A program made the position numbers and the translations under genes. 64,000 nt of DNA. It comes from Octopus sinensis. Taxonomy: Eukaryota. The notes below the pieces were generated by a model that was given only the letters and a program-made list of their open reading frames with translations, made no database searches and was not told where the DNA came from. Positions 1-64,000 of the stretch are shown here, piece after piece; within the stretch, counting starts at the first letter, position 1, and the number at the start of each line of letters is the position of its first letter. The stretch is from positions 3,472,001-3,536,000 of the forward strand of contig NC_043012.1 of the NCBI RefSeq assembly GCF_006345805.1, read 5' to 3'.

Positions 1-969
1 GGTGTGGACAGGACATTGTTCCTGGCCAGAAAAGTTGACTCCGACGTAACGAGACAGAGCGTGCAGAGAGTGGTTAGCAGTTGTGACAGGTGCCAGTCCA
101 TCGACCCTGCTCCGGTCGTGCATGAAGCGGGAAGTATTCCAGTGGACCAGGACTGGAGACGACTGGCGGTGAACATAACACACTACCGGCAGGGGACATA
201 CCTCTCAATGGTTGACTGCGGACCGGGGCGGTTCGCCATAGGGAGGGAGATGAAGTCGAGGACCGCAGAAGAAAATGTGAAAGTGTTGAATGAGATATTC
301 CTGGAACAAGGCCCCGTGGATGAACTGCTTCTGGACAACGGCACTGCATTTCGCTCGGATGTGCTGAGAGAAATGCTTGATGAGTGGAAGGTCAACCGCT
401 TCTTCAGGGCGGCATACCGGCCAAGTGGAAACGGGGTGGTGGAAAGGCATCATCGTACCATCAAGGCCATGGCAGAGAGGGGTCACATTTCACCAGTCGA
501 GGCCGTGTTTTGGTACAATATGTCGCCCAGATCAGGACAGGCTGAGGAGTCGGTGCCATACAGGGCAATATTCAGGTACGAGTGGAGGCATCTGTGTACT
601 ACATCAATGCGACCCGGGGCAGAGGAAGAGCACGCCTTCGTGCAGGTCGGGAAGGAAGTCTGGGTAAGACCCCCAAACGCATGGTGTACATCGCAATGGG
701 GAAAGGGGACAATAACCTCCGTAAATTCAAAGAATAACATCTCGGTCGATGGTATGCCACGCCACGTTTTGGACATACGGAGGATTGTCCATGCCCCAGA
801 GGATGGGGCCAGCAGCAGTGGGCAAGACGAAAACAACAGACAGGATGACGAGGTCGGCAGCAACACACCAGGAACAAGTCCTAGGGTCGCACTGCGACCA
901 CAGAGGGAGCGGCACCCTCCTCCCTGGTTGGCTGATTATGAAACCAGTTTCAGGTGCGGGAGCGAGTGA
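1..969 (+). mobile_element. Gypsy/Ty3-like LTR retrotransposon pol 3' end (integrase, open from the window edge)
   Basis: The ORF track 4..969 shows CxxC (SCDRCQ, end of the HHCC finger) and the catalytic triad VD...LDNG...VVE, with exactly 35 residues between the second D and the E. It ends with a typical RPQRERHPPPWLADY tail. There are no stops. The GTG at 4 is not a real start because the ORF continues upstream. Confidence 0.92.
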
Positions 970-1005
970 GGAAGCCGGTTCAGTGATCTGTAGATCAGGG
1001 GGGCG

Positions 1006-1267
1006 TGTGGTGTGTAGGTGAAGGAGTGTGATGGATGGGGGAGAGCGGAAGTGGGGCTTGCAGGGCTTGCAGGGCGCATGCGCCGGAGGAAGAGGAAGTG
1101 ACAGGCAGAACGCACGTGTGGCATTGACCAGTTGCGGCAGACACGACGAAGGGACCAGACGATCGAGTTGGCTAAAAGCGATCCAAGTTCATCTCCGACG
1201 AGGTAAGACCCAATTACATTTCCATTCTCCCTTTTTCTGTTGTACTCTTTTCACCGTTCACACTACA
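1006..1267 (+). mobile_element. 3' LTR of the Gypsy element, preceded by a polypurine tract
   Basis: A G-rich tract AGGGGGGCG (about 997-1005) directly precedes TGTGGTGTG at 1006. The segment ends CACACTACA at 1267, an 8/9 terminal inverted match with TG...CA ends. Confidence 0.75.
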
Positions 1268-1708
1268 AATGGTATGAAAGTAAACCAGGAGCAACTGGTA
1301 TGTTTGAAGGGAAAAGTAAAATAAAGGAACAAATAGAGATATATATTATGATATAGATGGAACTCAGCCACAATGATAATATTATATATATATATATATA
1401 TTATACACGTTATTTATATATATATATATATACATTATAATTATATATATAGTTATATATGTGTGTGTATTCTTTTATTGGTTTCAGTCATTTAACTGTG
1501 GCCATGCTGGAGCATCACATTTAGTTGAACAAATTGATCCCAGGACTTATTCTTTGTAAGCATAGTACTTATTCTATCATTCTATCAGTCTCTTTTGCCA
1601 AACCGCTAAGTTACGGGGACGAAAACACACTAATGTCAGTTGTCAAGTGAGGGTGGGGTGACAAACTCAGATACACAAACATATATATACATATATATAT
1701 ATATATAT

Positions 1709-1933
1709 CATCACCATCGTTTAACGTCCGCTTTCCATGCTAGCATGGGTTGGACGGTTCGACCGGGGTCTGGGAAGCCAGGAGGCTACTCCAGGCCCAG
1801 TCTGATCTGGCAGTGTTTCTACAGCTGGATGCCCTTCCTAACGCTAACCACTCAGTGAGTGTAGTAGGTGTTTTTTACGTGCCACCAGCACAGGTGCCAG
1901 GCGAGGCTGGCAACGGCCACGATCGGTTGGTGC
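1709..1933 (-). mobile_element. RTE-tail-type SINE or RTE 3' end (family C)
   Basis: Same sequence (CATCATCGTTTAACGTCCGCTTTCCATGC...GGATGCCCTTCCTAACGCCAACCAC) recurs at about 3830-4470, 6072-6268, 9893-10305 and 38180-38318, with an (ATG)n tail. It also forms the 3' end of the RTE fragment at 16.1-16.65 kb. Confidence 0.75.
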
Positions 1934-2187
1934 TATATATATATATATATTTTTATATATTTTTATGTATTTTTATATAATTTTTATGACGAAAAATGCG
2001 AGCGATGTATAAGTACGCAGGCAAAGCAGAGTTATAACAGAGTAATTTCCCTTCTTTTTTAACGGTATTTTTTCATAACGTTTTTCAAATAGCCAGATAA
2101 CCGAAGAGATGGTGTTGTGGATTTCCACTTCGCATCTGAAACTCAGAGTTTTATCTTGACTACCGAGTAATGTAACATATTGTATAG

Positions 2188-2225
<38 letters not shown>

Positions 2226-2421
2226 ATATATATATACAACGCTTCTTTCAGTTTCTATCTACCAAATCCACTCAAAAGGTTTTGGTCAGCCTGAGAGTAC
2301 AGTAGAAGACACTTACCCAAGGTGCCAGACAGAGGACTGAACCTGGTACTATGTGGTTGGGAAGCAAGCTTCTTACCACAGGTATATATGTGTGTGTGTC
2401 TGTGTATATATATATATATAT

Positions 2422-2800
2422 ATACTAGCAGAGATACCTGGCATGGCTCGGGATTAAAATAGCATAGTTGCCATGTGATGCCTTTATATGACTTTTAAGC
2501 CCTGCCAAGTTACATACTAGACAACTGCGCTGGCTGGCAGGAAAAACAGGTGCCACCATATGCACTCTCTTGACATGTCTTTATAGACTTCCAACTGAGA
2601 GGCACACCCTTCCACATTTTACACACATTGTTATGAATTTTAATAGCCACATCACTATGTATATACTACTTTCATAGCGAAAATATTAATAGTGAAACTA
2701 TTGAAACTGTTTGTTACTATTATCTCACATTACAATAGAGATGTTATTGTTTCACTTTTGACACATAATACCAAAAGAGATTGCTCCGGGCTCGCATTCT
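2422..2800. mobile_element. Non-autonomous repeat, possibly Helitron-like
   Basis: Begins TACTAGC...CCTGGCATGGCTCGGG after a (TA)n tract. Its distal part (about 2680-2790) recurs at about 6490-6600. The class assignment is inference. Confidence 0.35.
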
Positions 2801-3057
2801 ATGAGAATTTTGATGACTCACCAGGCCTGCATGACTCAAACATCACCCACAAACCACACACATAAAAAGCAACATACACACACACACATATATACAACAG
2901 GCTTCTTTCAGTTTCCTTCTACTAAATCCATTCACAAGGCTTTGGTCAGCCTGAGGCTATAGTAGAAGACACTTGCCCAAGGTGCCATGCAATGGGACTG
3001 AACACAGAACCATGTGGTTGGTAAGCAAGCTACTTACCACACAGCCACTCCTGCACC

Positions 3058-3092
<35 letters not shown>

Positions 3093-3189
3093 ATACATAT
3101 ATATGTATGTATATATATATATATATATGTATATATATGTATATATATGTTTGTATATATATATATATGTATATATATGGTATATATAT

Positions 3190-3235
<46 letters not shown>

Positions 3236-3357
3236 ACAAACACACACACATATATATATATACATATATATATATGACAGTGCCCCAGCATGGCCACAGC
3301 TCGTGAGCTGAGACTAGATAAAATAAAATAAATGAAAATAAAATAATATATATATAT

Positions 3358-3763
3358 AGGCGCAGGAGTGGGTGTGTGATAAGTAGCTTGCTTACCAACC
3401 ACACAGTTCCGGGTTCAGTCCCACTGCGTGGCACCTTGGGAAAGTGTCTTCTACTATAGCCTCGGGTCGACCAAAGCCTTGTGAGTGGATTTGGTAGACG
3501 GAAACTGAAAGAAGCCTGTCGTGTATGTATATATATATGTATGTATGTGTGTGTGTGTTTGTGTCTGTGTTTGTCCCGCCAACATCGCTTGACAACTGAT
3601 GCTGGTATATTTACGTCCCCGTTAATTAGCGGTTCGGCAAAAGAGACTGATAGAATAAGTACTAGGCTTACAAAGAATAAGTCCTGGAGTCGATTTGCTC
3701 GACTAAAAGGCGGTACTCCAGCATGGCTGCAGTCAAATGACTGGAACAAGTAAAAAAAAAGAG
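3358..3763 (+). mobile_element. tRNA-derived SINE, full length (family A)
   Basis: tRNA-like head (GGAGTGGGTGTGTGATAAG...GGGTTCAGTCCC), CCTTGGGAAAGTGTCTT central block, internal (TA/TG)n and a conserved 3' tail. Many partial copies lie at about 1470-1680, 2238-2385, 2895-3058, 9.1-9.9 kb, 16.9-17.3 kb, 21.6 kb, 23.3-24.2 kb, 25.8 kb, 32.2-32.4 kb, 45.1-45.4 kb and 58.8-59.6 kb. Confidence 0.85.
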
Positions 3764-4533
3764 TATATATACATCTATATATATATACACAGATATACAT
3801 GAATACACACACACACATATATATTTATCATCGCTGTCATTTAACATCTGCTTTCCATGCTTGCATGGGTTGGACTGTTTAACTGAGGACTTGTGAGCCA
3901 GAAGGCTGCACCAGGCTCAATCTGATCTGGCAAAGTTTCTACAGATAGATGCCCCTCCTAACGCCAACCACTCTGAGAATGTAATGGGTGCTTTTACGTG
4001 CCACCGGCACGAGGGCCAGCCAAGCAATTCTGGCAATGATCATGCTCAAAAGGAGTTTTTTACATGCTACCAGTATGGGAGCCAGTCTGGCGGCACTGGC
4101 AATGACCACGCTCGAATGTTGTTTTTCAACTGCCACCTGTACATGTGCCAGTAAGACGATGCTGGCAATGATCACACCTGAATGGTGCTTTTTACATGCC
4201 ACCGGCATTTGAGCCAATCTCTTGCCCTGGCAACGATCACACTCGGGTGTGCTTTTAACGTTCCACTGGCATGAGTGCCAACCAGGCAGTACTGTCCTCG
4301 GCCACGTCAGTGATTTTGATTTGATTTCACTTGACTCAATAGGTCTTTGCATGCAAAGTTTATTGTCCAATGAATTAGGGGTACTCATAAGTGAGCTGGT
4401 TACACCCCACGCTTGGATGTGCTTTTAATGTTCCACTGGCATGAGTTTCAATCAGGCGGTACTGTCATCAGCCACAAAAATAAATATATGTATGTATATA
4501 TATATATATATACACACAAACACACACCCATAA

Positions 4534-4564
<31 letters not shown>

Positions 4565-4653
4565 TAATAATAAATATTAGGGAATAAATCCAAATTTACA
4601 GGGAAAAAATCAGATTTAGGATTAAATCCAATTTTATAGTAAAATATTATATT

Positions 4654-4989
<336 letters not shown>

Positions 4990-5323
4990 CTATATATATA
5001 TATATATATATATATCATACATACATACATATATACATATAAATCTACTATACATCCATATATATACATCTATACATATACATCTCTATATATACATATA
5101 AATCGAAATATACATATATGTCTATTCATTTACATCTATACATATGCATATATAATTGTGCAGATATATATATACACATATATACATGTGTGTGTGTATA
5201 TATATACTTACTTGGAAAAGGATGTGTGGCATTTGATCATATAATAATATAAATAATATATAAATATATGCATATATACATACATATATGTACATACCAA
5301 CATATATATGTATATATACATGC

Positions 5324-5920
5324 ATATATGGGTACAGGACATCAAAAAAACATTGAATATGATGAGGAATGAAAACATAAAAACAAAAATATAGAAACGA
5401 ACTTTTTTCTCCTCCTCAACACTCTTGTTGCCGACACGTGATGAGGGGGAATCCACCTTTCCGCCAACTACCTTCACAAAGACTAAACGAGCTCATCCTG
5501 TCTCTTCATAAGCTCGTCTCCTTGAACATTCAGAATAACTTTTCCATCGTCTTGCCTTAACAACCCTCATCATTTGTTTTTACTCTTTTATCCTCATTGT
5601 TCTGTTTTTTACTGTTTTTACTGTCTTGTTCTCTCTCTCCTGTTCTGGTTACCACTTTCACCCTCCGCAAAAGATACCAAATTTTATTTAATTTGCTTTG
5701 CGGAAAGGACTGTTTCAATGAAGTCACGTCTTGTCCTTACCTTCAAAACGCGGAGAAGATGAAACAGGGGACAACTGATGAAGGGAATATTCTTTATGTT
5801 GTGTGTCTCGTTTCTCTGTTTTTTTAGTTGTTTGAAAAAAAGTTCGTTTCTATGTTTTTGTTTTTCTGTTTTCATTTCTCATTGAGTTCAACGTTTTTTT
5901 GATGTCGTGTACCCATATAT
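5324..5920. repeat. Foldback element: diverged ~85-bp inverted arms (5324-5409 and 5834-5920)
   Basis: ATATATGGGTACAGGACATCAAAAAAAC...GAAACGAACTTTTTTC versus GAAAAAAAGTTCGTTTC...GTTTTTTTGATGTCGTGTACCCATATAT. Confidence 0.7.
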
Positions 5921-5981
5921 ACGTATATATGTAGGTATGTAGATATATGTATGTATATATGCATATATATTTATATATATT

Positions 5982-6054
<73 letters not shown>

Positions 6055-6267
6055 CATATATATACATATATGCAGGTGGCACGTAAAAAGCACCCACTAC
6101 ACTCACGGAGTGGTTGGCGTTAGGAAGGGCATCCAGCTGTAGAAACATTGCCAGATAAGACCGGAGCCTGGTGCAGCCTTCTGGCTTCCCAGACCCCCGG
6201 TTGAACCGTCCAACCCATGCTAGCATGGAGAACGGACGTTAAACGATGATGATGATGATGATGATGA

Positions 6268-6301
<34 letters not shown>

Positions 6302-6302
6302 C

Positions 6303-6463
<161 letters not shown>

Positions 6464-6973
6464 TGTGTATATACTATGTTCATAGTAAAAGTATTAATAG
6501 TGAAACAATTAAAACTGTCACTATTATCTCACATTACAATAGAGATGTTATTGTTTCACTTTTGACACATAATACCGAAACAGTCTAAGAGATTGCTCCG
6601 GGATCACATTAGGCAAGAAGGTGAACATTTGTGGGGGCTCTGACGCATTATGGACCCTATGTAGTGTATGTGTGAAATTAGGTGGTATATATATATTAAG
6701 TAGTATTAAATTTAAGATAATTAGGTATTATATTAGATGATATTTAGTCAACTAAATTATAGAGTGATATATTAAATCTATAGATACTACACATATATAT
6801 TAATTATATAGCTAGCTTATTTAATGAGTTTGTCTATATTTGAACCATTTCTTATTTTGATTACAATATTAATGACTTGTACTAGCATTGTGTATATTAA
6901 TTAATTTTAAAGTATTGAATAATTTAAGTATTGTTTTTAGTTTTCACTTAATGTATATTTAGTATCTTATATA

Positions 6974-7033
<60 letters not shown>

Positions 7034-7073
7034 ATATTAATTAATTAATTATTTTATTATTCTAGTTTATTTT

Positions 7074-7181
7074 TAACCTGAAGAGTGGCTATATTTATAT
7101 CGAAGTGATTTTACTACTACTATTAATTAATTTTTTTACTATAATCATTTCTTAAATATAGCCTCGAAACACATGTCGTTA
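7074..7181 (+). ncRNA. Minimal type I hammerhead ribozyme, copy A
   Basis: Stem I TAAC/GTTA; core CTGAAGA (7078-7084); long stem II G-C plus GGCTATATTTA/TAAATATAGCC plus GAAGTGATT/AATCATTTC; then GAAA-C-ACAT-G-TC (7166-7177). The predicted cut is after GUC at 7177. Confidence 0.75.
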
Positions 7182-7337
7182 TTCTACCAATTATACGTCT
7201 TTATTATTTTTTTTGTAATTTACTTTATCATCGGTATTTTATTGTTATTTTAATTTTAATATTTCTATTATATGTAATTTTCTAGATGGTGTATTTTAGT
7301 TGTTCATTTTGAATTGATAAAAGGTAGTTTTTTTCTA

Positions 7338-7382
<45 letters not shown>

Positions 7383-7440
7383 ATATATTTTTTTTAAAGT
7401 ATATTTATTAATTAATTATTTTATTATTCTAGTTTATTTT

Positions 7441-7548
7441 TAACCTGAAGAGTGGCTATATTTATATCGAAGTGATTTTACTACTACTATTAATTAATTT
7501 TTTTACTATAATCATTTCTTAAATATAGCCTCGAAACACATGTCGTTA
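7441..7548 (+). ncRNA. Minimal type I hammerhead ribozyme, copy B
   Basis: Same motif as copy A: CTGAAGA at 7445-7451, GAAA at 7533-7536, GUC cut site at 7544. Confidence 0.75.
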
Positions 7549-7711
7549 TTCTACCAATTATATACGTCTTTATTATTTTTTTTGTAATTTACTTTATCAT
7601 CGGCATTTTATTGTTATTTTAATTTTAATATTTCTATTATATGTAATTTTCTAGATGGTGTATTTTAATTGTTCATTTTGAATTGATAAAAGGTAGTTTT
7701 TTTCTAATTTA

Positions 7712-7766
<55 letters not shown>

Positions 7767-7769
<3 letters not shown>

Positions 7770-8122
7770 TACCAATTAAGGACTGAACACGAAAAGTGGA
7801 CAGTCAACATGCTAGATATAGACGTCAAATCGCCATTCACCACAAAAGATTATGTTCTCAGATCAAACTCAACACAAAACCATAGCAATAAACAAGTGAA
7901 AAATATACGAAATAAAATAATTACCCTTGCAGAAAATAACAGCTGAAACTAATTTATTACATGGGTAATTATTTTATTTCGTATATTTTTCACTTGTTTA
8001 TTGCTATGGTTTTGTGTTGAGTTTGATCTGAGAACATAATCTTTTGTGGTGAATGGCGATTTGACGTCTATATCTAGCATGTTGACTGTCCACTTTTCGT
8101 GTTCAGTCCTTAATTGGTATAT
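7767..8122. mobile_element. Perfect inverted repeat or MITE-like foldback (160-bp arms, 36-bp spacer) in a (TA)n context
   Basis: 7767-7926 is the exact reverse complement of 7963-8122 (no mismatch found by eye). TA flanks fit a Tc1/mariner-type target. Confidence 0.85.
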
Positions 8123-8208
8123 ATAAATATTTTAATCTTCGGATTCTTTTTTAATATGCTAGACCACTGGTCTTAATTGATAAATATCAATTTCTACCCT
8201 TAATTAAT

Positions 8209-8240
<32 letters not shown>

Positions 8241-8646
8241 CACATACCTATATATTATATATAATACATACGTTATATATATACATATCTTATTTATGAT
8301 ATATAAATATATATAATACATATGACTATTCATATACATATATACCTATGAATATTTACTTTACGCACACACACACAAATATATCTATATAAATATATAT
8401 ATGTTTTTATATTCAGTTATAATGAAAACAATTTTATATTAATCTGAAGGATTACTCCATACTTTTATTGAGTACATATAACAAGAATCGTATTGGCAGT
8501 GATTTCAAAGTTTCCGCCAATGACTTCCAAGGTTCACAAATACTTGCAGCCATCATCGGACAGTAATACATCAAGTTAATCTTGGATTTATATAGATTTA
8601 TATATTTAAAAGAGACGATGAGCGATGGTTAGAAGAATATTGAGCT

Positions 8647-8969
8647 TTATTTGATAACCAGCTGATCTAGCAAGCGGCTTTTTAATTGCACTATAATACT
8701 ATTAACAGTAGCAAGAGGAATTTGAAGATTTTCAGCAATTTTTTGCTGGCTAAGACCAGCCTCAGATTGCCCAACAATACGACCTCTTTGAAAATCTGAC
8801 AGTTCTGCTGAATTTTTTGTGCGTGGCATGGTTTCTCTTCACAAATGTTTAATAGAATGGCACCTGGAATGAAAAAGAATAATTACATTGTAAATTCTAC
8901 ACCACTGAAAACATATTAAGACGCTTTGATTAGAAATTTTGAAAATTAAAGGTGTTCATTTACTTCCTG
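8647..8969 (-). mobile_element. Tc1-like transposon 5' fragment (transposase N-terminal HTH, truncated)
   Basis: ORF 8647..8829: [42 protein letters not shown], a typical Tc1 paired-like HTH start. An upstream end-like sequence CATGCAGGAAGTAAATGAACACC is present. Confidence 0.75.
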
Positions 8970-11070
8970 CATGTTTGTGTATATATATGTGTATGTGAAG
9001 ACTCACACACACACACACACGTGGTGGCAATCAAACTATCACACAAAAAACACACACATATTGATATCAATGGTTTTTTTTTTTAAAGTTTCCATCTACC
9101 AAACCCACTCACAAGGCTTTGGTCTACCTGGAGCTATAGTTGAAGACATTTATTCAAGGTGCCAAACATGAGGTCTGAACCTGAAAAGCATACTTCTTAC
9201 TACATAGCCATGCCTAATAATAAATAAAAAAAACATAAAAATAAACAAGCTTTTGATGATTTTTATAGATATTTCAAAATTACGATGCTATGATGCTCGG
9301 TGTTTCCATTATTTTGTCCAACCTCTCTCCCTCTCTCTCTCTATATATATATATACACATACATATATGACAGGGTTCTTTCTGTTTCCGTCTACCATAT
9401 CCACTTTGGTTTACTTGAGGCTATAGTAGAAGACACTTGCCCAAGGTGCCACACAGTGGGACTGGACCCGGAACCATGTGGTTGGTAAGCAAGCTACTTA
9501 CCACACAGCCACTCCTGCACCTATATATATATAAATATATATCTTTATCTTTTACTTGTTTCAGACATTGGACTGTGGCCATGCTAGAGCACTACCCTGA
9601 ATGATTTAGTTGAACAAACTGACACTAGTAATTATTTTCTCAGTCTCTTTTGCTGAATTGCTAAGTTACAAGGACATAAACAAACCAACAGTGATGTTGG
9701 TGGGGGGCAGTCACAAAATCACACACATATACACACAGAATGGGCTTTCAAATTTCCATCTATCAAATTTGCTCACAAAATACTGGTTGATCCAAGGCTA
9801 TAATAGCAGACACTTGCTCAAGGTGCCACACTGTGGACCTGAACTCTAGACCACATCATTGCAAGTAAGCTTCATAACCATGGCTGTGCCTCGTCATCAT
9901 CATCATCATTTGATGTTCATTGTCCATGGTGGCATGGGTCAAAGGTTTCACCAAGGCTGGCAAACTGGAAGTCTGCACCAGACTCCAGTCTGATTTAGCA
10001 TGGTTTCTATGGCTGGATGCCCTTCCTAATGCCAACCACAAGAGTGTAATGGGTACTTTTACATGACACTGGCACAGGTGTCATTTCTGTGACACCAGTA
10101 TCTGCCACGACTGCAATTTTACTTGGCATGTTGGGTCTTTTTCTCAAGTACAGCATAATGCCAAAAGTCTGTCATTCGTCATTGCCTCTGTGAGGCTTAA
10201 CACTCAAAAGATGCTTCTAACTTGCCACCGTCACGGGTGATACCAGCATCGGCTACAAATACAATTTCACTTGGCTTGACAGGTCTTCTCAAGCAACATT
10301 TGAAAGGTACCTGTACCCTCTATCTCTTTAGTGATGTCTATTAATTTGCCTTTAAGTTAATTGCCGACAAGCCACCCATTTTATAGTTTATACTTTCACC
10401 ATTTTGAAGTCACTGCATGCGTTTCAACCGTATTCTTATAAGACTGATAGAGGGAGTTGAGTTTAACCATAGGTGGTAAGAGTCACTGATGAGGATTAAG
10501 GTGCCCTGTATTAAAATCCCAAATCATCGATTTGGCTATATCTGCTAAGGGCTTACCTCCTCTTATCAGGCATTAATTATGAGTTGTTTTGACTCTTATT
10601 TCTAGCAATACTGGTACTAATTAGTACTCTCGGTCACTTTAGTGACCTCTATTAATTTGTCTTTAAGTCGTTTAATTCCTTATAAGCAACCCATTTTGTT
10701 TAATATATATCATTGCTATTATGTTAAACTGTTGTATGTCCAAATGCATTTTTTTCCAATATTTAATTTTGCGTGCAATAGCCGGTTCTTTTGGTCAAAC
10801 TATCGTATCTCCAGCTGCTTCAGATTAAAATTGTCGAAGTGTAGTACAACGGTTTAGCATTTTTCAAAAGTGTAGTAAGCCCCACATACAACAGTTTTAT
10901 AAAAATATTTCTGACTGAAAATATCATAAATGCATGGAGTTACGATTTTATGCACCCAACAAAGTATTATTACTTCACTGAAACTGTTGCTAATGGGAAA
11001 AGAAATGGAATGGTGAAACTATTATTTTTTTGTTTTCTGAAAAAAAGCAGTGTTTATAATAACAACAAAA

Positions 11071-11107
<37 letters not shown>

Positions 11108-11142
11108 TTTTGCAACCTCTCTCTCTCTAATATATATATATA

Positions 11143-11371
11143 TCTTTACTACTCACAAGGGGCTAAACACAGAGAGGACAAACAAGGACAGACAAAGGGA
11201 TCAAGTCGATTACATCGACCCCCAGTGCGCAACTGGTACTTAATTTATCGACCCTGAAAAGATGAAAGGTAAAGTCGACCTCGGCGGAATTTGAACTCAG
11301 AATGTAGCGGCAGACGAAAAACAGCCACACATTTCGCCCGGCATGCTAACGTTTCTGCCAGCTCGCCGCCT
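11143..11371 (-). mobile_element. SINE family B
   Basis: Near-identical to copies at 22221-22455 (+), 32933-33146 (-) and about 60690-60896 (-). Diverged copies lie near 12.7-13.26 kb, 14.96-15.17 kb and 62.4-62.8 kb. Confidence 0.8.
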
Positions 11372-14300
11372 TTATATATATATATATATATGTGCACACA
11401 CACACCTAAACACTATCAACAAATTTGTAGAATGGTGTGTTACTCACAAACATTACACTGTCGTTAGGCAAACATGGCTTGTCTAGCAAGAAATAACATT
11501 TAATGTCAAAATAGGTTTCTTTTTTTCCTAATACCTGCATCTGTATCGAGAACAAAATATCACAACATAACATTTATTCTATCACATATCACAAAAATAG
11601 AAAAGAAAAAACAAGAGTGTTTTTTAATTGTTTATTTATAAAATTTGTTTTCATGAAGTCAGTTTGATACAGCAGCAAATAACAGATAGGAACATGTAAA
11701 GAAAAATGAGGTGACAAGAATTCCCATCTTACAAATACTTTCATACAATGATAGGGTGGGATCGTTTGTATATGGTACTTTAACACAAACCGGATGCATA
11801 AAGAAAAAAAAATGCATATTGTTTTTTCAGCCTTAAAAGGATTTTGAACCAATAAGATATTGTTCTGAGTCATTATTTTTTGGCTGCTCTTTTAAAAATA
11901 ACAAAAACTTCCAAGTGAATTGGGGGGGGGGGTTCTTATATTCTTTAGCATTAAAATTTTTTTTATTATTTATTTATTTGTCTTTTTTTTTTATTAATGA
12001 CAATCAGAGGAGTAAATAGAAAAGTTTTCCTTGAAGTGAAAACCTGACCCAAATGCTTACAACACAGTGAATGCCCACGGGTCAGGTGGTGGCGTTAACA
12101 CCAAAAGACGGATTAAAATGATTCGATACAACTTTCTGTCAACCAGAGATCACTCTCAAGGTTATGTCAGAAGGCAGTTGTCTAAAAGTGCTGATGCAGT
12201 TGCAAAGCAAAGTTACTAACCACACAGCCATGCCTGTGCCCTATGTTAATACTTGAAAAGTTTTGACAGATGAACAATTAACATATCTTCCAAACTTCTT
12301 AGAATGTAAAAAAGACAGGCATAAACATGTCGTATTTGGCTGTGGTAAAAAGCTGTTGAAATATAATCTCAGAATTAATCCAAATTAAGCTACACATGTT
12401 TTGGAGAGTTAAAAATTTTTTTTTCTTTTTGTTGTTGTGAACAAGATAAATACAAGGGTCAAACAAAATTATGATTATAATTATGATTTCTAACACAGAC
12501 ACTGGATCTCAAATTTTGGGACAGCTTTAGACAACAACAAAAAAAAATCAATACTTAAATGATGCTTATTTTATTGACTGGGGTTGAACTGGGAACATGA
12601 AGAGACATTAGCTAAATACTGCAAAGAAGTGTTTCTTGGACACACTAACCAATTTGGCCATTGCTAACCCTTACCATTGGTTATAACAAATATTTCTAAT
12701 TTAGGGACAAGACCATCAATTTTTAAGAGGAGAGAAACAGCTGACCTTTGTGGGATTTGAACTCTGAATGTAAAGAGCTAGAACAAATACTGCTAGGTAT
12801 TTAATGGCTCTGTCAGTCTCCCACACTGGCAATAGTAGTTTCTGATGTAGGCATAAGGCCATCAATTTTGAGGGGAGGGGTTAGTTGATCAGATCAACCT
12901 CAGTATTTGACTAGTGCTTTATTTTTTCAACCTTGGACAGTTGAAAGGTAAAGTTAACTAAAGTAAGACTTGAAGACAGAACCTAAAAGACCAGAACCAT
13001 TTTTCTGATGCTCTAATGATTCTGCAAACTCAATGCCCTAATAATAAGGATTTCAAATTTTGGCACAGGACCAGCATTTTCAGGGGACAAGATAAGTCAA
13101 TTATATTGACCCCAATGTTCGACTGGTATTTATTTCATCAACTCCTAGAGGATGGAAGGCAAAGTTGACCTCAGCAGAATTTGAACTCAGAACATAAAGA
13201 TAAACAATACTGCTAAGCATTTTGCTTGGCATGCTAACATTTCTGCTAGCTCGCTGCTTTTCACTGCCCTAATGATAAGAACAATAAATAATAACAAAAA
13301 AAAAAAGTATTTAGGATATGCTTTTAGACATGGAACACCACTAAAACATTTCAGCCTGCTGTCTCATCCAGACAAAGATGCAAAAAACGAATATGAAATA
13401 TGTGGCTTGTATTTGTTATTTTCATAATATATTTGGGAGAAACTAGGGCTGGTAGAGTAAATATTTACTGGTTGAATATTCTTAATGTCAACCACTCTAT
13501 AATGAAGTTAGACTAGTTTGTAATTTCGGCTAGATAACCACTTTAAGGCAACACACAATGCAAAGCTCATAGTAGGCTAGAGCACTAGTCCACTCCAAGC
13601 ATTGCTTGGCCATGAGAATTACACTGTATGACAAGCCCAGTGACTCAATTCTTTTCAGTGAGAGTGTTGGTGCTTGGTTGGTTCGTTGGTTAGAGTAATC
13701 TATATGAGTAGGGGACAATCAATACTTGTGTTTCCTTTTTGTTCCTAGTTAGAAGAACAACAATGACAGTGAAGTTGGTGAGATCAGTGTTTGTAAAAAA
13801 CACATGGGAAAATATGTTCCAGTGCATCAGCCTCGCCATCACCCGTGGCAACGCTACAAACATGCTGGCCTCAATAGCCATTAGAGAGGTTTCCCAGCAT
13901 GCCCAACTTTTCAACCCAAAGCAGTGAATTGTTTGGGTTTCTCTTTTTTCTCTTTCTTTTTAATTTTTCAATTCTGTTCTCTGTTTTGTCCAATTTTCTA
14001 ATTTAATTTTTTAAAACGGTAAACACTGTCAAGGTAATAAACAAGTACATCTCATATATTTTAAAATGATAAAATGACCAATAGAAGCGGTTTTAATAAA
14101 TATTTTAAAGATAAAAAAAAAAAATTAGTTACGGAAAAGGAAGACTGACTAATATGATTTAGTAAGAGCTTTAAAGAGACAGAGTGGGTGGGGGGGGGGG
14201 GAGAGAAAAGCAGTTAAGGTCAGTGGGGTGGATGGGGAATATTCTGTTCAGAGGCAGCAGGGACTATTTTAGTTTTGCTAGAAGTGTTTCGGGAAGGGAC

Positions 14301-15539
14301 ACTATAACTTATTACTGAAAGCTTTCATACCAAGTATATGGTATTCTTTGGGGGAAGGGGTGGCGAACCTTGAACTGCTGCAAAAATGTAAACAGTCTAC
14401 TGGTGCAAGATAAAATCATTTTATGTGAAGGTTAGCAGCAGCTCAGAATTGAAATACTTAAAAAAAAAAAATTGAAAAAAAGCATTACTAAAAATAAATA
14501 CATATAATAAATTAGAGATATCACAGGACAGTAAAATAGAAAAGGTTTAATAAATTAGCATTGCGTATGATTTCTCCTGTTAATCAAATATTCACAGGAT
14601 ACAATATTTCATCAACAAAATTGCCCTTAAAAACAATTTGACAAGGCAATGCTTTTCAGCTATTGTGTAGAAGCATCTTAAACTAATTTAACCAACAATC
14701 TCATTAGTAACAATTTTAGTGGCAGAGCCATTGTGCATAACAATTAGAGGCAGAAGCCTTCACACAGAAAAGATGTTACATGTAAATTTATGAATGATAA
14801 TATTAAATGACCTTAGTTTACATATCTTTCATACATTTTTGTAATTTCTTTACCATATATGGAATTTTATTGAGTCTACACTCAAAATATAGTTGTTTCA
14901 ATTAAAATAATAATAATCTACCAGCAAGCAGGGTAGTAGAAAGAGGTAACAATATTGGTTTAAAATTTTGGCACAAGGCCAGCAATTTTGGAGGAGGGGC
15001 TAAGTCGATTACATCGACTCCCAATACTCAACTGGTACTTATTTTATCGACCCCGAAAGGATGAAAGGCAAAGTTGACCCTGGTGAAATTTGGATTCCGA
15101 ATGTAAAGCTGGACAAAATGCTGTTAAGCATTCTGCCTGGTGTGTGATTCTACCAGCTTGCCACCTTGATAGAGGCAAAAATATTAAAGTGAGATTAAAT
15201 AGGTGATGAGCTACACATTTACATACTTTAAATAGTGAATATCACTATTAAGAATATTTTCATTAAAAAACAAAAAAGAAAAAAAAAGGAAAAAAAAAGC
15301 ACAAATCCCCAATGAAAGGGTATCAGAAATTTTTTCTTAAATCAATTTTAAGTGAACATAAATACTTATGTATTAAAAACAGAAGAACATCTCAGAGAAA
15401 GATACTCTCACACTGAAATGATAAAATATTAAAAAGAAATTTGTTTTTAAAAATTGAAAACCCCCCACATCCCCCCAAAAAAACAAAAAACCGTAAGTGC
15501 CCTAACAGTCAACTTTTAAAAAAAATTTCACAGCCATGG

Positions 15540-15815
15540 TTAAATGGGTGAATAGGGCATGGCATCTTGCAATGTTAGGCGAAGTAATATCTGTACACAA
15601 TAAAATTTGTCGGCAATCAACTGAAGTTTTCTACCACATGTCATCCAATAAAAACTGTCGCCCAGGAGCCGGAGAATCTGTCCACAGTGGTCATATATGT
15701 TGACATCTGGACTAGATTCTGAACTACTTCCAGAATTATCTGGGTCAACAGCCATATTCAGATCAGCAGGATTAGCCATTTGGGAAGAACACACGTAGCA
15801 ATTTTCTCCAGACAT
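15540..15815 (-). CDS. Small BH3-only-like protein with two tandem BH3 motifs (79 aa from ATG 15779, or 91 aa from ATG 15815)
   Basis: CGQILRLLGDSF and CGRKLQLIADKF both fit the BH3 pattern L-x-x-hydrophobic-G/A-D-x-hydrophobic. They follow a Ser/Asp-rich, low-complexity N-terminus. A strong minus-strand acceptor TTATCCATTTCTTTATTTTTGTAG|G opens the exon at 15876. Confidence 0.7.
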   Translation of the reverse strand: MSGENCYVCSSQMANPADLNMAVDPDNSGSSSESSPDVNIYDHCGQILRLLGDSFYWMTCGRKLQLIADKFYCVQILLRLTLQDAMPYSPI

Positions 15816-16149
15816 ATATATATATATATAACTATATATATGTATTTCTTATACAATATTAGTTCAGAAGTCAATCCTACAAAAATAAAGAAATGGATAA
15901 TACTGTAGAAAGTGAAGCTCACATTTCTTGAATGATACATTGTCAAAGTCATTTCTAACATAAATAGTTTTTCTGAAATCCTCATCAAATGTGATAACTT
16001 GAAAAATTAACTAACAAGCATTCCTGAAGCTATATCAATATAACTAATGCTATGCATACATAAAATGCTGGTCCAAAACTCAACGTAGTGTGCATGCATG
16101 ACAGAGTGTAAATGATTTAAGAGGAAAATTGGGTATAAAAAGTATCAGA

Positions 16150-16650
16150 TATTGTATGCAAGGGGGAAGGTTGCACTGGTTTGGTCATGTGATGCATATG
16201 GATGAGGACAGCTGCAAAAAGAAGTGCTGAGCTCTAATAGCAGAGAGAATCTGTGGAGGGGGTAGACCCAGGAAGATGTGGGACAAAGTGGTGGGAAAGG
16301 ATCTTTAGATGCTGGGCTTCACTGAGGAAATGACAAGGGACCGGTAGTTGTAGCGTTTTGCTGTACTTGAGAAGATATGCCAAGCTAAGTAAAATTGCTT
16401 TCTTCTATACATACAGGCTTGACCTTCACAGACGCTGGTGTTACATGAAATGCACTTATGGCAGTGCAGCATAAATGCAGCACCCTCTATAAAACGGTTG
16501 GTATTAGGAAAGGCATCCAGCCATAGAAACCATGCCACAACAGACAATTACAATCTGGACAGCAACCCAGGTGGTCAGCTCCATGTTAAACCATCCAACC
16601 TGTGCCAGCATGGAAACTGGACGTTAAATGAGGATGATGGTGTAACTAAC
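16150..16650 (+). mobile_element. RTE-clade LINE 3' fragment (degenerate)
   Basis: Translates as RLHWFGHVMHMDED...*...GRPRKMW, the RTE ORF2 C-terminus, followed by the family C tail and GATGATG. Confidence 0.75.
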
Positions 16651-19600
16651 TGATGTTTCTACATTTAAAAAGCACCAAAAATGAGTGCGGTGTTATCCGT
16701 ACAACTTCAAAATAAGCAACAGGATATCCAGAGGTGATGCAGTACGACTGTTTCACAGCGGTGGTGCTCCAGCATGGCCGCGGCCTTCGGGCTAAAACAT
16801 TTTTAAGGATATATACAGAGAGAGAGTGGGGAGCAGAGCTTTTCTTTAAAAAATGCTATATTGAAGACATCATATTTGAGTTTGTGGATGTGTGAGGAGT
16901 CTGCTTCCCAATTACAGGGTTCCAGGCTCAATCCCACAGTGTGGCACCTTGGGCAAGTGTCTTCTACAATAGTCTCAAGCCGACCAAAGCCTTGTGAGTG
17001 GATTTGGTAAACAGAAACTGAAAAGAAGGTCGTGTACATATATATATATATATGTATGTGTGGTGTATATGTGTCAGTGTTTGTTCCCACTGCCACTTGA
17101 CAATTGGTGTTGGTGTGTTTATGTACCCGCAGCTTAGTGGTTCAGTAAATGACACCAATAAAATAAGTACCAGACTTAAAACAAAAATCTGGTGTCAATT
17201 CGTTCAACTAAAAAAAAAAGGGAGAAAAAGTTCTTCAAGGCAGTGCCCCAGCATGGCCACAGTCATAAGCCTAATATTAGAAACATAAGTTAACATAAAA
17301 TTCTGACAGAAGATTTTAATGTAGACCACTCTAAAACATGAAGTTTGTATATTAAGACCAAGAGTGTTTTCAAGCTAAAAAAATGTAAACTCTTTAGCTT
17401 AAAAATTAGATTCTAGAGAGAAAAAAATTTTATATATTCATTTTTATTTACCAAATAAACTTTTCTTCCAGATTTTCTGAACAGAATTTTCCTTTGTTTT
17501 GAAAGTGTATCAAAATCTGTAAATAAAATAAAGACATATAAGAAATTATAGGACATTAATTTTGAAATACCGTGTTATTTTACTTATGGAAGAAGATAAG
17601 AATCTGTTGTTATTTGAACCAAATCCCACTCTAGTCTTGATTCTTAATTATGTTAGGGTTCAAGATTTGGAGGAAGGGAGTTCATGAGACTGGTATCATT
17701 GTCCCAGAAGGCAAAGTCAACACTGAGATTTGAACTTAGAATACAAAAATGTAAAGACTGCAACTAGATATCACAAGTGTATCATTGTTACTTGCTCTAT
17801 CAAACCTGCAGACAAAAGATGAAGCCAACTGTAGCAGGCTTTGAGTTGATGATGTAGAACAGAGGTTGACGACACATGGCCCACATGTAACCATTGAGAT
17901 TTTCTCTATGGGACGCAGACCTTTTCTAAACATGTTTAAAATCTAATGCATTTGTGGGTTGTTGAAGGCTATTCAGCGTGTCCTTTGTTGCACATACATA
18001 TTACCAGTGATGACAATGGGAGGGAGATACAAGGGGACATTTTTATATGTAAGATTATGTAATATATATGTGGACTATGGGCAAATATGACCCCCACTGC
18101 TCCATCTAAGTGTAGCATTACAAGGATGAGAAGTTGTTGATCCCGGATGTAGATAGAAGTACAATGCTAAATACTGCAATACATTTCGTATGTTCTGCTC
18201 AGATGCATCAAACACTTCAAATTAAGTATTTTTAAAATGCAGTGCCAATGAGATTATTGTTCAGTATGAACATTTGTAAGTTGATACCTCTAAAGAAAAT
18301 GCACAAGGAAGCCTCTGGGTCACTCAACCTGCTAGAATTTGTAGTCAAATCTCTCTCAAATCATACCAGAATATCTAGAGTTGTGAACCTAGGGAGAAGT
18401 GGGAATTCAAGAGGAATACAGTTCAGAGGAAAAGAGGACTGAGTAAAGTGCTAGTGAGTTAGAGATCTCAAATATGATGAGAGGAGGGGAAAAGGAGAAA
18501 CTGGAGCATCACTTATACAGCTGGCTAGTTCACAGGAGGTCAGCAGCTGTGGTTGTTTGTATGAGGGACACAAACAATACATTCCATCTGTGGGGCAGCA
18601 GTTGTTATCAGAGTGGTCTCAACAGTATTTAGGAAACAATGCATTGGAGTACAAACATATTTAGATTAGAATTCAGCCTGGAGACTCGTGGGATCCCTGA
18701 GCATGTCCTTCCTTTAAGATGGCACTGGTTATGTGTTAGTGAGGGACTCATTTTCAGTGTATTTTAATGTAAAATGTTTGAGTGTGAAACAGATGCACCT
18801 GAGCGAAGGATGAGAGCTGTAGTCCCTGCGTGCAGGTTGCAAATAGCTTTGTAGTACAACACAAACTGATCAGAGAGGTGGTCTTTTTCTGGATCTGAAC
18901 AATGTTGTCTCTGCTTGTTGATACATTCACCACTGTTTCTTAAGAACTATATTTCAGGAATTTTTAAAACAAGTGTCATTGACGAAAAATAATTTTATAA
19001 TATCTGTGCTGTTATGACATTCATGCATTTCCAAAACAACTTTGTGGGGTAAATGAGAAACAATGAACTGAGAATTTACTACATACCACAGTACCATATA
19101 CATAAAATGTGAGCTAACAAGGGGCTTATTGAACGGTTAAAAATAGCAACCATTGTTAATCGGTATTAAGTGAAAAGAATTCTGCAAAGGAATGCATCAG
19201 CTAAGCTTTGGATTTTCATTAGAAGGTTGGATAAAATGCAATTTTTTTTTTACAGCCCTTTACCTTGAGAGTTCAAATACCATTGAACCAAGTTTTGTTT
19301 TCCGGTGTCGTTAAAATAAAATTCTATTCAACTAAGTATTGGGGATCAATTTAATATTCTTGTAAGGTAGAGTATCCTAGATGTGAATGAATTATAATAG
19401 AAAACAAGACAAGGATTGTCATAAAAGACGAGAAAAAAAGTCAAAAGAGAATATAGGGTGTTACTTCTTCGTATAGACTTACGAAGCCGGCAACACGACG
19501 ACGACCTAGAGGATTATGTCTCACTAATTCCAATAACTACTATAGAGAGATATGAAAATAGCGCGCGGCTGGTGGCTAGACTGGGTCCAGAAAAGGGACT

Positions 19601-19820
19601 AGTTAACATGGTCAAGAGCTAGGATTGAGAAACAGCATCTATGTAATCACTCGACCTGCTAAAAATTGCAACCAAATTTCGCCTAAATCAAACTCCATCA
19701 CATTAAAATAAAGACTGGTACACATTAGATAGAATAATCTTAAAGACCACCACATCCAAAGTAAACGAGGTGGCCATCACTGGAATACCTTTAGTTAAAT
19801 AAAACTATGTATATATATAT

Positions 19821-19862
<42 letters not shown>

Positions 19863-20388
19863 TGGCAATCTTACGGAAAGATCAAAAATAAAAGATGTGA
19901 AAGTGAATCTATCGAGGAAAAACCCAGCCATGTTGAGGAATGTCAAGTGCGCGAAGACAATACAAAGTATAAATTGACAATCAGGCAAAACAAATTTTAA
20001 TTCCCAATAGTAATCGTTCGGTTTAGGTCGATAATTCGATCATTCTTTTAAGAAGACATATGTCAATGTAAGAAAAATAACAACTCCAAGTTACGGTAGA
20101 CACGGAAATAGATTTTTGAAAAAGACTGATTAAAACCCATACAACTCCAAAAATAAATTAAATATTTTCTTCTTAGTAAACATAGTTATACTTGAAAGAG
20201 CTACAAGTTAATACTGAAATACTTAGAATTAGAAAGAACAATAAAAATTAAAACACTTAAAAATATATAATGACTAAACATACCTGGACAGGTGGTAGCT
20301 TGTCAAAAAAAATCAGAAATAAATTAAAACCGATATTGGATATTGGAAAAAAGGAAATTATAAACAAAAAAAGAGTAAATCAACTTAC

Positions 20389-20790
20389 AGGAGCTGTTAC
20401 TGTGTTGTGTGTCAACAGGATCCGTTAAGAGGAAGACGTATAAAGCTTTCCGAACGACAAGATGTTACACACGAGACGACTTTCTTGGAAGACATCGAAG
20501 AATAACAAGAAACGTGATGTAAAAAAATAAATAAATTATGAAGCAGAAAAGAAAAAATATCAAGAACGATAACTCGTGACGGCATCACGTGATAAAGAAT
20601 GCGTATGTATGTATGTATATATGTCATACATACATGTGTGTGTGTGTGTGAGCAGGTGTATCTATGTATTATATGTATATTTCAATACACCTACTCGCAC
20701 TATATGTACAATACTTATACCCGCACCCATTTTTAATGTTTCACGTTGAATGCCAGCATTCATTCACGTGTGACGTGACGTATTAATATT
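20389..20790 (-). promoter_or_regulatory. Candidate promoter and non-coding first exon of the BH3-only-like gene
   Basis: Minus-strand donor GTAAGT at 20388-20383, a local CpG-rich patch, CACGTG at 20586 and 20765, and tandem TGACGT at 20771 and 20776. The link to the 15876 acceptor is inferred. Confidence 0.4.
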
Positions 20791-20947
20791 CTTTGGTCTT
20801 TTTGTCTGATAGCTTATGAGGCTATTTTTACAGTGAAATAGTTAATATCCTTGATTTGTGAGGAGAAAAAATTAAAGTTTCAAGTAGGTCAGCTTGGCAA
20901 AGAAATATTGGAAAGATTTTTTTAAAGCGATATTCTTAGCTTTACTT

Positions 20948-21071
20948 CTAATCTATCTATCAGTCTATCTATCTACCTACCTACCTGTCTATCTATCTAT
21001 CTATCTATCTACCTACCTACCTGTCTATCTACCTATCTGTCTATCTATCTATCTGTCTATCTATCTATCTG

Positions 21072-21136
<65 letters not shown>

Positions 21137-21212
21137 ATTTCTATCAACCTATCTGTCTGTCTATCTATCCATCTATCTACCTATCTATCTGACTGTCTAT
21201 CTATCTATCATT
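20948..21212 (+). repeat. (TCTA)n/(CCTA)n tetranucleotide microsatellite
   Basis: Seen directly. It explains the spurious ORF 20894..21241. Confidence 0.95.
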
Positions 21213-22220
21213 ATATATTATATATATATATTACAACGTAGAATCACAAAGTAAGTTACTCCAAGCTTCAAATAAACCTAAATTCATATTCGACTGAATC
21301 CAATCACCACAACCACTGAATACATAACCTTCAAACATAAGTTTGACAGGGTTTCAGTGCAACCACATGTAAAGGAGTTGTTAAGATCTGGCTGTCTGAG
21401 GATTTTAAAATCAGTCATCCTATCTGGCTATTCAAGTAGGCCATTAGGCAAAGCTTATAGTTACAGTCAATATGAACTTCATAACAAATTTGACTCTTAG
21501 TATTGATCTTCCCATGAGAAAATACTCTGTTGTTATTTTTAAATTTCTTTAAAATAGCAACCTAAAATTGATTTTTAGAGATGAATATACGCCGTAAGAA
21601 GTTTGCTTCCCAATCACACGGTACTGGGTTCAGTTCTACTGCATGGCACCTTGGGCAAGTGTCTTCTATTATAACCTCAAGCTGTCCAAAGTCTTGTGAG
21701 TGGATTTGGTAGGCAGAAACTGAACAGAAGCCTATCATATATATATGTATATATGTGTGTGTGTACTGGGGTTGATTTATTCAACTAAAATTATTTCAAG
21801 GCAATGTTGCTGACTAATGACTGAAAGAAGTAAAAAAGATAAAAGATACATATGCACATACATTATTTAAGACATCTGATCATGTGAAACCATAAATTTG
21901 CATCTGGAAAGTTCCTTACCAGGTTACATGCTTGGGCATGCAGCAGGTCTTCCCTCTTAATGTCACCAATGTTATCCAAAATAAAAAGCGCAGAGGATGA
22001 AATAGCTTGGATACTAGCGTTGTTGAAGTAAAACTCAGAATATAAAGATCTGGTACAAATTCTACCAAGTATTTAGTCTGATGTTTTAACAATTCTAACA
22101 ATCCAGTATCCCATACTAGTATCTTATGTCATGAACTTGGGAAGTATGAACGGGAAGGCTGATTTCAGTGAGATTTGAACAAAGAACATAAAGAACTCAA
22201 ACAATATTGGGTGTTACTTT

Positions 22221-22612
22221 AAGGTAGCGAGCTGGCAGAAACGTTAGCACGCCGGGCAAAATGCTTAGCGGTATTTCGTCTGCGTTACGTTGTGAGTTCA
22301 AATTCCGCCGAGGTCGACTTTGCCTTTCATCCTTTCGGGGTCGATAAATTAAGTACCAGTTATGCACTGGGGTCGATGTAATCGACTTAATACCTATGTC
22401 TGTCCTTGTTTGTCCCCTCTGTGTTTAGCCCCTTGTGGGTAGTAAAGAAATAGGTATTTTGTCTGTCTTTACGTTCTGAGTTCAAATTCTGCCGTGGTAA
22501 ACTTTGCCTTTTATCCTTTCAGGGTCGATAAATTAAGCACTAGTTGCATATTGGGGTCAATCTAATCGACTGGCCCCCTCCCCCAAAATTTTGGGCCTTG
22601 TGTCTAGAGTAG
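22221..22612 (+). mobile_element. SINE family B copy plus an adjacent partial second copy
   Basis: Head AAGGTAGCGAGCTGGCAGAAACGTTAGC. The GAGTTCAAATTC...GTCGATAAATTAAG block is repeated in tandem. Confidence 0.8.
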
Positions 22613-24734
22613 AAAATAATATTCCGTGCTACTTTAACATGCAGTCTACTGGAATATCTGTAGTTTATGCTGTGAAACAACCTGATCTGGGTTAGGGTTA
22701 GGAGTTAGGGTATAGTTAGATGACACACTAAAGTACAAATGGTCGGGTAGACCACATGCTAAAGTGTAAATGGCCATGTAGACTGCATACTTAAGTGACA
22801 ACCCGTATTGCAAGGCATTCTACTGCCCTGGCTGTTGTTTTATCAGCCTTGGGAAGGATGAGAACCAAATCTGACCTCAGTGGGGTTTGAACATAAAACA
22901 AGGTAAGTCAGAACAAATACATCAAGGCTTAGTCAATCAATCACATGGTTCTGCTAATCCATTGCCTGATGCTTAGATAATCAGATAGATACATAGACAA
23001 ATACATAGATAGTCAGATATGTAGATAATTGTACATTTATAGATAGTACTATATCTTATAGACAGTTCTATGTAGATATCTAATAGATAGTACTATACAG
23101 ATAGTTACAATAGCCATGCTGGGTCACTGCCTTGAAGGGTTTAGGTGAACAAATTGGGCACAATAATTTTTGAGTACTAGTATTTATTCTGTTCACATTT
23201 TTGCTGAACTATTAATTTACAGGGACATAAACAAACATGCATGACACTGGATCTAAATGTTTTGTTTACCCATGATACTGTTTCTGCATTCCCACTACAA
23301 CATACACACACACACACACACATCTTGGGCTTCCATGCAGTTTCCATCTGCCAAATTCATTCATAAGGTGTTGGTTGGGCTGGTGTAGAAGACGCTTACT
23401 CAAGGTGCCATGTACTGGGACTGAATCCCAAACCACAGGCTTGCAAAGCCACACCCTCAAAATTTTAGATGCATAACAAGCCTTTAAAATAAAAAAAAAA
23501 TCAGAAATAACCTTCAAATGTTATCTAAGCTTCATTACGTACAAACTTATCTGCATCAAGGTTCCTTCATAATAAAATATATTGGTTATCCATTCTGAAT
23601 ATCATAGACATTACTCACTGGTCAAAGTATCACAGTGATAAAACAATTTCACATTCTGCATTATCTGATCAATTTCTTCATATAGATTTCTAAAATTAAA
23701 AATGTTTCATATGAATGTATGTATGAATGAATGTGTGTGTGTATGAATGAATGTGTGTGTGTGTGAGTGTGAGTGTGTGTTTGTGGGTGTGTTCCAATCA
23801 TTTAGACTACAGTCATGCTGAGACAACAGCTCGAAGAATTCTAATTGAATGCATCAATCACACTTTGTATTAGTTTTTTAATCCTGGTGCTTATTCTATT
23901 GGTCTCTTTTGCCAAACTGCAAAGTTACAGAGGCATAATCACACCAACAGTGGTTGTCAAACAGTCATGTGGAACAAACACAGAGACACATACACACACA
24001 CACATGTATGTATTTGTGTGTGTGTGCGTGTGTATATATATATAATTTCAGTCTACCAAATCCATTCATAAGGCTTTTGTTGGCCTGAGCCATAGTAGAA
24101 AGTACTTACTCAAGGTGTCACACAGTGGGACTGAACCTGCTACCAAGTGGTTGGGAAGCAAACTTCTTATCACACAGCCATGCCTGCACCTGTGTGTGTG
24201 TATGTGTGTGTATTTTGTTACTGACCCATTGAAGCTTAATTTCAAATACGACATTCTATTCACAATTTTTAATCTCATTAATTTCAAGTTTGAAAGAATA
24301 ATTTGAAATATTACATTCTATTCATAAAAACTTAGACAATGAAATCTTTTTTTTTTTGTCATAAAGTGTTCTTGTGTTCTTTATGTGTTCTAACAAGACA
24401 TCCACATTCAATTAGATATGAAGAAGATTAGCTTTTGGTAAAATTAGTTTCTGTGCTTCTGTCACTAATAATTAATACATAAATACACACACACACACTC
24501 ACATATACAGGGTGTGTAAAGTACTTGAGGACATACAATGTTTTGGGGTCATTGCTGCAATTTTGCCAACTCTGTATAATCTTTGTTTCAGAAAATAATA
24601 ATGGCAGACCCTCAGCTTACTCAAGAAATGAAGAGGCATGCTGTTATTGTGGTTATAAAGGGTTAGGGTCTTGGTCACCAGTCATTGCCTCCATGAAGTT
24701 CAAAGTATGAAGATCATGCTTCACCACCTTGTTC

Positions 24735-25240
24735 CATGTCTTCTTGGGTCTACTATAGGTTCCTTCCACAGTTAGAAATCAGCACTTCTTTATACAACTG
24801 TCCTCGTCCATACACATCACATGACCATATCAGTGCAGTTGTTTCTCTTGCACACCACATCCAATTCCTCTTATGCCTAACTTTTCTCCCAAGATGCTTA
24901 CACTCTGTCGAACAAGTACACTGACATTGCACATCCAGGGAAGCATACTCTTCGTTTCTCTCAAGCCTACGCATGTCCTCAGCTGTCATAACCTATGTTT
25001 CACTGCCATACAGCATAGCTGTTCGCACACAGGCATCAAACAATTTGTGTTTCACTATGAGAGAGAGGCCTTTTGTTGCCAGCAGTGGTAGGAGCTCTCT
25101 GATCTTTGCCCAGCCTAAACTTATTCTCACAGCTATGCACTTGGAGCATCCACCTCCACTACTAACTTGGTCACCTAGATAATGGAAGCTATCTACTACC
25201 TCTAGCTTGCACCCCTTGCAGTTGAAGGAGTCTATTTTCT
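24735..25240 (-). mobile_element. RTE-clade LINE ORF2 fragment (degenerate)
   Basis: The reverse strand resembles the 16.15-kb fragment (…CTGATATGGTCATGTGATGTGTATGGACGAGGACAG…). Confidence 0.6.
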
Positions 25241-25315
25241 ACACATTTTCAGCTTTTATTGTACCTGTGCTCCTTCCACATACAAAGCTAGTTTCCCTCT
25301 GTTTCTGTCTCTCTG

Positions 25316-25354
<39 letters not shown>

Positions 25355-25917
25355 TAGAAGGTTTGGAGGTGATGTACAGGTATATATTAGAAAAAATAAG
25401 GTACTCAGAAATCTGGATGGTTATACATTTACAGATTTTTATCAAAATGTCACATGATTTTCTAAATCATAAATTAGCGCTTGCATCTACTCTAGTAGAA
25501 TCTTCAGACTTGAATTTGTTTGAGAGTGTTCGTCTCTTTTTATAGTATCATTGAGTGTGTAGGGGGGGAGAGAGATATAGGATTGTAAAAGAGGGTGAGG
25601 AATGGGGAGAAAGTGAGAGAGAGAGTCTATGCCTCTGTGTGTGTGTGCCATTTGTGTGACACTAGTATCTGCCATGACTGTGATTTTACTCAGCTTGATG
25701 GGTCTTCTTCTCAAGTATGATATAATGCCAAAAGTCATTACAAAAGGTTTCTTTAAGTTTCCATCTCCTAAATCCATTCATACTTTATCCTTGGATAGCC
25801 CAAGGATAAAGTAGATGACACTTGCCCAAGGTGCCACGCAGTGGGACTGAGCCCAGAATCATGTGGTTCATAAGCAAGCTACTTACCACAGATCCACGCC
25901 AGTGTCTAGACATACAT

Positions 25918-25949
<32 letters not shown>

Positions 25950-27678
25950 GCATGTATGTATGTATGTATGTATGTATTAAAGGAAGTAAAAAATAAAACA
26001 ATATATATAGGCATACGAGTGACTGTGTGGCATTTTTCAAATGATAGATGGTGAGGAAGGTTTTTATGAGAAAAAGAAATGTTTGAAAATTTATGATTTT
26101 TTCACACCCCACTTCTCCCACCTCCAGACTGATTTTGGTGAATTGATTGCTCTAATTACTTAAAAACGATGGGAAAAGCCTCTTTGTTAAAAAAAAAAAA
26201 TTTGAAAATATTTTCAGACTAAAAGGTGTATGATTTATGGGAGATTTAGCTGTTGTTTCTAACACGTCCCACGACCACCTGGTACCTTCCATGTTTCTTT
26301 GTCACTCTGACAAGTATTGATGTTTCTCAACATTTTTCTTCCCATAAACACATTTTATGGAATGATAATGCAGAAGTTTTTAGTCCAAGAGTAGTCCGTT
26401 TGTAGGGATTTAAGCAACCATTAAAAAATTTTGTAATTTAAATTTTTAACCCCCACCAACTGAGTCTGTGAGAGTGTGTATGTATGCATGTAGGAAAAAA
26501 CATATTCACTAACAGAAAAATATGCTATTAAAATAAAATGTCTTCAACATACTTTTTAAAAATCACTGTGGATAAATCCCAGCAATGACTCTTCACTGTT
26601 TTGAAATTATAGACACAAAGGATGTGGGGTTGAAAAAGCCATAAATTTTCCATTTATTTTTAATAGAATACTTTTCTGTTAGTAAATATATATTTATTTT
26701 CCTTAAAGACACACAAACATATACACGCGGACTCGCTTGGTGCCGGGGAGGGGGAGAGAAACGCGGAAGGTATCACGTCGTCGTGGGATGTGCTACAAAC
26801 AACAGCCAGGCTTCCTTTCACTTTTTCGTCTGGAAGTATTTTCCAAATTTGTTTTTAACGAAAAGACTTTCCCCATCGTTTTAAAGTGCGGAGTGCAAAA
26901 AAAAAAAAAGACCAAATTCGGCCCCAAGGTGGGAGCAGGGGAGTGAGAGGCCAGGGGTGATAGCAGGGGAGTGGGGAGAACAAGGGAGTGGAATTGAAAA
27001 AAAAACCCCAGATTTTCAAAATGTTTTTTTCTTAAAATGCTTTCCTCTATCATTTCCGAGGGCGAAGCGTAAAAAAAAAAAATAAATTGGAAAAATCCCC
27101 GCCGATCATTTTGAAGCGCTGGTAAAAAAAAAAATTGAACCATTTTTCGCGGAGAGTAAATTAATTTAATTTTTTTTTTTCAATTTTAACTTCGTTTAAT
27201 TTCTTTCATACAACTGTTACTGCATACTTAATCACATAAGTATTCTACATTTGGTCGCACACCATAAGGGTCAACGGAACTTATTAAAGTTAACCAAAAC
27301 GCTCGCAGCGTTAACAGTGGACGATGGCGGGACTTGGGCGTTGGAACAGCCAAACACACCCATGGGCATTTGAAAATTCCTTTTCAAAACGGAGAAAGTC
27401 CAACATATGTTGGTGACATATTCCAGACTTCCGTCACGGGAACTTACTCTCATTTACAAATAATGACGGGGTTAGCAAAAAAAAAAAAAAAACGGAAAAT
27501 TCTTTTTCACTTATAGTTTTGGGGTTGTCTGCATTAACTTGCAGAAAATAATTGTTTTGTTTACAAAATAAATTTATAAGTGCGCATGCGTGTGTGTGTG
27601 TGTGTATACAAATAAAAGTATGACTATATAGTGTATATGTTATGTGTGTGTGTGTGTAAAAAACAAACAAACCAAAAC

Positions 27679-27730
27679 AGCCAATCAGAAAGGCGGACTC
27701 TTATATAAAGAGAGGAAGCTTTCATTAATC
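27679..27730 (+). promoter_or_regulatory. Core promoter of the Bcl-2-family gene (CCAAT, TATA, Inr-like)
   Basis: AGCCAATCAG at about 27679, TATATAAAG at about 27702 and TCATT at about 27722, roughly 95 nt before ATG 27819. Confidence 0.6.
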
Positions 27731-27818
27731 GCTTTTAAAGTCGCAAGCGTTTACATTGAGTAAGCTCTTATCGTTTCCCTCAAAAAGTTTAACAGGCGCT
27801 CAGTTAATATCCCTCAAG

Positions 27819-28334
27819 ATGGTCTCTGTTCTGACGAATATCTTTTGTAGTATTAACTCCTCGCCTGTTATGGACCCCTTTCAATCGGTAATGCACATGG
27901 ATAATGAAGAAAATCTGAAATTTTGTAGAAAAGAAGTGCACAAAATTGTCAAAGACATGGTGTTAAACTTCGATAAAGGTCACTTTATCTCGAAACCCGA
28001 GTCCGACATTTGTGCAGGCATGAGAAAATCAGTATTAGAAATTTACAACACTTACAGAGATGCTCTGCATAAAAACGTTGCCCAATTGTTAGGCGAAGTT
28101 GCTGATGAATTTACAATACAAAAAGCCTATCGTTGCGTTGTGGACACCATCCTGGAGGATCGGAAAAATCTGCATTGGCGGCGTATCTCGATGGTTTTCA
28201 TTATGTTGGCCCTTTTGGCGGAAGATCAGCGAGCAAAAAAGCATGACCTTTCCTGGGAACATTATAACCAAATCTTGATAAAAATCTTTAGAGACCACAA
28301 GATCGACATCTGGATAAATGATAACGGCGGATGG
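27819..28334 (+). CDS. Bcl-2-family protein (Mcl-1/A1-like), coding exon 1: BH4-like, BH3-like, BH1 and start of BH2
   Basis: 172 codons from ATG 27819. BH1-like VVDTILEDRKNLHWRRISMVF and BH2 IDIWINDNGGW are present. The donor TGG|GTGAGG falls exactly after GGW, the conserved Bcl-2-family intron position (phase 0). Confidence 0.85.
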
Positions 28335-31300
28335 GTGAGGTTTAATTTATTATATATAATTATTTTTAAAATTCATATATTTTTTTGTACGTGAATAAAA
28401 TATAGAGATCTGATTTAGTAAACAAAATACATAGCTTTGAGAATTGTATAGGCCTTTATTTATTTTTTTTACGGAGAGAAATTCTGCTTTAAGCTCGCCA
28501 TATAATCTCTCATAACTATCTTGGTAGTATTTTACGAATTTGTATTCTTAATACAGAAAACTACACGACTGTAAAAAATTTTTGTGTCACTTTTTCGAAT
28601 TTAAAAAAGAAATCACAGTTTGAAATATAAACAAGTCCTAAATTTTGGCTTAAATCCCAACAAATTAAATGTGTTAATGGGGAAGAAAGATATCAAAAAA
28701 TCTGAATACGCCAGACTGACAAACAAACGGGGGCAGTTGTGAGATGTGCTATGAGGGGGTCATATATGGCATGCTTAAATAGAATTCTGCTCCCATGTTT
28801 TAAAAGAAAATAAACACATTTAATTTATTGAATAAAAATACTTTCCAGACACAATCATGAAAGTATAAACGAAATTGGTGTTGTTTATCTTTAAATATTA
28901 TAGTTGAAATTAAAAAGCAATTAGCAAGTCTATCTGTAAAAAAAGTGTTTTACAATAGCATTATATAATTTATTCTTTAACACTTTTTCTTACAAAACGG
29001 ACCTAATTATTTAATATATTTTAATTGACGGCATAACGTACCAAGTGCGAAAAATATTGTAGGTCTTTATTCTCATATGAAATCTCTCACTCACCCAAAC
29101 TTTTGCTTCTTTATGCTGTACCTAATATACAAACAGTTTATTATTATACAAATAGTATTGAAGTACGTTAGGGGATGATATTGCACTAATTAATGTCATT
29201 ATGGCGCCTCGCTTTATGTTCTGGAGTTCGAACCCTACTCAGTTCGATTTCGCATTCCCGACAAAATAATTGCCAATTAACAATAAACTATATATTCATT
29301 TCCACACAACCCCCCCTTTTTAAAAAAAATTTTGTTCTTGCCTCAACGTAGTCGTTCGACCTGCTTGAAATAGCAGTGAAATCTCTTAATACCCTGTTAC
29401 TTTATATGACCGTTAATTACTGTTGCCGATACCACTCGGCTGTCGACCTTGCTTGATAGTGTCTGACTATATCCATATCAAGCAATCTAAATTCTTTTAA
29501 ATAATTAACGGAAAAAAATTTTTAAATTCACAATACAAATCAAACTATAATTAGTTATCTCTCCTCTTTTTATATCGGGTGGTGGTTGTTTAGTTCCAAG
29601 TCATCCTATTAGTTCAGTCCTATGATTAGACTTTCCAGACAAAGGCCACCCCGTCATATATTTATACTATTTTTAATTTGTTGTATAGGATTTAGATGAT
29701 CCGATGCGTCTATTATGATATTTTATTTTTAAGAGAATACGACGTTAATTCCATGGAGATTTGGCTGCAATTTGTTTTCTAACCAAACCAGTTTTATTGT
29801 CGGTATATTTAATAGCACTTTAGAATTATAACCCGACAATAAAGCTGTTTCAGCCTTCCTTTTTATCTTTATTTTCCCCCCACTATATCTAGGACTACGT
29901 TACACTGGTTTGAGGGACATTTGGCTTCGGTTTTTAACAAGTCAAACGACAATATAAGCTGTTCGCTCGTCTTTATGTATAAAGTTAAAAAGTTTGGGCG
30001 AAATCATTTCCTTGATATATATTTCACCAATTTTCCCTCTCTCTCTCTCTTTGCTTATTGTTGCTAAGCACACACACTCATCATTTTCCTTGACTTCGAT
30101 ACTTTGATTATCGATTGTTGAGTATAAAAGTCAGTTCAGTCGCAGTCACACAAAGGACATTGATTATGTGTGACGTGGAGCCAACCGAGCACATCAAATG
30201 TGGGGTAGCTTTTTGCAAGGCCTTTGTTGTTGCAGCTTAGCTCCGGTTTTGAGCATCGATCGTGCAAACTTACGATCAAAGCCGCTCCAGCTGTGAATAT
30301 CTATCTTAATCTATCCAAGATCATATTACCAAACTTATTCTCTTTTTTTTTAAGAGGCTGAGAGGTGTACTGAGTGAGATTTTGCTGCTATTTCTAGCGG
30401 ATCATTGCTGCCACGTAGAAGTTCTCCCACTTTCTCATTAGTTCGTGGGATGGGCGGATTCGTTATCAAATTAAAACCAGACTTGCAGCCTACCAAACCG
30501 GATTTAGTCTCCAATTTTATTCTGGGTTGCAAAAAGAGAGTAAAATTACTCTACAATCCAAATTCTCTTAATTGCCGTTATTACTTTTCTTTACATTTCG
30601 ACCGACCTAATTTATCGAATTATTTATTTAAAACCAAGCATAAATAGCAAAGGAGTTGTGTTCGCTGATTTTTTTTTCCTTCCTTGTCTCAGTTTTAAAC
30701 ACTCATTTTCGACGATAGTAAATTAAGTAAAATTCTATTTCTAAGTATAGGTCGATGGTTAGTACTTGTCACTTGGAATTTTCAGTATTTCAGAGTAAAG
30801 ACCACTTCTGGAAATTTACGGAGGAGAGGTGTTGATTGCTCTGTAAATTTTCCAAAAGAAGCCATCTAAACCTTATTTCTCATAACTTTCATTGTTTTAG
30901 CTTTAAAACACACACTCACACGAGGCAATACTTAACGAAAACTATACTACTCTCTAGATAAATATATAAATATTTTATCCATAAATCCGACAATAAATAT
31001 TGTTTCGCCCATGTATATATATAAACACACACACACACACTGTAACTAACACAAGAGTAGAAATTCATATTTGTGAATTTTCGTTTCCTTTCTTAGCTCT
31101 TAGCATTTTTACATCCTGTTTTGAGTAGATCTAGATCTAATTACATCTGTCACTTAGTATTTCAAACATTTTTTAAAATTGCTACAATTTCGCCTTGAAA
31201 TCTTGCCGAATTGACTTTATTTTTGAAACGGAAATTGTCGGTTACCAAGAGAACCTAAAATTTAATCATTACTCTGAGCATTTAATGGTCGGCGATCTTT

Positions 31301-32932
31301 CGTAGACCTTTCGTTCTCTTTCGCTCTCATTACTTCAAAAGTTCCCGTCATTACTTCAAAAGTTCCCGCAAGCCCATATGTAAAAAAAAAAAAAAATTTT
31401 TACGGAAATCGACGGAAAGGTCTACTTGAGACGAAAGATTGCCTAATGGTCTAATGCTGGAATTTAAGCCAAAAATTTAAACTAATTTTTTAAAATTTTA
31501 TAAAATTTCGAAAACTTAAACAGATTTCATAGTCGTATGAATTATCGTGTGTAGAACAGAAATTCACCAGAAATTTCTGAAAATTAAAATAATAATAAAG
31601 TTATGAAGAGGTTTTATATGTCGTGTATAAAGCAGAATTGCCTTCTTGTCGATGGTGGTGGCGATGTATCTGCCAGCAGTCACGTATTCTCTTGAGTGTG
31701 TTAACGTCATACTTTCCGACCTCTCCTAATTCTTAGCCGAAATGAATAGTCTGTTAACATTTGCGAATTTTTGCATCATCGTATTACTAGAGGCTTGGTC
31801 CGAAACGTTTGCATTCTCATCTACCCACGCACGGCGTATCAGTTTATCTTCTTGCGCAGCAGACGAATCGCGTCTCTCTTCAGGTTGGCTGACATATATT
31901 CATTCGTTACTTGGGCCAAACTACGCAAAAAAACAAACCAGCAAGGGCGTCTCTGTGGTTGCCCGACCTGCTAGACTCAACAGCCAAATACCTTACCGTC
32001 TAACAAAGAAAAGACACGGTACATAATCGAGAAGACATAGCGCTCAAGATAATATACGAAATGGCCATATGTGGAACGTTTTTCACTGTAGTGTATAATA
32101 GATCCTAAAGCCACTATTTTCCTGTGCTCTGAAAATGTCTCATTCCAGATGTTTTACCTTCTGTTGCAGTCATTAGGCTGCAGCTATGTTAGGGAACCGC
32201 CTTGAAGGGTTTAGTTGAACAAATCGATCCCAGTAAATTTTCTTTTCTAAACCTGGTACTTAACCATGGTTCTTTTTTCACTACTAAGTTGTGAGGAACA
32301 TAAACAAACTAACACCAGTTACCAAGTGGTAGCAGTGGTCTCACGCGTGTGCACGACAAGCCTTCAATTTCCGTCTACCAAATCCACTCAAAAGGTTTCG
32401 GTTGGCCAAGTGCTATAGCATACTTGTCAAAAGCCGTCACACAATGCGACTAAAACCAGAGCTTAAACTATTTCTTTTTTTAAATTCAGAAAATCACTAG
32501 TCACACATAGCTGAAACAGGACATTTTCAGACTTGAAAATAACCAGTCTGTCCTTTGCACAGACTAGGATTTGCATTCATATGTGCATACACTTGAGAGC
32601 ACTTAAAAGTGCAAAAAATGCATTTTTCTGAAAGTTTCAACTGTGACCATTCTATTTAAAAAGTGTTACAAATATTATCTCTTCATCGTTGTTTTTTCTT
32701 AGTATAAATCCACCTTATTTTTGGACCTTGTTAAAAAATTTTCTACAACAGCTTCGTTTTTAAAAATTTTCATTAGATTATTTTCAAAATGTTTACTTCT
32801 TTTGTAGTTTTGCTTGCTGATGATGTGTGTATAGATCTATACTGCTATTGCCCCATGTTGTTCTATTCCTTGTCAGTACAGAAATTTTGTTGTTAAATTC
32901 CCTCTGTTACTATCTGGTTTTTAAATTTAGTA

Positions 32933-33146
32933 CCTATTTATTACCCACAAGGGGCTAAACAAGGACAGACATAGGTATTAAGTAGATTACATCGACCCCA
33001 GTGCGTAACTGGTACTTAATTTATCGACCCCGAAAGGATGAAAGGCAAAGTCGACCTCGACGGAATTTGAACTCACAACGTAACGCAGACGAAATACCGC
33101 TAAGCATTTCGCCCGGCATGCTAACGTTTCTGCCAGCTCGCCGCCT
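32933..33146 (-). mobile_element. SINE family B copy in the Bcl-2-like intron
   Basis: Near-identical to the 11143-11371 copy. Confidence 0.8.
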
Positions 33147-33190
33147 TTTAAATTTAATACCACTGTGCAGCTCATTGGACAAATGTCTTC

Positions 33191-33650
33191 TACAGGGTGC
33201 GAGGGGTATTTGAGGACATTTTGTTTTTAGTTCATTTTAGTATTTAATGTAGCTTTTTTTTTTTTTTTTTGATAAACCTTTCAATTTATCATGCTAACTC
33301 AAGAAATGAATATACATGCAAACCACAGTGTTGCAAGATCATTTGTACATAAATTTTGGTTGGAATTGGAGGCATGTGATGATAATGTTTCATTCTGTAT
33401 CAAAGAGAAAAAAATATTCACAACGCTCAAACACTAAAAGGACACCAGAATTTATACAACATTCAAAACATTATTGATGAAAACCCCAGATCAATGAGGT
33501 CCATTGGTAAAGAATTTGGGGTATCAGAGTGGACTATCAGAACTGTGGTACATTGTAACATTTTGATACAAGTCCTTTGTAATGAGAAAAGGCCAATTGT
33601 ATGAAACGATGTCCGTTCTTTGGAATGCTGCCAATAAAGATCATTATTAA
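33191..33650 (+). mobile_element. Tc1/mariner-superfamily transposon 5' remnant
   Basis: Starts TACAGGGTG. Carries a frameshifted HTH-like ...RTPEFI...IIDENPRSMRSIGKEFGVSEWTIRTVVH. A related 5' fragment lies at about 24505-24700. Confidence 0.6.
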
Positions 33651-33662
33651 CTCCAACAATTC

Positions 33663-33941
33663 TCAGTAATCATTTCGTTGTTGTTTCTGCATACAAAGGT
33701 GGTATTCAAGAATGGTAGAGCAGACATCATCAGTCACTTCATTGCTACTAGTTATGTAAATCTTGAGTTTCGTCCAAGTTTCTCTAAATCTTTTGAAAAA
33801 TGCCATGTCTGGACCAGAAGTTGCTCCCATCAGTGAGTCAAAACAGCTCCTAAAAACTAACTCAAAATTGTGATGATGGCAAGGGAAGTACAACAGGTTG
33901 CGATTGAACAACTTTTCTAGATTTGTACTGGCATCATTCAC
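33663..33941 (-). pseudogene. DDE DNA-transposase fragment with a CxxH-type motif
   Basis: ORF track: LLYFPCHHHNFELVF...SGPDMAFFKRFRETW resembles invertebrate DDE transposases. The superfamily is not assignable by eye. Confidence 0.5.
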
Positions 33942-35006
33942 TTGACCTGTGTTGCTTGCTGTCGTATCTGAGCAAAGTGCCTGAATTTTGTCAGTTATAC
34001 CTCATTTCTTCACTGCTTGGTAAACAGCCATGGCTTGCTGTTCTCTTGAAGATGTTAGAATTTCAGGGACTCCCAACAATTGCTCCTTGCCATGGAAAGT
34101 TTGACCCTCTGGAAAATTGGAAGAAGTCTTCGATGTTTCGAGCAAGCCTATACACCTCTATAGAAATTTCAGATATTAACAATTAAAGGAACAATTAAAC
34201 GTTTGTTAGGAATTGATATATTATTGCTTAGCCCCAGGGCAACCCTGACAGTACAGACCTATGGTCAAAGGCTTCCATTTATGACCAACCATCCTTTGAG
34301 GGCTGTCTCTGACTACATTATCTAATGTTCTTTAAATAAAAAAAGAATGATGTGATTTAAGGGATATTTGGTTACTATTTCTAGCAAAATAGCAGCTTTC
34401 AAAAGATTCACTCTTTGAAGTGACTGGAACAATTTTATGTATTTAAAATATATTCATAAAATGTGGCTGCAAGATACAAAGCTTTCACTTTTCTTTTTTC
34501 TCAATTCTTGCTTGGCTAATTTTGCATTCTTGTTAGCTTTAGTGGTTGTCAGGGAGAATTTCCTGCTTTTGTGGGGTATCATTCACAGAACACACTATTG
34601 TCATGCAGTGTCCCTAAAATAAAAGTGAAAAACTGCTGACTGCCTTAACCTTTGAACATTTAAACAGGCCATATCAAGCCAAAATATTCTACCAGTTTTA
34701 TATCTATATCAGCCAGATCTAGCCTCTCACACCTGCCCTACAATGTCATTCTAAAAATAGTCACGTTGAAATCTCAAAGCTATGAGGTAAGGTTTGCTTA
34801 ATTCAAAACATTGTGAACAGATAAGTATTATATTTGGCAGAGTAATCTGAATGTTAAAGGTTTATGTTACCCATCTCAACCTTAAGCTTCTTTTGTGTGG
34901 AAAAGATAGATATACCTTTCTTAAGAGCACTCTAGTTTCCAAAATTGCATATTTTTCTATTTTTTGTATTCTATTTTCTTATATGTTTTTATTTTCCTTA
35001 ATGCAG

Positions 35007-35111
35007 GATGGCTTCCTGGAACATATTCATATGAAACACAAAAGTAAATTGGAAGAAATTATCTGGCTGAGTACAATTGGACTCTGGTCTTTGTCAGTTT
35101 CTGGTTTGTGA
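35007..35111 (+). CDS. Bcl-2-family protein, coding exon 2: end of BH2 and hydrophobic C-terminal tail
   Basis: Acceptor TTTTATTTTCCTTAATGCAG|GAT. In phase 0 it reads DGFLEHIHMKHKSKLEEIIWLSTIGLWSLSVSGL*, giving GGW|DGFLEH, like Mcl-1 GWDGFVEF. The spliced protein would be 206 aa. A candidate AATAAA lies at 37141. Confidence 0.82.
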   Translation, partial: DGFLEHIHMKHKSKLEEIIWLSTIGLWSLSVSGL

Positions 35112-38100
35112 ATGATGAAATGTCTGTAATATGAAGACTGGAATTGAAGTCATCTTTAATTTTCTTGTAACAAATTAGCACCTTTAACACAAACTGAAGA
35201 AGCTATATCAATCTGATTAATTTTTTAGATATCTAAAAGCAGATTTCTTAACACTTCATTGTTATCTTACCTGGACTAAACATCATTAAAATTGTAATTA
35301 CTTACAAATGGAATAATCTGTCATTCCTAATATAAGCAAAATTAGTATAACATATTTTAATGAAAACAATTGCTTAAAATGTAAATTCTGTTGAATATCA
35401 TCACAACATTCACATCTTATCAAAATCCAAGTTGTTAATCCTTCGTTACATTGTATGAAAGTGCTTTGTGGTTGTTGCTTTGGCTATGTAAGACACGTAT
35501 GTTTGTATATTCACTTTTATTTCAACAGTGTAATTTCAAATGTTGTTAATTGTAAATAGTCAAAATAACTCTTTACAATGAAATTATAATGACAAATAAC
35601 ACTGGGAATCAAACTAGTTATAACATCTAACTACAAAAAGGCTATTTTATTATGCAAGTCAGGTCTTAGAGTAACAGCCTGCCTGGCAGCTAAAGTGAAT
35701 TGCACTTGCTTGATAAAACAAGCAAAATATGGCTATTGCAGCACCTGCCAAGCTTTAGAAGGAACAACCAAAATAAAATCAATTTCATTTTAAAGCAGTT
35801 CTTTCCCATTTTATCTTAATTAGAAATAATTTAACTTAAGACTTATTATCCTGATGAAATTAAAATTACAAATTCACCTTTACTTCTGAGTATTATTTGT
35901 GTATATATATGGCAGATTGATAGGTGAAGTAATGATAATTCCACACTCCAATATATAAATTTATAAACCTGTGACTATTGGACACTTGGTATAACTACCT
36001 CAGTACCAGTTTTGAGAAGTGAGACTTAAGACCAAGTCTTTAGTGGAATTCTGAATATATTTTTAGAATATATGTTAAACAGATTCACACATGATATCAA
36101 AATTGTAGTAAATCAGGAGAATATAGTTATGTAGGTGCAAATCGCTTCACAGTCCTGTAGTTCCAGTATCAGCCCCACTGCATGGTATGCTGGGAAATGT
36201 CTGCTGCTATTACCTCAAGTTGACCAGTGGTTTCTGAGTGAAACCCAAATGCTTCACTTGTCCACTGCAGTGAAGCATGTCCAAGCTTCTTGACATATTG
36301 CACAATCTTTGTAAACAAAAGTCTAATTCAGACTGTGCTGTTTGTTTCCGGTTCTTTGTGTAACCATGTGCGGGCTGGCCGTTGTTCGATAGACTGGAAG
36401 ATTTATTGCCTTGCTTGGATACAAGTAAGGGTTGGCAACAGGAAGGATATCTGGCCGTGGAAAACTCTGCCCCAGAGTAGTCTCATCTGATCTATGCAAG
36501 CATGAAAAAGCAAATGTTACAACAATGAGTGTGATGCCTATGATAAACCCTTAAATGAAAAGGAATTCTGTAAATGATTATTTAGGGAAGAATAAGACTG
36601 GGATGAGGCATGAACAGAGCTGCTTGTAGATCATGAGATCAATTCCACTTGGGGCATTTTCTTTCGATTCTGGACTATACATTTTGTCTTTCTTTCACAG
36701 AGCTTCAAATCTTTACAATTTCTTCCCTGCCAATATTTTTCTTGCAGTTAGTTTTTCAGAAACATAAACTGCACTATATCTGGAAGGTTTCTCTTGACCA
36801 AACCATTTAAAACAGGAAAAAAAACAAAACTATAGTTAGAAATATTTTTGATGGATGGAGTGGGTAGCGATGCCCATTATAATATCCTTGTCCTGTCTGT
36901 GGTAGGGATAAGATAGCAACAAGTATTTTTGTATTAAAATTAGAGCTAAGTTAAATTTGCCTAGCTACACAGCGAAATATTTAAGTGAACTTAAATTGAA
37001 TGTTTGAGATGAGTTTTCAGATAATTCATCCCATTTTTAGAGTTGAATAATGTTTCTCATTGCCAACATATTTCTACTACCATTTTTTTTTTTTTCCTTC
37101 CTGTTTGCTTTGTATAAAATTTGAAGGAGTTTAGTTATTTAATAAATTATTTATTTTCACATAATATATGCAGAGACTTCCTCTAAATATTTTCATTGAT
37201 ATGATGTTGGATGATTACTCCTTGTTATCAAATATTGTGATTGGAACAATTTCGTTCCTACATCTGGTGAGAGGGAAGCAATGAAATTAGCACCAGTCAG
37301 GTATTGAGGTTGATTAAATTGATTATGTCCTTCAATTAAAATTCAAGATTAATCAAAATCAGATTTTTTTTAATGCTATTTGTATTCATGCAAGGTGATC
37401 ATAATCTTCACTTGAAACTTATTGATCACACATTTTTCTTTTTTTTTTTTTAGTACTTTTGTATTAATGTAGATCTGGATTTCTTATAAATAGCAATTCC
37501 CAATATAAGCAAAATGCCACACAATCAATTAGATCAACTCCAGTACTTGACTGCTACTTCATCAACTTTGGAAGGGTGGTGGGCAAAATTTGTCTCAGCA
37601 GGATTGGAACTCAGGATTGAAGGAGCGCCAATCCACTGCCCTACAATTTAGCCTCTGTAGAGTAGTATACTACATCTCATTAGTTTCATAATTCCTTCTC
37701 CCACCAACCTAACTACATTGAAACTTTTTTTTTTTTTACATCAGTAACTATTAACAATTCAATCTGCTTCTTTTTTCTGATGCTATTAATAAGCAATTAC
37801 TAAAAAAAACCAAAAAACAATAAAACATCAACATATGAAGCTGCTGTGCCTCTATTTTTGTATCTTAAATAAATGATTATAAATGGATATTGTGTGTGTG
37901 TCTGTGTGCATGCTATCTTGTGAAAAAGTAAAACATCAAAACTTTCAAGGATGGAAGACATTGCTACTTGTCATTCACTTTGACATCTTACTTTTGGGAG
38001 GATGCAAAGAATATAAAGTGATGTCCTCTTCCAACCAAACATCTGCATATTACATCTACAACTGAAGCAACACCTCAAAGATTGGAACATCGTCTTGAGG

Positions 38101-39305
38101 ATGTTAATCATCATCATCAGTGGACAGCTATAAAGAATGTGTGTATAAATGTATATATTGTGTGTGTGTTTTGTATATATATCATCATCATTATTTAACG
38201 TCTGCTTTCCATGCTGGCATGGATTGGATGGTTTGACTGAGGACTGGCAAGCCAGGTGGCTGCACCAGGCTCCAATCTGATATGGCAAGGTTTCTTCCTA
38301 ATGCCAACCACTCCAAGAGATGTATATATATATGTCTGTTCACTTCATTATGAAGATATTAAATTTTCGAAACTTTATTTGTTTGTCAGATTTCTTTTAA
38401 GAATTTTGAATCTATCTCTCGATTTGTATCAATAATCAAAGAAAAACAAATCTGGTAAATTACTCAAGCCTCTTGTCTTCAATTGGAGAGTAGTTTGCAC
38501 CATATAACAATTCCTTGAACTTAAATTTAAAATTTAAAAAACAAAAATGACAAAGAAAATTAAACTGTATTGAAAATGTTTCTTTTTCAACCAGTGTAGA
38601 ATGAGATGTTATATGAATAAATGAACAATCTGTTAGATTAGCACCTTTTGTACATGTATGGATAAGTGAGGTATTTTTATAGCTGGATGCCCTTCCCGAC
38701 ACTGGCCTTTATCTTTTTATGAAGTTTTTTTTTTTATTCCACGGCTTTGAGAATGCACTGTTACTGGGCATAATATTTACCAAGAATGTAAGTACGACAA
38801 CACTGCTTTTTGACTCAGACCATCTTATTTAAGAAGTAGGAAAGACATTTTAGACACTCGCACACATGATGGGCTTTCCATACAGCTTCAGTCTGCCAAT
38901 TCCACTCATAAGGCTTGGGTGACCTAAAGCTATAGTAGAAAATACGCCCACACCATGCTGTGCAGCAGCACTGAACCTAAAATCATTTGGGTTGTAAAGC
39001 AAACTCCTTAACCACACAGCCATTCTGGGATTCAGTTATCAGGTTGGAGCTGGTGTATCTTAGTCATTGTCCAAGTGATTTACCAATGAAACCCTAATAC
39101 ATGAATGTCCTCAGTTGTTGAGATCTCACAAAATATAATACTGTCTTCTTTAGCCCCTCCTCCAACGTCTACACAAGAACATCTGTGGCTGATTACTTGC
39201 TGCCAATAGCAGCTGAAATGGCTTCAGTTCTCTTATCGGATGCATATACACTGCCAGAAACCTCCTCCTCTTCCCACAAAAAAATCCTCAACCGTTCTTT
39301 TGAGC

Positions 39306-39434
39306 TTAAGTCTGCTGCATCAGGTTTGATGTGTGGCGACGCTTTCTATACAGATGTCTCATCCCTCCCGCAATGACACACACCACCAGAATTGCACCGT
39401 TTCTATGAACAAAATCCAGCAAATAGTAAAACAT
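39306..39434 (-). CDS. Candidate 42-aa single-pass micropeptide (MFYYLLDFVHRNGAILVVCVIAGGMRHLYRKRRHTSNLMQQT)
   Basis: Manual translation. It sits in a GC-richer patch behind a NAGNAG acceptor (TATTTTATAAG|CAG|, exon start 39457 or 39454). A hydrophobic core is followed by the basic run RKRR. An upstream minus-strand donor GG|GTAAGT lies at 39568. Confidence 0.3.
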   Translation of the reverse strand: MFYYLLDFVHRNGAILVVCVIAGGMRHLYRKRRHTSNLMQQT

Positions 39435-42400
39435 GGGTACCAGGGTTTCTCCAGCTGCTTATAAAATACATAAGGCTTAAAAAAAAACGGTGAAGCACAG
39501 TCCCTATTGGGTGCCGCAGTGAGAACAAATTCGATCGTCAACTATTTTATTTCTGGTTGTGCACTTACCCAAGACATTCTGTTGTGATTTAAAGGAAATT
39601 TCGCTGCTATTCCTAGCAGGTTGAGCAACAAATTAGTGACTCCTTTACAACCAAGCTACAATGATTTCCAGTGTAACCGGTTAGACTTATACAAGAATGT
39701 AAGGGGAAATAACTTTTCATATCGTACTGCCGACAAAAAAACGCTATTTATCTGCAACCTGTTATAATTATGTAACGAACGTTCTACGCTAAGAAATAAC
39801 ATTGTTCTGTAGATATATTCAGCCTTTTTCGAACAATTTGAAATACAAGGTACAGATAAGTTAAAAGAATAAAAAAAAAAGTTTTCAATTACTTTGAAAG
39901 TACGGGAGACAACTCCGGTTATATTTCTGAGTCATGACATTCACATTCCATTTTCAGTGTAATACTTCCGTAATTAGCAATTGATCAAGATCTAACAATA
40001 ACTGATTGAATAAAATATCGCAAGCATTTCAGTTAGGTCTTTGGTTGAAAAAAATATAATTTCTTGATGCTCTGATTGCCACTGCAATTTAGTTATATAA
40101 AAAAAGGAAATAAAATTAAGGGGAGATAAATAGTGAAAGAAGCAGCTTATTTTTTTATACATCGTAAAAACTGGCGATCGCCACCAGAAAGTGAACAAAT
40201 GTGTTCAATAGAGGTGACTTATCCTCAAAACTATAATTTATTCTAACCGGGAGACAAAGGCTATTCAGAAATATTTTCCAGGACCGTCACGCCGTCCGAT
40301 CTAACACTCCATGTTATGAAGTGCTTCGTGGGTACAACCTCGAGAAATATCCTTATCAGCTAGCACAGAATATCTGATCAACTTTCCTTCCAGTTTGTGA
40401 CTCGAACTCCAACGATAGTATAATCATTCAAATTTAGAAAAGCTAGATTTTTATCAGCACAGAATTGATAAAATGTAGTTCATATGTAACTGCCTATGCA
40501 TACAGGAATTGTGATGAGATGGAGTTAAATTCACTCATTGAAATCCAGATGTCCAAATAGCAGAGGAAAGTTATCTATAATTGATCGAAACGTGCACAGT
40601 CACATAAACAGGGCGTACAGAAAATTATTTCAGAGAAAACTATCCTATAAGGTGAAAACAGATACACAAAAGTGAAGTATATACTTATCTTCAATTTCTG
40701 AGAAAATTATTTTAAAAAAATGGATGAATCTCTACTTACCTTCGACATGACTGGATGTTATTCTCAGACTTCAAGTAAATGCTTACAGAGATTCAGAAAT
40801 GTAAGAGCAGATAACTCGTCAAGTACTAAAGGCTTTTGTTAACGTACATGATACATACATTCCATTCTCGCTCCACACATCAGAAGTTGGTGAATAATCA
40901 ATATCTTATTCATTAGAATCCGAGATGACTTGTATTTATAGCAAAATTTTCTGATTTCCATTAAAACTATATCAGGCCAAACATGCATCTCAGCTTAACA
41001 GCATTTGTGGCTTTATGTTCCTTAACCAGATTCACGTTACTAGTACCCGATCGAGAGTACGGGCTGGGTGTTAACACAATCTGAAAATTAGCCTTTTACT
41101 ACTGCAGTGCGAATAGTTTTCTTTACTTTTGTAATTTGTAAAGCATACAATTTGCTTTCGACTATTACTTTGCACAACGTTGTTTACAAAGTTTATTACG
41201 CTGGTTGTACCCAGAAAACAATGAAACCTTCCTGAGAGTATTTACAACTACAGATGAATTTTAGTAAAACGGTCAAATAAATTTTTTTACAAGGCTGAAA
41301 TAATTTTTCTCACATTTACGACTCCCTGCTGAAACTTAAATTAGTCTAGTCTAGATATATGTCAAGAGCGTACAACCTGTCAGTTTCAAATATATTGATA
41401 TTTTGCCTATTAGATCTACAATGTTGGTTAACACAAATTTAGGCTCTGAAAAAATCAGGCATGTGCTGTCAGTAATTACTCAGGGTAGGCAGTTGGTGAC
41501 GTTTATATAGTAAAACACGCAAAAGAAAAAAAAAAAGCGAAACAGGCGCGCGACTGAGTTGGAGGCAGAATTACTTCTGCCTTTATATCACATAAAGAAA
41601 ACGTTGTAGGGATGTACGCAGCACATGTACTACAGCAGTACTGTACGTAGTTTTCATACTGACATTGAGAGGCAGGGGCGAATTATACTACCTAATCTAC
41701 AAAAAAAAAAAAGCATTTTATGCATAGTAGGGTAACCTTCATAATTTAATTGAATTAGGTGCGTATTTTGCCATAAAAGGAAAATGTTACTATCGATCTA
41801 TTTTATGCAGGGTAGGCACTGCCTACCTTGCCTACCCGGGTGGCACGTCCCTGGAAAAACTACATGAAGATACACAAATTTGAGCCGTGAAAAATACACA
41901 AATGTTTATAAAGTGATTATCCACAAAACAACAAACATTTCCAATCTAAAGACTTAACCAATCACAGAAAAACTTACAAAGACGTTCAATTTAAATTTTC
42001 TCCGAAAGAAATTCCGCTACTTTTAAAATCATTATCCGAGACGTCTGAGAGACTGTAGGTTCTGAATACTCTTGAGATGAAGATATCAAATTCATAAATC
42101 GCAATCAATAATACCAAATCAGGCATTCAACAAATATATCGAATAGCATAATCAATGGATCTTATTAAATTTATTCCAACCACCTGAAGTATTTCAAACT
42201 TCCACCACTTTTTTTTTCTTAATTTTCTTTGATATAACTTCTTTATTATGTATTTCTTGGAAATAATCTGGTGAAAATTTGAAGTGCTTCGAATGTTGGA
42301 AATGCAACATGATTCTAGCCGATCAACTCTATAAAATCCAGATTTTTATCAATAACGAATCAACAAAATATTACCAATCAATTGTAAAAAGTTTAGCAAA

Positions 42401-43237
42401 TACTGATTTTCGGATTAATCAATATAAAATTTGGTTAATACTAGTTTTGTGAAGGAATAAAATTTCTTATAATTCTATACATCTACATGCAGCTCGCCTA
42501 CATTTTTTTCTTTACATATAGATTTTATGAAGTGATGAAGTTACATCGACTCCTTAAAATGCAAATATGTAAATATCAAAGAAAAGTTGAAAACATTCGT
42601 ACTTACACATCCATATTAACAAGCCATGGGTTATAAAGAAGTTTATTTGAGGAGAGAAAAGCTTATATGTAATTATGAAATAGTCTTCATTTTCAGAAGA
42701 ATGTTTTAAAAAATAAATGAATCCCCACTCACCTGCGATATGATTTGATGATGTGTTCTGCTGGAGATTGAGATTAAATCTTGAAAGATCGAAGCAGGAA
42801 TGCAGGAGCAGATAACTAATGAACCACTGAAAGCCTTTGTTAAAACATACCCCCTCCCTCCCTCTCTCGCATTCCATATTTCACACGTCAGTAGTTGTCG
42901 AGCTCACTATAAATTTGAATACAGGGGTTAGATATATTTATAGTAGAAATATTTTCTGATTTTAATTAAAACGATGTCAGGCCCAACAACAGCTCGCACG
43001 CGAGATTACAAGCGTTTCTGGCACTCGCGTTCCCTTCACAAATTTACACTTGCTAATAACCTGGTTCGATTGACCGAAATAACGTAGGTCTAAAAAGAAA
43101 GTAGGCATAACTCCTTTCTTTTGATTTAACCGTAATCAATTAACAGAAATTTGGAGCTTTCATAAATTATTTACTTCATGTTTGATAAACTATTTACCGC
43201 ATATTCTACAACATATTTTATAAATTGATTGTATCAA

Positions 43238-44206
<969 letters not shown>

Positions 44207-47200
44207 ATAAGAAAAATTTTAACCGAAATACTGCCCAACCTACACAGATTAATGTATTTGGATGTTCAATTACATTTTTCTATGAACAATCTTGAACTCG
44301 CATTTAAAATTCCCTTTCAGATACGACAGAAAGAAATACCAAATCCTCTTTAGACGGCGACAATAAAGGTAAGATTATAGCTCTTACATTTCGCGAATGA
44401 ATAATATTGTACCATGATTTTTTTTCTATATCAACATTAAATTGACAAGATGTAGTTCATATTTAATTGCCTCTTCATACAAATTATTCTGAAGTGATGA
44501 CAAAATTCACTCAAATGTCTAAGCATCAAAGAAAAGTTGTCTTGCGTTGATCAAAACATTTACACTCATACAACAATACTACACAAACATTTGTATAGGG
44601 AATCATAAGAAAATGAAACAATCTTGTTAATTGAAAAAAAAAATATACAAAAATGAAAAATAAGTTATATGTAATTATATATTGGTCTACAATTTCAGAG
44701 GAACGCTTTAAAAACACGAATAAATCTTCACTTACCTGCAATACGATATGAAGTTCTCTCTCGGAAATTCAGAATGTTTAGAGAGAGAGTCAAAGAGACA
44801 GGAATGTAAGAGCAGATAACTCATCAACTACTACGGGCTTTTATTAATCTATAATACATACTTTGTATTGTTGTTTCCACACCTTAGATGGTAATAATAG
44901 ATCAATACTTCGTAATTGATCTGAACAGAAATAGCTTATATTTATAACAATTTTATGACACAAACACAAACATATCACACAGCCAACATGCCGCCTTCTT
45001 AAACGACAATTTTAGTCCTTAACAGAGTCACAGTAACTAGGAACCGGTCGGGCGTTAATAGTTTATTGAGGTGTCGTTTCCAAACGCATTTTTTTTACAC
45101 GGTGCGATTATTATTATTATTAAATGAACAAATCGACCCTAGAACTTTTTTTAAAGTTTGGTACTTATTCTATCGGTCTCTTCCTGAACTGCTTAATTAC
45201 GGTGACGTAAACAAGCAAAGACTAGCCGTCAGGCGAAACATACACACACACACACACACACGTATGACGGTTTTCTTTCATTTGCAGTTTACTAAATTCA
45301 CACACAAAGATTTGGTCGGCCCGGAGGCATAGTATAAGAAACTTGCCCAAAGTACCTTACAAGGGAACTGAACCCGAAACCATGTGGTTGGGAAACAAAT
45401 TTCTTAGCTCATAATAATGACTGCACATTTAGTTAATTAACTCTAGAATAGCTAGATCTTTTTTTTTTTTTGAACATTATTGAATTGATAAAATATTGTC
45501 ATTCGATACGAGATATCGACATATTTGGCGAGGACTAGTTATTAGAAACAGCGTATAAATGGTTATAATTCAATATATATGTAGTAGTATACCTACTTTG
45601 CCGACAGATTACATGAACGGACGAAGTTAAATTGATTCATTGAAATCTACAGAGAAAAAAAATCACCTCCAGTTGATCAGAACATGTGCATTCACAGCCA
45701 CATAAAGAATATCCATAGGTTGTATAGAAAAGTATTTAAGAAAAAGAAATGATTCTGTTCGGTAAAAATAACTATCATAAAATTAGAGAATAGGTTACAA
45801 GTAATTATAAATCATTTTTCAATTTCAGAGGAATTTAAATTAAAAATTTAAAAAACAAAAATCACGAGTTTCCACTCACCCACGACACAGTTTGATGTTC
45901 TCGGAGATTTAGAATAAATGTTTCCAGATCGACTCAGGAATGTAAGAGCAGATAACTCGTCAATTACTAAAGGCTATTGTTTACGTTCATTCCATACACT
46001 TGGTGATTAATCAATACCTCACAATAATCGATTTGAATATGAAGTAACTTTTATTTATAGCAGATTCTTCTGACTTTCATTAAAATGATATCAAGCCTAA
46101 CGTACCGCCCACTTTAATGACACCTCCTTGATGGGAAGTTCCTTTTATGTAAGGCGGGAACAGAATCTGTCGACCAGTCACTTTCTACTGTTATTTTATT
46201 TACAGGGTTTATTTATTTAATTAACTTTCGCCGTTAGTAAAGCAGATAATTACTTTGCACCATATTGTATACAAAGTATAGACAGTGGGTAGTACCCAGA
46301 AAACAAGGGAATTTTCCCAGCAGAAGTACTACAACAGTAACACTGCAAATGAATTTAGTAAGAGAGCGAAATTAAAAGTGTATGGACAAAAAGGAAAGAA
46401 ATTTTCACACATTTACGACTCCCTACTGAAACTCAAATTAATAATGTTTATATTTATATCAACAATTCACCGAAAAACGACATTGTAACTCAGTTTGAAA
46501 TGTTTAAATATTTTGTTTATTTATATTTTTACATATATTAATAGAAACCAAGCTTTGAAAAATTATTTACATCAAAGTCTCCACCTAAGTTTATAAATTA
46601 CCTCTACTCAAGAATGGGGTATTAGAATCGAAAAACTAACGCAATCACCCGAATGATTTACTAAGATGTTCGATATGAATTTCCGATGAACAACGTTGAA
46701 AACAAAATCTATCATTTAAAATTCCCTTTCCGAGATATCTAAGAGACAATGGGTACTGAGCACTCTTGAGACTGAAGACATCGATAAATAATTAGTGGCA
46801 ATTAAGATCTGTCATTCCACATATGTATCATATACATAGTTAATCAATTCTAGAACATCTATTTATTATTATTATTATTATTTTTATCAAAATACTGTAA
46901 ATCGATATTTGGTCAAAATTGTCTTTTGACTTAGTTAATATTGGTTCTTTTGAAAGCGAGAAAATCAGCTACAGTTTCTTAAATTTATGTACAGTACGCA
47001 TATTTTCTAATACAGATTTTATGACACCAAATTTATTCCTTGAAATCCAAATATGTAAAATAGTAGAGAAAAGTTATCTGGAGTTGAAGAAAACGTGTAA
47101 AGTCACAGACCCACATAAACAAGGGATGGGTTGTACATAAATTTATCTAAGAGAAAGGAGAGATCCTCTTCGGTGAAAATACTTAATTATAAGTTACACT

Positions 47201-48806
47201 TCGATTTCAGAAAGATGTGGTTTGAAGTGCTTATAGCTCATTCTACATGTTCTTACGGAGATTGAGAATAAATATTTTGAAACTAAAAAAAAAGGAATGT
47301 AAGAGCAGATAACTCATCAAGTACTGCAAGCCTTTCTTAAACCTACATAATACACGCATTCCATTATCGCTTCATACTTCAGTTGTTGGTGTTTGGTCAA
47401 TACCTCCGAAGTTCTGATTCGCTGTTATGAATTTTAGCAATATCACAATTTTACAACTTGAATTAAAATTACAACGGACCCAACACATCATCCAGTTAAA
47501 CAACATCTCTTTGCCGTTAAGTTACTTCAACAAAGTATCCAAGCTTACTTTTCAATTAGGGGTTAACGTATACTTTGACGCATCGATTCCGATTGCGGTT
47601 TTCTGTACATAATGAAAATGTTTCTTAGAAGTACAAATGTACAAGAGCTGCTGAGTGTGGTCGCTGTTACATATTGTAGTGAACGGCTCAGTGGTTAAGG
47701 CCTTCAGTAACCACCCTATCAACTTGAACATAATCACATACGTTAGCAAGCGAGATGCAAAACCTTTGTGCCTTCTTAAATTAGTAAAACACACAAATAA
47801 CTTTCAGAAATTATGTTACAGCGTTTTGAACAAAAAGTTCAAACAATCTAGACGTTCTCAGAAAACTAGGAAATTTCCCTAAAGGTAACACAAAGATTGT
47901 ACAAATACACATTCATTTAGGAAGACGGTTAAATTAGATTGGTATGGATGAAGAGGGGGTAAAGGGAAAGTATCTGCTAATACCTGAGTTACAATTCCAC
48001 TCTACAAACAAGAACAGAAGTACAGTAATTCCTCTACTGTCGCGGGTGTTACATTCCAACTCCTCCTCCCGCGATAGGTGAAAATCCGCGAAGTAGAAAC
48101 AGTACTGTATTTTTACAATTATTTTTATAATTTGTATATATTTATTTTATTATTAATGCAAACAACACTACGGAGGAATCGACGTAAGTTTAAATAATAA
48201 ACCCTAGTAGGTAAATCGCGATATGGTGAGGGATTACTATATTGAGCTTTGAAAAATTCTTTAATTTATCGTTCACCAAAGTTTATAAAATGATTGTGTC
48301 TACAAAACAACGGAAAATTATCAACCGAAAGACCAACACAATTACAGATTAGATTACTGAGAGATTCAGTTTATATTTTCTATGAACAGCTGTGAAAAAA
48401 AGAAGAAAAAACACAACAAAGAAAAAAAAAACTATCACATTGAAAATTCTCTTTCCGAAACATGTAAGAATCAGGTAGAAAATTCAGTTTAGATCGAAGA
48501 CACCAAATGATAAATGGTTAGAAATGTTTCCTAATCTGTCATTCTCCAAGTATATATAATATAGTACAGTAATTTAATTCTAGAATATTTAGATGTTTAT
48601 TGACACGGAATTGACAATATATTATGATTTGATATGAAATACTGAAACACAAAGTAGGTCATAATTCTATTTACTCATATGTAGTTAGCATACAATTCTC
48701 TTTGCACACTGAATTCATGAACTGATGGAGTTAAATTCACTTATTGAAATTAAAATATCTAGAAGTTAAAGAAAACTTATCAGTATTTGCTCACGTTTAC
48801 CAAACA

Positions 48807-49235
48807 GGGATCTTTTCGGTTTGAACGGCAGTTTTTAACATAATTTCTAGGCAACTAAAAAATTTAAAACTTCGTATACTGGTAGAATGTGTTTATAAAA
48901 CATCTTTTTCTCTTGGCTTTATTGAGAAAATTCAATAGTTTGTAATATATTTGCTGTTTTTTCTTCTTCAATTTCTGAAATTTCAACCAATCAGTGAAGT
49001 CTATTGAGCTAAAAAGCATTATGTGTCGTATGAATATGTCCCTCGTTTAAGAAACAGATTGGGTTTATTTACATTTGTGATGAAAAAAGATACCATTCCC
49101 CCCACCCCTAACCCTAACTAACCCTAAACCCTAAAACAGATTGAAATGCAATAGATCGATACTAGGGTCATAATTATGGGTGACAATTTCATATGACAAC
49201 GCTAGAAAAAACTGCCGTTCAAACCGAAAAGATCC
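48807..49235. mobile_element. MITE-like element with ~30-bp terminal inverted repeats (TIRs) and a 6-bp target-site duplication (TSD)
   Basis: GGGATCTTTTCGGTTTGAACGGCAGTTTTT ... AAAAACTGCCGTTCAAACCGAAAAGATCCC, flanked on both sides by CAAACA. An internal CCCTAA-like run lies near 49108-49133. Confidence 0.85.
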
Positions 49236-49309
49236 CCAAACAGCAATATAAACAATACACAGGCTGTACATAAAATTATTTAAGAAGTTACAAATTATCC
49301 TGCAAAGTG

Positions 49310-49310
<1 letters not shown>

Positions 49311-49381
<71 letters not shown>
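49311..49381. repeat. (GA)n microsatellite
   Basis: Seen directly. Confidence 0.95.
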
Positions 49382-49383
<2 letters not shown>

Positions 49384-49913
49384 AAGTTATATGTAATTAT
49401 AAATTTATCTTAAATTTCAGATAAAACGTTTGTAGAGTTTTGATCCAAGCTTCACTCACCTGTTACGTGATTGGATTCGAACAAACACCGATTTAGAATA
49501 AAAGATTACAAAACGGGTTAGGAATGTAAGAGCAGATAACTCATCAACAACTACGGGCCTTTCTTGATGACATTCCACAAATCAGTTGTCGATTATAGAT
49601 GAATACTTCGTAATAATTGATTTCAATATATAATTACTTAATTCATAGTACAACATTATGATTGAAACGATATCAGGCCTGACGTGCTTAATGGTACCTC
49701 ATTGCTCTCAAGTCCATTTAACACAGACACACAGAGAAAAACACGATTACTAATATCCGGTTTAGATTTCAGGTTGGGTTTCACGCAATGTTTTGACGAA
49801 CTGGTTGTCGCCGCAATTTTCTCTGTACATTGCGACTGTTTATCAGAATGTTCGAGAGTCGTTCAGTGGTGGTTGCCGCTATATACTGTAGCGGTGGTCT
49901 CAGTGGGTATATA

Positions 49914-50128
49914 CTCTTACTCTTTCATTTGTTTCAGTCATTTGACTGTGGCCATGCTGGAGCACCGCCTTTAGTCAAGCAAATCGACCCCAGGACTTAT
50001 TCTTTGTAAGCCAAGTACTTATTCTATCGGTCTCTTTTGCTGAACTGCTAAGTTACGGGGACGTAAACACACCAGCATCGGTTGTCAAGCGATGTTGGGG
50101 GGACAAACACAGACACACAAACATACAC

Positions 50129-50202
<74 letters not shown>

Positions 50203-50352
50203 GACGGGCTTCTTTCAGTTTCCGTCTACTAAATCCACTCACAAGGCTTTGGTCGGCCCGAGGCTATAGTAGAAGACACTTGCCCAAGGTGCCACGCAGT
50301 GGGACTGAACCCGGAACCATGAGGTTCGTAAGTAAGCTACTTACCACACAGC
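49914..50352 (-). mobile_element. tRNA-derived SINE family A, full length
   Basis: Near-identical to the 3358-3763 copy in reverse orientation. It is absent from the paralogous unit at about 53040-53060. Confidence 0.88.
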
Positions 50353-50609
50353 AGCCTTATTAACTTCAGTAAAGTCACTACAAACATTAGTAAGATAGAT
50401 GCAAAACTCACTCTGATCTTGTTATTTTTAAAGCATATAAATAGCTTTCAAAACTTCTTTGCAAAGTGTTGTAAACAATGTTTAGACACGTAGTTATACC
50501 TCAGAAGACAATGGAATTTTTCTGACGGTAACACAATGAACATACAAATACTGATTCATCCGATAAAATGTTCACTTTAAATATGTATGGACAAATAGGG
50601 AAGAAAATT

Positions 50610-50944
50610 TGGTCAAACTAAAGTGTTTGACCCGGTCAGAAAAACAAAACAAAAAATAGTGTAATAGGTGGAAAACAATTTCCTCTAAACGAATATGACC
50701 AAAAAAAATGCGCACTCGCGAAAGTGGGGGTGGGGGAAAGGCCTCGGAAAATTCACATCGTGATTTTCCGAAAGCCTCTGAGGGTCTGACCCGGGCACAG
50801 AAAAAAAATAGTGTAATAGGGTTAAAACAACTTGCTCTAAACGAATATGACAAAAAAATGCGCACTCGCGAAAGAAGTGGGGGAGAGGACTCGGAAAATT
50901 CACATTATGTTTTCCTGACTGGGTCAAACGCTTTAGTTTGACCA
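50610..50944. mobile_element. MITE-like element with ~30-bp TIRs and an internal ~140-bp tandem duplication
   Basis: TGGTCAAACTAAAGTGTTTGACCCGGTCAG ... CTGACTGGGTCAAACGCTTTAGTTTGACCA, flanked by AAAATT. The paralogous unit at about 53295-53310 lacks it. Confidence 0.75.
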
Positions 50945-52132
50945 AAAATTTCTTACATCTTTAATTCTAGATTGATATCGACAGTATACCGACAGAATAT
51001 TGTGAACTAAAGTATCTGAATATTTTGGTACCACAAATTATTTGAGAGACAACATAAATGCTATTAAATTCTCTTTTCATATGGATCTTAGAAATTGAAG
51101 CAGTTAAAATTTAATCATTGAATCCCAACTGACTATTCTGTGATTGATCAAAACATGGACACACAGACACGATAATCATATACAATATAGCTTTACATAC
51201 AAATTCCTATTATATAAAATAAATTAACATAATTATGTAGAATAAGTTATAAGTAGTTGAAAATTTGCCTCGAATTTGGAGTAAATATTCACATAGCAGC
51301 GAAGGAATCCCCGCTCCTCATCCCTGGATTTTGTCACAGATTCAGAAACAATATTTATAGAGAGGGTCACGAAAACGGGAGTTGATTCATCTCCCCATGA
51401 TTATATTATAAAAAGAGATGATAAAACACATGAAATGAAAATGTATGCATTTGTCAACTTATATCAAAAACGCATCTGTTCTTTGTGAATACTTCAGCGG
51501 TTAGTAATTGAAATAAAGCAGAAGACTGTGAGAAGATCAGACAAAACTCATTCTTTTCGACTAAAGTATAAAACACAAAAAGAAAAACCGGGGGCTTTGA
51601 AAAACTCTTTACATGCTATTCTACGCTAAATATTTAAATTTGATTGTGTGCACAACACAATAGAATGTGTAACTCCGCAAGACTAACACAACCACAGATT
51701 AATTTAGTTAAGAGATTCAATTCGAATTTTCTATGAATAATGGTGAAAGAAATCCGTCACATTAAAAAGTTCTCTTCCGAAAGTGTAGATGGTAAATTCT
51801 TTCTAATTTGAAGACATCGAATTGACAAATAGTTAGATTAGACGATGCTACATATTTAATGCTTTAGTTACTATTGGATTTTCAAAGGAACTGACAACTG
51901 TTTATAATGCTATATCATATGCAATTCGTATGCATTTCAGTTTACATATAAAGCATATGAAATGATGGATGTTGTAACAGTGACTCCTAGGAAATTGAAA
52001 TGTCGACACACTGGAGAAAAGTTAACTCGAGTCGATGAATACTTGTATACCCACGATGCTACATAAAACAATATATGCGTTAGAAAATTACTATTTGTAA
52101 ACCTCACAACGAGAGATATTCAGCAACAGTAC

Positions 52133-52489
52133 ATTGGAGTAAAGATTGTTTGCCAACGTAACTTGACAGTCCTGGTTTAGGAAGAATGTTGCTGTAATTT
52201 AGCCCCAGGAGACATTGTCTCCAGCTGGCCATACGACATGATCTGTGTCCTTATATTTTCGAACAAGGGAATCTAAACATTGTTTACAACATTTTGCAAA
52301 GCACTTCAGTTGTCGATATGATCTGTTTTGAGCTGAGCGGGGGTGCTAGATTCCCTTGTTCTAAAATATAAGGACACAGATCATGTTGTATAGCCAGCTG
52401 GAGACGATGTCTCCTGGGGCTAAATTACAGCAACATTCGTCCTAACCCAGGACTGCCATGTTATGTTGGCAAGCAATCTTTACTCCAAT
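52133..52489. repeat. Long inverted repeat (143-bp arms, 71-bp spacer, about 92% identity by eye)
   Basis: 52133-52275 versus 52347-52489, with about 10-11 mismatches counted manually. Confidence 0.85.
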
Positions 52490-55400
52490 ATATGCGTTGT
52501 GTAGAAAATTATTTAATAAGTAAATAATTATCCCGTAAGATAAAAACTGATACACAAAGAGGGAAAATACGTTATGAGTAATGTGTCTTAAATTAATCTT
52601 AAATTTCAGACTAAAAGTTCGTAGAGACTGGATTCGAACAAACACCGATTTAGAATAAATGATTACAAAACGGGTTAGGAATGTAAGAGCAGATAACTCA
52701 CCCAACAACTACAGGCCTTTCTTTAACTATGACATAACTCATTCCATTCGCGCTTCACAAATCAGTTGTCGATAATAGATGAATACCTCATAATAATTGA
52801 TTTTAAAATATGATTAATTAATTCATAGTACAACATTATGATTTAAACGATATCAGGCCTGACATGTTTAACGGTACCTCATTGCTCTCAAGTCCCAAAA
52901 CAGATTATTAGAAACCGGTTTAGATTTCAGGTTGGGCGTAACGCAATGTTTTGATGTGCTGTCTGTCGCGGCAATTCTCTCTCTACGGTGCGACTGTTTA
53001 TCGGAATGTACAAAAGTCGCTCAGTGGTGGGAGCCCCTATACACTGTAACGGCTGCCTTCAGTAAAATTACTACAAACAAACATTAGTAAGATAGATGCA
53101 AAACTCACATTGATCTTGTTGTATTTAAAGCATATAAATAGCTTTCAACACTTCTTTACAAAATGTTGTAAACAATGTTTAGACATGTAGTATACCTCAG
53201 AAGACAATGGAATTTTTCTGACCGTAACACAATGAACATACAAATACTGATTCATCCGATGAAATGTTCACTTTAAATTTGTAGGACAAGTATGAAAGAA
53301 ATTTTCTCATCTTTAATCTAAATTGATATCGACAGTATACCAATAAAATAATGTAAACCAATGCGAAATATCTAAATATTTTGGTACCACAAATTATTGG
53401 AAAGACGACATAAATGCTTATAGGTCATAAAATTCTCTTTTCATATAAATTTTAGAATGTGAAGCAGTTAAAATTCACTTATTGGATCCCAATTGACTAT
53501 TCTGTAACTGACCAAATCATGGGTGAAGAAAGACGTTAATCATATACTGTGTAGCTTTATATCTTCCCATAATTATATTATAAAAAGAGACAATAAAACA
53601 CACGAAATGAAAATGTAAGCATTTGCTAACTAATATTTAAAAAATGCATTTTGTTCTTCGTGAATACTTCAGCAGTAAGTAACTGATAGAAATTGAAATA
53701 AGGCAGAAGATCTGCGAAGATCAAACGTAACACCTTCGTTTTGAATAAACCATAAAGCAAAGACAGAAATCATGAATTTTGAAAAATTCAATAGTCAAAA
53801 TTTATAAACTAATTGCATTCACAAATTAACGGAAAATTACAAACCGAAATACTAACACAGCTACAGATTAGTTAAGAATTAGTTTAGTTTAGGGTCAATT
53901 TATATTTTCTATGAACAGTTGTGAAAAATATTCTCTCACATTGAAAATACACTGTCCTTGAGCAAGACACTTTATTTGACGCTGCTACGGTCCACTCAGC
54001 TAGATTACAAAACAAGTTAGGAATGTAAGAGCAGATCAACACGTGTACACTCACAGGCCATAAACAATCCATAGATTGCATAGAAAATTATTTAAGAAGT
54101 GAAATTAACCTGTAAGGTGAAAATAGATATACAAAATGAGGAGAGCAAGTTATATGAAATTATAAACTAATCTTAAATTTCAGACTGAAACTCTGTAGAA
54201 TGTTGAACGAAACTCCACTCACCTGAATTCGTCTACCTGCCGATTTACAATAAGTGATTACAAAACAAGTTAGGAATGTAAGAGCAGATAACTTGTAGAC
54301 TGTTGCTAAGCAATTTGATTTCCGCATTCCATTTTCGCTCACACAAATCAATAGTTTGTGATACGTCAATAAAACTCAATAATTGACTTTGAGATGAGAT
54401 AAATTTTATTAATCGTACAATTGTATGATTCAATCGATATTAATCCTGACACGCCACCCTTGTGAACTGCTCCTCTCAGATATTAACTTCCTATAGTAGA
54501 TTTACAGTCGCAAACTCCCAGTCTAAATTTCACATTGGGTGTCAATTCAATCACCACTGTTATCCGATGGATAATACGTGGGGAGCTGCCTTATCAACTG
54601 GAGACTATATAGAAAAGTTTGCAAACTATATGCAGAACATTTTTGTCTTGTTTAATTCGTAAAACACAAATAACTTCAAAAATTACATTGCGACATATAT
54701 ACAAGCTTTATACATGACTGCAAACATTCCAGAGGAGCGTTGCTTCTGAGCGATGTAGAGAGAATGTCAACCATTGTCGGGAAGTGAAATATTTTCTGGC
54801 CTTGAAAACTAAAGTACAATCTATGCTAAAGATATTCTTTCATCAGGAGAGATTTTCAATGATATTGAGGTCCGTAATTTGGAGCGACTATGAGGGCTCC
54901 AGCTGAGGGTTGCTGCGTGCTAGTGTTTTCTTTATACGAGTAGCGCTTGAGATTTTACTGTTAAAAACGAAAAGGTTGACCACGATCCTACAGCAGGATG
55001 CCTTTAGGGTCCCCGCTTATGTTCAATGCAAATTTGGCGTGTGGATGATGCATAGTTAGGGAAGGTTAGAGATGAGTAAAGGGCCGTGTCGTTTGCATAA
55101 GCATAGGCGCTGTTGAATATGGCAACAAGTCCTTTGTGTTTAGAAGGAAGAGGACGGGAGATAGAAACTGAACGTTGTGGGATACTAGAGTCAATTGAAA
55201 ATAGTTATAATTTTATATATTCGCATGCAGTTTGTATTGTATCTAGAATTCACTTTGCCAGCAAATTTTCTGGATTGAAATTAAGTCGACTCATTAAAAT
55301 CTAAAAGTCAAAAATAGGAGAGAAATTGTATTCTGTAGCTTATCAAAAACGAGTGCACTCACACAGCAACATAAACAATATATAAACCGCATTGAGAATT

Positions 55401-56814
55401 AATTATAAAGTAGAAAGAAAATGCCCTGTTAGGTTGATGCAAACAGATACGTAAAAGTAGAGAACGTGTTATATGTAATCATAAACTAGACTTGAATTTT
55501 TTTAATAGTTTTAAACCATGATCTAGTCATCATCACTCACCTGTAATATGATTTGATGTATTCAGTGAGAAACTGACAATAAATGATTACGTATCGATTC
55601 AGAAATGTTAGCGTCTATGGTATATACATTGCATTTTCACTTCACACATCGGTGGTCGGTGATATCCGGTTGGGCGTCAACGAAATGTTTTACCGCGCTC
55701 GTTTCAATTTTTCTTTTCTTTTTGCTGTACAACTGCATGCTGGAGGTATAAGCGTACAAGCTTTCCGTAGCAACATGAGTACTACCATATATGGCAATGG
55801 CCAAGTGAGTGGGTTTCTCCTTTGGATGTCTGTACTATCACGTGGTGCATAATCATTATAAACAAAGGTTAGCCAACTCGATGTGAAACACTTGTCTTTT
55901 TACACACACACACACACGCGCGCGTAGATGAAGACGCCTAAGTACGTATATGGAAATAAACACCTGTACATATCTCACACATACATAGACACAGATTCAC
56001 ACACACGCACATGGACACACACACTCATTCACTCTCTCAGATGCATACATATTTACATAAAGTGAAGATATTCTATTATTTTGTCTCATGATTCATTGAA
56101 TTATCACACCGAACTTCAGCAACCAACAACTATCCATCAAAAAGCTAAAAAATTATTTATTTGAATACAAAACGCTTATATATGTTATTGTTTCCACAAT
56201 AGAACAAACTATTCGTAAACGAAGGCTTCACTGTAATTTCAGAATTGTTTTTTCGTGAAACGGTCAAACATATTTGTGACATTCTCTCAAACGTAATATT
56301 CTCTACTGAGATAGAAAAAAACTAACTAAATCTCCAAAAGTTTTAAGCCCTCATGGTATTAACCTTAAATCACCGCACCTTTCCAGATTCAGTTCAATAA
56401 TTATTTAGCATCCTTAATGCCCTAAATCGTTTCAGGTATTTACCGAGTCGTTGGACCCATGAGTCAATATTGGCCACTTCGCCGAATCCTGGTTTAAACA
56501 GAAGTAACTGAATCCCTGCCATATCAATAAAACATAAAATGAAAAAAATTTTGTCAACCTACATGTAAAAGGTCTTCCGTTCTCTCATCACACTCTGAAA
56601 TTGACCGGTAACGAGATAAAATTTTCCCAAACCCAACACGATACGGGTTTCTTCTATATTGTGAGGATTTGGTGGAGGCTACAGACCAAAGGATAAAAAT
56701 TCTTGACGCATCGATTTCCATTGCACTTTCTCTAGGGTCAGGCTACTCTTTAGCACAGGATATAGGAAGAAAAGCTCTTTTATGTACCGTCCGAACCTTG
56801 GTTAGACAAGGAGC

Positions 56815-56893
56815 ACCTTCGTGGGATCAGGCAGCCTTTTGAGACTGCCCGCTGAGTACCTTCGTGGGATCAGGCAGCCTTTTGAGACTGCCC
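56815..56893. repeat. Direct repeat, 2 x 36 bp, each with a GGCAG...CTGCC hairpin
   Basis: ACCTTCGTGGGATCAGGCAGCCTTTTGAGACTGCCC at 56815 and 56858. Confidence 0.85.
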
Positions 56894-58286
56894 ACTCAAT
56901 ATATAAAACTTTATGAACTTCTCATCCAGTTCGCGACTAGAGCAACAAGCGTGTATAGATTTTTTTTTCTTTTTCAAACCTTCTTGCGGTAATTGATATT
57001 CAATGTCAACTCTTAAGACATTACATCATACATAACCAACCCAAACTGTATACATTACTACAACTGTATTCACCTCACTTTTCTCAGAGTGTCTCTGAAG
57101 GCCATAGGCAAAACTCGTCCCTCTTGACTAAGTTTTAAAACATACGCGCACAAACCTCATGGCAAAATCTATATTGTTTCTGGTATAAATCAATATTACC
57201 AAGAAATATTACCGGTCCCAGACACATCGAAAAAAATGCTGGTACGCCACATCAGATAGTTAGAGAAACACCGATCTACACCATATTTCTAAAACAACAT
57301 TTATAAAATTTGATTGCAGCCACAAAACAATAGGAAGCAATAGAATGTTTCTACGTGAAAAACATACACAGACTAATTTCTTAAGATATTCAAGTTAATT
57401 TTCAATAAACAATAGTAAAAGAAATACTGAGTTATTTAAAGTTCCTTTTCTGAAACGTTTGGTTATTTTCAGTTCCAGATGTCATTTCACAAATGTATCA
57501 AATAATATAGGGAATTAAATCTAAAAAAAGAAAACAATTAAGTTTTTGTCAACATTGAACTGAAAAATCGATATGCATATCATTGATACGTATATAAATA
57601 TTTGTTCAGTATTAGTTATTAGAAAACGCACGTAATTGGTAATAATTCTGTGTCTTCAAATGTAGTCTTTTGCGTACAGTTTTATGAAAAGGTGAAATTA
57701 AATTGTCGCATTGAAATTCAAATACCTAAATACCAGAGTGAAGTTATCTGTTGTTGATCAAATGTGGACACCCGCACAATCACATAATATACAGGTGGTG
57801 TAGAAAATGATTTAACAGAAAGAAAATTATCGTGCTAAGTGAAAATAGAGATGCAAAAGTAGATCATATGTTATAAGTAATTATAATTTAATCGTCAATT
57901 TTATGACGTTTAATCAAAGATAAATGAATCACCACTTACCTGTAACATTTGATGTTATTTTGTTTACAGTCAGGAATGTAAGAGCAGATAACTCTTCAAA
58001 TATTTGATGTCTTTATAAACTTATACGATACATGCATTCCATTCTCGCTTCGCACAACAGTGGTAAGTGCTGGATAAATATCTCAAAATAATTCATTTGA
58101 ATCAGAGCTAACTTTTATTGATATTTCAATTTTCTGAATTTAAATAAAACAAAACCAGGCTTAATACACCGTCCAGTTTAACAACACTTCCTGGTCCCCG
58201 TTTACCTTCTGTCACAGGCATCCTATCTAGATTTCAAGTCTCCTGACATGCCACAACCTTTTGAAATACCGATTTCAATTGCAGAT

Positions 58287-58328
<42 letters not shown>

Positions 58329-59774
58329 CGAGCGCGCGTCTGTAGTTATATATATATAGTTGAAATTTACAGGAAAACAAAAGACGAAGACAGGTGTATA
58401 AACAACAAGCAGGTGTATTAATTTGATGCTCGAGCAAGTGAGAAAGCCTTTTACATTTCGAGCCTACGCTCTTTAACAGAAAGGAATACGAGGAAATAAA
58501 CAGAGAGAGAATGAAAGAAAAAAAAACTTGTGGATTTAGCGGTCAATCATGGCGCTATATATATTTACATGATGCGAATGTCTACCAAAAAGTATGGATA
58601 GAAGTGTTTACTCGGCGTAGGATCGTATCCTCAATGAATAGGAATGACTCCGTGAATAATGTCCGGAGACACAGCCTTATCAGCTGGCGTATTATTACAA
58701 TGAACAGACGTTTTCCATCTGCGTGCAAAATTATATTGTTGTTTTTTAATTAATAAAGCTTATAAATAACTTTCAAAAATGACAGCACAGCATTTTTTAA
58801 ATAGAAAACATATACAAGCATAAATGTCACTGTGTGGTTAAGAAGGTTGCTTCTCAAACTTGTGGTGCTGGGTTCAATTCTACTGCGCGGCATCTTGAGC
58901 AAGTGTCTTCCAGGGCCGGCGCTTGGAAGTACGGGGTTCAGAGATTTGTCAGTAGGGTCCTCTACTCTACAAAAGCTGAAGATTGATGTTTTATGCTTCG
59001 TGTAATACGCCAGGCCCAGCCAAAAAGCATTGAGGACCATTAGCCACAATGCTATACTAAAAATTCATCACAGTGTCCTCCGCTTGAGCGGGTGCGCGGG
59101 GCCTCTCTTGGGGCAGGGTCCAATTGGAACAAATCTAATTGGCTTAAAACCGGCTCTGGCGTCTTCTATTATAACTTCTATTATAGCTCCGAGTCGACGT
59201 ACTTATTCTCTTTTGCTGAACCGCAAAGTTACGATGACGTAAATAAACCAACACTGTTTGTCAAGCGCTGGTAGAGACAGACAGACACACACACACACAC
59301 GTATGTGCGTGCGCGTGTGGTCACCCCACCATGATATTTGTAATGATTACCCAGTCGCAAATATTACAATATACAAGGTTTTATTTTTTTTAATATTTAA
59401 CCCATCATCCATAACTTTAAACTTGCTGAAATTATGTCCCCCACCACCGTTTGGTTGTTTACGTCCCTGTAACTTAGCGGTTAGGCAAAAGAGCATAAAT
59501 CTTAGGCTTCAAAAATAAGTACCAGTGTCGATTTATTTGATTGAAGTCTTTAAGGTGGTCCACAACATGGCTACTGTCTAATGACCGAAACACGTAAAAG
59601 ATGAAAGATTTAATTATAGTTAGGAAGCAATTAAACCTTTTTAACTGTGACTACATCGTTGCATTTACAAATTAATTTCATAACATAATGAAATTAAATT
59701 TGTATGAACAATATGGAAGAACTTTATCAAACACTAACGATTTTCTACTGAAACTTCTTAGAACCCTCAGACGA

Positions 59775-61878
59775 AATTCTCTTTAAATCGATATGAATTG
59801 CTAAATGATTTAAGGTCGATACCAGGTCTATTGTATTTCAAGTGCATAAAATAGTATAATCAATTAAAACGCGAAGGAAATTGAGATTTATATGAACATT
59901 GCACTTATAAAATATCGTCTCTCAATGTGAAACACGTAAATATTTGATCAATACCAGCTTTTTGGAAGAAATATATTACAGATAATAATTCGTAATATGC
60001 TTCTTCCATACAGATTTTACAAAGTGATTTAGTTCGATTGACTCAGTGAATCTCGAATCACCTAAATATCTTAAGACATGCTACCTGCAGTATGCAGAAC
60101 CCGTGCACCCATGCATACCGTGTAGACATTTTAAGAGACAAAAAATCCAATTAGTTGAATATGGACGCACAAAATTGCATCAAAAGTTATATTTATTATG
60201 AATTTACGAGCAAATTTGTGATCAAGGCTTAAATAGAAGTGACTGAATCTCTACTCACCTGCAATATATATTTTTGCGTACGTGTGTGTTCTGGCGCAAA
60301 TTTCGAACGAATGTTTACAAATTGAGTCAGGAATGTAAGAGCAGATAACTCGAAAGTGCTATAAAAAGTTTCAATAAGCAATAGCCACGCCTCAGAATTA
60401 CCTCATTAGCCATGGTACCGCCTCGTATAGAAAAACGAAAGTACTACATGTCTTTGTCAACCCATATGAGAAAAATACCAAACATACTTTACATCTGAGT
60501 TTTTTTTTTATATGTAAAGAAATAATAATAACTTGTTTTAGTAAGGAGGTATTTTTCAGGATAGGAAATTTTTTTCTAAGAAAAACCAGACGGTTCGCAG
60601 TTGAACACAACACTCTATTTCCCCACAGAAAAGCTTATGAGGAATATACGCCAATTCCACATCAGATTTAAAACGTCATATTGGTTTCAAATTTTGGGGC
60701 AAAGCCAGCAATTTCGGGGATGGGGTAAGTCGATTACAGTAATCCCAGTACTCAACTGGTACTTTATTTATCGCCCCCGAAAGGATGAAAGGGAAAGTCA
60801 ACCCCGGCGGAATTTGAACTCAGAATGTAAAGACGGACGAAATGCCGCTAAGAATTTTGTGCGGCAAGCTAACGCTTCTGCCAACACGCCGCCTTAAATT
60901 TTAAAACATCTTCTTGAGATAAAGGATAAGGGATTGTTCCAGATTTTTAAATTTCGGACAAGGAAATCCGGGATGTTACATTAACATTGCACGAATCAAA
61001 TATAGTCATGAGCCAGTGCATAATATCTAAACATAATATCACTACTGCTTATTGGAGAATAAACAGTCGGTTATAATCCATAGAAGACTATTTTCATTAA
61101 ATTTTAAAAATGAAAGTTAAATCTGGATACTGAAATACAAATGACTAGATATCAAAGAAAAGTCATTCCTAATTAACCAACAAATATATACTCATGTATC
61201 TTACACATTAAAGTCCTATTAAATGATATTAGGGAAACAATTCTCTTTAAATCAATATGAATTGCTAAATGAATTAACTTCGATACCAGGTCTATTGTAT
61301 TTCAAGTGCATAAAATAGTATAATCAATTAAAACGCGAAGGAAATCGAGATTTATACGAACATTGCACTTATAAAATATCGTCTCTCAATGTGAAACACG
61401 TAAATATTTGATCAATACCAGCTTTTTGGAAGAAATATATTACAGATAATAATTCGTAATACGCTTCTTTCATACAGATTTTACAAAGTGATTTAGTTCG
61501 ATTGACTCAGTGAATCTCGAATCACCTAAATATCTTAAGACATGCTACCTGCAGTATGCAGAACCCGTGCACCCATGCATACTGTGTAGACATTTTAAGA
61601 GACAAAAAATCCAATTAGTTGAATATGGACACACAAAATTGCATCAAAAGTTATATTTATTATGAATTTACGAGCAAATTTGTGATCAAGGCTTAAATAG
61701 AAGTGACTGAATCTCTACTCACCTGCAATATATATTTTTGCGTACGTGTGTGTTCTGGCGCAAATTTCGAACGAATGTTTACAAATTGAGTCAGGAATGT
61801 AAGAGCAGATAACTCGAAAGTGCTATAAAAAGTTTCAATAAGCAATAGCCACGCCTCAGAATTACCTCATTAGCCATG
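59775..61878. repeat. Recent 640-bp duplication within the array (59775-60414 and 61239-61878)
   Basis: About 98% identical by eye. Each copy contains one complete motif-plus-donor cassette. Confidence 0.9.
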
Positions 61879-62962
61879 TATCTTACACATTAAAGTCCTA
61901 TTAAATGATATTAGGGGAACAAGTGTGGAGCATAACTTGCAAATCATAATATTAAATTAGATGTAAATTTCAAATGAAAGTTTAAACCAGTAATGGGCAA
62001 TCTGCAGCCCGTGAAACTTTCTGAAAATTACCTTGAATCTTTTTTTTTTTAATAGTGTGGCCCACCTCATGACGGACCATGACTCATGCGGACCGGTTCT
62101 CTAAAAAGTTTGCCAATGCTTGGTTTAAACAGATTGAGTGGTGTGGCTAGGATTTTAGGTAACAGGGAAGGAAAATATTTTGGGGGTGATCAATTCAATC
62201 AATAGGTAGATAGACTAAAGAAAATTTTGTCTACAGAATAATTTTTATCCTTTTGCAACGTCTCTGATCAAATGTAAATGAATTTTCACTCACCTGCTGC
62301 ACAATACGATGTATTTTGTCGGAAAATGTTCTACAGAAATTAACTCAGGTGCTAGGAATGTAAGAGCAGATAACTCTTCATATATAAATTAGAGCTTTAA
62401 ACTTAGGCGTAAGGACAGCAATTTTAAGGGCATTGGTATGTTGATTACATCGACCTCAGTATTCAACTGCTATTTATTTTATCATTTCCTGAAGGATGAA
62501 AGGTAAAGTCGACCTCGGTAGAATTTGAACCCAAAACATGATGAGCTGGAAGTATTTTGTCCGATTCACTAGCGAATCTACCAACTCGCTTTATATAAAT
62601 TCTTTCTCCTGTAGGCATAAACATGAAATTTTGTGGGGAAGAGGACAGCCAATTATACTGACCTCAGTGCTCAACTCGTGCTTATTTTGTCGACCCCGAA
62701 AGAATGATAAAGTCAACTTAGGTGGAATTTGTACTCAGAAAGTAGAAAACCAGAAGAAATGCCGTTAAGTATTTTATTCTACACGCTAACGAGTCTATAT
62801 ATACAATTATGTGAGTGCATACAAATATATACAGGGTTGGCCAAAAGTCACCTGATAATAAATCAAAACCATTTAATTGCAAGATTTATCTATGTTCAAC
62901 AACTGAAGGAATTTAATAAAAGCATCTAAATATGAAACATCATGAAAATTGTTCAAACATAT

Positions 62963-63366
62963 GCGCAGGAGTGGCTGTGTGGTAAATAGCTTGCTTACCA
63001 ACCACATAGTTCCGGGTTCAGTCCCACTGCGGGGCACTTTGGGCAAGTGTCTTCTACTATAGCCTCGGGCCGACTAAAGCCTTGTGGGTGGATTTTGTAG
63101 ACGGAAACTGAAAGAAGCCCGTCGTATATATGTAAATGTATACATATATGTGTGCGTGTGTGTGTGTGTCTGTTTTTGTCCCCCAACATCGCTTGACAAC
63201 CGATCTGGAGTGTTTACGTAACTTAGCGGTTCGGCAAGAGAGGCTGATAGAATAAGTACTAGGCTTACAAAGAATAAGTCCTGGGGTCGATTTACTCAAC
63301 TAAAAGGCGGTGCTCCAGCATGGCCGCAGTCAAATGATTAAAACAAGTAAAAGAGTAAAGAGTAAA
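62963..63366 (+). mobile_element. tRNA-derived SINE family A, full length
   Basis: Head GCGCAGGAGTGGCTGTGTGGTAAATAG through the conserved tail. Confidence 0.85.
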
Positions 63367-63419
63367 CTGAAGTCCTTCTTGCAAGCATTTATAATTGGAA
63401 TGAATAAATAAAACTGAAT

Positions 63420-63660
63420 GCAGATGGTTGTACTTTCTACAGAAGGGGAACTTCTCACATATCGTAATGATGTATTGAGACGTCGGGCGGAACATTTAAA
63501 AGATGTGCTCGATAGAGATACAAATATAGACATAAACTCAATAAATAATATCCTCAATAACCAGTAATTGACAATCTTGGATGAAGTGGAAATGATTATA
63601 AAACAACTGACAAATTGGAAAGCACCAGGAGAGGATATGTTCCCGGAATAATTTTCAAAA
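63420..63660 (+). pseudogene. LINE ORF2 fragment (region upstream of the RT domain)
   Basis: Plus-strand translation EGELLTYRNDVLRRRAEHLKDVL...DEVEMIIKQLTNWKAPGED matches the LINE G.LLT...RW.EHF...KAPG.D pattern, with one in-frame stop. Confidence 0.65.
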
Positions 63661-63666
63661 GATGCT

Positions 63667-63994
63667 GGAAAGTTCCGGGGATTTAGGAACTTCCTGGAAG
63701 TTTCCAAGAATTTTAGAATTTCCTGGAAATTTCCGAGGACCAAGAAACTTTCTGGAAAGTTCAGAGGACCGAGCACTTCCTGAAAAGTTCCGAGGATTTG
63801 AGAACTAACTGGATAGTTCCGAGGACTTAGGAACTTTCTTGACAGTTCCGATGATTTATGAACTTCCTGGAAAGTACCGAGGATCAAGCACTTCATGGAA
63901 AATTCTGAAGATCGAGCACTTCCAGAAAATTCCGAAGACTCGAAAACTTTCTGGATAGTTCCGAGGATTTAGGAACTTCATGGCAAGTTCTAAG
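63667..63994. repeat. 27-29-bp minisatellite of self-complementary units, about 11.5 copies
   Basis: Consensus GGAAAGTTCCGAGGATTTAGGAACTTCCT. Units start at about 63667, 63696, 63725, 63754, 63782, 63811, 63840, 63869, 63897, 63924, 63953 and 63982. Confidence 0.85.
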
Positions 63995-64000
63995 TATATA

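What the first reader, a model, noticed from the sequence alone, without database searches (positions are those of the whole stretch)
15540..15876. Tiny protein with two tandem BH3 motifs (Noxa-like architecture) in an invertebrate
Seen: CGQILRLLGDSF and CGRKLQLIADKF, 16 residues apart and looking like an internal duplication, in a 79-91-aa ORF with no other Bcl-2 domains. Established: BH3-only proteins are short, poorly conserved and often missed by annotation. Human NOXA BH3 reads CATQLRRFGDKL and rodent Noxa has two BH3 motifs. Few are documented in molluscs. Inference: a lineage-specific dual-BH3 pro-apoptotic protein.
Basis: partly seen in the sequence, partly recalled or inferred. Interest (0 to 1): 0.8.

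Follow-up and report, generated by a model that had tools for sequence, protein, structure and literature searches.

The report
Octopus microprotein with two BH3 motifs
A real, selection-constrained 91-residue octopus protein carries two adjacent copies of the short helix motif that cell-death "BH3-only" proteins use to switch off Bcl-2 survival proteins. That makes it a credible candidate for the BH3-only trigger reported missing from molluscs, but binding and killing are untested.

Summary
A 91-aa ORF on the minus strand (15540-15815) reads CGQILRLLGDSF and CGRKLQLIADKF, 16 residues apart. The window is Octopus sinensis.

It is a real gene:
- The protein is identical in O. vulgaris and 95% identical in O. 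bimaculoides.
- It has ~45%-identical relatives in three other unnamed lineages.
- One of those lineages yields a spliced mRNA contig.
- dN/dS is 0.10-0.14 overall and 0.03 over the double motif.

Both motifs keep every BH3 signature position in all five sequences. The 12-residue pattern occurs three times in the six-frame window, twice here and once in a Bcl-2-family gene 12 kb away. AlphaFold predicts a disordered N-terminal half followed by two amphipathic helices, at low confidence.

It matches no Pfam family or PDB chain, and it is not a Noxa homologue. Motif 2 is closest to the BMF BH3, which I recalled from memory.

Best reading, at about 0.5: a lineage-restricted BH3-only-type ligand of Bcl-2 proteins with an internally duplicated BH3.

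Main rival: a conserved helical microprotein with some other partner.

Expression in Octopus itself was not shown. A 2022 paper figure lists an O. bimaculoides BH3-only candidate that I could not inspect.

The parts
15540..15876 (-). Predicted single coding exon of the microprotein gene, from the acceptor AG at 15878-15877 through the stop codon
   Evidence: A polypyrimidine tract plus AG sits immediately upstream. The homologous exon in lineage C starts at a proven acceptor 78 nt before the conserved ATG, shown by spliced contig L019 against unspliced L013 with a GTAAG...TTAG intron. The octopus acceptor itself is inferred, not shown.
15540..15815 (-). ORF of 91 aa plus stop; a 79-aa form starts at Met13
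   Evidence: The O. vulgaris copy has 0/276 nucleotide differences. O. bimaculoides A0A0L8HHP9 is 95% identical. dN/dS among relatives is 0.10-0.14.
15780..15815 (-). Conserved N-terminal dodecamer M-[SA]-[GA]-E-x-C-x-V-C-S-[SA]-Q (residues 1-12); function unknown
   Evidence: Alignment A2. pN is 0.07-0.17 against saturated synonymous sites between octopus and the other lineages, and B-C omega is 0.13. This argues that Met1, not Met13, is the ancestral start.
15687..15779 (-). Acidic, Ser-rich linker (residues 13-43), variable and predicted disordered
   Evidence: Residues 1-39 have no helix or strand in the AF2 model and hold all the sub-50 pLDDT segments. Residues 1-39 contain 6 D/E, 0 K/R and 19 S/T/P/N/G. 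Linker omega is about 1 between octopus and the other lineages.
15648..15686 (-). BH3-like motif A, CGQILRLLGDSFY (residues 44-56): h1 C44, h2 L48, h3 L51, G52-D53, h4 F55
   Evidence: Pattern hit. C44, G45, L48, L51, D53 and F55 are invariant in five sequences. The hydrophobic moment peaks at 0.54. AF2 predicts a helix over residues 40-61.
15600..15638 (-). BH3-like motif B, CGRKLQLIADKFY (residues 60-72): h1 C60, h2 L64, h3 I67, A68-D69, h4 F71
   Evidence: Pattern hit. It is the best BLOSUM match to any of 12 recalled BH3 cores in the whole six-frame window: score 40 against BMF, versus a maximum of 34 in 30 shuffled windows. G61, L64, A68, D69 and F71 are invariant. AF2 predicts a helix over residues 63-85.
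15543..15599 (-). C-terminal tail CVQILLRLTLQDAMPYSPI (residues 73-91): Leu-rich continuation of helix 2, then a short end; too polar for a transmembrane anchor
   Evidence: It stays in frame and is conserved as protein in the other lineages (Y-C-[VL]-Q-[IL]-[LF]-[LV]-x-[LI]-T). Tail omega is 0.03-0.09 among lineages A-C. DNA similarity between lineages stops within a few bases of the stop codon.
27819..35111 (+). Neighbouring, divergently oriented Bcl-2-family gene (O. sinensis LOC115220385, 206 aa). It is a candidate partner by position only
   Evidence: Pfam Bcl-2 scores 35.7 bits against a cut-off of 31.4. There is a weak match to Bcl-xL chains. P0011 is 99% identical, and its gene range maps to these window coordinates.

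Best explanation
The locus encodes a small protein found so far only in a narrow group of sequences (Octopus plus three unnamed lineages, probably other coleoid cephalopods). It is built like a BH3-only cell-death initiator.

Shown:
- It is a real coding gene.
- It consists of a conserved N-terminal dodecamer, a variable acidic/Ser-rich segment, and two tandem 16-residue units.
- Each unit carries a complete BH3 signature.

Predicted at low confidence: the acidic/Ser-rich segment is disordered, and the two units lie on amphipathic helices.

Inferred:
- After induction or release from some restraint, one or other helix inserts its four hydrophobic residues (C44/L48/L51/F55 or C60/L64/I67/F71) into the groove of a Bcl-2-family protein.
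- The invariant Asp (D53 or D69) pairs with the conserved BH1 arginine.
- This neutralises a survival protein, possibly the divergent Bcl-2-like gene 12 kb away, and frees Bak/Bax-type effectors.
- The duplicated BH3 would widen or strengthen the range of targets, as proposed for rodent Noxa.
For: The gene is real.
- The ORF is intact in O. sinensis, O. vulgaris and O. bimaculoides and in three more distant lineages.
- DNA similarity between lineages is confined to the ORF.
- dN/dS for B-C is 0.098 overall and 0.029 in the double-motif block. For A-B it is 0.14.
- Spliced mRNA contig L019 carries a canonical GT-AG intron.
- The ORF was recovered from 15 and 12 independent sequencing-run assemblies for lineages A and C.

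The BH3 character is consistent.
- Both motifs satisfy the 12-position signature. That signature is otherwise found only in the neighbouring Bcl-2 gene in the window, and never as a pair in 300 shuffles.
- Leu-h2, Asp, the small residue before Asp, h3 and Phe-h4 are kept in all 10 motif instances. The solvent-side x positions vary.
- Motif B is the top BH3-like 13-mer in the window.
- The protein is short, has no other domain, and is predicted disordered apart from two amphipathic helices.

The context is suggestive.
- A Bcl-2-family gene lies 12 kb away, head to head.
- With roughly ten such genes in a genome of about 2.7 Gb (both figures my assumption), chance proximity is of the order of 1e-4.
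Against: - No binding or killing data exist, and no complex model could be made.
- BH3-like patterns are notorious for false positives. PMC7022251 states that biochemical verification is needed.
- Conservation is broader than the BH3 positions: FYWMT, R62, FYCxQ and an N-terminal CxVC are also invariant. The helices are unusually hydrophobic.
- Taken alone, motif A scores within the chance range against known BH3 cores (26, against 26-34 in shuffles).
- The AF2 model is low confidence (pLDDT 55, pTM 0.24).
- No transcript contig carrying the ORF was found for Octopus itself.
- No Bcl-2-like gene lies within +/-10 kb of the lineage-B copy. The neighbour has only octopod relatives at the sensitivity used, so the adjacency may be recent.
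Confidence: 0.5

Rival explanations
1. It is a conserved helical microprotein with a function unrelated to Bcl-2 proteins. Examples would be a membrane- or organelle-associated amphipathic hairpin, or a small Cys-containing regulator that binds another partner. On this view the BH3-like pattern is a by-product of a Leu/Phe-rich amphipathic repeat.
For: - The whole 29-residue block is nearly invariant, not only the BH3 positions. An N-terminal CxVC motif that no BH3-only family I know of has is also conserved.
- The helices are very hydrophobic, and the two could pack on each other as a hairpin.
- No model or structure database links the protein to any BH3-only family.
- The BH3 motif is short and degenerate (PMC7022251).
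Against: - Two independent copies both keep Leu, small residue-Asp and Phe at BH3 spacing across lineages whose synonymous sites are saturated.
- The pattern is rare in the window and absent as a pair from shuffles.
- Motif B matches the BMF BH3 core at 8 of 13 positions (BMF sequence from memory).
- The proximity to a Bcl-2-family gene would be an unexplained coincidence.
Confidence: 0.38
2. It is a true, highly diverged orthologue of a vertebrate BH3-only gene (Bmf/Bim-type or Noxa), rather than an independently evolved family.
For: - Motif B against human BMF BH3 gives 8/13 identities, the top score in the window.
- Cys at h1 and Lys after Asp match Noxa.
- Local alignments to BMF and NOXA have shuffle p of about 0.006-0.008 for the octopus sequence.
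- PMC8998228 reports that BLAST with human Bim/Bad/Bmf finds potential BH3-only proteins in lophotrochozoans, including O. bimaculoides.
Against: - Similarity is confined to the 13-15-residue core. It fades in the other lineages: 4-5/13 to BMF, with alignment p of 0.05-0.18 for lineage B.
- No Pfam BH3-only family matches any of the five members at E<=10.
- An exhaustive phmmer search of 1.84 billion representatives found no relative outside the family.
- There is no dynein-light-chain motif of the Bim/Bmf type, judged by inspection.
Confidence: 0.07
3. It is not a functional gene: a chance ORF, a decaying fragment of a multi-motif Bcl-2 gene, or an upstream ORF of another gene.
For: - The O. 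sinensis record appears to have no gene call for it.
- There is no octopus transcript contig in the collection.
- It is tiny and sits among repeats.
Against: - The frame is intact in six sequence sources, with dN/dS of 0.03-0.14.
- Conservation stops within a few bases of the stop codon.
- The mRNA is spliced.
- In the roughly 1-kb lineage-A contigs it is the only ORF called, and about 750 nt of non-coding sequence follow it.
- It is annotated as protein in O. vulgaris and O. bimaculoides.
Confidence: 0.03

Closest known systems
Rodent Noxa (PMAIP1), 103 aa with two BH3 regions; human NOXA, 54 aa
   Same: - It is a very small protein with no domain other than BH3.
- It has two BH3 motifs in one chain. 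PMC4905168 states that mouse Noxa is the only known BH3-only protein with two.
- Cys at the first hydrophobic position and Lys after the Asp match human NOXA (my recollection of its sequence).
- A Leu-rich stretch follows the last BH3.
   Different: - There is no sequence kinship. No Pfam family matches, so the PMAIP1 model does not, and alignment covers only the motif core.
[quoted passage not shown] Here a 16-residue unit is repeated back to back in one exon, and the duplication is shared by all lineages found.
- The N-terminal CxVC dodecamer has no counterpart in Noxa.
Bmf and Bim (vertebrate intrinsically disordered BH3-only proteins)
   Same: - Motif B (GRKLQLIADKF) matches the human BMF BH3 core (ARKLQCIADQF, from memory) at 8/13 positions.
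- Motif A is nearest to BIM, at 6/13.
- The predicted architecture, disordered except at the BH3 helix, is the same (PMC8998228 on disorder).
   Different: - There is no match to any Pfam family, and nothing outside the core aligns.
- There is no K-x-T-Q-T dynein-light-chain motif, judged by inspection.
- The protein is much shorter and has two BH3s.
- Similarity to BMF drops to 5/13 or less in lineages A-C.
Invertebrate BH3-only proteins: C. elegans EGL-1, schistosome BH3-only proteins, Hydra candidates, and the 'potential' lophotrochozoan candidates of PMC8998228 Fig. 5 (which lists O. bimaculoides)
   Same: They are short, lineage-restricted and recognisable only by the BH3 core. All are proposed to antagonise a Bcl-2 survival protein by BH3-in-groove binding (PMC7022251, PMC8998228).
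   Different: - Those described in the text have a single BH3.
- None is detectably related to this family.
- I could not see the figure. The 'Ob' entry may be this very protein's orthologue or a different one, and the held supplement text does not say.

Membership tests
BH3-only proteins (functional class defined by a lone BH3 short linear motif) | BH3 signature: h1-small-x-x-Leu(h2)-x-x-h3-small-Asp-x-h4 | tested here: met
   It is present twice (residues 44-55 and 60-71). All signature positions are kept in 10/10 motif instances across five sequences. It is rare by chance.
BH3-only proteins (functional class defined by a lone BH3 short linear motif) | No BH1, BH2 or BH4 motif and no Bcl-2 fold | tested here: met
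   No Pfam family matches at E<=10 for any of the five members. No PDB sequence or profile match was found. The protein is only 91 aa.
BH3-only proteins (functional class defined by a lone BH3 short linear motif) | The motif lies on an amphipathic helix in an otherwise disordered, short protein | tested here: met
   AF2 predicts no secondary structure over residues 1-39 and helices at 40-61 and 63-85, but at low confidence (pLDDT 55). Hydrophobic-moment peaks of 0.54 and 0.42 sit on the two motifs. This is a prediction only.
BH3-only proteins (functional class defined by a lone BH3 short linear motif) | Binds the hydrophobic groove of a Bcl-2-family protein through the BH3 | not testable with these tools
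The neighbour's own model is unusable.
BH3-only proteins (functional class defined by a lone BH3 short linear motif) | Induces or sensitises to Bax/Bak-dependent cell death, abolished by BH3 mutations | not testable with these tools
   This needs experiments.
BH3-only proteins (functional class defined by a lone BH3 short linear motif) | Strict PROSITE-style BH3 pattern (recalled from memory: [LIVAT]-x3-L-[KARQ]-x-[IVAL]-G-D-[DESG]-[LIMFV]-[DENSHQ]...) | tested here: inconclusive
   By inspection, motif A fits from Leu to Phe but has Cys at the first position and Tyr after Phe. Motif B has Ala-Asp-Lys. As far as I recall, several accepted BH3-only proteins (Noxa, Bmf, Bad) also fail this pattern, so it is not decisive.
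Noxa / PMAIP1 | Sequence match to the family model | tested here: not met
   No Pfam family matches any family member at E<=10, so the PMAIP1 model (which I believe Pfam holds) does not. The local alignment to recalled NOXA covers only the BH3 core, at p of about 0.008-0.05.
Noxa / PMAIP1 | [quoted passage not shown] | tested here: not met
   Here two 16-residue units abut within one exon. The Noxa mechanism is described in PMC4905168.
Bmf / Bim | Match to the family models, and a dynein-light-chain-binding motif upstream of the BH3 | tested here: not met
   No Pfam family matches. No K-x-T-Q-T-type motif is visible by inspection. Only BH3-core similarity was found.
Multi-motif Bcl-2 family (Pfam PF00452) | Bcl-2 domain with BH1/BH2 | tested here: not met
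   The microprotein gives no hit. The neighbouring gene at 27819-35111 does, at 35.7 bits.

The most novel reading that the evidence does not exclude
This is the first BH3-only family of molluscs, filling the gap that oyster studies describe as 'no BH3-only homolog in the entire Mollusca phylum'. It would also be a natively bivalent one. Two BH3 helices sit 16 residues apart, and on one continuous helix their binding faces would point about 160 degrees apart. A single 91-residue protein could then engage two Bcl-2-family molecules at once, or hide both faces in a self-packed hairpin until activated.
Probability: 0.3. Interest if true: 0.8.

Novelty: new variant of a known kind. Interest (0 to 1): 0.62.

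Why it matters
Papers on molluscan apoptosis state that no BH3-only protein has been identified in the phylum (PMC5550854, 2017; PMC8917759, 2022). They treat this as either a real simplification of the pathway or a detection failure. This gene is a concrete, testable candidate with a defined set of point mutants and an obvious first partner next door.

If it binds Bcl-2 proteins, three things follow:
- Cephalopods have the three-part Bcl-2 system of survival proteins, effectors and BH3-only triggers.
- BH3-only proteins arise repeatedly as lineage-specific microproteins.
- There is a second, independent case of a double BH3 besides rodent Noxa.

If it does not bind, it is still a conserved microprotein missing from the O. 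sinensis gene set. It would also be a cautionary example of a convincing BH3 look-alike.

Tried and rejected
- **Family and structure searches.** Pfam, PDB-sequence and PDB-profile searches of the protein and of the five-member family found nothing.
- **False positives.** Three long bacterial repeat proteins in the exhaustive search (P0004, P0005, P0007) match only the low-complexity Ser/Thr-rich part. I discarded them.
- **In-silico docking.** I submitted a fusion of the Bcl-2-like core, a Gly-Ser linker and the BH3 region.
- **AF2 of the neighbouring Bcl-2-like protein.** With only three close sequences it gave pLDDT 38.7. I therefore ran no fold search on either model.
- **Synteny.** No Bcl-2-like sequence lies within +/-10 kb of the lineage-B copy or on the lineage-C contigs. 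The neighbour's homologues are all close octopod ones, so synteny outside Octopus could not be tested.
- **A third degenerate 16-residue repeat in the tail.** Not supported (p of 0.17-0.66).
- **Splice donor after '...ADKFY'.** I first suspected one. I rejected it because the tail stays in frame and is conserved as protein in all lineages.
- **Window origin.** I first attributed the window to O. vulgaris. I corrected this to O. sinensis when L022 proved 100% identical.
- **Naming lineages A-C.** Literature searches for the run accessions, the UniProt id, the locus name and the motif strings found nothing.
- **Structured RNAs.** tRNA and Rfam scans of the window were empty.
Full report
**1. What is in the sequence**

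The minus strand of the window has an ATG-to-TAA ORF at 15540-15815. It encodes 91 residues: MSGENCYVCSSQMANPADLNMAVDPDNSGSSSESSPDVNIYDHCGQILRLLGDSFYWMTCGRKLQLIADKFYCVQILLRLTLQDAMPYSPI.
- A second in-frame Met at residue 13 gives the 79-aa alternative.
- Immediately upstream, at 15878-15877, a polypyrimidine tract ends in AG.

**2. Where the window comes from**

An exact-product look-up first pointed to Octopus vulgaris chromosome OX597828.1. The O. sinensis locus fetched for the neighbouring gene (CM016874.1) is 100% identical to window 17819-45111 over 27,293 bases. The O. vulgaris locus is only 96-98% identical in the flanks. The window is therefore O. sinensis, apparently CM016874.1:3472001-3536000. 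The ORF itself has 0 differences in 276 nt between the two species, against about 1% mismatches in 1.5 kb on either side. That is too few sites to be significant on its own.

**3. Is the pair of motifs more than chance?**

I wrote the BH3 core as a 12-position pattern: hydrophobic or Cys, small, x, x, Leu, x, x, hydrophobic, small, Asp, x, hydrophobic.
- It occurs three times in the roughly 128,000 six-frame positions of the window. Two hits are in this ORF and one is in the Bcl-2-family ORF at 27.8 kb.
- Dinucleotide-preserving shuffles give 0.4 hits per window. No in-frame pair within 30 residues appeared in 300 shuffles.
Motif B (CGRKLQLIADKFY) is the best in the window, with score 40 against BMF and 8/13 identical. 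The maximum in 30 shuffled windows was 34.
- Motif A scores 26 against BIM, which is within the chance range.
- The two 16-residue units resemble each other far more than shuffled versions do (p<5e-5) in each of five family members. A third in-register repeat in the tail is not supported.

**4. Is it a gene?**

*Relatives.*
- A word-indexed search found O. bimaculoides A0A0L8HHP9: 91 aa, 95% identical, all five differences within residues 8-26.
- The cluster also holds the 91-aa and 79-aa products annotated on the O. vulgaris chromosome.
- The exhaustive phmmer search of 1.84 billion representatives added one true relative, P0006. It also returned three bacterial repeat proteins that match only the Ser-rich low-complexity part.
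- A profile search added P0009 and P0010.
- I call the three new sources lineages A (P0006), B (P0009) and C (P0010). Their taxa are not given by the tools, and literature searches for the accessions found nothing. Their divergence suggests other coleoid cephalopods, but that is inference.

*True start codon.* The caller's N-terminal extension in lineage A comes from a bacterial TTG start. The first ATG after an in-frame TAA gives MSGETCNVCSSQ..., which is collinear with the octopus Met1.

*Transcription and splicing.*
- In lineage C the 1,260-nt contig L019 aligns to the 5.4-kb contig L013 in two blocks. L019 1-843 matches L013 1567-2410, and L019 842-1259 matches L013 5047-5464.
- The 2.6-kb gap is bounded by AAG|GTAAGG and TTAG|CAGG. 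L019 is therefore a spliced mRNA with a 5'-UTR exon of at least 843 nt and a single coding exon.
- Lineage B has the same acceptor context.
- The ORF was recovered from 15 independent run assemblies for lineage A, as contigs of about 1 kb in which it is the only ORF called. It was recovered from 12 for lineage C.

*Selection.* DNA similarity between lineages begins near the conserved ATG (A-B) or about 160 nt upstream of it (B-C). It ends within a few bases of the stop codon.

| Comparison | Region | Result |
|---|---|---|
| B-C | whole ORF | dS 0.45, dN 0.044, omega 0.098 |
| B-C | double-motif block (29 codons) | omega 0.029 |
| B-C | tail | omega 0.044 |
| B-C | N-terminal dodecamer | omega 0.13 |
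| A-B | whole ORF | omega 0.14 |
| A-C | whole ORF | omega 0.13 |
| Octopus vs A, B, C | double-motif block | synonymous sites saturated; pN 0.15-0.19 |
| Octopus vs A, B, C | N-terminal dodecamer | pN 0.07-0.17 |
| Octopus vs A, B, C | linker | pN 0.60-0.70 (unconstrained) |

This refutes a chance ORF. It shows the tail is coding, so there is no splice after ADKFY. It also favours Met1, the 91-aa form, as the ancestral start. In Octopus, Met13 has the better Kozak context (A at -3, G at +4, against T at -3 for Met1), so both forms may be made.

*Caveat.* No transcript contig with the ORF was on record for any Octopus species. Expression in Octopus therefore rests on other groups' annotations. 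Transcriptionally silent-until-induced behaviour is typical of BH3-only genes, but that is an excuse, not evidence.

**5. Anatomy of the protein**

Alignment A2 gives four parts:
- a conserved dodecamer, M-[SA]-[GA]-E-x-C-x-V-C-S-[SA]-Q;
- a variable acidic, Ser/Thr-rich linker of 31-50 residues;
- the block C-G-Q-[IL]-L-[RQ]-[LV]-L-[GA]-D-[SR]-F-Y-W-M-T-[CY]-G-R-[KN]-L-x-[LF]-[IL]-A-D-[KR]-F-Y;
- a tail, [CY]-[VL]-Q-[IL]-[LF]-[LV]-x-[LI]-T..., that ends differently in Octopus.

In all ten motif instances the BH3-defining positions are kept: small residue, Leu-h2, h3, Gly/Ala-Asp and Phe-h4. The positions that face solvent in a groove-bound BH3 are the ones that vary.

AlphaFold2 on the five-sequence alignment predicts no structure for residues 1-39 and two helices, 40-61 and 63-85. 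Confidence is low (mean pLDDT 55, pTM 0.24). Hydrophobic-moment peaks of 0.54 and 0.42 coincide with the two motifs. On one continuous helix the two BH3 faces would be about 160 degrees apart.

**6. Context**

The ORF at 27756-28394 (+) matches Pfam Bcl-2 at 35.7 bits against a cut-off of 31.4. It matches Bcl-xL chains weakly.
- It is O. sinensis LOC115220385 (P0011, 206 aa). Its CDS range maps to window 27819-35111, with the intron at the usual place after GGW and a hydrophobic C-terminus.
- It is divergent. BH1 reads HWRR, and the canonical BH3 position lacks Gly-Asp.
- Only close octopod relatives were found.
- The two genes are head to head, 12 kb apart. Nothing that looks like a gene lies between them: the three ORFs of at least 110 aa there look repetitive or low-complexity and were not scanned.
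- With of the order of ten Bcl-2-family genes in a genome of about 2.7 Gb (both figures my assumption), chance proximity this close is roughly 1e-4.
- The adjacency could not be tested outside Octopus.

**7. How it most likely works**

Shown: a real, constrained, spliced microprotein gene with two complete BH3 signatures and no other recognisable domain, next to a Bcl-2-family gene. Predicted at low confidence: the signatures lie on amphipathic helices and the N-terminal half is disordered.

Inferred: it acts as a BH3-only-type ligand. One helix at a time docks in the groove of a survival-type Bcl-2 protein. C44/L48/L51/F55 or C60/L64/I67/F71 fill the four pockets, and D53 or D69 pairs with the BH1 arginine. 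This relieves inhibition of Bak/Bax-type effectors. The duplication could broaden target range. Because the footprints of two motifs 16 residues apart overlap, it could instead provide alternative registers or a self-masked hairpin.

I put this at about 0.5. The main rival (0.38) is a conserved helical microprotein with another partner. The evidence for that rival is that conservation extends well beyond the BH3 positions (FYWMT, R62, FYCxQ, N-terminal CxVC) and that the helices are unusually hydrophobic.

**8. Comparison with what is known**

- No Pfam family, including those for vertebrate BH3-only proteins, matches any member at E<=10. No PDB sequence or profile match was found.
Shuffle p is 0.006-0.08 for Octopus and 0.05-0.18 for lineage B.
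- The protein therefore works like a BH3-only protein on paper but is not a member of the Noxa, Bmf or Bim families.
- The Noxa analogy (tiny, two BH3s) is apt only as architecture. [quoted passage not shown]

Literature:
- PMC8917759 (2022) repeats that BH3-only members have yet to be identified in molluscs.
- PMC9389742 lists only Bnip3 for the bobtail squid.
- PMC8998228 (2022) says BLAST with human Bim/Bad/Bmf finds 'potential' BH3-only proteins in Lophotrochozoa, and its Figure 5 legend lists O. bimaculoides. The figure is not held and the supplement text is silent. Given the BMF-like motif B, that entry could be this protein's orthologue. If so, the candidate has been noticed before, although the text says nothing of a double BH3.
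- No paper in the library contains the UniProt id, the locus name or either motif string.

**9. Verdict**

Kinship to Noxa does not hold, and function is untested.

I rate it a new variant of a known kind: a BH3-only-type microprotein with an internally duplicated BH3 and a conserved CxVC N-terminus. Interest is 0.62. It addresses a stated gap in molluscan apoptosis and is directly testable. It is tempered by the well-known unreliability of BH3 motif calls and by possible prior notice.

Noticed in passing
window 27819-35111 (+): This is a divergent Bcl-2-family gene (O. sinensis LOC115220385, 206 aa). BH1 reads HWRR instead of NWGR, the canonical BH3 position lacks Gly-Asp, and there is a hydrophobic C-terminus. 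Only close octopod relatives were found. The AF2 model was unusable (pLDDT 38.7).
   Followed up: partly
window 28077-28112 (+): The Bcl-2-like protein's segment VAQLLGEVADEF fits the same 12-residue BH3 pattern. It shares 6/13 residues with motif A of lineage A. In the alignment to Bcl-xL, however, it sits at helix alpha3, not at the BH3 helix. The similarity is probably coincidental, but a shared origin is not excluded.
   Followed up: partly
window 15540-15815 (-): There is an annotation gap. The exact 91-aa product is on record only for the O. vulgaris chromosome, although this O. sinensis window encodes it identically. It is annotated in O. vulgaris (91-aa and 79-aa forms) and in O. bimaculoides.
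   Followed up: partly
window 15780-15815 (-): The conserved N-terminal motif M-[SA]-[GA]-E-x-C-x-V-C-S-[SA]-Q is under purifying selection, and I know of no counterpart in BH3-only proteins. The CxxC could be a metal, redox or acylation site.
   Followed up: no
window 4-969 (+): A retroelement integrase fragment is present. Pfam rve scores 28.6 bits, below the gathering cut-off, and there is a weak Integrase_Zn match.
   Followed up: no
window 43218-44353 and 2973-3818: Long (TA)n/(TATG)-type microsatellites generate spurious 'YIYIYI' ORFs of up to 333 aa on both strands.
   Followed up: no
L012 5975-6820: A reverse-transcriptase (RVT_1) ORF lies 3 kb upstream of the lineage-B copy. No Bcl-2-like sequence lies within +/-10 kb there.
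   Followed up: partly

Follow-up and report, generated by a model that had tools for sequence, protein, structure and literature searches.

Head-to-head genes in Octopus for a small protein with two BH3-type motifs and a divergent Bcl-2-family protein

The window analysed here, a 64-kb stretch of Octopus sinensis DNA, carries two divergent genes that are arranged head-to-head and the start codons of which are 12.0 kb apart. When we checked the open reading frames, the two stop codons turned out to have their outer bases at positions 15540 and 35111. The first-pass annotation had placed both frames exactly, and the genes do adjoin and point away from each other as it described. The following features were assigned:

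15540-15815, minus strand: coding sequence of the small gene, an open reading frame of 91 amino acids plus stop
15639-15686, minus strand: BH3-type unit 1 (residues 44-59, CGQILRLLGDSFYWMT), core match at 15651-15674
15591-15638, minus strand: BH3-type unit 2 (residues 60-75, CGRKLQLIADKFYCVQ), core match at 15603-15626
15877-15878, minus strand: splice acceptor AG of the small gene (tttatttttgtag/GATTGACTTCTGAAC); the coding exon begins at 15876
14866-15539, minus strand: probable 3' UTR of the small gene, taken to end at the first AATAAA (14866-14871) downstream of the stop
27681-27709, plus strand: core promoter of the Bcl-2-like gene, with a CCAAT box (27681-27685) and TATATAAA (27702-27709)
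27819-28334, plus strand: coding sequence of exon 1 of the Bcl-2-like gene, ATG at 27819, 172 codons, donor GT at 28335
28335-35006, plus strand: intron of the Bcl-2-like gene, directly after the Trp codon of GGW (GGW/gtgag, aatgcag/GAT)
35007-35111, plus strand: coding sequence of exon 2 of the Bcl-2-like gene, 34 amino acids plus stop, beginning DGFLEH
35112-37157, plus strand: 3' UTR of the Bcl-2-like gene (minimum extent, from homology)

The two are separate, genuine genes, and each appears to have its own promoter. The DNA between them had been described as only repeats and promoter-like patches. Here, we found several microsatellites, 27% of the intergenic bases had another copy inside the window, and neither an open reading frame recognizable by Pfam nor an Rfam or tRNA match was detected in this stretch. 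To this extent, the description holds, with the caveat that the stretch probably also contains a noncoding 5' exon and the promoter of the small gene, since the gene has such an exon in relatives; neither element was located in the octopus intergenic stretch. The small reading frame also adjoins a transposon-like fragment and a TA repeat.

The protein encoded by the small gene has an N-terminal CxxC and an acidic, serine-rich region of low complexity; two BH3-type units in tandem follow, and the C-terminal tail is short. An in-frame TAA is located 12 codons upstream of its ATG. The splice acceptor is identical in O. sinensis, O. vulgaris, and O. bimaculoides, and it is homologous to the acceptor of a distant relative, for which spliced and intron-retaining transcripts could be compared. 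In this relative, the gene is represented by an mRNA of about 1 kb, which was assembled in at least 17 sequencing runs and in which a noncoding 5' exon is spliced to the coding exon, with an in-frame stop before the ATG and a 3' UTR of at least 750 nt. No Octopus RNA-seq contig on record carries the small reading frame. There is an exact copy of it in O. vulgaris, the O. bimaculoides version is 95% identical, and homologues at 40-47% identity were found in three further cephalopod sequences, all of which keep both motifs. Between O. sinensis and O. bimaculoides, the background DNA of which is 91-93% identical, codons 43-91 differ by six synonymous and no non-synonymous changes (neutral probability about 1e-4). 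For the 36 motif codons, comparison with deeper homologues yielded synonymous versus non-synonymous counts of 10 versus 2 and 17 versus 4 (dN/dS about 0.04). When 5.8 billion and 1.8 billion proteins were searched, only cephalopod sequences were returned and no homologues outside this group; neither a Pfam family nor a solved-structure relative at E up to 10 was found. Taken together, these data indicate that the small reading frame is a real protein-coding gene, which is restricted to cephalopods and is under strong purifying selection.

We searched the six reading frames of the whole window for the BH3 core pattern L[KARQ]x[IVAL][GA]Dx[LIMFV] and obtained only two matches, both of which lie within the small reading frame. 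First-order Markov simulation predicted 0.34 core matches per 64 kb, and a tandem core pair in an open frame was seen in 0 of 300 simulated runs. On these counts, chance does not account for the BH3 call, and the first-pass annotation was right in assigning BH3-type motifs to one of the two genes, which is itself real and selected. The BH3 core (h1-x3-Leu-x2-h3-small-Asp-x-h4 on an amphipathic helix) is present twice, with C44 (h1), L48 (h2), L51 (h3), G52, D53, and F55 (h4) in unit 1 and C60 (h1), L64 (h2), I67 (h3), A68, D69, and F71 (h4) in unit 2. The hydrophobic moments of 1.64 (unit 1) and 1.18 (unit 2) compare with 0.94-1.72 for human BH3s. Among the five sequences, C, L, L, D, and F of unit 1 are invariant and its G/A position is always small, and L, A, D, and F of unit 2 are invariant; in both motifs, variation is found at the exposed positions, whereas h1-h4, the small residue, and Asp are unchanged or replaced conservatively. 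Judged by their common pattern CG..L....D.FY, the two 16-residue units evidently represent an internal duplication. Conservation is poor in the N-terminal 40 residues, and an FYWMT linker is invariant. Three cysteines (C6, C9, C44) are invariant as well, and they suggest additional or different chemistry in this protein.

About 110 nt ahead of its ATG, the Bcl-2-like gene has a compact promoter with CCAAT and TATA boxes. Three octopod sequences share these boxes as well as the 5' UTR down to the start codon, and further upstream lies a (TG)n repeat that is not conserved. Exon 1 encodes a BH4-like helix 1, a degenerate BH3, BH1 (LHWRRISMVF), and BH2 (WINDNGGW); exon 2 contributes DGFLEHIHMKHKSKLEE followed by the hydrophobic tail IIWLSTIGLWSLSVSGL, a putative tail anchor. 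The intron in BH2 and the separate anchor exon match a feature of the family, in which an intron follows GGW and the membrane anchor has its own exon (PMC7022251). A spliced O. bimaculoides transcript (L002) joins exons 1 and 2, and this mRNA contig aligns to window positions 35006-35874 and 36033-37157. The 3' UTR thus reaches at least 37157, and the gene extends past the end that the first-pass annotation had given it. The joined product of 206 amino acids is 100% identical to O. sinensis LOC115220385. It scores 35.7 bits against the Pfam Bcl-2 model (PF00452; gathering score 31.4), covers the full model (1-100), and aligns to Bcl-2/Bcl-xL structures from helix 1 through BH2. Judged by domain score and exon layout, the gene is a genuine, divergent Bcl-2-family member, as had been proposed. 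Homologues were so far found only in octopods (at least 81% identity), and between O. sinensis and O. bimaculoides 29 of the 206 residues differ (dN/dS 0.17). BH1 reads HWRR and not NWGR in four of four octopod sequences, so that Trp and Arg are kept and Gly is replaced by Arg. When the BH1 glycine of Bcl-2 or Bcl-xL is mutated, binding to BH3 and Bax is disrupted, and the groove of the octopus protein may therefore be atypical. Its own BH3 lacks GD.

On balance, and with modest confidence, we read the locus as two real genes, a cephalopod BH3-only-type small protein and a divergent, pro-survival-like Bcl-2-family protein, which lie head-to-head 9-12 kb apart in Octopus. The small protein is a credible first candidate for a mollusc BH3-only protein. 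Its N-terminal 40 residues are probably disordered and residues 40-85 are predicted as one long amphipathic helix bearing both motifs; AlphaFold modeled residues 1-39 as unstructured and 40-85 as helix, at low confidence. The small protein would most likely act as a BH3-only death ligand: the groove of Bcl-2-fold proteins would receive the four hydrophobic residues and the invariant Asp of one or both motifs, and as a result pro-survival members would be neutralized or Bax/Bak-type effectors activated. The neighbor would be a tail-anchored, multi-BH protein of pro-survival-like layout (BH4-like helix 1, own BH3 without GD, C-terminal anchor). We counted it for the BH3 reading that the immediate neighbor is a Bcl-2-family gene and that this arrangement is kept in O. 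bimaculoides. An AlphaFold run on the fused pair gave an all-helical model (pLDDT 36, 7-row alignment) that was too poor to use.

The alternative that survives best, and which we regard as possible but rather unlikely, is that the small protein is real and its motifs merely resemble BH3. Its hydrophobic face would then serve self-association, membrane binding, or a cysteine-dependent function (metal, redox, lipid anchor), and the adjacency to a Bcl-2 gene would be coincidental. BH3 is a short linear motif for which sequence matches alone are poor predictors of binding, with many false positives (PMC9171138), and the invariant CxxC (residues 6-9), C44, and the FYWMT linker are not BH3 features; moreover, there is no homology to known BH3-only families beyond the motif. 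However, two independent full core matches with correct spacing, both kept across deep divergence, the agreement of motif 2 with the BMF BH3 at 8 of 12 positions, and the Bcl-2-family neighbor argue for true BH3 motifs.

The first-pass annotation had suggested a possible linked killer/guardian module, co-regulated and co-evolving. In such a module, selection would maintain the linkage and the small protein would serve specifically to antagonize its neighbor. We consider this doubtful. It is consistent with the immediate head-to-head arrangement in both O. sinensis and O. bimaculoides (9 kb apart in the latter), with a chance of about 1-in-1000 of finding a Bcl-2 gene as nearest neighbor, which is a rough estimate for about a dozen Bcl-2-family genes per genome and not a computed value, and with the retained BH1 Arg, which normally pairs with the BH3 Asp. 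However, with a divergence of only about 8% between the two Octopus species, shared gene order is expected anyway, and a 316-kb contig of a distant cephalopod has no Bcl-2 domain within 10 kb on either side of the small gene; on another such contig, there is none within 5 kb upstream. The suggested microsynteny is thus kept in O. bimaculoides but not seen on the distant 316-kb contig. Co-regulation is not supported, since the Bcl-2-like gene has a compact TATA/CCAAT promoter of its own and the coding exon of the small gene lies 12 kb off behind its own acceptor. Co-evolution is not supported by the unlike rates, since the double motif shows 0 amino-acid changes between the two Octopus species and the Bcl-2-like protein is 14% diverged (29/206), and the BH1 Gly to Arg replacement also speaks against a dedicated pair. 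A little less probable still is the far-reaching version, according to which this would be the first true BH3-only family of Mollusca, a tandem-BH3 death ligand tightly linked head-to-head in octopods with a dedicated, fast-evolving Bcl-2-fold antagonist, and thus a eukaryotic poison-and-antidote pair in the core apoptosis machinery.

We consider it improbable that the genes are relatives and not partners, the small one having arisen when part of a local Bcl-2-family gene was copied in inverted orientation and only a BH3 segment of the copy was kept and then duplicated. Such an origin would explain the proximity without selection for linkage and would suit the internal duplication of the two units, but BLASTP between the two proteins gave nothing (best E 0.76) and the small gene occurs in distant cephalopods without a Bcl-2 gene within 10 kb. 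That the 91-residue frame is a pseudogene or is open only by chance in non-coding DNA, as the adjoining transposon-like fragment and TA repeat, its apparent absence from some annotations, and the lack of a gene on record with the O. bimaculoides product might suggest, is effectively refuted by the synonymous-only changes between Octopus species, the motif dN/dS of deep homologues, and the relative's spliced mRNA in many runs.

Under the preferred reading of a BH3-only-type protein beside a pro-survival-like one, a small protein with two canonical-looking BH3 motifs would provide a concrete molecule for how mitochondrial apoptosis is triggered in cephalopods, and the neighboring Bcl-2-family protein is the obvious first candidate binding partner. 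A 2024 survey of the lophotrochozoan BCL-2 family covers multi-motif members only (PMC11463336), and in a squid study only an atypical BNIP3 was named (PMC9389742). If the linkage is functional, it would be an unusual genomic organization for an apoptosis pathway.

The pair had originally been framed after Noxa and its partners Mcl-1 and A1, and this frame was not upheld. The small protein shares no homology with Noxa (PMAIP1) beyond the BH3 core, protein searches return cephalopod sequences only, motif 2 is nearest to BMF, and we rejected a Noxa orthologue. Like human Noxa, which has 54 amino acids and its BH3 in exon 3 (PMC8875537), the octopus protein is very small, has no other domain, and carries BH3 in the last coding exon. 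Both have Cys at the h1 position (CATQLRRFGDKL versus CGQILRLLGDSF). Mouse Noxa, as Oda and colleagues are said to have described in 2000, also has two BH3 motifs. In contrast to Noxa, the octopus protein has no recognizable C-terminal mitochondrial targeting domain, and no p53 response element was found in the window. Selectivity of the Mcl-1/A1 type is unsupported, since the neighbor is not Mcl-1/A1-like: its best solved relatives are of the Bcl-2/Bcl-xL types (E 5e-5 to 1e-3), A1 follows at 0.0048, and Mcl-1 is absent among the best 60 solved-structure matches.

Motif 2 (CGRKLQLIADKF) shares 8 of 12 positions, among them RKLQ, IAD, and F, with the human BMF BH3 (IARKLQCIADQF; Q96LC9, residues 133-144; string from PMC9171138). 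We rejected a BMF orthologue, since the TQT-type DLC2-binding (dynein-light-chain) motif is lacking in five of five sequences and there is no similarity outside BH3; reports of BMF orthologues are confined to vertebrates (PMC12811263). Also comparable are C. elegans EGL-1, the schistosome BH3-only proteins, and Drosophila sayonara, which are likewise lineage-restricted, small, and recognizable only by the BH3 motif, and which came to light well after the multi-BH genes of these animals (PMC7022251; PMC10107002). These proteins are backed by binding or killing data, whereas the octopus protein is a sequence-based candidate. Our literature search found no report of tandem BH3 motifs or Bcl-2-gene adjacency for invertebrate BH3-only proteins, which is weak evidence. 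The Bcl-2-like protein differs from Bcl-2 and Bcl-xL in that it reaches only about E 5e-5 with any solved member, has HWRR in BH1, and carries a BH3 without GD, but it shares with them the Pfam Bcl-2 domain, the BH4-like helix 1, BH1 and BH2, the intron after GGW, and the tail anchor on a separate exon.

Two genes of the window, a small gene for a protein with tandem BH3-type motifs and a Bcl-2-like gene (LOC115220385), are transcribed away from each other with 12.0 kb between their start codons. The first-pass annotation had proposed such a divergent pair ending at 15540 and 35111, and we found that both genes are present and that these positions correspond to the two stop codons. The coding regions and the promoter elements read from the sequence are as follows.

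15540-15815, minus strand: open reading frame of the small gene, encoding 91 amino acids
27681-27685, plus strand: CCAAT box upstream of the ATG at 27819
27702-27709, plus strand: TATA box upstream of the ATG at 27819
27819-28334, plus strand: exon 1 of the Bcl-2-like gene, running from the ATG to WINDNGGW, with gtgag at 28335
35007-35111, plus strand: exon 2 of the Bcl-2-like gene, resuming after ...aatgcag, with the stop codon at 35111

The O. bimaculoides orthologue of the small protein (A0A0L8HHP9) shares 95% of its residues. When the two Octopus genes were compared, codons 43-91 involved 6 synonymous and no non-synonymous changes, and for codons 1-42 we counted 1 synonymous and 5 non-synonymous changes. 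The non-coding DNA around the gene is 91-93% identical between O. sinensis and O. bimaculoides (gaps excluded), and together with the codon pattern this background indicates that selection on the protein, not general conservation, holds its C-terminal half. An exhaustive phmmer search plus a search by profile retrieved three more homologues from distant cephalopods (P0007, P0013, P0014; 40-47% identity), and in the flanks of their genes the alignment to Octopus is lost. Among the distant species, the double motif (36 codons) carried 10 synonymous versus 2 non-synonymous changes, and 17 versus 4. No further homologues were detected in a JGI metagenome scan.

In a distant relative, RNA contigs of about 1 kb that contain the small gene were assembled from at least 17 sequencing runs. 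In most of them, a 5' exon (about 70 nt) is spliced to the coding exon; in two, the intron is still present and ends in a canonical ...aacag acceptor. The mRNA has an in-frame stop ahead of the ATG. The homologous acceptor is found in the window at 15877-15878 (minus strand) and is identical in three Octopus species; the Octopus gene has an in-frame TAA ahead of its ATG. Judged from this comparative evidence, the 91-aa reading frame is a real protein-coding gene. One transcript of the relative (L011, SRR24189498) differs from the L005-L014 contig series by its 5' sequence at the same acceptor, which suggests that this species uses more than one first exon or promoter. When the relative's exon-1 sequence was used as query for the 5' exon in the window, no meaningful match was obtained. 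Octopus-to-Octopus conservation around the gene did not peak over the 91-93% background, and an apparent special conservation of the 600 nt upstream of the reading frame was dropped once gaps were counted apart from substitutions.

In the databases, the small protein is labelled only "uncharacterized". A 91-aa product is recorded for the O. vulgaris assembly and the UniProt entry stems from the 2015 O. bimaculoides annotation, but the assembly collection lists no gene that encodes the O. bimaculoides product. Annotation of the gene appears to be inconsistent. Among RNA-derived contigs, we found none with the Octopus reading frame, whereas the relative's mRNA was common, and expression of the gene may be low in the Octopus tissues that were sampled.

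Residues 44-59 (CGQILRLLGDSFYWMT) and 60-75 (CGRKLQLIADKFYCVQ) of the small protein form an internal duplication, and all positions of the BH3 core (four hydrophobic residues, a small residue and an Asp) occur in both copies. Across five cephalopod sequences, both motifs have an invariant h2 Leu, Asp and h4 Phe. At h3, Leu is invariant in motif 1 and I/L occurs in motif 2; the small residue is always G or A and the exposed positions vary. In a six-frame translation of the window, the BH3 core pattern had no match outside the small reading frame; 0.34 matches are expected by chance and a tandem pair appeared in 0 of 300 simulations. Searches of Pfam and of solved-structure sequences returned no other domain, and the BH3 peptides themselves gave no matches to solved-structure sequences, these queries being too short for HMMER. 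AlphaFold modeling of the protein alone (pLDDT 54) left the N-terminus unstructured and placed residues 40-85 in one helix, which lends weak support to a disordered N-terminus followed by a single long helix. The protein has the look of a BH3-only protein, but BH3, being a short linear motif, is a poor predictor (PMC9171138), so that we infer this function.

A CxxC motif (C6, C9; 15789-15800), C44 at h1 of motif 1 and an FYWMT linker of the small protein are invariant in 5/5 cephalopod sequences; these non-BH3 features hint at a chemistry that involves metal, redox or a lipid anchor. Derivation of the small gene from its Bcl-2-like neighbor was considered and rejected, as BLASTP of the two proteins gave no match.

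The joined exons of the Bcl-2-like gene encode 206 amino acids and the product is 100% identical to the RefSeq "uncharacterized protein" of LOC115220385. Its Pfam Bcl-2 domain scores 35.7 bits against a gathering score of 31.4, and the protein aligns with Bcl-2/Bcl-xL structures from the first helix through BH2. The intron follows the Trp of GGW and the hydrophobic tail lies on its own exon, an arrangement that is a hallmark of the Bcl-2 family (PMC7022251). An O. bimaculoides RNA-seq contig (L002) represents the spliced mRNA, with a 3' UTR reaching window position 37157 or beyond, and conservation across three octopod sequences covers the promoter boxes and the 5' UTR. Comparison with O. bimaculoides gave a dN/dS of 0.17 at 86% amino-acid identity. 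On the other hand, the best match among solved Bcl-2 relatives reached just E 5e-5, HWRR stands in place of the family BH1 NWGR, the protein's own BH3 position lacks GD, and all relatives retrieved in a word-indexed search were octopod (at least 81% identity). Taken together, these sequence features identify the gene as a real but divergent family member.

The stretch 27207-28570 (promoter plus exon 1) shows 87% substitution identity between O. sinensis and O. bimaculoides versus 91-93% for the surrounding non-coding DNA. Of the third codon positions, 23% differ (dS 0.37), the transition:transversion ratio is about 1:1, 10 of 61 differences fall at CpG, and CpG observed/expected is about 1.0 versus 0.48 in intergenic DNA. 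Possible causes of the raised divergence are a locally higher mutation rate, gene conversion by a paralogous copy, or alignment bias. Within the intron, a gap-free block (33873-34101) is 93.4% identical to O. bimaculoides and overlaps a 92-aa minus-strand reading frame (33663-33941) for which Pfam gave no match; it could be what is left of a transposase or else a conserved element of the intron.

The window belongs to the nuclear genome of O. sinensis and is AT-rich (34% GC), with abundant microsatellites and dispersed repeats, and an O. vulgaris chromosome (OX597828.1) matches it at 96-98% identity across 20 kb. At its left end, the GC-rich first 2 kb contain a 321-aa reading frame (4-969, plus strand) whose integrase core is of retroviral type (Pfam rve, E 1.7e-6, under the gathering score); it is a retrotransposon remnant with 48% GC. 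Short dispersed families with 8-14 copies within the 64 kb give rise to recurring pseudo-peptides among the reading frames. These families are probably SINE-like elements, and the window, these families included, gave no match when scanned for Rfam families and tRNAs.

16884-17213, 21594-21764, 22218-22623, 23875-24213: dispersed repeat copies
33001-33213, 60601-60897: examples of copies elsewhere
20951-21209: (ATCT)n array, 260 nt

Long spurious YIYIYI reading frames on both strands arise from about 1.2 kb of microsatellite sequence (43190-44353) rich in TA and TATG repeats. A fragment (16087-16642) that adjoins the coding exon of the small gene on its upstream side has two further copies in the window; its translation presumably resembles the C-terminal portion of a protein from a non-LTR retrotransposon.

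The first-pass annotation had regarded the pair as a co-regulated and co-evolving module and had suggested microsynteny as a check. In an O. bimaculoides genomic sequence (L004), the arrangement is the same (small reading frame at 611-883, minus strand; Bcl-2-like ATG at 10001, plus strand; 9.1 kb apart), as expected for species that have diverged by just about 8%. In a 316-kb genomic contig of a distant cephalopod, no Bcl-2 domain was found within 10 kb on either side of the small gene (tblastn, an HMM of the octopod proteins, precomputed Pfam), and in another distant species there was none within 5 kb upstream. Since the Octopus spacing is 9-12 kb, slightly longer-range linkage would still be compatible with the 10-kb scan. 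We saw no indication of a shared bidirectional promoter. Co-regulation is unsupported, since the Bcl-2-like gene has its own compact TATA/CCAAT promoter (immediately preceded by a non-conserved TG repeat) and the small gene has a separate 5' exon in the relatives; co-evolution is likewise unsupported, the evolutionary rates of the two genes being unlike. p53 response elements, as in Noxa/Puma-type regulation, were absent from the window at up to 2 mismatches, with 0.9 expected by chance. When the tail-less Bcl-2-like protein was fused to the small protein and modeled by AlphaFold with an alignment of all available homologues, the pLDDT of 36 was too low for use. The hypothetical linked killer/guardian module has little support beyond adjacency.

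As of 2017, molluscs had no identified BH3-only protein (PMC5550854), and the later surveys consulted report none; nor did we find any report of a BH3-only gene adjoining a Bcl-2-family gene. The main value of the locus is the small gene, a testable mollusc BH3-only candidate with tandem-BH3 architecture. Naming the pair BH3-only beside Bcl-2-like is reasonable. The analogy with Noxa and Mcl-1 lacks support; the Bcl-2-like protein, by its sequence, shows no specific likeness to Mcl-1 or A1. As for the small protein, its motif 2 has 8 of 12 residues in common with the human BMF BH3 (IARKLQCIADQF, PMC9171138), and its motif 1 is similar to the Bim and Noxa cores, with a Cys at h1 as in Noxa.
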